A stretch of 64,000 nucleotides of DNA from Monocercomonoides exilis PA203 (taxonomy: Eukaryota > Protista > Preaxostyla): positions 496,001 through 560,000 of the forward strand of contig LSRY02000023.1 of the NCBI GenBank assembly GCA_001643675.2. Direction: 5' to 3'. The translations under genes and the position numbers were made by a program. The notes under the pieces are model-generated. The model was not told the origin of the DNA. It saw only the letters and a list, made by a program, of their open reading frames with translations, and searched no databases. The first letter of the stretch is position 1, and each line of letters opens with the position of its first letter. Below, piece after piece: positions 1 through 64,000 of this stretch.

Positions 1-113
1 AAGAGCAGAGGAAGCTGGCTATTTTCACTGGAATATTTGAGAATGGGAATAATTGGAAAGATAGAAAAGGAAAAAGAGGAAATGGAGTGAGATGAATAAC
101 ACGAAAAACAGCA

Positions 114-2343
114 ATGAGGGAGAGAGAGAAGGAGAAGTGGAAGGAGAAACTGAAAGAGAGAGAGAAAGAGAAAGAGAAAAGAGAGAAATTTCATGATTTA
201 AAACTATTAGGCGATTGGGTGGAGCTTCTTGATACAGACGAGGCAGTCGATGAACGTGGAGTCAATCCATTGACACTCGAAAACTCCTCATCTTCCAACA
301 CAATCAACACATTTGATTTTCCTGGCTATGCAACCAATCTTATTGACAACTTTCTCTTTGAGCAATTACTGAACAATGGCGATGGCATTCTGCGAAGAAG
401 ATTCGGTTCGCTTGCAAACAGCCTCATTTCGAGCAGAGAATTGTCTGTTTTTCAGTCAGATGCGATCTGAATCCATCTTTTGTGCCTCGAAGACAAAGAC
501 TGAGAAAAAGCAATCAAAATTCAACATAAACCTTTTTTACTCATTCAATTGCTGGCATTGGCACAGGAACAGGAACATCTCCTTCTTCATTACCCAATGA
601 ATCTTTTATTTCTCTTTGTCAGCCATCTCCTTCTCCCTCTCCTTCATCATCATCATCATCATCATCATCTTCTTCTTCCTCTTCTTCTGTCTACCAATCA
701 GAGCCAATTTCATTCAGAATCCATTCTTCTGCTTATTCCTCCATTCCACCTGCCATTTCAGCCACTTCTTCATTCAATTCCCCCACCTCTTCCATCACAA
801 AGACACAAACTTCAACCTCTTCTTCTTCTTCTTCTTTCTCTTCTTCCTTCTCTTCTTCCTTCTCTTCTTCTTATTCTTCTTCGTTGCTGCCCTTTTCTAG
901 AAACAAATTTCTGACAGGCGTTGAGCAGCAGATGAGGTGGATGAGGCAGCAGTTCGGAAGAAGAAGGAAAAGACAAAATTTTGTTCTTTCACGATATGCG
1001 TTTGAGGCGCTGCCGCTGTTTGCAGAGTTTCGGATGGTGGAGCAGAATGCAGAGAATTTGGAGAAGAGGAAGAGAGAAAGAGAGAGAGCGAAGGAAAGAG
1101 AGAGAGAAGCAAGGAACGAGAGGAGAGAGGAGAGAAGAACAAAATTACTGATAAGTTGAGGAAGGAATTAAAGCATGCAAGTGATAGGGATAATAGCTAC
1201 AATGAAAATGAATATTTAGCAAAAGCAGAAGAAAACGAGAGTATATCATTGATTAGAAGAAATTCTCTGAAGAAAACAAAAAAGAAAGAAGAAAGTGAAT
1301 GCCTTTACAACAGCTCCATCTTCAGCCATGAAGACAGGAGAAGAAAGATGAGACACAAACAGAGATAAAAACTGCTTCGGCTGATGAAACCGAAGGAGAT
1401 ATAGAGGAAAGATGAATGAGAAAGATGAGCGGGAGAGCAGGAAAATGGAGAAAGAAGAAAAAGACAAGAATTTGTTTAACAGCATCCCAGGAATACTACA
1501 ACCACACCTTGAGACAGGCACGCCGAACAACCAGAAGGAGAACAAAATGGCCAGCTAGGCACAGCAAGAGGCGAAAGAAAGTCAAACGCCAATTTTGACG
1601 AGAGAGCGGAAATTGGACTGCATGCTGAATGATTTAGCCAATTCTGACTTAGAAGATTTGGACAATGAACTGGATGTGCCTTGCCGCTATGTGCGTATTA
1701 AAAGCGAAAAAAAACAGGCAATTTGTGTGGAAGATGCGAAAATTGCCTGTGTGTGCAGCAGTCGACGCGAGGCAGACGAGAACAAGACTGGATCTAATGA
1801 GTGCGCTGAAGATCGTTCTTAAGCAAAGACGTGCGGAACTGCAAAGAGGAAGCATAAGTGACACACAGAAAGGGAAGGAAAGGAGAAGGGAAAAGATAAC
1901 CGCAACTGTTTCAGAAGGAGAAATGGATAAGAACCTGTAGAAAGAGCAGTGTACCTGGGAGAAGAGATGCGCTGTCGTTTTCAAAATTGGAATCTTTCTT
2001 CGCGTAGCAGAATTCGATGGCGATGGATTTGATGAGGAAATATTCTGCACTCAATTTGGTTGCGCCTTTTAATTCAACTGCAGAATTTGACGCAAATACA
2101 AAAAGTGTTCTTTATCCTCTTTCTCACTGAACTTTTTCACTTGTCAGTTCTCCCTTGTTTATGAACGCCCAACAACAGTCTTCTCGTTCTTTCAGAACAT
2201 CTTTATCTCCTTCCCTCTTATCTCGATCCGTTCATCCATATTCTGCTAATCCTGCTGCTCCTGGTTCACTTTCTCCACTTTCACTATCTGCTCTATCTTC
2301 GTCTCCTTCTCTTTCGTTCAGCTTTCGTCAAATTCATCATTAG
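114..2343 (+). pseudogene. Fragmented low-complexity (Ser- and Glu/Lys-rich) gene remnant, unknown product
   Basis: Frame 530-1159 is open and reads SIAGIGTGTGTSPSS...SSSS...EQQMRWMRQQ. Neighbouring short ORFs switch frame repeatedly; no recognisable domain. Confidence 0.3.
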
Positions 2344-4399
2344 GCCTCGTCTATCATTCCTATTCAGAAGCACAGATAATTATTTATTCTGAAATAGAAT
2401 TTCAACCAACCTAACACGTTAATGAAATGAATAATATTGATCTGGAATAGCCTATCATCGTGCATGCAACAGAAAATAGAGATAGACTCAGCTTTTCATT
2501 TGGAAGCTGAAAGAATTCACAGAAAGCAGAAAGAGCAGGGCAGAAAACAATATTTGGTACGAATGATTATATGGATGATCTCCCAGAGATTTCTCGATGC
2601 TGTTTGAATTCGACTAGTCGTGAAAGATGAAACAAAGAGAGAAAGCGGGATTTGAGGAAAAGGCATATTTGAAGAGAAATTATATGAGATTCTTGCTCTC
2701 ATATGATATGAACAAGTTGAAATCGGAATGTTGAGGAAATAAATGTTTTTGAAGAACTTTCTGATATGATCGAAGAAAGGAAAATGGAAATATGCTTTCA
2801 ACAATGAGATTTATTTTCATTGGATGCAGAAACCAAAAGAGATGAGGAAATCTAGAAGAAATATTTTTGTCTGAGCCAACATCAAATTTCTCGAAAGATA
2901 AGCTATTATTTATTCTTCAGTTGAAAAAGCGATGAAAGCTCAAGGATTTTTCAAAGATATGGAAAATGGAAAGAATAATAAAAAAATCAGAAAAAGTTTA
3001 TCATTTCCAGTGATTTTTGTATTTGGAGAACGGAATGTGAGAGTGTTTGTGGGAATGAAAGTGGAGACGAGAAGAGAGAGGGAGGTATCGCTGAAGGGAG
3101 CAATGCATCCGAGAGTATTATCCGCTGTGGCGCAGGGGCTTTTTCTGTGATTTGCCACAGGCATCAGTTTCAGTTCCATTGCTGGGATCGATTTTGTTCT
3201 GCGCGATGAGGGGGAGCCAGCCATTGAACTCAGCTTTTCTAATTTTTCACCATTTCATTTAACGTTTGATGAAGCTTCTGAATCAAATTAAAAAAACGGA
3301 GATTTATCTGCTACACAAAAGTGAGGGGAAAATGAGAAAAATAACTATTATTGTTTGATTGATTCCAATATTTTTGTTTTCTTATCATCTTTTCTGTTCT
3401 TCTTTATGATCTTTCTCTTTTCAATGTTAAGTTTTTCCAATTATTAATTTTTAACTACTTTTTTGAAGTTCGATTTATATATTTTCTCCACTTATTAAAA
3501 AAAATTTGATCAAAATATCCTTTTTCGCCAAAAATAAAAAAAAGGTATGGATTTTTGTTTAAATATATAAATCTTATAAATGTTTTATCAATACATGCTA
3601 AATACTCATAAAAAATCAATTCTTGTTATCAGAACAAAAAAAAACTATTTGATCAATAAATACCACAATAGAATTTCTTTTTTCAATTTTTGATCTTTTT
3701 TTATGAAGTCAAAAAAAATCACCCATATGCAGAAGATATATGAGCAATGGAACAATCCCCATTCTTTTCCATTTCCTCTATATTGAACAATCCAGACCTC
3801 CTGTTGTTGTGGACAACTCTTCCTGCCTTTTTTTACGCGATTTGCCTTAAAATCGAAGAATGAGCAATGACTTTCATTTTCACCAAAGCTGGAGGTTTGA
3901 TTATTTCTCGTTTTAATAGATAATCCACTTTTTCAGCCTTTGAATTTAGCCTGCGGAATTCTGCTGAGACTTTGATGGGAGAAAGCTTTTCATACTGAAG
4001 AGACGATGTCGTTTGTGATTTTTTCATTCAATTAATAAAATAAGATCGATCAATAAAATACTAGTCATTCAACCTGAATTTATCATTATTATTTAAACAC
4101 GTTGAAGGTTTTCGATCTAGCTAAAAGTTTTGTTTTGTTTTCTATTTGTTTTCAAATTTAAAAATATATTTGGAGAATTAATTATTGATTTTAATGTCAT
4201 GGGTTTTGTCCTTGTCTATTAATTGTTAATATTCAATAAAAACATTCGCAAACTTTTCCCATCATTTTCAAAGAATTAGAATTACTCATTTTTAATGCTG
4301 AATAATTTCTGATTTATAAGCAACTTTTTCGATCTCTTTTGAAAGTTTTTCGAGATTGAATAATATTTGATGTATCAATCAATCAAGCAATCAATCCAG

Positions 4400-4446
<47 letters not shown>
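4400..4446 (+). repeat. Poly(A) tract, 47 nt
   Basis: Uninterrupted A run preceded by TCAA-like repeats (4374-4396). Confidence 0.9.
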
Positions 4447-4450
<4 letters not shown>

Positions 4451-5099
4451 GAATTTTTTTCAAGAATGATAAACTCAAGTGGAAAGGTCAAATAGTTTTC
4501 GTTGGCATTGAATCAATTGAAATGGAATTAGAAAATTTTAATTTTGTCTCTTTTGATTTCGCATAGCTTTTCTTCTTTTAGCCAAAAATTGTATTTGGCA
4601 AAAACGCTTAAATAAAACATTTCCGCAAATAGTGAACAACCCAGAACGGATTAACAGTGAATGATAAAATTGTGAAATGAATTAAAAACAATCGTAAGTT
4701 TAAAAATAAAATATATTAATTGGAAATGAAAAATCGAACACCAAATATGTGCAGCTTTCAATATAAAAGAAATGAGGAAAAAAGAAAAGAAAAAGAAAAA
4801 GAAAAAGCATAATCAAATGTTTGACTGAAAGCAGAACAAATGAAGAAAATCCTCTTATTGAATTTCTCTTTTTTGATGCAAAATAAGCATTTTTTTGAAA
4901 AAAGCTAGGGAAAAAATAAAAGAAGAATATTAAAAACAGCATCAACATTCGAGAAAATTCAAAAGAATGGATAGCTTTTGTAAAGAAATTGAAAAAAACA
5001 TATATACAAGACAAATCGAACAACAGCAACAAAAATGAAATAACAAAAGATAATTTTAGGCGAATGCTAAACAAAAAATAAGCAATTGTAAGATTAATC

Positions 5100-7110
5100 G
5101 CAATTATCAATAGCCTTCAATATGCCTTTTGGGGAAAATCAAATTTGCGAGCACCTTTGTTTGGTTCCAGTCGAGCACGCGAATCTCATCCCCAGCTGAT
5201 TTGCACACAAGTCATGGCAATCAAATCACAATGCACATCCGTCAAAAGAAAAGAAAAGAAAAGAAAAAGAAAAGAAAAAGAAAAGAAAAAGAAAAGAAAA
5301 AGAAAAGAACAATTTTAGCCGATTTTCAATTTTCCAATATTCCAAATTATATTAAATTAAATGTTATAAAAATACACAAATACAACAGAAACAAACATCG
5401 TTTAACCAGTTCTTGAATATCAGCAAGCTGCTTGTCAGCAACCTCGCACACTGCGCTTAAATGCTGCAAAATCGTTTCCATAGCCCCACGCCGGCATCCA
5501 AGGCACGCAGAAAGAGCAATCACTGAGCACAATTTATCCCAGAAAAGAAAAAGCGCATCATTTGATTGCAACAGAGAATTCATAAATAAATAAATAAATA
5601 AATAGTTAATGTCAAATGGGAAAACACAATGCATTAAAGAATTTTTGAGCAGAAAATAAGCGCAACCGAGTTAAGAGCGAAATGATAAAAGCACAAATAC
5701 TGCACTCAAGCACACCAGAATGAAGCACATTGAGCGATGCATCGTTGTGGATGGAGCTCATCACTTTCCTCCCAATCGTGTTTCTTGGATTGGACAGCAG
5801 AAAATGCCTCCACCCGCCAGACACACGCTCGTCAAGCGTTCTCGTAAGCGCATCAAAAAACAGCTCTGCAGAAACATCGCACCCAAGCAAACAGAACACA
5901 TTCAATCAGAAAAAGATAAATAGAAAAATAGAAACAGAAATAGAAAAAAAAAAAGACAGTGATGCAAATATGAAATCAGCCTTTTTTCGAAGCAAAGAGG
6001 AGCCAACTTCATCCTCCAAAATCACACGCACACACAAAAAATGTTCATTCATTCATTCATTCACAAAATAAAATAAAATAAAATAAAAACACAGTGCCTC
6101 TTCAGCTGCACACCATAATACCACTCCACCTTCATCGGCAGCTTCCCGCTCAGCTCAGATATCAGATACGACTCAAAGTCGATCTCGTCGTCTTGCAGCT
6201 GCTTCCTCTCCCGCGCCAGCATGAACTCCTCCACATTCTCCTTTCCTGCCCTGCCCGCTTCCCCGCCCTCGCACACGCCCCCCTGCGCCTTGCCCACCTG
6301 CTCTTCCTCCATCTCCCGCGGCGGCGGCGGAGGCGGCGGGCATCCTTTGCGCGCCCCCCTCCAGAACAGGCTGCGGCGGCGGTGCAACTGGCGGCGGATG
6401 TCTGCGCGGGTTGATCACAATCCACACCTGCTCCTCTCTCTCTTCTTTCTCTTCTCGCTCTCCACACTCCTTCACACACTCACTCGATGATGACGAAGAC
6501 GAAGACGATGAAGACAATGAAGACGATGATGTGGTTGTGGCAGGGGCAATGGCAGTGGCAGGGACAGTCGAGTCTTCAGCTGCCTCCGAAGAGTTGGCAC
6601 AAGCCTCTTCTGCTCCTCCTTCATGCTTCGCCTCAGACGAATCTGCCCTCTTCTCTTTCTTCTCTCGCTTCTCTCTCATCTCTCTCTTCTCTCCCGCCTC
6701 GCTCTCCTCGTCTGCCTTCTTGATGCTCTCCTCGTCTGTCGTGATCGACACCGACGACGCTGCTGCAAACACCGGAACCGCGGCCGACTGCGTGACTGTG
6801 CTGAACTGCGTCGTGCTCGGCAGGAACGACGACCGGTTCGTCAGCCGAAGCGCCCGCCGCTTGCTCTCCTTCTCCCGCTGCCTCTCCGACGGCGACATCC
6901 GCAGCAGACGCGCCAGCAGCGCCAGCGCCGTCACTGCCACCGAGTCTCCCTCTGCCGCTGCCGAGGCTGCACACGCAAGGCAGGCCGAGGAGAGGCAGAT
7001 GAGGGATGATCGCGTCACGATGAGTGGAAGTTGTGCTGGTGATGAGGATGAAGAGGAAGAAGAAGAAGAAGTGGAGGATGAGGATGAGGAGGAGGAAAAA
7101 GATAATTTTT
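5100..7110 (-). CDS. Multi-exon hypothetical protein (GC-rich exons, Ser/Glu-rich), probably 5'-incomplete
   Basis: GC-rich minus-strand ORFs 6173-7018, 6061-6387, 5612-5905 and 5347-5634 separated by AT-rich, T/TTTA-rich segments that look like introns. A frame change near 6390-6420 suggests an indel. Confidence 0.5.
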
Positions 7111-8639
7111 GTTAAATTTGTGTGTAAGATAATGATGATGAAAGAGATGAAAGAGATGAAGGAGATGAAGGAGAAGGAGAAGGAGAAGAAGGATAGATTT
7201 GATGAAATTGGACGTGATTTTTTCTTTTCATAAATAAAAATACTTTTAATATGTTGAAGAAGTTTGTAAACTTCATTTCATCGAAATTTCTTGTATAAGA
7301 ATTTAAATTGAAAAATATAGAAAAACAGTCGAATCAGTCGTGATGGATGTCTCTGTGGACGGCGTCTTTTCATTATTCATAACAATTGCCAAAGAAGAAA
7401 AATTCAACCAGAAATGTTTTCATTGAAGATGACAAGATGCAAATTGTACATTTTAATAGAATCAGAAATGAAATGACTGAAAAGGTTGGAATCTCTGTTG
7501 AAAATTGTGTTGCTTCCGGAAATAAAAAGATAAAGAAGGGTTGAAGAAACAATTGAAAGAGATGTTCTTTCATTTTTCACAAGCCATTGAATTAAGATAT
7601 GGCAGTCATTGAAGTCCAAGGAAGAATTTCTGGTTAACTCAAAGAAGAGAAAAGTGTGTGCAAAATGAAGTATTCGGACAATGAATCCGAATATCCTTCC
7701 GCTCTCTTCATTCTGATGGAATTATGTATGAGCTTTCTGATTCATTTCTATTTTATTTTTGATGAACAATTGAAGGTGTTGTTGAATTCTTTTGCTTCCT
7801 GAATGCTTCTCATGGCACAACTGCCTTCGTTTCATTTCTCATCTGATTGTCATTCAATATAAGTTAAATGGATTTTTGATTTCCCAAAGCGTTTGATGAA
7901 AACAAAAGAAAAATGTCTTCTTCATTCATTGTATCTGCTTCATCAATCATTTGTCCTGTCATCCTTGATGTTGGAGATGGGCATTCAAAAATTATCATAA
8001 TTTGCCCATTTCGATATGAAACTATTTTTCCTTTTTCTTCTGCTGTTTGACTGAATTTTGGTTCGAGTTGCAAATTCTTTTTTTGTTTTTCATCTTTCAG
8101 TTCTTTTGTCTTCAATAATCCAATGAATCATCTTGATTGAAAACTGAAAATGAAAAAAAAAAGAGAGATAAAAAACAGAATCATTCATGCTCACAAGCAT
8201 TAACGTTCTCCGTCCATAGACTTCATCTTCTTTGAAAAAAGAATTCATTCTCATTTCTCTTTTTTGAGGATTTGCCTGTTTTGTTTTTCTCCTCAGCAAA
8301 CCTCCTTTTAAACATCAGATATTAATTCCATACCATACAAAGAAGATATATGATACATGAAACAAAATGTCTCAAAATATGAAATCATTTTCTTCATAAC
8401 AATTTTTTGTTGGTTTGATCAAAGAGAAACAAAACATTTGTCTTTCTGACTTTGTTCTGCCAAGATCATTTGATTTTGCTGAATATTCTATCTTCGCAGT
8501 AAATTTATTAAGAAAAATCATTTGTATAGCATTGTTTCCTTTTCATTTTGCAAGATAATCAAACATGTTTGTATTTTTCGATTTCACAATTTAACACAAA
8601 TCTTTGTTCATAAACATTACGTTTTTTGCGATAAACAGA

Positions 8640-10102
8640 ATGATGTTGCACTCTGATGATAAGAATATTAATGAACTTCAAGAGTTGCCACCAACAGAAA
8701 TAATTTTGAGTTTGTGAATTTCATGTTAACTTTAAATTACTCAGCTTCGTATTATTAATGATCCTTGAAGAATTGTTTTTAGAGTTTGAAGAATGCAGTG
8801 AAGAAGATCAAAGACAGAAAATCATTGAAATGAATGGACTTATCAAAGAAATGAATGGAGAAGAATTCGATTCTATTTTCTCTTCAAAGTTATTCGACAA
8901 AATACTCAAAATGATTGAGGAAGAGAAACTGTCAATGGGGAATGCATGTTTATTGTTGAAGCGTGTTGGATATTTCAAAGGGTTGAAAGGTGGTTGGATA
9001 TATGGTTTTGAACATTCTTTATTGATCGGAAGATTTGAAAAGATGATGATTGATGAAAATGAAAAGAAGAAAGAAGAAAAGAACGAAAAGTTTCTGATTG
9101 ATCTCTGTGAATGCTTTGCTTTGCTGAATTCTGAAATCATTCCAGATGAATTACTTTCAATCATTGTGCCCCTCCTTCTGAAAGTTGCGTTAAAGAAAGA
9201 GGAAAATGAGAAAATGCAAAAAGAGGAGGAAATAGCTTTGCTGGCTTTAAGTTGCATTGATATACTTAATGTATGAACATTTCTATTCCCATATTTGATA
9301 TTACAAATTTTTTGTTTTGTTTTGCTTTTATAAGGAATTGGATAAAGAACAGTATTTTAATGAAATCATAAAAATTATCAAATATCATCAGGAGCATCGC
9401 AATCTGACTCGACTTGCCTATCATTCTGCTTGGAAGTTTTTGATTTGCCGAATATACAAAGACAATAGTTTGGAGGATGTTATTGTAAACGAACTGCATT
9501 TTACGAGAGAAGCAATAAGAGAACTGGAAGAGCTGGCAAAATGGGTTGATGGGAAGAGAGAGAAAGAAGAGGAAAGAAGAGGAAAAGAAGTGAAAGAAGA
9601 GTTTCTAGTTGTGAGATGGATCATTTCGTTGAACGTCTATTTATTTTCTTGCAAATTGTGGAATGAAGAATTAGTCGGAATTCTCAACAGCATTGTTCAG
9701 ATATTTAAAGAAGCAAAAGATAATCACAGGGAAATAAGCAGAATATACCTTTGTTTTATGAGCTTATCTGCGGGAAACAAAACTGTGCAAATTGATGATA
9801 TGTTGAAAAGTGGCGCTATTGATTTTATTTTGGAGGAGATTCACGGATCAGCAATGGACGACTATATTGTTTGCGAATATTTGCATTTTTCGAAGGATAT
9901 TTCATTGAGGTTGAAAGAAAAGACGGATAATAAAATGGAAGAAGTAAAAAGAAAGATAGAAAAAAGGAAAGTGTTTGATAAGATGGAAGAAGAGGGATAC
10001 TCAGATACAGTCACAAGTTTTAAAGAAATATTTGAATTTCTCAATAAAAAATATTATGGCGATTTATCGTTGAATATTTCAGATTATTTTTGGAGTGTCT
10101 GA
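8640..10102 (+). CDS. EEEGYED-family helical protein, copy 1; join(8640..8709,8771..9270,9335..10102)
   Basis: Two GT-AG introns (phase 1 and phase 0) join ORFs 8758-9276 and 9317-10102 in frame. Motifs DLCEC, KEEEIALLALS, RNLTRLAY, KMEEEGYSD. Confidence 0.8.
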
Positions 10103-11893
10103 CAGAGAGAAATGTTATATATTTTGTAATTCAAAAAAGAAATATTTTTTTCCCATTGGTTAATGACTTTTCCAGACTTTGGATATGTTTTTTTATTAAT
10201 GAGTCTTTTTTTTCCGATATTATTTGATAATTTTTCAGATTGTTCTGTAAATGCTTGAGGAAATGAGATGTTCCTTATTCTGTAAATCAAAAATTTTATT
10301 TATTTTTCTTTCAGCATCATATCACAATTTGACAAGCCTCAAATGAGTGTCATATCTTTATTTTTATCATTTCACAAAATCGAAAACAAGCAATCATTTG
10401 AGGATATTTGTTTTTTTGTTTTTGTTTTTCTTCAAACTTCATTTTGATGAAATGAAGCAAAAAAAAAGAAAACTTCAACAACTTTTGCATTTTCTTCACT
10501 TTCTTCTTCTTTCCTTCTTCAAAAATCCCTCTCAAATAATGCATTCTTCCTGAAGTTTTAACCAAAAAAAATCACTATTTGCGCTCGCTCATCTTCAGTC
10601 GCAGCATCATCTCAGCTCTTTGGGGCAGTTTTGTGTTCTTCAACATCTTCCCTTGTTTTCCAGCTTTCTATCTCATCTCATTGAATGAAGAAGGGAAATC
10701 AAAACCCCACAAATAAATGTTGGATTTCATGGTACGAACATGAATGGCAAGAAAATCTGGCTTTCTCTTGTCCATTGGCTTGTTTTTTTTGCAGCTTCTC
10801 ATCCAGAAATGAACTTCTTTCTCCTTCTTCTGTTGCTCTTCAAACAGTCATCTCAAAATGAAATATTCACAGCCCGTTCTGATTGAAGAAAGAAAAAAGA
10901 AGATTTCACGAAAAATGATATCGATAAACAAATTACAGTTTCAAAACTCATTAATTTTTTCTCCCCAATGTCTTTTACTCATTTCTTTAATTTTTCCTGT
11001 TCACTCGAAATGCTTCAAATAAATAATTGCACTCTTAAAAGATGTGGCCTCTCCATCAAAGAACAGAAGAAGTAGAAGAAATTCTGATAGAAATTCAAAT
11101 GTTTTCTTTGATGAATACGATTGCGGCGGAAATTGAAGCGAGAAGAAAGAAGAAGGGGAATAAAGAAGAAACAATTAAAATGAGGTTTTTCAGTATGTTA
11201 TCTGACTTGTTGTGAAAAATTTGAAACAAGATGTTCTTGTTCAGCATTGAGAAGGTGAATGACAATGACTTTGATTGAAAAAAATGAGCTTCAAGGGATA
11301 TAAACATGAATGAAGAAGCAACAGCAGCATTTGCAAATGAATGAAATGTTGAAGAGAAAATAAACATTTTTAACAGACGATAAAATCGCTTTTAAAGAAG
11401 AAGAGGAATTCATTAAAAAGGATAATGTGAGATTGTGAACATGTTGTGACGTTGCATCCAAAGTGAAGTTGTGAATAATTCTTCAAAATACAGTGAGATT
11501 CACCGGGATGCAACAGAAAGTGCGCATCACAAAAAAGCAAATTGAAGGAAAAGAAGATGGATAGATTGATGCGTCAATTGGCACTTTGAAAGTGAAAGTG
11601 AATGAAAAAGTGTGTTTGAGCAAGAGTGATGCTGAAGCTGAAGCAGAAGACGATTATGGGAAGACCGACAGAAATGAATGAAGAGCGCACAATTTGAACT
11701 GAATATGCTTTGCGCTCAACAAAAACTGTTGCGCAAGAATGAAGCCTTTTCTCTTCTCTCATCTTCCTTTTGTTTGTTCGTTTTCTTCAACAGGTTTCTT
11801 CTGAAACCTATATTTCCATTCCATTCCGTTTCATTCTTCTTTTGCTTTTCTGCGATGACTGCACAAGGAATGGAATTGAATGGAGCATTCGTT

Positions 11894-13328
11894 TTATGGA
11901 CGAACAAAAAAATTTTCCAAATATGCATTAATAAAGTTATCTTCATGTATCTCAATAGCATTGAACATTGGTAATCCAATTATACAATCTTCATATCCTT
12001 CTTCTTCCATCTTGTCAAACATCTTCCTTTTCACCTCTTTCCTTTGTGCTTCTTCCTTTTCATCCTCGAACTTTTCTTTCACCTTTTCACAAACACCTTC
12101 AAAAAAACCAATATATTCTTCTGCTCATTCCTCTCTCAATGTTGGCCGCTTGATTTCCTCCAAAAACACGTCAATAACTCCACTCTTCAACAAATCATCT
12201 CCTTTTGCAGATTCGTTTTCAACCATATTTCTCAAGGAACGGACACACCTATTACAAATATCTCCGAAATTATCCTTTGCTGCTCTAAGAACTTGAGCGA
12301 TGCTGCCAACAAGTCCAGCAAGTTCTTCATTCCACGACTGACAGTATCCAAAATAAAATCCCAATTCAAAGATCCATCTTACCAAAATATGTTCTTTTTT
12401 CTCTTTCATCTTTCTTTTTTCTTCCAATCCACACATTTCAATAGCTCATCCATTTCTCTTTTTGCCTCTTTTGCCAAAAGAAGAACATTCGTTATTGCAT
12501 TCTCTAAGCTTTTGTTATTCTCAAGTCTGTAAATCAAAAACTGCCAAGAAGACTGATAAGCTAGCTAAGTGAGGTTGCGATGCTCCTGATGATACAGGAT
12601 AATCTCTTTGATCTCACTCAAAAACAATTCTTCTGGATCTTTCTAACATAAAAAGACGAAAAAAAATCCACAAGTGAAGCAACAATAATTCAATAATTCA
12701 ATCAATAAGCAAATCACACTTCATGCGGTTCAAAATTGCTTAATGCAGTCAAAGCTATCTCTACTTCTTTTTGAGTTCCATCACTTTCCTCTTTCTTCAA
12801 AGCAATTTTCAGAAGGCAAGGCACACAAATTGAAATCATTTCAGAAGAGAGGAGATAATTAAGTGAAATATAGCATTCGCACAGATCAATCAGAAGCTTT
12901 TCTTCCTTTTCTTCTTCTTTCTTCTTTTCTTCTTCAATAATTATCTTCATAATTCTTTTGCTCAACTGTGAATGACAAAAGCTCCAAATCTGAATGCTCT
13001 TCATTTTTTTGCAATATCCAATGTGCTTCAATAGAAAAATTGAACATTCCATGGTCAATTTCTTTTTTTCAATCATTTTGTCCATTTTATTGAAAGTTTT
13101 TGTTGTGATCATAGATTCAAACTCTTTTTCATTCATTTCATCAATCATTTCATTAATTTCTTCGATTTTCTTTTTTTGATCACATTCAATGCAATTTTCC
13201 AGTTCATCAAACGATCCTGAAAAATCATCAAAATATTTAAAACATAAAAGTTTCATGAATAGAAAAAAATCACAAACTTGTAAACTTTTCTGAAAGCTCT
13301 GTCTTGAATTCTTCTTCATCGAAGCCAT
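11894..13328 (-). pseudogene. EEEGYED-family copy 2, disrupted
   Basis: Same motifs (DLCECY, KEVEIALTALS, KMEEEGYED), but an in-frame TAG in RNLT*LAYQS (~12565) and frame breaks near 12436 and 12125. Confidence 0.75.
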
Positions 13329-14557
13329 TAAACTCTTCTTCCCCTTCTACTTCTTCAAAATAATCTTCACTGAAATCATCATCTTGATAATGTTCTTCCT
13401 CAAATTTTACTTGATTAACTGAACTTATTTTCTTCATTATATATTCAGGACAGTGAAAGTGATATTCATGAACCTTTTTTTTTTTCCAAATGAATGAATG
13501 AATAATGAATAAATGAAATTTTGTTTATTTGTTCGTGTTTTTGGAAGGGGAAAACCACCCATCCCATTTTAGATTGAATCTTTTTTTTCTAATTTCATAA
13601 TAAATATTTTTCCAGAATTTTATGTTTCATTGTTAAAAAAAACAAATATGAAACATGTGATATTTCTATTTCATGAGATTTTTGTCTTTGAAACGAAGTT
13701 CTCATTTGTGAACTGACCATATTTTTGATAAAAATTAGATCCAAAACTCAGTCTCTTTTCATTCAACAAAGTATTTAAATACAATTTCGTAAAATACACA
13801 TTATAAAAAATGAACACAATGAAAACATAGCAACAGCTGTTTATCATATATCTTCTGTTGAATGGGAAATGATGATATGAACAACAGACATGGCTCTTTC
13901 GAACTTAAACTGTAAAATGCAAACAAAAAAAATTATCAAACATGAATTAATACGAACAATAAACAACAATAATAAAAACTAACACACATATGAAATAATC
14001 ATAAAATATGCTGATGTGAAAGAAGAATCTAACAACCAAAGAGGAAAATTAAAAAGAAAAAAGAAAAGAAAAGAAAAGAAAAGAATAGAATAGAATAGAA
14101 TAGAATAGAAAAATGAAGTGTTCTGCTTCAAGAAGAAGAAGAAAAAAAAGAAGAAGAAAAAGAAAATAACACGTGTGAGTTCGATCAGTTCGAAGGCAGA
14201 TTGCACAAAAACAACAACACACAATCCTTCATCTGTCCCATGTGCTTTCTTCTGAAGTTGTTTTTCTCAGCGCTTCAAAAAAAATAAAATCACAGAATAT
14301 AAAACGCAATCAGCTGAAGCCTTTCTGCTTCAAAAAAGTGATTTCAACAGAAACAGACAAGAAATAGAAGAAAAGCATTCTTTATTTTGAAAGTGTATGT
14401 TAGAAGTTGTTGAATATTGATGTTAAGCAAATAATTATTGAGAGAAAGAAAGAAAGAAAAACAAAGAAAGAAAAACAAAGAAAACAAAGAGTATAGAAAC
14501 AAAAGAGGAAGAAACAAAATAGTTGAATTTCACATCATATGTATGAATATTTCACAG

Positions 14558-14560
14558 AAA

Positions 14561-14603
<43 letters not shown>

Positions 14604-14604
14604 A
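14558..14604 (+). repeat. (TAAA)n microsatellite
   Basis: About 11 tandem AAAT units. Confidence 0.85.
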
Positions 14605-14913
14605 AGCAGCAAACTTTTCATTCTTGAGCCACAATTTCCAAAATCATTACGCATTTAGTGTGATGTCGTTTATTGATATTCTTCGGTGCACAGACGGATA
14701 ATGTGATAGATTAAACGCTGATTCTGCCATTGAAAAGTTTAAAAGTTAAAAAATAAATAAATAAAGTTAAATAAAAAATAATAGAGATTTTTAATTCAAA
14801 TAAAATAAGCATACACAAATAAAATAAAAGAAAAGAAAAGAAATTTCTTTCATTCATCCATTAAAAAAAGAAAAAGAAAAAGAAAAAGAAAAAAGAAAAA
14901 AACTAAATTTCCA

Positions 14914-15608
14914 TCAAGCACAACTCATTTCCATACCATCACTTCCATCTTCCCTCTCTTCCATTCCTCCTCCTCCTCGTCCTCCAGCCTCCAATCCTAA
15001 CACCGCCCCAAACCCGCTCTCAAACGGCGAAGGCGGTCTGTCTCCGCTCAGCGATCCCATCGCCTGCTCCTCTGCCCTCTGCTTCGCCTCCATCTCCTCC
15101 CTCACTTTCTCCCTCAGCTCACTCACCCCTCCCCTCCCCCTCTGCCGCTCTGAAATCAGCCATTTCTTCATCTCTGCCTCTTTCCCTTTCCGCTCCTCCC
15201 GCCGCTTCTCTGCCTCGGCTGCCACGGCGGCGGCTTTCTCGCTCTGTTCTGCAATCTCCTTCTCCTCTTCCTCACCTGCAACTGAAGAAAACACTTTTCT
15301 TTTCTCTTTCTCTTTTTTCAATTCCGCAAGCGCTCCGCTAAGTTCGGTTGATGCTGCTTTTTTCTCGATTTTCTCTTCTTTCTCTTCTTCTTCTTCTTTC
15401 TCTTCTTTCTCTTCTCCTTCCTGTTGTTGTTCTGATGGTTTCTCTTCCTCCACCAACGGAATTTCTTCTTTATCTTTTTCTCCTTCTTCTTTTTCTTCTT
15501 CCTTTTCTTCTTCCTCTTTCTCTTTTTCTTCCTTTTCTTCCTCATCTTCACTTATGCTCATGTCCTCTGGCAATTTCGGAATAGCAGGCGCTTCTTTCTT
15601 CCTCATCA

Positions 15609-15643
<35 letters not shown>

Positions 15644-18600
15644 TCAGCAGGAAGAGGAGGCAATGCTGGTGCATTCGCTTTCTCCTTCTTCTCTTCTCCT
15701 CCTTCCTCCTCTTCCTCTTCCTCTTCTTCCTCTTCATCAGAAGGCAACTGTGGAATCGCAGGCGCAACTGCAAGCTTCTTCTGTGCTACTCCTCCTTCTC
15801 CTTCTCCTTCTTCCTCGCTGCTGCTAATATCTTCCTCGTCTGGCATCGCAGGCAGCTGTGGTGGTACCTTCTTCTTCTTTCCTTTTGCTTCTTCTCCTTC
15901 TCCTTCGCTTTCCAACTCACTGTCACTTTCTCCTTCTGGAATCTGTGGAATTGGCGGAGGTACTGCTTGTGATGAAGAAGATGCCTTAGCTTTCTCTTCT
16001 TTTGCTTCTTCTTCTTTCTTCTTCCTCTCTACCTCTTCTTCTTTTTCTTTCTTCTTCCTCTCTTCTTCTTCTTCTTCTTTCCGCTTCCTCTCTTCTTCTT
16101 CCTCTTTCTCCTTCTTCATTCTCTCTTCTTCCTCAACCCTCTTCCTTTCTGCTTCTTCTTCGGCTTCTTTCTTTGCTTTCTCTTCTGCCTCTCTTCTTTC
16201 TTCTTCCTCCTTTCTCAATCTTTCTTCTTCTTCTATCCTTTTCCTCTCTTTCTCCTCCTCTTCTTTCTTCTTCTTTTCTTCCTCTTCTTCTCTCTCTCTT
16301 TCTTCTTTCTCTTCTTTCTCTCTTCTTTCCTTCTCTTCTTTAGCTTTTGCTTCTTCCTTCTCTTTCTCCTTCTCTTCTTCTTCTGCCTCGTCAATCAAGT
16401 TGTCAACATCAACATCTTCTTCTTCCTCTCCTCCTCTTTCTTCTTTTTCTTCCTCCTTTTTGCCTTCTTTTTCCTTCTCTGCCATCTGCTCCATCTTCTT
16501 CAGCGTCTCTGCTGCTCCTATCCACGACACCGCTGCCTTCGCAATGGCTGCAGCTTTCCTCTCCTCTTCTTCCTTCGCCTCTTTCTCTTCTTTCTCTTCT
16601 TTCTCTCTCCTCTTCTTCTCTGCAAGTTCTGCTTTATACGCATCTCTTGCCTGCCTCATCAGCACAATTGCCTCCACTCTCTCGTCAATCACACGGATAG
16701 CATTGCTTCTCCTCTCCTCTTCTTTCCTCTTCTTCTCCTCCTCTTCCCTTTCCCATCTCAAATACTCCCTTTCCTTCTCTTCTTCTTCCGCCAGCTTCTC
16801 CCTCTCTCTCTTCTCGTGCCTCAGCTGCGCCAGCTCTTCCTTCGCTGCCTTCATCTTCCCAATCTCCCCATACATCGTCAAAATAGTCGCCGCTGCCTCT
16901 CTCTTCTTCTGCTCCTCTGCTCTCTTCCGTCCCAGCTGCACCTGCTTAATCTTCTCCTCCTCATTCATCCGCTTCCTCAGCTCAGCCGACAGCACATCCT
17001 CATCCTCCATCTCCAGCCTCTCTCTCGCTTCTCTCTCTCTTTCCTCTCTTTCCTCCTTCAGCTTGCTCTCCATCTGCCCCAGCTCCTTTTTCATTTTCTC
17101 CTCTTCCTCTTCCTCGCTCTTCATCATCTGCTTCTCTCTTTGCCTCTCCTCCTCATTCAGCCTTCGCAGCCGCTCTTCGTTCTCCTTCCTCTTCCTCTCT
17201 GCTTCTGCCTCCAGCTTCGCCTTCTCCATTCTCACCAGCCGCAGCTGCACCGCTTCCTGCGCCTTCGCATCCTCCACCCTCATCCTCTTCACCTCTGCCT
17301 GCCTCTTCCTTTCTTTCTCTTCTTTCTCTCTCTTCGCCTTCCTCAGCTCCTCCAGCTCCTTCTTGGCTGCCTTCACACTCACTCTGTCTCTGTACCACCT
17401 CATCACAAACACCAGCGCCTGCCTCTTGTTCGCTAGCAGAACCCTCATCCTCTCCTCATCTCTTCTCCCTTCTCTCTCTTCCTCGCCCATCCGCCGGACA
17501 AACACACGCACCCACATCTTCGTCAGCACTTCAGCAGCTTCCGCTCTTCTTTCTTCTTCTTCCCTCTGCCTCTTCTCTTCCCGCAGCCGCTGCAGCTCCT
17601 TCTGCGCCCGCCGTTTCTTCGCCCACTCCGCCAGGCGCATTTTGATGAACACGATCGCCTCTGCCCTCTTCCTCGTCGCCTCTCTTTTCTTCTTCGCCGC
17701 CCGCAGCTGCTCCAGCTCCGCCTTCGCTTTCTCCTTCTTCCTCTGCTCAATCCACCACCATTCCAGATAGCTCACTGCCTGTTTCCTCCTCTCTCCCTCT
17801 TCACGTTCCCGCTTCTCCTTCAGCATTCTTTTGTATTCATTTCGCGCTTTCCTTCCTTCTGAGTGCAGCTTATACCACTCGCCTATCACATTCACTGCGT
17901 TTGTCTTCCTCCACTTGTCTTCCCTCTGCTTCTGCTCACTCTCTTCTCGGAACATTTCTTCTGTCTCTTCTTCTTCTCTCTGCCTCCGCTCCTCTTCCTC
18001 TCTCAGCTGCCTTTCTCTCTTCAGCTCCGCCTTCATTCTCTTCGCCTCTGCCACTGATTTCCTCTCTTTGAACCAATGAATTATGAACTTGATAACCTCT
18101 CCTCTTCTCCTCTCTTCCTCTCTCTCCCGCTGCCTCTGCTTTTCTGCCTCTCTCTCTCTTTGCCCTGCCTCTTCGATCTCCATCAGCTCTATTTCTTCTT
18201 GCCTCCGCTGCTCCATATCCGTCTGCTCCAAAAGCTCTCTATACCTCCTCTTCTCTTCCTCTTCCTCTTCTCTTCTCTTCTTCTCTTCTTCTTCTCTTCT
18301 CTGTATTTCTTCCTTCGCCGCATGCTCTTTCTCCTCCAGCGCCCTCTTTCTCTTCTCCTCCATCGTCTTCTTCTTCTCCTTCTCTGCTTCCTCTTCCTTC
18401 CGCTTCTTCTCCTCAAACAGCTGCTCCCGCTCTTTCCTTGCCTCGCTCACCAGCTTCTGCCCTTTCCACCAGTTGAGAATGGTCAGCACTGCAATCTGCC
18501 TCGTCTGCTCTTCTTTCCTCTTCTCCCTCCTCTCCTTCTCCCTCCTCTTCCTCTCCCTCTGGCGCAGCTTCCTGTCTATTTTCTCCCTCTCGATCTCTTC

Positions 18601-19028
18601 CTCAATAAACTTGTTCTCTGCCTCTTCCTCCTGCCGCATCTGCCACGCAACCGCCTCCTCCCACTTCTTCTGCTCCTTCTCCTTCCACCGCTTCTCCTCC
18701 TCCTCCATCTTCCTCGCCTCCCTCGCAATCCGCTCTGCCTCCATCCGCTTCACCCGCTTCGCCGCCTGCACTTCCTTCCGCCTTCTCCGCTCGGCTCTGC
18801 CGGACCGCAGCCCCGCCAGCTCAGCCAGCAGCCTCTGCTCTCTCTCTGCTGCCCTCCGCTTCTCCCGCAGACGGCCTTTTTCGAGCTTCAGTGTCTCTCT
18901 GCTCTCCTGTGTGGCCAGACGCTGCCGCTGCTGCTGTGCTCGTGCACGTGCGCGCGCTTTGCGCATGCGCTTGGCTTCTTGGCTCTGCTGAGCACTCGTC
19001 GCGGCGAGAAGGGCAAGATCGTTCTCGG
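14914..19028 (-). CDS. Terminal exon of a >1350-aa E/K/R-rich helical protein with IQ-like repeats and Pro/acidic repeats
   Basis: Uninterrupted ORF 14914-18966; pyrimidine-rich acceptor (TTTTAG) just upstream at ~19030; upstream exon not identified. Confidence 0.8.
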
Positions 19029-19209
19029 CTAAAAAAGAAAAGAAAAGAAAAAATTAATTAATTAATTAATTAATATTTTTATGATAAATTGGAGAATTTT
19101 TCAAAAAATTGTGATTCATTTGGAATTGATTGTATATTTGAAAGGAGAATAAAATGAAGAAAGGAAGAATGAAAGAAATGTTCTCATGACTGATCCATAA
19201 TAAGAAGTT

Positions 19210-20153
19210 TCATACTCAGCATAAATTCTTTCCCAAGGAAATGGCAAAGGACTTTTTCTATGAACTATTTAAAAAAAAATAATATATTTTCAATTTGAAA
19301 ATTTTTCATTTGAAAAAATGCAACATACCTTTGCAACTAGTTCAGGAGATGCACTTATATCAGGCATCATCGAAAATCGTATGAGTGCAGGAGCGAGTAA
19401 AAAGAAGTTTGCTTAAATATGAATAAAAAAAGCATAAAAATCAGATATTTCATGAGAAGTATTTTTTAATTGAAATTAGTCTCAGAATTCGAATAAAGTT
19501 ATTGCAGACTTAACGAAAATAAAGCAAGCTTTTTAAATCTTGCTATTAATAATAAAATTACTGTTCCAATTGCAATTTCAACTCCTCGAAGAATCATTTT
19601 GTAGCGTCTTGTAGGAGGAAGTTTTTCGCTTTTGTTTCCTCCAAAAAATACCGAAGAAGGAAACAAAGACTGAAACAATGACTTAAATCCCTCTATTCCT
19701 TCATCAATGCTAAAAAAATCAGAAAAAGTTATCAAAAATTTTTTTGCATTAAAAACATTTAAGTCAAACTCTTCCTCAGAAGAACTAACAAATGGCATTG
19801 TCAATAAAACTGGAATCGCAAGAATATACGTCCATAGCAATTTAAATGGCAAAATCCAAACAGAAGAAGAGTTTGTTGAATTGTATCTAAAATTTCATTG
19901 TATTCGTCAATAAATTTAAAAGAAATCAAATGCTGTGAAGAATCTTTTCATTAGCATACATAAAAAATAGATTGATAGATAGAATGAGAACAAGAAAAGA
20001 TATTGGATAATTCAGAGTTAATGTCTGCCACGCATATCCTGCGAAAAATCGAAATGATAATTTTGTGCTTCGATACGGAGTCTGCACTTGATCTCTTGTT
20101 TGCGCATTCACAATTTTATGTGCAAGAGAAGGTTCAATGTAGCGAAATGGCAT
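19210..20153 (-). CDS. Possible multi-exon membrane protein (fragmentary)
   Basis: Hydrophobic ORFs 19499-19852 and 19926-20153 (LLWTYILAIPVLL, IAIGTVILLLIA); apparent donor GTATGT at ~19328. Confidence 0.3.
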
Positions 20154-20765
20154 TTTCGCTCTTATTGCTGATCCTAAAATATAATTTATTTATGATTATC
20201 AAAAAATGAAGAATTTAATTCTATATAATAAATATGTTATTATCAATGTACAGTCGAAAGAAATTCTTAAAATAAATTATGAAAATTATCCTGTGATATT
20301 GAACATTTTTAAAATAATTTTCTAAATATGGGGCGAAATTTTTTAATTCATAAAAAAAAATCATGTTTTGTTCCAAACTTATTCTGCACACATATCCCAA
20401 TGTATATATCATTATTATGCAAAAAAATATTTGAAATGGAATCCATAATTATAATTTATTAAAATATTTGAAAACAAGCGTGATATTTAAAGAAGTAACA
20501 GAAAAAGACATGTGAAAGGTGTGATAATGATTTTTACCTTTGTATTTTAATGCGTTGAATGTGAATAGAAGTTTCATAGTATTGTCAATGCTACGGGCGC
20601 TGATTTCAAATGAACGGTAAATATTAACGCATAATTATTGTATGTGCTTTTGGATAAATTATACATACAAACGGAAAACTCTACGAGGACATTAAAACAA
20701 AAAGATTTACGAATACAAAAAATTTTCAGGAAGGATTTTTCAGAAGAAGATATATAATTATCTGT

Positions 20766-23700
20766 TTGGAAATAATCACCTTTATTCCTTCGTCTTATTG
20801 TTTCTCTTCATCATCTTTAACATTTTCATCATCAAAGCCAACACATCACCCAATTCATTCCTCCGCCCTCTCCAACTACAACACTTTAGCCACTATCATC
20901 GTCTGCGACTTCGCCTTTGTTTCTTCTCTTCTGGCACACTTCTGCGCCCCTGTCACTTCTCCTATTTCTTCCTGCCTTCCATCGCTCTCTGAGATATCTG
21001 CCTTTGCTGAGGGCTCTTGTTCTTCACATCCTTGTTCAGAACTTCCTGCAAATGAATTTGTGGAGTATGTCTCGCTCCATTTAACAGATGAGAAAAATGA
21101 TACGATAATAATACTGCTGCTGATTACACTTGATGTTTCATTGTGCTGAATGGACTTGTGCTGTTTGCAGTGGGGAAGATGGCATTTTGGAAGAAGAAAG
21201 AGGAGGAGAAGGAGAAGGAGAAGATGGAGGAAGAGAATTTGAAATATCATCCTGAAGAAGAATGGAAGAACGATGGGGTAAAGACTCAACTGAAGGAAAA
21301 ATAGAGGAAGGATCAGGAAGAGGGAGAGAAGAAGAAGAAGAAAAAGAAGAAGAAGAAGAAGATGATGATGATTGCTGAGCCAAATCAGACGGATGCTTCA
21401 CAATTGGGAAGAATGAGTCAGCAATAATTCTCATTGCTGCTATTTCGTTTGAGGCTTTCAACTTGCCATCGCTCCAAAATAGCGCATCAAGCACAGTAAC
21501 AGCAACCTGAGGAAACGAAGACACAGAAATGCTGATGAAAGCGAGGACGAGCGACTGCGTTGGCACATTCGGCAGGTAGTCGAAGAAGAAGATGAGGTTG
21601 TGCAAAAGCGGACAGAGAAGATTAGCTTCGTGCAATGCGCGAATGAAAAGAGGATAAGCTGAGCTGCATTCATAAAACAGAAGAAGCGTCGAATCGATGT
21701 TGCATTTTTGCCTTGCAAAATACTCTTTTCTGTTTGGGAATTCTTCTGTGTGTGTTGATTTTACACAATGCTTGAAAGCGCTGAGAGGAATGGAATAAGA
21801 AGAGGAGGAAGAAGAGGAGGAAGAAGAGGAGGAAGAAGAAGAGGAGGAGAAATAAGAAGAATAAGAAGATGAAAGAGTCGAATAAAGACTTCTTTTTTAC
21901 TTGGTAGATAAATAGACAGCTATTTTCTTAGCAAACACTGGAGAAGAGTGGGACAACACACTCAATCCATCCATCAGGCCTTTCACTGCATCCAAAGAAG
22001 AAGAAGAAGAAGAAGAAGAATTGTTTTTTCAAGCAACCGAACAAGGCTTGTTTCCAATGCATTGCAGAAACTATCAGAAACAAGAGGATTTGAAGAAGAA
22101 GAAGAGGAAGATGAAGAAGAAGATGCAGACGAAGAGGATGGCGCACTAGAAAGAGCCAAAGAAGTGTCTGGCAAATTAGTCTGGTTGATTGCAATGCAGT
22201 TGACAATCCAAACGAGCAAATGAGCCATTCCTTCAAAGACGACGCTGTTCGCATTCTGTTTTGCCTCAAATTTTGCACTTTCATCCACAACACACCCAGT
22301 AAACACCTTCAAAAACGCTTCCGCATAAAACTCGTTCAGAATCACGTTCTGCAGATTGTCTGAGGCGAGCGAGGCAAACAAATCAGAAGTGGCAGAGTTG
22401 GATGGCGGAGGAAGGACTGTGGCAAGAGATATGCACGGCACCAGGTCATGAGGGAACTGGAGAACAGACACGTGTTCTGAGTGGAATGTTGGATATGCAG
22501 CTGTTGATGATAATGATGAGGAGGAAGAAGAGGAAGAAGAGGAGGAGGAGGAGGAAGAAGAGGAAGAAGAAGAAGAAGAGGGGAAGCCGTCGATGCTGAG
22601 AAGCTCACTCTGCCAGATGGGACTGGCTCCACCACACTGGGCAGACATATTGAATGAGAAGGATCTGATGTACTCGATCTCGATTGACTGCTGAGAGGAA
22701 TGTGATTGTGCAGATGAAGCAGAAGCAGATGATGATGATGATGAATCAGCTGTCACAGCTGAATTCGGTGTCAACAATGCAAAGTTCGTGAAAGTGATGA
22801 GCGGTGCACCCATCTCCAGCCCTTGGTCAGACGGATCACTCGACACAATCAGCAGAGGCGAGTGGGAAAACCGTGCATTGATAAACAAGACAGCCTCAGG
22901 AGATATTCGCGTGCCTGTGAACTCTGCAAACTTCGGATCCATCACCCGCTCCTCCCTCGTCTCCAGAAGAGCCAGCCGGAACACCCTCGCCACGGCATCG
23001 CGCACAAGAGCGTGTGGTGAGTGCATCAGCAGCTGCAGTAAAGGTTCAGTGATGTCTCTGTCGCAGCAGATGGCTTCGGCTAATTCGTCGCTTTTGCGCA
23101 CGTGGTGCGACAGGGCAAAGAGGAAGGCGACACAAGAAGAATAAACATGTGATGATGATGATGATGATGATGAAGCAGATGAAGCAGATGAAGGATTCTG
23201 AGATAAACTACTTGAGATATAACTCAGAAAATGATCAAGTGATATCAGACAGCACGGTAGAAGTCTGCTTTTGACATTTTGTTCACGTGAAGAAGAAGAA
23301 GATGATGATGATGAAGATGATGATGAAGAAGATGCTAATGTAACTGTGCATGAAACAACAGATAAATACGCCTCCATCCACTTTTCATTCATCTCTCTGT
23401 TTTGTGTGCACAGCAACTCTTCTGACTTGAGAAGCAGCCAGTTAATCCCAATCTATGTCAAATGCTTCTCCAAAAGCAAAAGATATGACTTATGCTCAGC
23501 AACATCTCTACGAATGGAATAAAAACAGGTCAAAGCGAGAGAACAAAGAGAAGAAACGTGGCTGGGTTCTTTTGTTGAAGAAAAAAGAACATCACAAAAT
23601 GACTGCGAAATGATCGAATAAAATGCATCTTCTGGTAAAATTGGAATAGAAGGAAGCGAAATTGTGGAAAAGGATGAATCCGAAGCAAAAAGAGGAGTCG

Positions 23701-26700
23701 GTTTCGTTCCTTTCAAAATCATTAGAATAGAACGAGATGCAGACGCAGACGGAGAAGGGGAATTATACAGACAAGAAATGAGAGAGATCAGCAACGCCAT
23801 TGCAGCTTCACGCTGAACCGGAGGCAGCTCATCTTGACAAGCACTGTTACCATCCAGAGGAGCAAGAGAATACAGCGACTTCACTGCATATGTCCACTTT
23901 CCTGACTGCTTTGACAGAGAAGGGGAAAGAAAGTCCTGGCAGCGCTGAGGGTAATTGGCAAGGAGGAGCAGCCAAGAGCAAACAGGAGACAGAAAGCAAG
24001 CATCTCGCATGAAGGCGAACAGAGGGACGAATTGGATGGCTTTCTTCTGCTTGGCAGGCAGAAGATCGAGCGGCGATGTGAAGAAGTAGAAGAGCTGCTG
24101 GAGCAGAATGGAGAGGTGCTGCTGTGACAGAGAAGCATCTGTTTTGGACAAATACGCTGAGACTGACTTCAGAACAGCCGAAAGTGCGCAGAGGAGCACG
24201 CGGAAAAAACACAGGCGCAGCTGAGTGTCTTCGCAGCGGAAGAGAAAGGCCTTCGCAATCGACGGCGCGCCTGCAATATCTTCAGTGCACAGCTTGTTCA
24301 GCTCCACAGCAGTCATTGCATTCACTGCGGTGGATGCAGTTGAACTCTTCTGGTTTTGCTTCCGGGAAAGGCAAGCATCCCACTCTTTTGCTTCTCCGCT
24401 GAGCAACTCAGTTGTGATGTGCTTGATCAGTTTGAACGACAAGTCTGGTGAGCGGACAAGAATCTGCTCCAACTCCACACTCCACTGCACAAATAGTGCA
24501 TGATGCACTGAATGGGAGAAGGTGTGAAGCAAAAAACACACAGAGAAAAACATAAAGTCGCGAGAAAAGGTCGGATTGGCCTTTGGCACATTCAGAACAC
24601 GCATAGCCAGAGAAGCTGAGGCAGATGAGGATAAAGATGATGAGCTTTTGCCAGCAAGTTTCGTTTTAATCAAAGATGAGGTAGGTGTTGCAGATGAAGT
24701 TCCAGTTGAAGATGATCTGGGATTAGTGACTGTTGTTGCTGCTTCCTCTTCTTCAGCACATTGTTCGCATCCAAACTGCTCAAACAGCCTTCTCACAAAC
24801 GCAAAGAATGTGTTTGAGAAGATCTGTCTGTCTCTCATGATGCTCAACTGTCTCACCAACACACTTTCATCCACACTGCTCATCCAATCTGAAGACGATT
24901 TCATTAGCGAATGCTCTGTCAAGGTAGAATCTGCGAACACATCATCATTTAAAGGAGAACGCATCTTCAGCGGAGACGTGTGGGGAGGTGGAAAATGCAT
25001 TGCGAAAAGAGGAAAAGATCCGATTGCTTGCGATACGGTAAGAGGCAGATGGCTCTCTCTTGTTATTTCTTTCAGCTTTGCCTGTGGAATCTGGCTGAGC
25101 AGCAGGTGCTCGAGGCTCCAGTCGTCTGCAGGCTTTTTCCGCTCGTAGATGAGGATGCATGCCGAGTACGGCTTGACCGTGTCTGCCTCGCTCAGCAGGC
25201 CCAGGCGCTTATACTTGAGGATTTCAGGATCAATCAGCGCAGTGTCGTCCAGGAAGCTCCCGCCAAAGGCCTCGGCTTTTAGTGTCTCGATGGCAGGAGA
25301 AGGGAGTAGCCTAACTCTGTCGTCGTTGAACTCGTACCACTGGTGCGGTGCATCTCTTTCTCGCACAAATGAGATGTAGGGTCCAGCATTGGCTTTCCCC
25401 AAGTGGTTGATGATGCCCTGCAGACGGTATTTGCAGTTGCTCTCCGGACGCAGCTTGTCTTTGCTTTCGTCGTTATGCGGAACCTGCAGATTCTTCAGAT
25501 TCTCTTTGCGTCCAATCTTTTCCAACATGATTGCTGTGTCAGCTTTGGAAAACCGCTTCATACTGCTTAGTTTTTCTTCCCTCACCTGCATCGCCTCCCA
25601 CGTCAATGGCTCGAGATCCAAGTCCTCCTCAATGGGGAACTCAAACTTGTCATTGATCTTCACTCTGTTCCCCGTTAGCGGCTGGTAGTCAAAACGCCTG
25701 AGGAGAATAATGAGTGTGTTAGGCAGGTCTCTCAGAACTGTCTGGTTGATCGCATCAACCGCGTGAAACTTGCCACACACTTTGCATTCGTAATCCTCAA
25801 TCTTCGACCCAACCACCATCGACGCCAACGATTCCTCCAGACTTTTTTTCCCTTTCACTTCCACCTCGAGCGCATTAAAGCCATCGGAATGCCATCGCTC
25901 GTGCCCGCATCTGCAGACATGCAGGTTCATCGTGTAACCCTTCAGAAAGTGCCGGACAAAGTTCGGAGCTGCCGCTGCGTCCAAATGCATTTCCACCTTG
26001 TCCACAAGATACATGAAGAACTCGTGGATGTCACAATGCACGCCATTCACCACCTGCTTCCTGTCCTGGTCAAGATACACCTCCAGAAACTGCTCAGCTT
26101 CAATGAACTCCTTCCTGTTCGGGTTGTCCTGCTGCTCCCAGAAGAGATAGCGTACAGCTCTCCACACAGCGCTGTTCTGCACTTTCTCCTCCTCTGTCAC
26201 GCTGCGCAGCCTCATCTCTGCCATCTTCGTCTCCGGCTCGTCTGGTGGGTGTGTGCTTGTTTCTTTGCTCTTCTGCCACTCACTCAGCACATCTGCTTGT
26301 GATTGTTTTGCCAGCTTCTCCAGGACGCTTCCTTGAAACTGCTCGCCTTCCCGCAGAAGAAGCGTGGAGCACAGCTGCGTGTGCATAAACAGCTGCACAA
26401 ACAGAGAGTTCATATAGCAAAGTGTGCCTGGATTCACAATGCCTCTGTATTTAACCACTTCGCTTTTCTCAACCTTCTCCTCCTTCTTGTGCGATTTTGC
26501 AATCTGCTCGGCGGGTGTGAAGTGGAAAGACGGGTATGAGTTCTTGTCGTTCATCGTCTGCGTCTCATTCAAAAGATGCAGCAGACGCTCTGTGTTTGCC
26601 TCATTCCCGCTGCACAGCGCAGCAATCAGACTCAAAATGGCCTTCCTGCTCTCTTCGTCTGCCACAAAATGGCTCTGAATGAGTTCCACTTCTGAGTTGC

Positions 26701-27200
26701 TATGTGAATGCGACGAGGTCAGCTTCCTCTGCGAATCGCGCCGTGCAATGTTTGAGGGCAAATATGAAGAAGAAGAAGCAGAAGCAGAGAAACTGCGCAG
26801 CATCTCTTTCCCAGCCATTCCTGGTGGTGAAGCACCCGTGGAAGCAGCAACAGCATTGAATCCAGCAACCAGCTTGTCCATCCACAGATAATCAATGAGC
26901 ATCATCCCAAAGGACTTCTCGGGCAGCTTCAAGCCAACTTCTGTTTTGATCTATCTTTCCAGTTTTCTCAGGTTATTTTCTATTGTCGGATTGGATGCGC
27001 AATGAAGCTGAGAAAGCTCGTTCAGAATGACTCTCAGCGCAACTGAGACAGGCAGAAGAGACAGCTGGCGCTTCTTTGTGAGATTGTTCGGAGAAGACAA
27101 TGAAGAGGAAGAGGAAGGGGTAGAGGAAGAAGAAGGTGATGCTCCTGACAATTCATTGATGTACTTATCATCATCATCATCTTCTTCTTCTTCTTCTTCT
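20766..27200 (-). pseudogene. Large ubiquitin-specific protease (peptidase C19, USP9/24/34-like), disrupted
   Basis: Cys box GIVNPGTLCYMNS, HCDIHEFF, LRRFDY..KINDKFEFP, His box IINHLGKANAGPY, WYEFNDDRV, SACILIYER. ORFs 26951-27151, 23453-26932 and 21983-23416 share one frame and are separated by single TAG codons; frameshift near 22025. Confidence 0.8.
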
Positions 27201-28629
27201 TCTTCTTCTCAATCTTCTTCAGATGGAAAGAAAGGAGAAGAAGTTAATCTTCCTTCAAATGATATCGAATTTGATGACTTCGATGATTTTGAAGCTGCTC
27301 ATTCTATTGCGTCATCTTCTTCCTCCTCTTCCTCTTCCTCCTACTCCTCTTCCTCTTCCTCTTCCTCTTCTTCTGATTCCTTCTTTGCTTCAAATCCTTC
27401 TCTTCCTTTAGCTTCTTCCCCTGAATCACAATCAGCACATCAACCTCTTTCATTTCCTTCTCCATTTGCTTTCCCTTCTTCCGCTTCTTCTTCTTCTTCC
27501 TCCTCCTCCTCCTCCTCCTCCTCCTCTTCTTCTTCTTCTTCTTCTTCTTCTTCTTCCTCATCTTCTTCCTTGACTTCTGCGCAAACTTCCTCCACCTTCC
27601 ATGATGTCCGATCCCTCAGTAGTTTACTCAAAATTGAGGTGAATTAAATAACGTGTCCAATTGCTTATATATGATGATATTCGAACATTATCGAAAGAAA
27701 GGAAGAAAATAAAAAGGAAATACAAATGATTTACAAATCAAAAGTGTGTTTTTTTTTTCATTGTATTTATTTTGTGATTAACATTAATTATTTTGTTTTC
27801 CATAATTTTTTCCTATCAATAGTTTGATGATTGGAAACTTTTTTGACTTGTTTCGTGCAAGCAAAACTCGCAAAGCTGATAAGGTTTTTGAAGCTTTGGA
27901 GGCTGCTGCGCCGTCTGATCCCGTGGGATGTTTACTTTATTTTATTTTTCGATACAAAAAAGGAAAGCCTTTCCAAGAGGCAATCCAAACCCGTTTTGAA
28001 GGTTTGCTTTTATATTTTTATTATCATTAAAACATTAAGCAAATAAATGTTATTTTTTATGTTATGATTATTATTATTATTATTCGTTAAAAGAGAAAAC
28101 TACAAAATTTTTATCAAATATCGGTGAAGTGCATAAAAGAAGCCCCTTGAACCTTCGGGTTCGGCTTCTCAGTTGTGCTTCTTCCTTGTTTTCAATTCAA
28201 GAATTGAATCAAGAAGGCTGGGGCATTTCTCCCGGAGAATATTACTATTCACGGGAGAAAAACAAAGCCCCAGCACCTACAGCTTTATCAAGCAGTGATA
28301 AAGTTGTTCTTTCAATTAGAAGTTTTTTTTTATTTTTATTTATAATATTATTTTGGCAAGTTACAAGTATATGGACCATCGATAAAAAATATTTTATATA
28401 TTTATAACGAAACAAAATGGAATATTAATTAATTTAAAATTAGTCATTTTTGTCGAAAAAGTGTTTTTTCAACTTTCCATTTTTCTTTTGATCTGTCCCA
28501 TAACTTTTTCTTGTTTTATACAGGTTTGAAAAATTGGTTTATTCGTTATTTGTGAGGATTTTGTCAAAAACCATTTGATTTTAGTTATATGCCAATTTTT
28601 CGTGATTCGAAAAAAGATATTTCTACGCT

Positions 28630-30096
28630 GTTGAAATCATTTTGCGATTTTACAGTCACCTTCAAAAACACAAACGTTTCTGGGTTTGTAAAATGTTATT
28701 AGAAATAGTTGGTTTAAATAATAAATGCTTTTTTTTTCTTTTTAGATTTTTTCACTATTTTTAGTGAAACTTTCACAGTTGGAACAATTCTCAGAAGCAG
28801 AACAGAAGCAGAAAATTGAAGAAATGAATGAAATAGTTGATGGAATGAATAAAGAAGAATTCAAATCAATTTTCAACGAAGAAACATTCAACAAAATAGA
28901 AAAAATGATTGAAGAAAGGAAAATGTTAATGGAAAATGCTTTTTACTTGCTGAAGCGCATTGGATGTTGCATCAAGCTGAAAAATGTATGGAATCTATCC
29001 TTAATAAGATCTTCTCTGGGCAAAAGATTGCATAAGATGATTATTGAAGAAGAAAAAAAGGAAAAAGATAACAATCATCTTCTTATTGACTTCTGCGAAT
29101 GTTATCTTTTGTTTTACAGCGGAATTCCACCTTTGAAATTGATTTCAACCTGTGTACCATGCCTTCTGAAAGCTTCATTGAGCAGAGAGGAAAACGAGGA
29201 GACACAAAAAGAAGTGGAAATTGCCTTGCTGGCTTTGAGCTAAATGGGATTTTGTGTATGAACATTGTTATTTCATTTTTATTATGTTTGCTTTTTTCAC
29301 ACTTATTTCAAATTAGTTTATCGAACGAGAACTGTATTAGAAGGAAATTACAGAAATCATCAAACATCAACAGAAACACAGAAATCTTACGCATCTGGCC
29401 TATCAATTTGCTTGGCTTTATTTTATAAACAGAATCTTCCATGATGACAGCTTGTAATGTTTTATTATGAATGAGCTGCATTTCGGAAGAGAGGTGAGAA
29501 GGGAATTGGAAGAGCTGATGAAATGCATCGATTGGAATAGAAAAGAAGAAGAAAATGGAAAAAGAAGAAGAGGAAGAGAAACGAACGAAGAGCTTTCATT
29601 GAAGAGATGGGTTGCTACAGTAGTGATTTATTTTCTCAGTAGCCGATTGAAGAATGAAGAAAATGTGGTGCTGATCAAAAACATTGTCCAGGTTCATCGA
29701 GCAGCAAAAGGGGATGATCGCAGAGGGATTCGCAGAGAATGTGTATATGTGTTTCAAGCAGCAGCAAAAAATAAAGATGTGAAAACTTATAACTTTTTGA
29801 AAAGCGGAACTATTGGACTCCATTTGGAGGAGATACAGCAGTCAACGTTAAATTTCAATTTGATGTTTCATTGCTTGCAATTCTTTACGAATGTTTAAAG
29901 ACGATTGAAAGAAAAGAAGGAAGATGATAAGGAAGAAGAGGAAAGAAAGTCAACGAAAAGGAAGGTTTTTGAAAAGATGGAAGAAGAAGGATACGAAGAT
30001 ATCATCACAACTTTCAATGAAACTGTATTTTTTTTCTAAGAAAAATATTTTTGTGTATTGTTATTGAATATTTCCGATAATTTTGTGAATATCTGA
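28630..30096 (+). pseudogene. EEEGYED-family copy 3 (cargo of the TIR element)
   Basis: DFCECY, KEVEIALLALS*, RNLTHLAY, KMEEEGYED; premature TAA at ~29241, 29455, 29896 and 30037; intron-like segments retained. Confidence 0.8.
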
Positions 30097-30569
30097 AGAA
30101 GAAAGAGGAATTTCATTTTGTAACTCAAATATCTGATGAAGTGTGAAATAACAAACCAGTGTTTTTTTTATACTCCATTATTTTCCTTTATTAAATTTCA
30201 GTTTTGAAAGTCCAGATTTTTTTTGAATTGGATGAGTTTTTCTTTTATTTGATTGTTTTTTAGAAGCGGTTAATTTTTCTTTTTTCCATAAAACAAAAAA
30301 TTACGACAGGATTGATTCTTTCTCTATCTATTCTTTTTTCATTTCTTTTTTTTTAAAAGATTCCTTTTTTTCAAATGTTCATTTTTCATAATAATTTTTG
30401 ATATTTTTTGAGAAAACACTTTCATCTATTTTGCAAATCACAGTTCTTTTATTTTTCGAGTGAATATGACTTTAACACGAATAATTACAAAATGGAAATA
30501 TTAAATGATGGAGTGTGTATTTATTGATAAAAATTAGAAATATAGAAAAAAAAAATCCGAATAATTCTT

Positions 30570-30990
30570 ATCAAATTAGAGATTCCAAATATTTCTCGAC
30601 TAATGTTATGGTCCAACCCGATGATACAACCTTCGTTCTTTTATTCTTCCATCCATCACATGTCTTCTTTTTGGATGTCTTTCTTTTCACTTCTTCCATC
30701 TTATTATCTCCTTCTTTCAATCTTCTTTAAACGAACATCTCAAATTACGTTCGCACTTGTGCAATTTTGTCCTTCAACGCTGGTCGCTCAATTTCATCCA
30801 AAACTGCGTCAACTGCTCCATTTTCCAAATGTCTCCAGCTTTCCCAGCTCTGCTTTCTGTTGTTTTTCTCAATGCATAAACACAGTCCTTCTTAATTTCT
30901 CTGTGATTATCTACTGATGCCCGATTCAAATGAACAATGCTGTTAATTTGCAGAGCGGATTCATCGTTCAACTATTTAAGCTATATAAAA
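30570..30990 (-). pseudogene. EEEGYED-family 3' fragment, copy 4 (cargo, convergent with copy 3)
   Basis: INSIVHLNRASVDNHREIKKDCVYAL and KEGDNKMEEVKRK...CIIGL match the C-terminal part of the other copies; frameshifted. Confidence 0.65.
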
Positions 30991-31910
30991 GATAATCGAT
31001 TTTAATTCGAAACAAATAACATCAAAGTTCGAAGAGTGTTTATTTCGAACAATAAACCAATTTTTCAAACCTGTATAAAACAAGAAAAAGTTATGGGACA
31101 GATCAAAAGAAAAATGGAAAGTTGAAAAAACACTTTTTCGACAAAAATGACTAATTTTAAATTAATTAATATTCCATTTTGTTTCGTTATAAATATATAA
31201 AATATTTTTTATCGATGGTCCATATACTTGTAACTTGCTATTATTTTTTTTTATCATTAATAATTTTAATTGTTATTTTGTTTTAAAATAAAAATGTGTT
31301 TTATTGAATGATTTAATTTTTTTTTTAGATGAAAAAGAGTTTCAAACAGCAGAAAGCTGGCTTTTAAGCCACAGTTCATGCAGCTGTGAAAACTCAAGAA
31401 GAATAAAAACAAGTTTGATTTTTATTTAAGTTTTTTTCTATTAATTTTTTTTAATTATCATAAATTATTGTTTTTGTTGAACTTTCAAATATTTATTTAA
31501 GCTCACAATATTACAGAAAAACAAAATGCAGAAGTTGAGAAGCGATGTTGTGATGTATGTTTAAAAAAAAATAAAAAAGAAGAATTAGAAAAAGAAAACA
31601 CAGAAAATAAAAAACAAAATGAAATGAAAAAAATAAAAGAAAACACAAACAATGAAAAAACAGAAACAAAAAAAAAAGAAAGAAGTATTAAATACAAAAG
31701 ATAAAAAGATAATTAAAGAAAATAATAATGAAAATAAAAAAGAAAATAAAATATTAAAAGAAAAATTAATAAATGATAATATAATACACAAAAAAAATAT
31801 CAAATATTATTTTAAAAAATTTAATCCAAAAAAGCAAATATGAAATTTCCAACTCACCCAAATTAAAAAATTACACAATATCATCTAATTTTATCAATGA
31901 AAGCTACAAG

Positions 31911-32965
31911 GCTGCATTGCTGAGTGCTGGGGGGAGCGTTGGGGCTGCATCGCTGAGTGCTGGGGGGAGCGTTGGGGCTGCATCGCTGAGTGCTGGGGGG
32001 AGTGTTGGGGCTGCATTGCTGAGTGCTGGGGGGAGTGTTGGGGCTGCATTGCTGAGTGCTGGGGGGAGCGTTGGGGCTGCATTGCTGAGTGCTGGGGGGA
32101 GCGTTGGGGCTGCATCGCTGAGTGCTGGGGGGAGTGTTGGGGCTGCATTGCTGAGTGCTGGGGGGAGCGTTGGGGCTGCATTGCTGAGTGCTGGGGGGAG
32201 CGTTGGGGCTGCATCGCTGAGTGCTGGGGGGAGCGTTGGGGCTGCATCGCTGAGTGCTGGGGGGAGTGTTGGGGCTGCATTGCTGAGTGCTGGGGGGAGC
32301 GTTGGGGCTGCATTGCTGAGTGCTGGGGGGAGCGTTGGGGCTGCATTGCTGAGTGCTGGGGGGAGCGTTGGGGCTGCATCGCTGAGTGCTGGGGGGAGCG
32401 TTGGGGCTGCATTGCTGAGTGCTGGGGGGAGCGTTGGGGCTGCATCGCTGAGTGCTGGGGGGAGCGTTGGGGCTGCATTGCTGAGTGCTGGGGGGAGCGT
32501 TGGGGCTGCATTGCTGAGTGCTGGGGGGAGCGTTGGGGCTGCATTGCTGAGTGCTGGGGGGAGCGTTGGGGCTGCATTGCTGAGTGCTGGGGGGAGCGTT
32601 GGGGCTGCATTGCTGAGTGCTGGGGGGAGCGTTGGGGCTGCATTGCTGAGTGCTGGGGGGAGCGTTGGGGCTGCATTGCTGAGTGCTGGGGGGAGCGTTG
32701 GGGCTGCATCGCTGAGTGCTGGGGGGAGTGTTGGGGCTGCATCGCTGAGTGCTGGGGGGAGTGTTGGGGCTGCATTGCTGAGTGCTGGGGGGAGCGTTGG
32801 GGCTGCATCGCTGAGTGCTGGGGGGAGCGTTGGGGCTGCATTGCTGAGTGCTGGGGGGAGCGTTGGGGCTGCATTGCTGAGTGCTGGGGGGAGCGTTGGG
32901 GCTGCATCGCTGAGTGCTGGGGGGAGCGTTGGGGCTGCATCGCTGAGTGCTGGGGGTAGTGTTGG
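31911..32965 (+). repeat. 33-bp GC-rich minisatellite, 32 units: GCTGCATYGCTGAGTGCTGGGGGGAGYGTTGGG
   Basis: Units start at 31911+33n through 32934; two recurrent variable positions; 11-aa repeats in the ORF track. Confidence 0.97.
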
Positions 32966-34678
32966 AATGTTGACCAAAATAAATACAAATGTTATAATAA
33001 ATGATTTTTACATTAAAATAGAGAAGAGAAAAAGAAAAAATAGAAAAGACAAATTAGAAAATATTGAAATAAATAAGAAAAATGAAGAATATTAAAATTA
33101 TGATGAACTTGAAATAAGAAAAAAAAATAAATATTGTCTTAAAGAAAAAAATGATACTAAAAAATATTCATATATAGAAAATAATAACAATAATACAATT
33201 TTTTTTTATAATAACTTTTCAAGAAACAAATTTTCTTTACAAAATTTTTATTCAAATATAACCTTTTGTAATATTAACATTTACAATTTTTCCTTCGACG
33301 GGTCCGATGCAACAAGCTGTGAAGCTGCTAGCGAAGGTGGTGCTGATAGTTGTGAAGCTGCGAGCGGGGCAGGTTCAGATGGATTTGGTGCAGCGAGCTG
33401 GGCAGACTTGTTTGGATCTGGAGTTTCAGGGGACGATTGTGGGCTTGGAGCTGGAGGTTTGAGGGATGATTGTGGGCTTGGAGCTAGAGTTGTTATAGAA
33501 AAAGAATTGAATGATGGAGAAGGAATTGAAATGGAAGAAGAGTTGAATAATGGAGAAGGAATTGAAATGGAGGAAGAGTTGGATGGAGGAGAAGGTGGAA
33601 TGGAGGAAGAGTTGGATGGAGGGAGTGATGAAGGAAATGTTGAAGGAAATTCAGAAAATAGTATATGTTTGTTGAAAAATATGAAAAGAAAAAGAAAAGG
33701 CTTTGGAGTTTTTTCTCCAAATGAAAAAAGATTAATTGAAAAAACAAAAAAAGATTTATTTTTTGAAATGAAGAAAGAAGTGGAAGTCAAAATGTCCTAT
33801 TCGACATTTTGCAAGAAAACAAAAAATTTTATAAAATCAAAGAAAAGGACTGATTTATGTGAAATCTGTGAAAGAGGAAAATATTTAGAAAAGAAAAAAT
33901 TAGAAATAGAAAGAAAAGGACTTGAATTGGGCCAAACTGAAGATGATGAATTGAATTTAATAATTCATCATCGAAAAATGGCCCAACATCAAAGAAACTT
34001 TTTTTTTGAAAAAAAAGAAAATTTAAAAAAAAATGAAGTTATTGTTTTAATGGATTTTAAAGAAAATTGGTGTTTGCCTATTTCTAATAATGAGACTGGA
34101 AAATCATTTTTTAATAAGAAACAAATTTCTCATTTGTGTTTTGTGGTTTTTTACGTTGATAATTTTTGTATTTTGAAAAAGTGTTGTTTTAATTATTTTT
34201 CAGAAATTTTATCACATGATTATCGTTTTGTATGTGAATGTTTGAAACAACTTTTGCAATTTGATATTTTTTTTAATGTTGATTCTTTTAACTTTTTTTG
34301 CGACAATGGGCCGCATTTTCGAAATTCTCATGTTTTAAATTTAATATTTTCAGATAATTCTTTTTTGTTTAAAAATAAACATTGTTCACTTTCATTTTTT
34401 GCTGAACATCACGGAAAAAATGAATGTGATAGTGAGTTTGGTTTTTTAACAAATTTAATTAATAATAAACTTGGCAATAGAGTTTTGAATAATATTTTTG
34501 ATTTAATTGATTTTTTTTGTTATAATTGTAATTCTTATTTATTTAACACAAATTCTGTTAATTCATCTTTTTTCATTTCTGATTCTTTAAATAGTAACTT
34601 TAATTATTCTTCTAATATTTTTTCATCTTTTCTAAATCAGGTTAAAAAGAATAATGTCACGAAGCATTATTTTTTAAG

Positions 34679-37598
<2,920 letters not shown>

Positions 37599-39225
37599 TC
37601 ACAAAGAATTAAAAGAAACAAACTGGAATGAAATGAAAATAAAAGGTATGAAAAATTATTTGTTATTTAAAAAAGATTCAGGGAAACTTCTCGTTTCGCC
37701 GCTCAGCTGCGAAAATAGCTCAGGTTTGTTCGAAATTGAATATAAAATTATGAAAAAATTAGAAACAAAAAAAAGAAAAGTTTTTGAAAGAAACGATAAT
37801 AAAAAAATGATATTTTTATTTCAGAAAAAGGAAAATTTGGAAAAGGTGTGAAGAAAGTTATTGAAAATAGAATGAAATTTTTAAATGTGCATCAAGAAAA
37901 AGATTTTTTAAATTTGAATAATAATTTTTATAATAATTCGAATAATTCTTCAGATTCAAATAGCTTGACAAGTGAAACAGGTATGTCACAGGTGTGTAAT
38001 TCAAATTCTGAAAATTCAATTTTTGATTCATTTTTTGATAATTATTCTTTTAATAATTCTATTGAAAATTCTTTTTATAATAAAAATCCTTTTTTTAGCA
38101 AATTTTCATTGTATAATTTGAAAAATAGGTATGAAGGTATGTTTTTTTTTTTTTTTTTTTTTTTTTTGACTATTGAAAGTGATTGACAAGAATTTTTGTA
38201 ATAAACAAACTATTAAATTATTTAGTATTTAATTTCAATTTTATTCATTATTTTTTATTTTTAATTTATTTTTTTAATTTAACTAACTAATTAATAAATA
38301 AAAAATAAAAGTTTAATTAACTAAGAAATAATAAATATTTGTTTATGCTTATCCAATGAAACCGAATTTTATTCGGTTGAGGACTAGACTGATTCGATCC
38401 TGTTGCTTTATAATTTCTTAATGATAGAGTTACTTGCAGGACTTGGGTCCAGAATCAGTTTCCCAGGTAAATAAATGTTTTTTATTATTATTTTTGAAAA
38501 AAAAAGTTTAAAAAAATATTCAGTGAATTATTAATTTAATGTAGAAATTATTGTCGAAATTACGGGTGGAACAAAATTTGGAAAAAGAAAATTTCGCCCC
38601 ATATTTCTTAGTATGTGTTATTTTTAATAGAAAATATATTTTTTTATTCAAATTTTCAAATGGAACTTTTGTCAGAAAAACTTTGAATTTTTGCATTGCT
38701 TTTATTCATGAATTTATGCACTTTGCGTTCAATCTTTAATCTTCGATATTTATTTCGAAAACTTTTTCGAACTTATTCATTTTTATGATTTCATAAATAT
38801 TCAAAATGTTGCAATGGTTAATGAAACTTAAATTTTAAATAAAAAATATGGACAGTGAGTGCTGTGTGATATTTTCTCCATTAGTGAACTAGTTGTTGTT
38901 TATTTCAATTAATAATATTTTTTATGAATTGAAAATATGTAATCGCATAAAACTTTGGACACGTAAAAATTGAAATTAATTCAATAATCCATGGACAATA
39001 ATAAATCGATTGAAACCAAATTGCAAACTTTTTTATTCATAATTATTTATCACTTTTTTAGAATTTTATATTCAGATATGGGAAAATGAGATTTTAAAAG
39101 TGTATTTTTTTAAAAATTACGCTTTTGTGAATGCTAAAAAGGTATTTGTTTAAAATAATATTAGCACTTTAATTTATTTATGATAATGATTTAGTGATTG
39201 TTATTTTATATCGAATCAAATTTGA

Positions 39226-41076
39226 TTGAGAATGATTTCATCAGAAAAAGTTAGTTCGACTCAAGAAACTTCAAATCACCGGGATAACTTTTCAGAAAAT
39301 AAAGAATACATATTGGAACTTGAACGAGCTACAGAAAAGCGTCTTGTAAAAGAAAAAAATGACAAAACAGCAATTGAAGATTTAATTCAAAAGGAAAAGT
39401 TCTCAAATTCACCAAAAGAAGTTCGAAATAAACGAAATATTCCAAAGAAGATACATTTTACAAAAGATAGCAACGAATCTGACAAGCATCAAGCGAATAA
39501 TAATGAAATTTCAACTTCAAAGAATTTTTTGCCAAGTGTCGTTGAAACAAATTTCTCTAAACGTCGATCCCTTTTCCATTCACCAATTTTTATCTATCCG
39601 CAAGATTTGTTTCTGGAAAAATCAGAAAAGTACGATGCGTCAGAAAAGAATCAAAGTGAGAAAAACATGGAACATATTGATTTAACACAAACTCATTCTA
39701 TAGTGGTTCAAAAGAATGAAAGCAAGTTGCAATTAATAAGGCAGTTCATTTTAAAAGGTATTGAAGAAGCAAGGGTAGTATTTGACTCGTTGAAAGCTCG
39801 TCTGCATGAGGTGAATCATCAACTTGAAAATGTCAGTACATTCCGTGTTTTCAGAGAGCAAGAAAGAAATACATTAAAAACAGCTGGACTTTGGCATTTA
39901 AAATCAAATCTGGGAAGGGTCATGCCAACGGGGTTCATGAAGAATAAAGAAGATAACATATTGAAAAGAGATCAGATAGAAAGAGATAACTTGATGCTGC
40001 TATCAAGACGTCTTTCTTTAGCTTGCGCGTTTTTTATAATGAAATGGAATGCAACGATGAGCAGAATGAGAGGAAAGATGCTTCGTGAGTATCAATTTCA
40101 AATGGCAAAAGGACTTATTGCGAATATTTTTAAAGAATGGAAGAAAAGAAGTAAAGAGAAAAGAATTAATAATCATAGAAGAGAAATGTTGATTGCACGT
40201 TTCAGAAATAAAACCGAAGAGGAAGCAAAAGAACAGGCATTTCAGATTTGGAAGGGATATACAGACGAAAGGATGAAGAAGAAATCTCTTATCGCCTGTG
40301 CTGTGCTATTCTTCAAAGACAAACAAAAAGAAAGATATTTTGGCATATTGAAAAAATATGTCCAAAGAAAAAAACGAAAAAGAAATAAAATGAAAGCTGC
40401 CGATGAAAATCTGCGTTTGCATCGAATGGGCTCCATTTTTACTGCTTGGAGAGAAATAAACAAAAGAAAAAAGCAAATCATCGAAAATGTATTCAATGCT
40501 AACAAAGAAAAATTAATAAGCACGGATGAAATAACTGATAAATATGAAATAGGAACACAAACAGAGCCAATAGACAACTGGCGGAGAAGCAAAGAAGAGA
40601 AGTCAATGTCTAACTCACCATTATTAAGCAAAGATGACTCAAACACAAATTTCAAAAGCTCTTCTGTGATGTCATCTTCCTCTTTTTTGTCGCCTCCTTC
40701 TTATTCTCCGCCTTCACTTCATTTTCATTCACCTTCTCCTTCTCCTTCACCTTCACCTTCTCGTTCTCGCTCTCCTACATATTTTTCTTCTCTTTTAACT
40801 CTTCCGTCTCTTCCTCAGTCGCCTCAAGAACTTTCTGCCAATTCAATTTTATCACCTTCTCATTCCAATCTGAGCATTCCACTTCAACAGACGACTCATT
40901 CAGCTCATTCAGCTCATTCAATTCAGTCACCGTCTCATGTTTCATCTCACATTTCATCTCGCACATCGCTTCCTTCTTCTGGTTCTGCTATTAATTCAAC
41001 TCTGCCTGTGTCTTCAGATATGCTTTCTTCAACTTCTTCTTCCTCCTCTTCCTCTTCTTCCTCCTCTTCCTCTTCT

Positions 41077-41108
<32 letters not shown>

Positions 41109-44100
41109 ATCCTCTTCTTCTTCATTTTATGAATCGATTTCGTATGCCAAGCAAATATCAGAAAGAGAAAATTCTTCTCTAACAGAAGCAACCTTCACTC
41201 CAAATGAAAAAGCAGTGAAGAACCAAGCAATAAAAGGAAAAATTAAAGAAGAAGAAGAAGAAGAAGGAAATGAGTCGAGCATCGACAACAGCAGCATTCT
41301 TCTTCCGTCTTTATTGCAGTCTGCAAAGCATTCATCGCACAAGCCATCTTCATCACCAAAAAATTTGTTTATTTCATCTGCTTTTGCTTCTTCTGCTTCT
41401 TCTTCTGTTTTACAAACACCTCCACCAATTCATACCACCAGAAATCTTGCCAAAACCACAGCAACAATACCTCAACCACTCCTTTCTCAATCTTCAAGCC
41501 CATCTTCAACCCCGTCTTCACTTCAACTTTCTGACATTTCAACATTTCACAACACGCCAAAAGAGCAAATTATGAAAACCATTTCACAAATTCCGAACAA
41601 ACAACAATATCAACAGCAGCAGCAGCAATATCAACAGCAACAGCAAATCAATCACAATTTTGAAGGATCGTTTTTCCCTTCTCAGCGTTCTCATCTGTCA
41701 ACATCCACTTCAATTGAATACGTTCCTTCTTATGATTCTTATGATATGATGAACGATTCGCCGATTCATCTTCCTTCTTCATCTTCATCAGTTTCTTCTT
41801 CTTCTCCTCCTCTTTTTCCATTTTCTATTAAAGCTGATCAAAAATCAAAATACCCTGTCTCAAAAACTGAATGGCATCTGAAAAAAGATATTGTACAAAA
41901 GATTAATGAGATCCAGACAAACAAAAAGAGACTTATTTGTTGGATGTCTTTAAAACAAAGAATCGCTTCGATTGAGAAAAATGGAAGCAAAAGACTAAGA
42001 AAGACACAGAATTATATTTCTCCCGCGAAATCTTCAAAAAGTGAAATGAATTTTGGATCGCATCAGAATTTAAAGGAGTTGTGCTTCAATTTGCATCGCC
42101 AGCAAGCCGCAGTGAAAGTGCTTGGTGAATGGAAAATGAAGCTGCTGGAGGCACAGCTGATGACAAGTATCAACACTTGGAGGTTATTTTTGCTGATGAA
42201 GCAGACATTTTGCAAGTGGAAGGATCATTCAATGAGAATGAAAGAACTGGAGGCAGAAGTTATAGAGGCACAAAAGCATAAGCTCAGAAAAAGGATATTT
42301 TTATTGTGGAGAACAAAGGCGATGAATCAGAAGATTTCATTGAGTAGACATTTGGAAGGGAGAATAAAAGAAAGGACTTTTGAGCGGTGGAAGCAAGCCG
42401 TCCAATTTACAGTTTCAATGAAGAAAAGAAAGGATCTGCATATTTTGAAGCACAATTTTGATAAAAGAAGGGAAATGTTTTGTGAATGGAGACGAGTCAT
42501 TGCAAAAAGAAAGAGGCAAGCAGAAGAAGAAGAAGAGAGAAAAGCTAAGAAGAGAGAACTTAAAGCGATGTGCATTTCTTTAATGAAACGGAGAAACTTT
42601 CAAAAATGGATTGAATTGCTGTTGTTCAAAGAAAAGGAAAAAGAGGCAATTTTGTATGATGAAATGAACAAAAAAAGGAGATGTTTTGCAGCATTGAAAG
42701 AGAATTTTTTTAATTGCTTGGAGAAAAGCATACAACACTACGAAACTATGAAGATGAAGCAAGCATTCAACACGTGGAGATTGGCATCTGAAGAAAAGAA
42801 AAGCAGTGAATCAAAGAAATTGCACAAGGAAAGCAAAAAGAAAAATATGAATAAAGCAAAGCAAGGAAGAATTGAACAAAGCAGAGACAAAGAAGACAAA
42901 AAAAGCGGAAATGCCAATGAAATGCAACTCTCAAAAGCAAAAACATCAATAAAACCTACAAAGCAAAATGGAATCGATTCAGTTCATTCAACGAAAAGAG
43001 CACGAACTTCAAGCCTTCGAAAAGATGGAATAAAAAGAACAAAACTGCAAAATAAACCGAAGAAAAACAGCAATCTTGCCTATTTTGGTAACGAAATGCC
43101 TGAAGTGAAGAGAAGCAAAGACAAAATTGTTCGGTCTCGACCACAATCAAAGCCAATATGCAATGCTTCGCTAATACGATCGAGATCTCTGAGTCGAATA
43201 AGGGTTCCCACATACGAAATACCACAACTGCAAATTAAACGTTCTTTTTCAGCTTCTTCATTGCGCTCAAATGCAAATCGTGGAGCCAACAAAATAGAAC
43301 AAAGAAAACAAGTTTTTGAAAGGAATGCTTCAAAAAACCTGCCAAAAGTTTACAATTTTACACAAAAATTGCCAAAAAGAACAATTTTGTCTCTTTCAGA
43401 CATTTCAAACTTTAAGAAAAAGAAAGAAAATGATCAGAAAACATATCCAATATCAAACGCATTGCTTGGACAAAGCACACAAACATGCGATTTGCAGATA
43501 TTGAGATTTATCTGCAGCAGCAGAGCCAACATTTTGAAGAGGGCTTTCTGCAAATGGAAGGAATATACGCGAACAGTGATAATGAAAGAAATTGCTGAAA
43601 AGCTTGTGAATGAAGTGAGGAGGAAAAGACTGATGAGAAGGGGAATGAAAGGGATAGAAGAATGCTATCACAATCTCAAAGGCTCCTACACAGCAAATGA
43701 ACGGGAATTCGAAAAAGTTCATAATAACGGAGTCAATTCAGAAAGAGAACAACAGTTGCGCGATATTTCTGTTGAACAGCCTTTGCATTCTTCGTCAGTC
43801 ACGCTTCCTTCTCCACCACAGCTTCCACTTCTTCCGCCTCCTCCGCCTCCCCCTATGCATCTAAGCAACGCATCCTCAGCATCATTGTTGTCTTCTCCTT
43901 TCGATGCTTCAACTCTTCATCTCCATCCATCTTCTTGTTATCTTTCTTCAATTGACACTCCACCTTCTATTTCGCAGGCAGCAAAAGCTTCTTCTTCGAC
44001 TTCTTTATTGAACACAGCTCCAATTTTGCATTCTTCTTCGTTGCGTTCTCCTCCTTTGCACAAATCTAATGTGCCTTCCATTCATTCAATTGACTGTAGA

Positions 44101-44913
44101 GAACCTTCAAAACCTGAAGACATAATTGCAAGGAGAACGAAAATTGCACAGAATGAAAAAAGAAAGCCAACAGAAAGTTCGTTTCCAAAAGTAAAGCGGA
44201 AAAAATTTCAACTTACAAAAGGAAAGAAGCTTCTGACTTCGTCAAACAATAAAAATGTGAAAGGAAAAACTGACAAGCTTCAAATTGAAAAGCCTAAGGG
44301 GCAGTTGTATAAAAGTGATATTTCGAAAAGTGTTGGCTCAAAAACGTTAAAGAAAAGTCATCCATCGTCTCATGTAATTTTGCCTTCTTCTGTTCAAATG
44401 CCGTCTTCTTTTCAATCTTTTCATGACTCTTCACGAGAAGATGTAAAATTGCCAGCTCTTTCCAACAAAGTTTCATTCAACAAAGAGAAAATAAGCACAA
44501 ATGATTTTGCAAACAAAGAATACAATCCAAAAAGTAATTCGAAAGAAGTAATAAAGATTAAAACTTCAGATAATTTGGAGCTTTTAAGAAAAAGAGCTAA
44601 AGAACATTGCCGCTCTCTTTCACCTCCGCCTATCCGTCAGTTTTCAAGAAAAAAGGAAGTTGAACTGCGATTGAGAAAAAAGAAAAAGAAAGAAAAAGAA
44701 TCAGATCAGCAGTTTGGTGAAGATGAAATGAGAAGAAAAGAAGAGGAAGAAAGAAGCAGGAGTTATTGTTTGAAAGATGCTCATGAGATAAAAAAGAGGA
44801 TGTTATTTGTTCCAAAAGGAGTATTGTCAAACGACGTTAAATTAGATGCAAAGCAGTCGGTTGAAGAATTACTATTTATAGACAGGGAAATGCAAGAACG
44901 AATGGAAAAATGA
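39226..44913 (+). CDS. ~1,900-aa protein with Sfi1-like (centrin-binding type) F/L-x-x-W-[K/R] repeats and Ser/Pro-rich linkers
   Basis: Uninterrupted ORF with repeats IFKEWKK, AFQIWKG, IFTAWRE, VLGEWKM, TFCKWKD, IFLLWRT, TFERWKQ, MFCEWRR, NFQKWIE, AFNTWRL, AFCKWKE. Short upstream exons are possible. Confidence 0.75.
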
Positions 44914-45949
44914 AATTCTTAAGTTGATACATTTTATAAGACAAAAGTTTTGTAATCTTGATACAAGAATAATAAATTCTCTAAAGTTCATTATTTTCTC
45001 AAAAAGATAAATATTAAAACTTCCATCTTTTCATCAATAAATATTTTACAGAAATTCCACTTGGTACACAATCATCGCTGTAAATTATTCATTTGCCTGC
45101 AATAACTTAAAATTTTTCTCTTAGCTAATTTAAAAGATGAGAAATTGATGAAAGTGAACTTTGAAACGCAGTATGCATTGAGAGCATTTAATTAACGAAA
45201 AGAAAATTAAAAACAATATATGGGACGATATTTTTAACTTTATGTATTTTGTTCCAATCTGCACATTTTATTATATTTCTCAGTTTTGAAAATTTTCTTA
45301 TGTTTTTTTGACACGAGAATGAAAGACTTATCATGATAAGGTTGTGGGAAAAGTTTGGAACAAATTGTTGTTTTTTTCAAAAATGCAAGAATTATGCTCC
45401 ATATTTTTTCATTTTGCCCCATATTTTTCCCACCTTTCACTATTAGAATAACTTTGAGAGAATTTGAAGAGAAGTGAAAATGTTTGGATTGAAGGAAATA
45501 TAAAGTTGAACTTAATGAGAACTTGGAAATAAAAGCATAAATTGGAGTTATTTCTGATTGGATTTGCAGACTTCACAAGAACCAAATTTTTCATCAATTG
45601 GTTATTGTACTCTTTCTGCCTGGGATGAATGATGGCTGCACCAGATCCTTCAGCAATGACATGAGAGATCATTTTCTGATGCAATCTGAATCGTGCTCGT
45701 TTGTGAGAAATTTGAAGCACAGAATTGATGTAAAGATGTTGGATGGCCTTTCTTTCTATGAAATCTTCTAATTCTTCTTCTTCACCATCAACAGTCAAAT
45801 CATTTCAAATCGCTCTTTTTCTGAAACTTCGATTTGTTATTAATCTGAAGGTGCATAAATGTCGTTTTCGTATTCTTCGTTTTCGTCACAGGGAAAATAC
45901 ATTTTTCCTTTTTCTCAATTTTATTCTCCTTTCACTGAAATCCGTCTTT

Positions 45950-47140
45950 ATTGCACTTTTCAACTGAAATCGGTTATTCCTGCCTTTGTCAGCAATCGCA
46001 TCTCAATGCAATTTATTACTTCTTCTCACACGTTAAACACCTCAACCATCGCTGTATCAGAAGGAACTGTTGCAGGCGCTGTGAAGAAAATGACAACGAT
46101 GATGAAGAATATGATGATTTGATATCTCCTTCAATTGCAACTTCTCTGTTCAGGTTGGAAAGAAAAGCAAAGAGGAGTGAAGCCGAGTTCAGATCAACGG
46201 CAGATGAAGAAGATGAAGGTGATGAGAGAAAAAGGAAATCAGCGGTGCTGTGTCTGAAACGAGATGGTTTTCAAGAAAAGTCAGCATGGAAGGCAGAAGC
46301 TAATTTGAGCGATTCAAAAACAACATGCACTTCTCATGCAGAAATATGAATCATCTGATAATATTTTCCTTTTTTTCCTCATTGAAAAAATGGATGGTCA
46401 AATTATTGTGAGACAGAGGAGACAAGAATGAGAAGAATGCAAATGAAGCAAAGAGATGAAGACTTCTTTCCTTTGCTGAAGGTGAGAAGACTAGATTTGA
46501 GGAAAACCCTTTTCAAATAATTGAAAAAGAAGAGGAAGAATCATTTCCGATAACAGAACCAACAAAACCGAAAATTAAAGCAAATGAAGAAAAAGAACAA
46601 GAAGAAAAAGATTGGAACGAGTTGATGGAATGTGCCAATCATTTGTTAAAATAAGAGCGAGAAGAGCTTGACGGAGGCGATATATCAGAAGAATCAACAT
46701 CAGATGATGATGAAAAGGATGAAGACAGCAAACCATCTCTTTTTTCAACTCAAGTCCGAACTCCATCTGACATTTATAAGGCTTACAAAGCTCAGCATCC
46801 CGATCAATCAAAAACTCAGCCAGTACATCATCTTGTCACGCGACACATTAATTCTAATGATAGCACTTCATCATCAACCACGCCTTCTTCTTCTTCTTCT
46901 TCGCCCTCACCCCAATCGCCTTCTGCCATCTCTCTGAACAGTGAATCTCCTTCAACTTCTGTTATTGACATCACGTCAAGTTCTTCTTCTGCAATGAATC
47001 AACAAGCTCAATCATCATCTCACATGTCAACATCTCAAATATCATCTGCAGCACCAAAAAACGTATCTTCTATTTCCAATTCACGTTCTTTGGATGGCTC
47101 TGTTTTTCAAAGAAAATCAAAGGCTTTTACAGGAATTGTA
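45950..47140 (+). pseudogene. Fragmented Ser-rich gene remnant
   Basis: Short ORFs in shifting frames; Ser-rich stretch ending at donor-like GTATGT ~47138. Confidence 0.3.
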
Positions 47141-47716
47141 TGTCTCTTTTTAATTATTTCTTTGATTGATTAATTATTATTGTGTTTTTTCTTTTTCTAA
47201 AAATGCATTATTTGGGAACTTGATAACAATTAAATAAAAAGATACAATGTTTGTTTTATTGAAAAAATTCAAATTTAAAGAAATATTTTCAAAAAGGGCA
47301 CTTCATTCTGGAAGAATATTTTTTTTTGTCTCAACAAATATTTTATATAACTTTTTTTATAAATTTTTGATTTGTAACAAACTTCAAGATGATAATGTTT
47401 TGTCGGTGATAAAAATCGAAAATATGTTCATTACAAGATGGCCACTCACTGCCTAATGTTTACAAATTCGTGCAAAGGGAATAATTGCGAATCTTTAATT
47501 TTTCAATTTTGACTTTTTTTAACAAAGAAGAATGAAAATTCTAAGTTCATGCATGGCAGCCCATTACACTTCTAAGTGAGATTTGAATTTAAATCTTAAA
47601 GTTCAAAAGTGTGCATCTTTTGAATTGAGAGATATCTTTTTGAGATTTTTATTCAATTTTTCGTTATAACTATTGAAATACCTGCTTTTATCAATGAAAG
47701 GAATAAAATATTAAAG

Positions 47717-49106
47717 ATGGAATCAACAAAAAAGTTTCTAGGTGTGTTTTCACAATTTTTAAATCATTATGAAAGTATTTTTGTCATTCAATTGAGTAGA
47801 AATGATGCATCGGCTGGAAGGTTGTGCTAATGTTGACCGGAAACTGAAAATAGTTAATTTGAACGGTTTTATTGACAATATGAGCAAGGATGAATTTATT
47901 GATATTCTCAATGAAGAAATGTTTGATGAATTAAATTTGTTGATTGCAGCAAACGGGTTATCTTTGGAAAATATTGTTTTTCTGCTGAAGCATATTGGTT
48001 ACTACAAATCTTTATTGGGAATTCGCAATAACAGTTTTGATGAATCACTGTTGTGCAGAAGATTGTCGATGATGATAATTGATGAAAATAGAAAATCACA
48101 AAAAGATGAAAAACTTCTGACTGATCTGTGTGAATGCTGCATTTCATTGGTTGATCAGCAATCCAACTTATCTGAAGAACTTTTTTCGATTTGTCAGGGT
48201 TGCTTATTGAGAGCTCCTTTGAAGAATTATAAAAACAAAAAAATGAGTAATGAAGTGGAAATTGCGTTGATATGCCTGAATTCCATAACTCGTTCTTTGG
48301 TTTGACTATTGTTAAGTGTTGCTTATTTCTATTGATTGTTTATGTTTTCACAGAATAAAGTGTATTATTATGATGCTGATGCGTTTGAATCAATGATTAA
48401 GGATCACATGAATTATGACTTTCTCTCAAACCTGTCTTATCAATCGGCCATAGAGTTTTATTACTCAAAATTATACAATCATTCTATTTTAAATGTCAAT
48501 GATAATCGTCATTTCGTAAGAGAAGCGACAGAAGAATTAGAAAAACTGGGAAGAAGCATCAATTGGACGAAGAAAATTCACAACATCAAAGAGATTAGTG
48601 AAATAATTGTGATTAAGAAATGGTGCTCAATGATCTTCTTTTTTGCAAAGAAATTCCAATTGAGCAAAGAAGAAATGATGTGGCTTCTTCCTTGCCTTGC
48701 AAGATTAATCTGTCTCGCGAAGGATAATCATAAAGAAGTTGCTGAGAAATGCATCACTTTTATTGAAGCAAATGTGAATGAAGATTCATCGATTGTTGTT
48801 CATGATTTTTTGAGAGGGCAAGCTGCATGTTGCGTCTTGGGGGAAATGTGTAGATTACCATCAAAGGATTCTTTGTATCACAGCAGATTGGCATTTTTCT
48901 CGTTTCTTTCAAACAGATTGAACAAAAATGACAGATTGACAAGAGATGAAAAAAAGAGTTATGTTGTGAAGAGGGAGATTGCAGACAGATTAGAAGAAGA
49001 AGGATACGAAGACCTGCTTATAAGTTTTCGTGGAATGGGGAATTGCACGAAGTTTAATGACTTGGATATTGCAACAAATCCTGTTGATTATTTCGTGACT
49101 ATCTAA
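47717..49106 (+). CDS. EEEGYED-family copy 5 (divergent); join(47717..47741,47800..48299,48354..49106)
   Basis: Same two introns (phase 1, phase 0); LLKHIGY, DLCECC, NEVEIALICL, RLEEEGYED. Confidence 0.8.
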
Positions 49107-49347
49107 GTTCAACAAACTTGTCAGGTGCATGCTGCATTGAAGAGGCAAAACGAAATTTAGCCGAGGTGCTTTTCACTCTTTTAATTTTAAAAAAATCAAA
49201 AAAGCAGAAAAAGGAAATGTGTTTATGATTTGTTTCAGTTTAATTCCAATTATTTTTGAATTTGATTGAGTAACTTTGATAAACATTTTATTTCGATTTG
49301 AACTCTGTTATTTTTTATTAAATCCTATGATTTTTTATTTGTGTGTA

Positions 49348-50359
49348 GGGTCAACTTTTTAATGGGACTTTTTCATTTATTGGCACTTTTTTTATTTTCG
49401 ACAACAAAAAGCTGAAAAGTGTAAAGTGGCTTTCAGCATTTGGATAACAGATTTTAACAAAGTTTGTTCAATTTATTACCGGTTTGTTTTTTAATTTTTA
49501 TTTATTATTTAACGAGACATTACGTTTTTTTTGATAAATTTGAATTGGTTTTTCCCACTCAACCAAGCATTTCCAGAAAATGAAAAATACTGTTTTCAAA
49601 AGCACTAACTTTTATCTAGCTGTTTTTTAATTCTTTTTTTTTGGCAAACAATTTTTTCGTGTTATTTTTGCATTTCATTTTTTTAACAACATGCTAACAT
49701 AAAACTGATTGTTTCTTTTAAAATATAATGAAATGATAAAAATAAAAATTTGATATGAAAAACAAATACTCTAATAATGAAGTGTTGAAAAAATAAAACG
49801 TTAATTTTTTATATTTGTCAAGAACTTAACAATGTCACAAAAGTTTGATCGAAGATCAAATATTGTTGGAGCCATTTGTCCGTTAAAGATAAATAGAAAA
49901 TGAGAATGTTTTATTTTTTCAACACTTCATTATTAGAGTATTTGTTTTTCATATCAAATTTTTATTTTTATCATTTCATTATATTTTAAAAGAAACAATC
50001 AGTTTTATGTTAGCATGTTGTTAAAAAAATGAAATGCAAAAATAACACGAAAAAATTGTTTGCCAAAAAAAAAGAATTAAAAAACAGCTAGATAAAAGTT
50101 AGTGCTTTTGAAAACAGTATTTTTCATTTTCTGGAAATGCTTGGTTGAGTGGGAAAAACCAATTCAAATTTATCAAAAAAAACGTAATGTCTCGTTAAAT
50201 AATAAATAAAAATTAAAAAACAAACCGGTAATAAATTGAACAAACTTTGTTAAAATCTGTTATCCAAATGCTGAAAGCCACTTTACACTTTTCAGCTTTT
50301 TGTTGTCGAAAATAAAAAAAGTGCCAATAAAGGAAAAAGTCCCATTAAAAAGTTGACCC
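49348..50359. mobile_element. Foldback/MITE: 452-bp TIRs, 108-bp spacer, TA flanks
   Basis: 49348-49799 is the reverse complement of 49908-50359 (one mismatch noticed); termini TA|GGGTCAAC...GTTGACCC|TA. Confidence 0.9.
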
Positions 50360-51450
50360 TATGGCATTATTATGGATGATCTTTTTTGAAATCATGTTTT
50401 CATCCGAGTTTTGTTCAGATTATGTTTCTCCAAGCAAATGGTTTAAAAATAGCTTTTTCTGAGTGTTCTGTTTCCAAAATGGTGTTCGTATTTCAGATAA
50501 TCTATTTTTGAGTCATTTGCATGGAGAAAAATTATTTGAACAAAACTGGAATGAAAGTGTGATTTCAAAAAGGATTGTTATTATTCGTTGAAATACGAAT
50601 GAAATATATATATTTGTTTTTGATTTTGAATATGTTTTTTTTTTTTTTTTTCTTTTTCATTTTTATTTATTTATTTTTTATTTTGCAAATGTCATTTATT
50701 CCATTTGAAGTGTGATTTTATTTGTGTGAACAACATTTTGACCAAATGCATTTCCTTCATTTGAGCGAATATATTTTCATTGAATCTCTATTTTCAGCAA
50801 TAACAAAAAATAAATCAATTTTTTGCGTTGTTGATAAAAGATTTCTGGTTTTTTTAACATTCAAGAAAATAAAAGGATGGATTATTCTTTTTGGTGTTGA
50901 AAGTTTTCAAACATGAAAAGCTTTATAAAGATTTTCAACATCTATTAAAATCGATTTTTTCCAAAAGATTAAAAGACGATTTGAAGTTCATTGCCATTCT
51001 TCAAATTGGAGAAAAAAAGAGAAAATTGCTTTTTTTGCAAATCAAATAGTGTTCAAAACAAATTTCACATTCATAACAAGGAAAATTGGCAATTTAATGA
51101 AATTTTTTTGAAAATTATTTCTTCAAAAATAATCTCATAAATTAAGAGTTGAATGATAAAAGTGTGGCTCATATTCTTGAATTAAACATTTTCGATCTTT
51201 ATTCTATTTTTTTATAAAAGATATGACAGTCTTTATCTGCAAACAAAACAAGATTGAGCTATCCTTTCAACGCACCACCATTTGAGAGCTTATTTCAATT
51301 TTGCACATTTCAGAAGCCTTGCTTCATTTCAAAAAGAGATAAATTAAAAAATTTTGAAATATTTCAAATGATTGCTTTTTATTTTTGTGAAATGATGAAA
51401 CAAGAAAAACAAATAATTGTGAGTCACAAAATTCAAAACATCTCATTTTC

Positions 51451-52915
51451 TCAAACATTTAGAGAATAATCTGAAATATGCATCGATAACTGATATGAAT
51501 AATATTTTGTTTTGTCAATAAAATAAAATATTCCATGAAAGCTTGTGTTGGTATCTTTGTATCCTTCTTCTTCCATCATTTCGTGTATCTCCATTTTCAT
51601 TGCCTTTCTTTTCGCTTCTGAAGCTTCACCATCCTCCTCCTTTTTCAGTCTTTTTAAAATTTCCAAAAGGCATATCATATAGTTCATAAAAAAACTGTCA
51701 TTTAATGTTGGTCGCTGAAGCTCCTTCAAAATGAGATCAAAAACTCCGCCTTTCAGCAAGTCATCAATTTCGATATTTCTCTTTCCGGCTGCTCCTCTTA
51801 ACAATTCCATGCATCGACAGCTAATTCCTCTGTGATTAGCCATTGCAACTCGGAATATCTGAACAATGCTTCCGATAAGCTCAGAATATTCTTCATTCCA
51901 CAATTTGCAATCCTTGATGAAAACGTGCAGTATTTTCAGCCATTTCATCAAAAGAATATCTTCTTCTGTTTCTTGTTTCTTATTTTTAACCGCCCAATTC
52001 ACACATTTTGCCTCTTCATTCAACTCTCTTCCTGCCTCTCTTGCAAAATGCAGCTTGTTCACAATCATCTGTTCTAATTTTCTATTACCGTAAAGCCCAT
52101 TTATCAATAACCTCCACGCAGAATAATACGCAAGACAAGTCAGGTTACGATGCTTTTGATGATGCTTCAAAATTTCTTTGATCTCTTTTTGATGTTGTTC
52201 TCCAATCCATCCCTAATCAAAAATAAATAAATAAATAAAAGAGGGAGAAAGAAAGAAAGAAAGAAAGAAATAATAAATAAATAAATAAATAAACAACAGC
52301 AAAAACATAATAGAAATGCTCACACATATTCACCGATGCGGCTCAAAGCCAACAAAGCCATTTCCACCTCTTTTTGTGCGTTTTCATCTTCCACCTTGTT
52401 CAATGCAACTTTCAGAAGGTAAGGCACGCAAATTGATATCAATCTCCAATGAATTTCGTGGACAAGCATAAGATAGCATTCACAAAGATCAACAAGAAGC
52501 TTTTCATCTTTTCCTTCTTCTTTCTCATCTTCATCAATTATCATCTTTTGAAATCTTTCATTCAATGAACAATAATCAAAGTCAGGAATCCATTCACATT
52601 TCAGCACTTTGAAATACCCAATGTGCTTCCCCAATAAGCATGCATTTTCCAAAGTCAATTTCTCTTCTTCAATCATTTTATTCAAATTGTCGAGCAGGCA
52701 TCCTGAAAAAATAGAATTAAAGTCCTCTTTGCTCATCCTTTCTATCACTTCATTCATTTCTTCGATTTTCGCTTTTTGTTCTTCCTCATTGCAACCTTCA
52801 AGTTCAGAAAACAACTCTGAACAAAAAAACGGAAAAAGAAATGCAATCAGCAAGAATTCAAATGCAATAATATCTGCAAACTAGTTAATTTTTGAGCGAT
52901 ATCCTTTGCCGACAT
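51451..52915 (-). CDS. EEEGYED-family copy 6; complement(join(51451..52212,52326..52816,52882..52915))
   Basis: In-frame splicing at the same intron positions; DLCECY, KEVEMALLALS, RNLTCLAY, MMEEEGYKD. Confidence 0.8.
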
Positions 52916-53925
52916 TTTCTTGAGAACGTTGCATTTAGAAAACGATATCATTTTCACATGCACGTTGAATAAGAACACGTTTGATGAGAAGAAGCAGGGA
53001 AGAAAATAATAAAATAAAATAAAATCTAAGAGCCTATCATAAATATATCAGTGTTTATGCCTTCGCTTTTAGTATTTTCATTGGCAAGAAATTAAAGAAA
53101 ATGCAAAGATTTATCTTTCCTCTTTATTTGTAATGGATTAAAAGATCGAATTTCACTTTTTTTGAACAATATTAAAAATTGGTAAAAATAAGCGAAAGGA
53201 AAATGAATTATTCCTTTGGCATATGAAAGACTTAGAATAATTTGTTAAAAAAAAAATAAAATTATTTTGATAGAACGCAGTGAGACAGGTTTGCTCCGAG
53301 ATGATGAGTATTGCACACGATTTATAGGTGGTTTAAGTGAGAACTTCGTACTCCCAAATATGACGTGGAAAAAAGGGCTTGATGAAATTATAGACAAAAA
53401 CATTCAAACTATAAAAAAGTATATTATGAATTGTCCGCTTCACTTCACCTCCGACTTCGCCTTTTCGCCTTGGTCACGAAGACCAGAGGGCAGGGGACAT
53501 TGCCCCTCGGAGCTCTTTCCTGCAGCCCGTGCAGGGATCCGGTGAGGCGAAAGCTCAAAACGGAGCAGAAAGAAAAACCACTCTCGCTTTCACGAAACAT
53601 GGAAATGAAACTGCCTGTGATATGCTCTGCCTCCCGCTCTTCTGCTAATCCAGCAGAGCAAATCCACCCACCACGCACTGTGTGGGTCAGTCTGATTCTT
53701 CTCCTTGTATTTGTTCGACACTAATTAAAGGAGCAGGATCCTTCAAAGAACTTATTATTCCTTCCCTGTTTCTTTATCTAGGTTTTCGATGCACCAGTAT
53801 GACTTCGGGCGGTTGATTCTCCTTTTTTCCCTTGATTATCTCGCACCTTTTTTCTCGTCATCTTCTCTCAAGCGTATGGCTTTCGTACGTACCCAGCCGC
53901 TTTGAGTCTTTCCATCCGCATTTGA

Positions 53926-54021
53926 ATTATCTCAGAGCAAACCTGTCTCACTGCGTTCTATCAATTTACAATGGAGCGAATCTACGAACGCAAGGAGCTA
54001 GATAGCTCCGAGATAATGAGT
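53926..54021 (+). other. Internal complementary region (ICR) of the DIRS element
   Basis: 53926-53964 is the reverse complement of 53267-53305; 53965-54021 is approximately the reverse complement of 57506-57562; the two halves abut. Confidence 0.85.
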
Positions 54022-54639
54022 TTTGAAAGCCCTTTAATATATTTATTCTTATTTAATTTTATATTTATTTATTTATTTATAATGATCTTTAACCCTCCTG
54101 ACTAGCATTTCATCGTGCGGTGGATGAACTGAGAGCATGCGGATGAAGGTGCGGGAACTGGCTCCACTCCCTTTCTTTCTCAAGGTGATTCTGAGTCCTT
54201 CTCAGCCAGTAATTCGATTCTTTTTAGTTCTTTATAAACCAACCTGAACAGCTCACACCCTGCTTCCTCCAATCTGTGGCCTTCTTTCTCTGTGAGGCAG
54301 TGCGTTTGCTTCCAGTCAGCTCGCAAACGCTGCTGAGAATAATGAGGGGTGTTCTCCGACGCAATGGTCGTTGGGATGAGTTGTGTTATGATTAAGTTAT
54401 TTCTCTTTGCTTTCTCTCTTCTTTAAGCTATAATTCTCGTTTATTTGTCTCCTTTCTCCTTCCTCACATCTTCTTCTCCCAAAGCTTCTGATATCATTTC
54501 AGTGCAATTTTTCATCTCTGAATTTGCTTTCTCGATTCTCATATCCTTCCTTCCTCTATTTATATCCAACTTTTCTTCTTCTCCACTTAGTAATCCTGGG
54601 TATCCAGTTGTCTTCAGGATTAATTTCGTGTCGAAAACC

Positions 54640-55430
54640 GGAAATTGTAAAGTATTTCTGTTCCACTCTTGAACTCGGTTTACATCTCGCTTTTGCATTG
54701 ATCTCTTTCCAATCCGAACCTATTCTTCTTGATTAATGTATTATAACTATATGTCTAATCGAGAATGTGGTCAAAGAATCGTGTATTTAAGACTCTCTTT
54801 GAATAGCTTCTAACTCTTCTTTTATTCTCTGCACACTTGCAGGCAGACATTCTATTTTACCAACCACACATGTTCCTCCATAAAAGTTGTCCTGGCAAAA
54901 TAAAACCAACGTTGGAGCGTTTCTTCTGCATCTGTGAGTGCATTTGAATGTTTGTTAATATCGATTTTTATAGTATTCCTTTCTGTCATCAATATCGGCA
55001 CTTCCATTAATATTGTATTCTCTTTTGATATTGAACATTCCCTTCTCATTCTTTCCAGCTTTGCTGGCCTTAAAGCTCCAAAGATCATAGTGTTGATGAA
55101 GGCTCTCCTCTGGAGTGCATGTGGGTCTGTTGCGTTATATGTGGTTTCTTCCACTTTTGTGATAGTTGAAAAATCCCACATTGATTCAAATTGCTTGCAC
55201 CTTCTCTGCTAATCTCTCTCGTAAGTTTAAAGAAATGATCAATATCATTCTCATTCGTCTTTATTTCTCTGAAAAGAACTATTGACTCAATCACTTTTCT
55301 TTCAGTTTTATTTTTCTCTCCACTTGAAACATTTGTATTGGATAGAGTTTCATATAATTGTGCCATTATACACCTGGCATCTTTGGTTGTGAGGAAGTTT
55401 GAATCATCCACACTTTCTCTATCCAAGAAT
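54640..55430 (-). pseudogene. Tyrosine recombinase (DIRS YR) remnant
   Basis: WDFSTI...RRAFINTMIFGALRPAKL (catalytic Arg box) followed by a frameshifted His-x-x-Arg/Trp/Tyr region. Confidence 0.65.
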
Positions 55431-58400
55431 TGCTTTTATCTTCGCAGCGCTCTCCACGTATCTCTTTCACTTTCTTGGTTTCTCAATGTTGTTGCTGATA
55501 AATCCTTCGCTCCAACATCATCTCCCCATGTTTGAAAAAGGTCACTTCTTAGATGTTCTCCTCTCCAGTCTTGTTCTTATGAATTCTTATGGGGGTAATT
55601 TCCTTCCTTCCTTTCTAACCTCTTTTGAGATCAAATAAATGTTTCTCAATAACAGACTAGTTCAATCTCGTTCATTAACAATTCTTTCTTTCTCTTCCGT
55701 TTCAGAGGGGATAGTTCACAAATAGTTTTTCAGGGAACCGGAGCAATCGTGTCTGCAATAACATCAAGTCTTCTCGGTGCGAATGTTTGAAATTTCTCTG
55801 CGACTTTTTCCACTCTCAGTGCATGGCTCGGTTTTTTTTAAGTCCGGCTGAGTGTATCGATCAGTATATTCGCTGAGATAAGCGGAGTCTTCTCCTTGTT
55901 TCATCACTCCCTACTAGAAGGCTTATTTCTGTGTCCGCCTCTCACTCCATTCCACTGTATATTGTTCTATCTTCTCCTTGCTATTATTCGCGAATTTCAC
56001 TTCTTCATATTTTCTCGCTATATTTAGCGGTTTATTTGAACGCACCTATCTCAGGATGATAAGCTGTTTCTTTCCGTATTATCAAATCGCAATTTCTCTC
56101 AATATCTTTCTCTCCTTATCTCACAGCAAACTCAACTCTCTTCATATTAACTCTTTCGATCTTCAGTGGTTTGTTACTCCACAATAATCTCGCGACAATA
56201 CACGGCTCTCTTTTATCTCTCAGTCCCGTTGTATTTCGCGGTTTCACATTTATGATAATCTCTCTTGTAATGAATAGTTTCCTTTCCAATTATAAATTTA
56301 TGATATTTCTCTATTATAGTTTGATATTGTGTCGCAACACAGCTTGTCTATATTTCCTTTGCAAATGTCTATCGATTTACTGAGTTTTCGATCTCAATTA
56401 TCATCTCGAGGCAAAGAGCGGCTCTCTCTTCTCTCTCTTCTCTCTCTCCTCTCTAGGCTTCGTGGCAAAGCACGGCTCTTCTTCCTTTAAATTTTATCAA
56501 TATTCTATTATTTCAATGTTATGTTATATTTCGACCCCATGCTCGGCTCTTCTTCCTTTGTTCGGTATATATATTTTTATTGTTTTCGTAATTTCATTCT
56601 TTGGGATAAACTCTCGAATATGCACAGCCTCATTTCTATTGATTATTTTTCAGCTGCAATATAAGTATCCTTAGATTGCGATTTTAAAATGAATATGTTT
56701 TGTTGATTCAATTATCCATATCTTGCGGAACCGCGCTATTCCTTTCCCTTATAATCTTCCTTCTATATTTTGCAAATTATCTATTTATCCCTATTTCGCT
56801 GCAATATGTGGCTCTTTTTCACTTCAAGTCTGCGTATATATTTTTTTTTCTTCTGTTTTTTCATTCTCTGAAATAAACTCTTGAGAATGCATGACTTCAT
56901 TTTAATAAATTGTATCTTTATTAAAAGTGGATTCTGTCTCGATAATCATCTCTCTGCAATATATGAATATATCTTCCTTTATTCTCGTAATATCAAAAGA
57001 TTTTTAAATTTTCCTATATCTCGTAGCATGTACGGCTCATTTTCCTGATAAATGAACAAAATATTATGTGGTTTACTTTTCCTTGAAAATATATTGAAAT
57101 ACATATCTTAATTATATGAAAATGTTTCACGATTTTTCGTGGTTTCAATTACCAAAAATGTTTCACGGAGCAACGTTGCACTCTTTCCATTGATAATCTC
57201 ACAATGATTTGTTGCTTCTATTCTTGTGTTGTCTTTTCACTATGCGCGGCTCTCTATTCGTCTTTATAGGCTGTGCACTTCCTTCCATTCCTGATGATGT
57301 ATTTCAAGGTCAGAACTTGGAAAGTTCTTCTATAATATTTTCCTTTCTTACCAGTTTCAGAAATCGATCTAAACCTTTTCCATCGCCGTCTATGTATTTT
57401 TTGTAACAGCCTGTTGCTTCCTTTTTATTGCGGACAATTTAAATCTACTTTGAATTTGAGTATTGGAGAAGTTAGATCTTAAACCACCCATAAATCGTGA
57501 ACCATACTCATTATTGAGGAGCAATCCTGCTCCTTGAGTTCGTAGATTCGCTCCATTGCGAATCCTTCACCAAAACAAAAAAATATATTAATTATTTGTA
57601 TTGTAATTATGTTTTTTAGTTATTATTTTTATTTTTATGAAACATCATTTGTGATATCTATGAATTAATTTTTTTTTCTTTTTCAGACTTTTTGAAAATG
57701 ATACGGTCTCAACACCAATTGCTATGCTTTTTCGAAACAAGAGTGTGCAATGTGTCATAAAAGCAAAACCAATGATCAAAGCGATTTCTGAAAAGAATGA
57801 CACGTTTTCTGTTTCTTATATGTCTATTAAGTTACAAATAAATATCGAAATTTTTATTTCTTTCTTTAAAATTGAAGAAATACCGTCAAAATTATTTGGT
57901 TGGGAATGATAAATATGTGTATTGTTTCTGAGAATTGTTCTTGAAAACATATAAAAATGAGCTTGATGTTTTCCGATTTTGTGTATCTTTTAATTTTTTT
58001 GTTTTTTTCTTCTTTTTTTGTTTTGGCTTCATTCAAGCAATCTCAATGAATCATGGAGGTTTGAGAAATGAGAATAAGCTCGCTATAACAAATGAAAAGA
58101 GCAAAAACATCGGAGAGTTGTTGAGAAAGAAGGAAAGGAAATATTTATTGAAATGAAGAAGACCAAGGCTGAGTGCTTCAATCACAATTTTGAAAGATTT
58201 TTCAAAAAAATATAATAGTTAATTGTGTATGCAAAGAAATCTTTTGGAGGTCAACTCGAACAGCGAGACAACAAAATTTTACTCTTTTTCAAGGTTGTTT
58301 CATTCAGAAATGTTTACACATTCGTTGCTGTTTTATTGAACATCTTTGGAATCGAAAACCACTCGGCTTCAGCTGACAGGAAATAACATTCAGAAGATGG

Positions 58401-60087
58401 AAACGAAGAATGTTTTATGATATGAGTGAAAGAAACACGCAAGCCATTTTTTTCTCTCTCATTTACCAACAGAAATTGAACTCTTCACATGAAAAGAACA
58501 AATGCGATAATTCAGCTGCCATCTCACCAGAACGAACAGAGTGGCTGACATCCATATTCAATATTCAAGTATTTATCAACACCAATCCAGATTCTTCGAA
58601 CAGACAAACGAGGATAAAGTAACCTTTCTTCCAAATGCAGCGTTTTTCATTCTCTTTTGCTGCTTTCCATTCATGATATTTATCAGACTTTTTCTTATTC
58701 ATCATCTTTCTCACCTTCTGCAATTTCTTCAATAACACATTTTCAGGTCGATCCTTCATTTGTTTTGATCGATTATCCGCTGCTTCTTCCCACCAAGCAA
58801 TCATCCGCTCTCCTTTCAGAATAGAAAGTCACCTTCCATTAAAATCTTTCTTTCCCAGTTTTTTCAACGACTCATTCGCTCTACGTTTCGAACTCAGCTG
58901 CAAAGACATCACTGCCTGAACAGCATCTGCAAAATGAGCTGTCTGGCATTCAGTGAGACGATATAAATAAAGACGAGAAATACACAACGAAGCAAATTGT
59001 GGAATAATTGTCCTGAACTGTGCAATTCATTCTGAAGCCAAAACAGAAAGTGAAGAAAATCACTTAAATACTTTGGGAAGTTCGATGATACAAAAGGTGC
59101 TGTTTGTGCAATGGGCAGCACATGCGATCCAACAACAAGTTCAGAGATCCATATCTCATCCTTTGTTAACAACACTTGCATTTCATCGAAACTTTCATTG
59201 TTGGAAGTTCTGGAATCAATGGAAAAAGATGATTAAGAAAAGTCTTATGGAGATAAGGAATCAATTGAAGAAACCATTTTTGAAGATATCGTTGGATTTA
59301 CAACATCAGAACTGGAAGCCGAAGACAACGAATACACAGATAATTCCTCTCAAATAAGCAAGAATCAAGTCATATGCACAGACGCTTTTTCTTTGCGATC
59401 GCATTCATCAGAAAAAATGATGCTTCAAATCCATCAATGCAAACGGATGAAGAAGAAATTAACGAAAGCATCATGAATGAAGACCAGGAAGAAGTTAACG
59501 TATAAAATATTGGATCAAATGGAAAAATAACTCAAAAAGCAACTGAAAACGTTTCAAAGAAATTTGAAATAAATATGTGAAAATTCCAATATTTTCCTCT
59601 TCATGGAATTTTGAATTGGTTAACGCATTCAATTTATTAGCATATCAATATATAGAAAGATTTGAGGATAACATCAGAGCCAATTGAAAAAGGCTTTTCG
59701 CAGAGTTCCTTTTTTTAAAAGGAAACACCGAATTTTCCATTAATAATACTATTAAAGAAATATCCATGGATCATTTCACTTTTCAATTCAAAATCGTTTA
59801 ATTATCAAAAAACATTTTATTGTTTATTCTAATAATTGTTATATTCTTTTTGAAAATAAATAAAAAAAAGAGTTTTCACAATTATTGCTGAAATGTTGGA
59901 ATGATTTCACGAAGTTCAAAGCTTTCTGATGTTACTACAGTTTTCTTGTTTTCAATTTTTCTTTTATGACTTCCAAATCCATTATCGACTCAATCTTTAG
60001 AAAATGCTGACACAACGTCATTTCCGATTATCAAAATGATTCTTTAATTCACAATGGCTGATTCAATCATTTCTTTGAGTAGCACTT

Positions 60088-61300
60088 TCATGTTATTCTT
60101 TTTTCCATATTTCTTTTCAGTAGTGAAATAACAAAACTTGGACTTGTTAACCTTTTGAAAGGAACTTCAAATTCGTCTGTCTTTGTTTTTTCTGGACACA
60201 TAATGTTTTCCGTATCATCGGAAACATACGGATTTGAAATCATGAATACCGGATTGATTGGAGACATTTCAGTAGTTCTGAATGAAAACTCCTTGTTCAA
60301 TAACGATGCTTCTCTTTTTTCTGAATCATATTCACGCTCAACAATTAATTTTCTTCTGTCAGCGGATTTCATTTTTTGTCCATCATTGCGCTCCTCCACC
60401 CACTTAATTTTCCTTCTCCTCATCAGCTTTCTGAATGCGTTTCGAAGAGGACAAGCATATCCAACATCAAAAGGTTGCATAATATGAGTCAAATTACCAG
60501 GCAGAGTGAAAACGAATATAGAATATTTTTCAAATATAACCAAAGCCGAAGAGCAAAGGCGTTATGGATCACAACCAAGTGTTAGAAAAAACAGGAGAAT
60601 GTGGTGAAGTCATTACAAGCGACCTGCATGATGAAATCCATGAGCAGAAATGAATATCATTGCAACAAAAAAGTGTTTATATCCATCCTTTCTGAATTAT
60701 TGATGTTGTTTTCGCATGACCAGTCTTTTTTTGAATTCCAGAAGTTCCAGAGGAACAGTTTTCAAAACAGAAACAATGATAAATTGTGGAAGTGCAATGC
60801 AAGATTGTCCAATTGTTGTCATAAGTGAAATACGATTATTTTGATGATTCTTTGGTGGAAGCAGGGTCTCATTTTTTTTGAACTGGCTTAATTAATTTTT
60901 GTGAAGAGGAAAAATCTGCATTCCATCAGTCTGCGTTAATAATATCAAGCTTGTTAATTGAAACCTTGACATCTTTGTCGAACCGAAATATTGAACCATA
61001 TCCTGATATTTGATATGTATGCTGAATTCAATTTGATAGTTGGAATTGACGAGAAATACAGAACTTTGAACTTATGCTTCGAAATGAATCCTGACACATA
61101 TGCTGGAAAAGACAGAACAAGTTGCTTATCAAAATGCTTTATTGGACAGAAACCAAACATATTTCTTCTTTCAATGGTTTTGCGTTATATCTATGCATTT
61201 CTGAGAAGTTCATTCGCTCAACTCTTGTGATGTTTTTCTTTAATGATTTTCAACTCATATGTTTCTCTTTCTAGAAAGAAAGCAAAACATGGTGTTGTGT
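60088..61300 (-). pseudogene. pogo/Tc5-like DDE transposase relic
   Basis: VFTLPGNLTHIMQPFDVGYACPLRNAF matches the LPxxxTHxxQPxDxG motif. Upstream fragments IINAD and GFISKH are broken by stops and frameshifts. Confidence 0.75.
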
Positions 61301-62261
61301 CGATTTCATTTTCACTCAAGAATTGGACTGTTCAATTACATCTGAAAATGCTTTGAATCTTATATGTCGTTTTGTTTAACATTTCAGATATCAAACGCAT
61401 TTTGTTATGGAAAAGTGTCAAAAGCAGCAATTCATATTTCAAACAAAGAATAAGCGTTTCGAATTTCAGACTTCGATTTAACATCTCGAAATCATTGTTC
61501 CCTTGATTCTTTTTGAACGTTGCACATTGTCTGAAATAAACAACGAACCGATAGAAACGGATATTTTATCATTATTTGTCATCATGGATAAATGTGATGC
61601 TAAAGAACATCAACCTTTGCACAAATTCATTTGTTTCAATTGAAATCAACAAATGAATAATATTTGGAATGAATGATAATAATAATTACGGAATTTGAAG
61701 CAACATTCATGAATGATCATCACTTTCAGTTTTCTTTTTTGCGAAACCATTGAAGAAATTCGTTTTTGATAGAATATTGTAATTTTCTAATGAAATAAAA
61801 AGTGCTTGTCTGTATTCGTGCTGACTCAAATGGCACACATTTTAAAAACAATGTTATCTGCACATGGATTATATTTTGCATTTTCAAGAATTGTCTCTCG
61901 TTTTTCATTTTCATTTATCTTTGTCACATTGTTGTTCTCGTGAAAAAGTTTTTAAAGGATATGAATCAACCAAATTACACTTTTAGAAAACGTTTTTATT
62001 TAAGTGAAAAAACAACGAAAATCATGAGGAAAGGCAAAGCAAATTCATGAAAAGAATTTTTCAAATATGGGTAATTTTCATTGAAAAATCATTTTTGTCA
62101 AATCTTTGAAACAGAAATAATTACACATTTTTTAAATAAATTTTGATTTCAACTCACAAAATTTCACCTAAATTAGAAAAACTATGTTGCAAAGTTTTTT
62201 TTCCCAAAAATTTTGAAATATTGTGAATTGGAACAAAACTTTCATCAAAAATTTGGATATA

Positions 62262-62665
62262 TAGTTAGTGTAAAAAATGGTGGGTGCTTTCAAGAATAGT
62301 GGACAGTTGCATTTTCTCGACAACCGTTTTCAGTTGCTTTTTGACAATTTCCCTAATTATTCCCTTATAGAATACAAGCTCATGTGAATTGTTAAAATCA
62401 CTTATCCAACACTGTGAAATTTTATCATAATTATTTATCTTTTGTGAGAAACTCAGGGAATCTTGTTTCTCCGAGTTTCTCCGAAAATTAAAAATGTTTT
62501 TTTTCATTCTGCAGAGCAAGTTGCTTCATTTTTGATAATAATATGAGTATGTTTTCATAGAAAAAAACAATTGTTTGAATTGAAGAAATGAAACTGTCAA
62601 CAGTTGTTGAGATAATTCCACTGTCCACTATTATTGAAGGTGTCCACCATTATTAACACGAACTA
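62262..62665. mobile_element. MITE with diverged ~80-bp TIRs and TA flanks
   Basis: TAGTTAGTGTAAAAAATGGTGG...AATAGTGGACAGT on the left versus ACTGTCCACTATT...CCACCATTATTAACACGAACTA on the right; TA on both sides. Confidence 0.75.
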
Positions 62666-63243
62666 TATTTCTTTTCTTTGAAAACAATTATAATATTAGA
62701 AAAATATTCTTTTTTTCAAAATTAAAAAAAGATAGAGTGAAGAAATACAAGAAAGAAGAATACTCAATATCAAAACCTCTTGAAAAAACGAACAATTCAT
62801 TAATCAAAATAAGAAACTTAAATTAATTCAGAAAAAGCTTGAAAGGAATAATATACAAAAGTATTTTATGAACAGTCTTCCAATAATGCCTTTTTCGTTG
62901 AAACATCACTTAATATGTTTATAACATTCTGTTTGAAGCAATAGGAGGGGAAAAGCATTTCGGATCTGATGAAGAACTGGGTGCTAACAAAAATATATCC
63001 ATTGTGTTTTTATTGATTGTTGAAAGAATAAAAAACCATTGTTATTCCAATAATACATCCAAAACGAAAATGCTTTTTATTTTTATTTTTTGAATTGAAA
63101 ACAACATTTGACTTCAAACAATCGAACATGAAAAAAAAAAAAGAGAATTCTCACAAAAACAAAAAACAGGTGAAAGAAAAAAGAAAATACAGAAAAAGCT
63201 ATTTTCCAAATTGGCCATATTAAAACCATGAACCGACAACGGC

Positions 63244-64000
63244 TTAAGCATCCAGTGAAGGTGGGTTGAAAACATACACAGGAATCCTGTATTCGCACTG
63301 AAGAATAGACACAATCGACATGATCGTCTGATACGCCCCGACTCTTCGGTTCAGCACCAGCGTCCTCCTTTTTGGCGTCTGCTGCATCGAGCTTTGCTTC
63401 AGTGGCACAGCTCCCAATTTCCCCTTTTTGTAAACATTACCCTCTCCACTTTTTTGGCTTTTCGCTTTTCTTTTCTCTTGCTCTTTCTGCTTCGTCTTCA
63501 TCATCATCTTCTGCTTCTGCTTCTCGTTTTGCTCGTGCTGCGTCTGCCCTTTTCTCGAATCGCTGCTGATTGCACAATCTTTGCCCTCCTGCTCCTCCGC
63601 TCCGGTCGACCCCGCCTCTTCCTCCTGCGACTCTCCACTCACACGCTCCAAATCCCCAATGAAGAAGTAGTCCTCCTCCTCGTAGTCATCTGCACCCCCC
63701 GCCGAGTCCTCAGACCCCTCGCTCAGCGCCTGCCCTTCACTCACCTCACATCCTGGCGCAAACTGTGCTGCTTTCTCGCTCGCCCCATTTCCTGCCATTT
63801 TGTATTTCTCTTTTCGTTCTTTCCTTTCCTTTGACTCTTTTGACTCTTTCGCATCCTTCGCATCCTTTTTCAGCTTCTTCTCCTTTTTCTCTCTTTTCTC
63901 TCTTTTCTCCTTCGCCTTCTGTGCAAGTTTCGCCTTTTTCGCCTCCCTCACCCGCTTTTCTCGCGCCTCCTTTCGCTTCCTCTTCTGCTCGTCTTTCTGC
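63244..64000 (-). CDS. Partial K/E-rich hypothetical protein exon running off the window end
   Basis: GC-richer ORF 63244-63951, open to the window edge. Confidence 0.55.
   Translation of the reverse strand, partial: QKDEQKRKRKEAREKRVREAKKAKLAQKAKEKREKREKKEKKLKKDAKDAKESKESKERKERKEKYKMAGNGASEKAAQFAPGCEVSEGQALSEGSEDSAGGADDYEEEDYFFIGDLERVSGESQEEEAGSTGAEEQEGKDCAISSDSRKGQTQHEQNEKQKQKMMMKTKQKEQEKRKAKSQKSGEGNVYKKGKLGAVPLKQSSMQQTPKRRTLVLNRRVGAYQTIMSIVSILQCEYRIPVYVFNPPSLDA

Follow-up and report, generated by a model that had tools for sequence, protein, structure and literature searches.

When long terminal inverted repeats (TIRs) enclose members of a large host gene family, have the genes been captured by a transposon, and has such capture enlarged the family? 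The question is raised by a locus of Monocercomonoides exilis lying in a 64,000-nucleotide stretch of one contig (the window). Most of the evidence that DNA transposons capture genes comes from Mutator, CACTA and hAT elements of plants and from Helitrons. An initial annotation proposed a Pack-MULE: a Mutator element with a 9-bp duplication that had captured host genes by itself and was driving the expansion of their family. Long TIRs starting with G, host-family DNA between them and the lack of a transposase all fit that proposal. The account that we favour, with a probability of about 0.88, is a different one: a non-autonomous deletion derivative of a Merlin transposon, with a passenger from the host family, in a lineage that made a second capture and whose arms evolve in concert.

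Boundaries of the element and its copies in the genome

The element measures 2,885 bp (28355-31239; Table 1). A repeat search returns inverted arms at 28341-28543 and 31051-31253 (203 nt, 97% identity), and pairwise alignment of 28356-28543 with the reverse complement of 31051-31238 gives 188 consecutive identical bases per arm, in agreement with the initial annotation. The 9-base direct match on which that annotation relied (TATTATTTT) is present in the window, but it does not represent the duplication. The family terminus reads GGCAAGTT...AACTTGCC, and at position 31239 the window copy has T where the family has C. The duplication thus appears to be 9 bp long because the right terminal base has mutated; once base 31239 is counted as part of the element, the target-site duplication (TSD) is 8 bp.

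Table 1. Features of the window element, with the evidence for each.
Feature	Position	Strand	Evidence
Left TSD, 8 bp, ATTATTTT	28347..28354	.	Same letters as 31240-31247; length fixed from family
Left TIR, starts GGCAAGTTACAAG	28355..28543	+	188/188 match to right arm; 100 family termini in genome
Merlin transposase gene remnant, first 18 codons, MPIFRDSKKDISTLLKSF	28589..28642	+	tblastn with L031 transposase: 94% over residues 1-18
Internal-deletion junction, imperfect microhomology GAAATCATTTT	28633..28643	+	Two parent alignments overlap at motif
Passenger exon 1, armadillo-like 'EEEGYED' family	28764..29243	+	48-53% identity to exon 1 of TIR-less window copies
Passenger intron, retained, 61 nt, GTATGA...TAG	29256..29316	+	Aligns at same position with introns of host and other element-borne copies
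Passenger exon 2, one frame, EEEGYED motif within	29317..30093	+	tblastn: host exon 2 residues 8-261, 46%
Convergent 3' fragment of second family member	~30655-30968	-	tblastn: host exon-2 residues 116-221
Right TIR, mutated last base (...CTTGCT vs family ...CTTGCC)	31051..31239	-	Listed among termini with 1 mismatch (AGCAAG...)
Right TSD, 8 bp, ATTATTTT	31240..31247	.	Same letters as left TSD

Termini of this family occur 100 times in the 82-Mb genome, as against none for a reversed-pattern control. GGCAAG stands at the start of all 30 loci examined first and of the vast majority of the 100 termini. Duplications were analysed in 34 pairs out of about 50 elements, and 19 of the 34, the window copy included, have perfect 8-bp duplications; in the other 15 a clean duplication is absent, and four of these 15 have reverse-complementary flanks. 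A sibling copy on contig C26 has the same length and the same internal junction and is 96% identical to the window element, while its duplication (AAAAATAT) is different and its flanks are unrelated. On C36 there is a third copy, with 94% identity. The many paired copies that the initial annotation foresaw therefore exist, with duplications of 8 bp.

Could the repeat instead be a local inverted duplication or an assembly artefact, with no transposon involved? The assembly is Nanopore-based, and at four family loci (L040, L041, L042 and L059) inverted duplications run on into the flanks. This explanation is nevertheless scarcely credible. The repeat is far from unique to this locus, a case that the initial annotation had itself considered, perfect 8-bp duplications recur in the family, and a sibling copy lies at another locus with other flanks. 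Moreover, the left junction of the window element is bridged exactly, without differences, by contigs of the 2016 short-read runs, so that misassembly is ruled out together with uniqueness.

The element is thus taken to be a real mobile TIR element. Neither an empty site nor a footprint of excision turned up, and for this reason mobility is deduced from the duplications and from the copies at several loci. The sole filled-versus-empty candidate, a possible nested insertion at L064, was rejected: the sequence to the left of its group-2 element is unlike the group-1 left end, which points to a truncated or rearranged junction.

The transposase and the superfamily of the element

To which superfamily does the family belong? 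Mutator elements and Pack-MULEs are marked by a target-site duplication of 9-11 bp and by a MURA-type transposase in the autonomous partner, and hAT and P are other superfamilies with 8-bp duplications. Long copies with the same termini as the window element (5.8-5.9 kb) encode a DDE_Tnp_IS1595 transposase. In L031, the minus-strand frame at 5238-6260 matches this profile with 61.5 bits against a cutoff of 27, over profile positions 25-151 of 153, and the transposase of L033 scores 55.7 bits. The L031 frame is open over 365 aa, without stops, in an element with identical arms and a perfect duplication. The motifs VQVDE, WSDEW and NAIEAYW, which may hold the DDE catalytic triad, are visible in this frame, and the Pfam match spans the domain. 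About a dozen transposase copies of the family are 66-100% identical; L031, with its putative transposase, is the likely autonomous partner.

The MULE domain had no match in any open reading frame tested by Pfam search, and neither a hAT nor a P/THAP9-type transposase was met, the sole transposase in the elements being of the IS1595 type. Merlin is a superfamily related to IS1016/IS1595; its defining features are a DDE_Tnp_IS1595 transposase, termini that begin with GG and duplications of 8-9 bp (PMC8101967). With such a transposase enclosed by its termini, a duplication of 8 bp and ends in GG, the family is, on its sequence features, Merlin (IS1595-like) and not Mutator. The autonomous MULE with the same termini that the initial annotation looked for has its place taken by a Merlin partner, and the Mutator identity falls with it.

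How does the family compare with other Merlin elements? For Monocercomonoides sp. PA203, Merlin is reported in more than 100 copies that fall into at least 7 families, the duplications being 8 bp throughout (PMC8101967). The family studied here shares with these the transposase domain, the GG termini, the length of the TSD and the host species, and in both broken and intact transposase copies are found side by side. The PA203 families are described with one gene, the transposase only, and mostly with TIRs of 23-29 bp (PMC8101967), whereas the present family has concerted arms of 157-633 bp, a passenger host-family gene in its transposase-bearing copies, and non-autonomous derivatives built around captured gene DNA. 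Besides the transposase, the long copies contain one armadillo-like gene and part of another. This is a departure from the single-gene Merlin in content, not in mechanism, and is no argument against membership.

Origin of the passenger and of the window copy

What does the window element carry, and where did it come from? As the initial annotation described, it encloses two convergent members of a multicopy family, one of them near full length with an intron, and no transposase gene. Of the latter, the first 18 codons are left, and between the main gene and the convergent fragment lies a non-coding spacer (30094-30654). Its interior is collinear with both ends of the long elements: element positions 1-289 align to parent positions 1-290 (90-92% identity), and 252-2884 to positions 3168-5766 of L033, reversed. 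Contigs of the runs that come from transposase-bearing copies part from the window sequence at 28643. The convergent 3' fragment recurs in L007, L033 and L034, and each of the two arms of the family's 1.86-kb elements contains it as well.

The window element is accordingly best described as a transposase-less internal-deletion derivative of Merlin, with cargo inherited from transposase-bearing parents. From one end to the other, the parent, of 5.8-5.9 kb, would have held a TIR, the transposase gene, a spacer of low complexity, an entire armadillo-like gene of two exons, the 3' half of a convergent second copy and the other TIR. A deletion of ~2.9 kb across an 11-bp microhomology, probably by abortive gap repair or template switching, would have taken out the transposase gene and spared its first 18 codons. 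The derivative would then have been mobilised in trans, presumably by the transposase of the family, and it now occupies at least three loci. The idea that the transposase-less element had captured its cargo is set aside by the passenger already carried in these parents, which also tells against a Pack-MULE.

Since the intron is retained, the passenger DNA was taken up at the DNA level. Uptake from the very large host family probably happened once, in an ancestor of the Merlin lineage, and the donor is likely to have been a tail-to-tail gene pair like those in the window. The searches gave no source locus, and even the nearest TIR-less copies reach no more than ~55% identity. Inside the elements, the passenger appears to evolve as a pseudogene. 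Exon 1 has a premature stop right after LLALS (TAA in the window, TGA in the C26 copy) at a position that is a sense codon in L031-L033 and in host copies. Exon 2 of the window copy contains four in-frame stops, three of them private and one common to C26. Two stops are thus common to copies at different loci, and for this reason the element moved after decay had begun. To this extent the initial annotation was right about the order of events, although most lesions are found in one copy only, and the identity of the TIRs on which it based the order is no evidence, given that the arms are concerted.

Is the armadillo-like gene native to the transposon, comparable to ORF2 of PIF/Harbinger or CACTA? 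The ~2,000 TIR-less copies would then be remnants or domesticated descendants, passed from the element to the host. The gene is indeed present in every transposase-bearing copy examined, and no homologues outside M. exilis are found among the best 120 of 163 matches. The family phylogeny resembles a star, as after a burst, and has little resolution. An unconstrained quick tree puts the element-borne main genes in two groups, but the data do not reject a single clade of all ten: with that constraint the tree gains 46 lnL units (p-AU 0.858). In these trees, rows for broken element-borne copies were query-anchored, with X at stops and gaps at breaks.

Against a native gene, all element-borne copies have stops or frameshifts, and the one element whose transposase frame is open is no exception, its passenger being broken too; most TIR-less copies, by contrast, retain open frames at ~50% identity and are without flanking repeats. 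Such a gene is missing from a different Merlin family that is nested in L053, in line with Merlin as described (PMC8101967). The truncated second copy is what would be expected if a chunk of a gene pair had been taken, and the same lineage has demonstrably captured another host gene (see below). We therefore regard a native gene as improbable and hold to capture from the host. A second capture, or exchange with host copies, may also have occurred, as the element-borne genes are decayed and on long branches.

Can capture explain the size of the host family? A first look gives about 1,960 candidate loci, nearly all outside such elements, whereas the 34 pairs analysed contain about a dozen element-borne copies. 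The four other family copies in the window have no such flanking repeats, and an inverted-repeat search around TIR-less gene pairs found none bounding them. The annotated protein used for the fold (P0001; exon 2 alone served as the search query) is encoded on a contig, C48, without family termini. The proposal that the element drives the expansion of the family is thus not supported: family members are not concentrated between TIRs, contrary to what the initial annotation had anticipated. Together with the 8-bp duplication and the IS1595-type transposase, this leaves a Mutator Pack-MULE very unlikely. The transposon can now be told apart from the expanded host family: these elements do not account for the ~2,000 copies of the armadillo-like family. 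The M. exilis assembly contains about 35% 'unclassified repeats' (PMC8767320).

A second captured gene, concerted arms and related systems

In a second subgroup (group 2), the same ends enclose a 3.67-kb piece, with sharp boundaries, of giant host genes of about 4,000 aa. Eight of these genes, with frames open for 3,900-4,330 aa, align solely to the interior of L066 (400-4069, 85-93%) and share identical boundaries, whereas element copies align over 1-4508. One of the giant genes, at C80:1881887-1885562, has a full frame of 4,328 aa. Perfect duplications flank L049, L050, L054-57, L060 and L067. Neither cargo protein, the armadillo-like one or the giant-gene piece, had a match in Pfam; an Atlas feature search gave leads only (ARM/HEAT-like and beta-helix/Pmp/DUF1565-like, respectively). 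The same Merlin lineage also captured an internal piece of a giant beta-helix-like host gene, which became the core of this non-autonomous subgroup. Because of the sharply bounded piece, gene capture by the lineage, with host DNA picked up at least twice, is well supported, and the varied cargo expected by the initial annotation is indeed seen.

These are non-autonomous TIR elements with host gene DNA in the interior and duplications at several loci, the marks of Pack-TYPE elements. As in plant Pack-MULEs and Pack-TYPE elements, the host gene DNA includes introns and has been amplified by transposition, and the second subgroup likewise has its gene fragment between element-specific subterminal sequences (PMC8903248, PMC5861414). 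Unlike those of plants, the present elements belong to Merlin, with 8-bp duplications, and not to Mutator, CACTA, hAT or PIF; they occur in a metamonad protist; and the passenger of the first subgroup sits inside the autonomous element itself. Two captures are seen here, each amplified, as against thousands of independent captures in plants. Both are clean protist cases: their boundaries are exact, introns are retained and an autonomous partner is likely, which makes the mechanism testable outside plants.

The arms have a history of their own. Their identity has a median of 99.3% within elements and 78.8% between elements, and the informative differences are all concerted (for example, 91:0 and 87:0). 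The arms of each element are probably kept identical by arm-to-arm copying and not by recent insertion; as they evolve in concert, their identity does not date the insertion and is unusable as an estimate of age.

Do these features add up to a 'Pack-Merlin' system? It would be, to our knowledge, the first Merlin family that transduplicates genes and the first Pack-type system of any metamonad. A literature search found no report of gene capture by Merlin. Such a system would combine two unrelated captures with arms continually rebuilt from each other, and the same fold-back or template-switching repair may yield the arm extensions, the deletions, the flank palindromes and the captures. We consider the odds of this broader proposal to be even.

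Long variable arms, extended by inverted duplication of internal sequence, are known from Galileo (P superfamily) and Foldback, in which the arms are near-identical within a copy despite divergence between copies, as in the present family. Galileo and Foldback belong to another superfamily and other hosts, and here the extended arms include a gene fragment: in the 1.86-kb elements, the arms of 615 bp each contain part of the armadillo-like gene.

Termini, target-site duplication and superfamily

The window (C18:496001-560000) is eukaryotic in composition and gene structure. A repeat search of it delimits the inverted arms of the element (28355-31239) at 28341-28543 and 31051-31253 (203 nt, 97%). 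The two identical 188-bp repeats of the initial annotation are real: in a pairwise alignment, 28356-28543 and the reverse complement of 31051-31238 agree at 188 bases in a row, and identity stops sharply on the inner side. When a 189-bp arm was searched against the genome (82.3 Mb in 101 contigs of a Nanopore assembly; PMC8767320), 107 candidates were returned; the 40 that were scored are 84-100% identical, and most of these form inverted pairs at a spacing of 1.6-12 kb. A 25-nt terminal pattern, allowing up to two mismatches, has 51 forward and 49 reverse matches genome-wide, while the reversed control has none.

All family termini start with GGCAAGTT[A/C]CAAG. The right end of the window element reads AGCAAG on the complementary strand, with one C-to-T change at 31239. 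Once the family terminus is applied, the target-site duplication is ATTATTTT, at 28347-28354 and 31240-31247. The direct repeat had been taken as 9 bp long; it is actually 8 bp, because the mutated terminal T matches by chance the base preceding the left duplication. Duplications were scored in 34 pairs of the roughly 50 family elements: perfect 8-bp duplications flank 19, and a clean duplication is absent from 15. At four of the 34 (L040, L041, L042, and L059) the flanks are reverse-complementary to each other, which means that the inverted duplication continues into the flanking DNA; these are palindromic structures and not simple insertions.

To which superfamily does the element belong? 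Three pairs (L031, L032, and L033) are 5.8-5.9 kb long. A 340-aa open reading frame in L031 matches Pfam DDE_Tnp_IS1595 with 61.5 bits (cutoff 27), and L033 matches with 55.7 bits (same cutoff). The L031 transposase copy is open over 365 aa, with no stops. As a genome query it gave 844 first-look candidates, among them about a dozen copies of 66-100% identity; many others reach no more than 39% and represent other Merlin families. Merlin is defined by GG termini, 8- or 9-bp duplications, and DDE_Tnp_IS1595 (PMC8101967); on these features, the window element is therefore a Merlin. A MULE transposase and a 9-11-bp duplication were both tested and neither was found, and the earlier Pack-MULE-like (Mutator) assignment gives way to a DDE_Tnp_IS1595 transposase with an 8-bp duplication. 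From Monocercomonoides exilis, over 100 Merlin copies have been reported, which fall into at least seven families and all have 8-bp duplications; their terminal repeats are mostly of 23-29 bp (PMC8101967). The present family is unusual for Merlin in its long arms evolving in concert, in the passenger host gene inside an autonomous element, and in a Pack-type subgroup whose core is a captured gene fragment.

Other transposons lie within or next to some copies. A Merlin transposase of another family, 35% identical to the present one, is nested in a giant-gene-cargo (group 2) element (L053:4491-5333; element C12:1560860-1569016). Pieces of a pogo-like DDE_1 transposase (L033:6237-6686, minus strand, 23.8 bits) and of a Tc1-like DDE_3 transposase (L066:5094-5393, minus strand, 28.6 bits) occur in flanks, which places the L033 and L066 copies inside or alongside other transposons.

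The window element as a deletion derivative

At the end where the long copies have their transposase, element positions 1-289 match their positions 1-290 with 90-92% identity; element positions 252-2884 match 3168-5766 of co-oriented L033 with 79%. Both alignments include GAAATCATTTT (window 28633-28643), which is an imperfect microhomology. The derivative lacks about 2.9 kb, namely all transposase codons past 18 together with a spacer and a low-complexity region. Where contigs from one 2016 run follow transposase-bearing copies, they diverge from the window exactly at 28643, and the junction between left flank and element is spanned by contigs of two 2016 runs with zero differences. The same 2,884-bp derivative is found on C26 (L034), 96% identical, in reversed orientation, with the duplication AAAAATAT and flanks unrelated to those of the window, and a third copy on C36 is 94% identical; the derivative has therefore transposed. 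As a deletion derivative of Merlin in a species with known Merlin, the window copy is nothing out of the ordinary. It is real and mobile, although we infer the mobility because no empty site was found for elements of the family.

The element is inserted in AT-rich non-coding DNA; on one side is a large minus-strand open reading frame (23453-26932) and on the other a region rich in tandem repeats and (TTTA)n. The latter includes a long array of 33-bp repeats (31877-33000; unit GGCTGCATTGCTGAGTGCTGGGGGGAG...), open in several frames, and after it about 4 kb at 5-7% G+C (34000-38000). At L064 (C25:1878752-1888751) a group 2 element abuts an element of the transposase-bearing group 1 that is truncated near transposase codon 33. 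Its missing left part does not reappear on the other side of the group 2 element, so this is a rearranged junction rather than a clean nested insertion.

Can arm identity date the insertion? Over the first 150 bp, median arm identity is 99.3% within elements and 78.8% between them. In pairwise comparisons, whenever a difference is informative, the two arms of an element agree with each other and differ from both arms of the other element (concerted to side-specific, 18:0, 91:0, 87:0, 19:0, and 15:0); the window and C26 copies differ at three such columns. The arms have therefore been homogenised within each element. Their length ranges from 157 to 633 bp, varying through inclusion of internal sequence, and arm identity is thus no clock of insertion.

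Identical repeats had been taken to suggest that the element moved after its cargo had decayed; given homogenisation, they are the wrong evidence. The idea itself stands in part. The window (TAA) and C26 (TGA) copies have in common a stop directly after LLALS, where L031-L033 and the host copies show a sense codon; a second shared stop is 25 codons short of the end, a position at which C36 encodes Lys. Movement of the element therefore continued after its passenger had acquired one or two stops. There are three private stops in the window copy, one private frameshift and two private stops in C26, and two private stops in C36; judged from these, most of the damage arose after the movement.

The armadillo-like passenger and its host family

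Coordinates of passenger genes, arm-expanded elements and palindromic pairs
Feature	Location	Details
Cargo gene, near complete	exon 1 28764-29243; intron 29256-29316; exon 2 29317-30093	61-nt intron, GTATGA...TAG
Convergent 3' fragment of family member	~30655-30968	
L035, 1.86-kb element	C21:1266539-1268400	
L036, 1.86-kb element	C12:499337-501197	
L037, 1.86-kb element	C47:987149-989019	
L038, 1.86-kb element	C60:436492-438355	
L040	C25:99019-101161	8-bp flanks reverse-complementary, not direct repeats
L041	C40:656520-659293	8-bp flanks reverse-complementary, not direct repeats
L042	C33:392727-395057	8-bp flanks reverse-complementary, not direct repeats
L059	C23:118737-122206	8-bp flanks reverse-complementary, not direct repeats

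The cargo intron lies in the same place as in copies without terminal repeats and in other element-borne copies, which indicates that the gene was acquired as DNA. Gene and fragment already stand beside the transposase in L031, L032, L033, and L064. In the four 1.86-kb elements the fragment lies within each arm of about 615 bp; the arms, fragment included, are 98-99.8% identical within an element, all four elements have perfect 8-bp duplications, and inverted duplication of one end has lengthened their arms.

Among the best 120 of 163 hits, every database relative of the passenger is an uncharacterised MONOS_ protein with no Pfam domain. The predicted fold of the annotated family protein P0001, from a 46-sequence family alignment, is a confident all-helical solenoid (pLDDT 85.9); in the PDB it most resembles designed armadillo-repeat proteins, importin-alpha, and beta-catenin (TM ~0.45-0.55, E ~1e-3 to 1e-4); the Atlas lead for the cargo protein agrees with an armadillo-type fold. 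Exon 2 as a genome query gave 1,960 first-look candidates; the 146 scored all have E <1e-71, identity of about 50%, and mostly open frames. Open copies are heavily concentrated on contig C48 (658,552 bp), where at least 20 of the scored loci lie; the contig has no termini of the present Merlin family.

Four other copies in the window form tail-to-tail pairs (8758-10102 with 13328-11894; 47802-49106 with 52853-51451). They have open two-exon structures, are 23-53% identical to the element's copy, and no bounding inverted repeats were found around them. Between the convergent genes of the second pair lies a near-perfect palindrome (49346-50361; arms 496 nt, 96% complementary, spacer 24 nt), which may be a fold-back or MITE-like insertion.

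An exon-2 tree of 58 copies without terminal repeats and 22 element-borne rows, broken copies being read with X at stops, is star-like and weakly resolved. The window, C26, and C36 copies cluster at 100*, within a starred clade that also holds L033, all element-borne fragments, and two C48 genes. Unconstrained, the ten element-borne main genes fall into two groups; a tree constrained to unite them is 46 lnL units better (AU test p = 0.858). A single capture is thus compatible with these alignments, rather than proved by them.

Capture from host to element can be argued on four grounds. Element-borne copies are all broken, even the one beside an open transposase frame; identity between the window and L033 copies falls from 79% in DNA to about 51% in protein, as expected under neutral decay; copies without terminal repeats are mostly open; and the gene is absent from the different Merlin family nested in L053. 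The layout, with a full gene converging on the 3' half of a second one, resembles that of the host's tail-to-tail pairs, and the cargo may have originated from such a pair. The suggestion that capture drives the family's expansion fails on numbers, with about 50 elements, about a dozen of those examined carrying the gene or fragment, against roughly 2,000 loci.

A second captured gene fragment

The group 2 elements (L048-L067) have only their arms of about 158 bp in common with group 1, at about 80% identity, and their interiors are mutually related. Varied cargo, which the initial annotation had named as support, is thus present under the same family ends, although not in favour of Mutator. 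The L066 interior has a 730-aa open reading frame without a Pfam match; the Atlas lead for it points to a right-handed beta-helix of the Pmp/DUF1565 kind, the nearest cluster being from Preaxostyla. This frame shares 87-93% identity with an internal stretch of 3,900-4,330-aa open frames on C80, C42, C14, and C15, and 26-34% with further giant paralogues.

Eight giant genes align solely to L066 interior 400 (or 373) to 4068/4069, at 85-93% DNA identity, while element copies align over 1-4508. The same boundaries in eight paralogues, together with homology of the segment in distant ones, show that a 3.67-kb gene piece passed from host to element a single time and was amplified afterwards. Many group 2 elements have perfect 8-bp duplications. 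An internal deletion at about 2638-3646 of the L066 interior recurs in many copies (on C60, C25, C7, C35, C22, C51, C12, and C91), and defines a sub-lineage amplified after the deletion.
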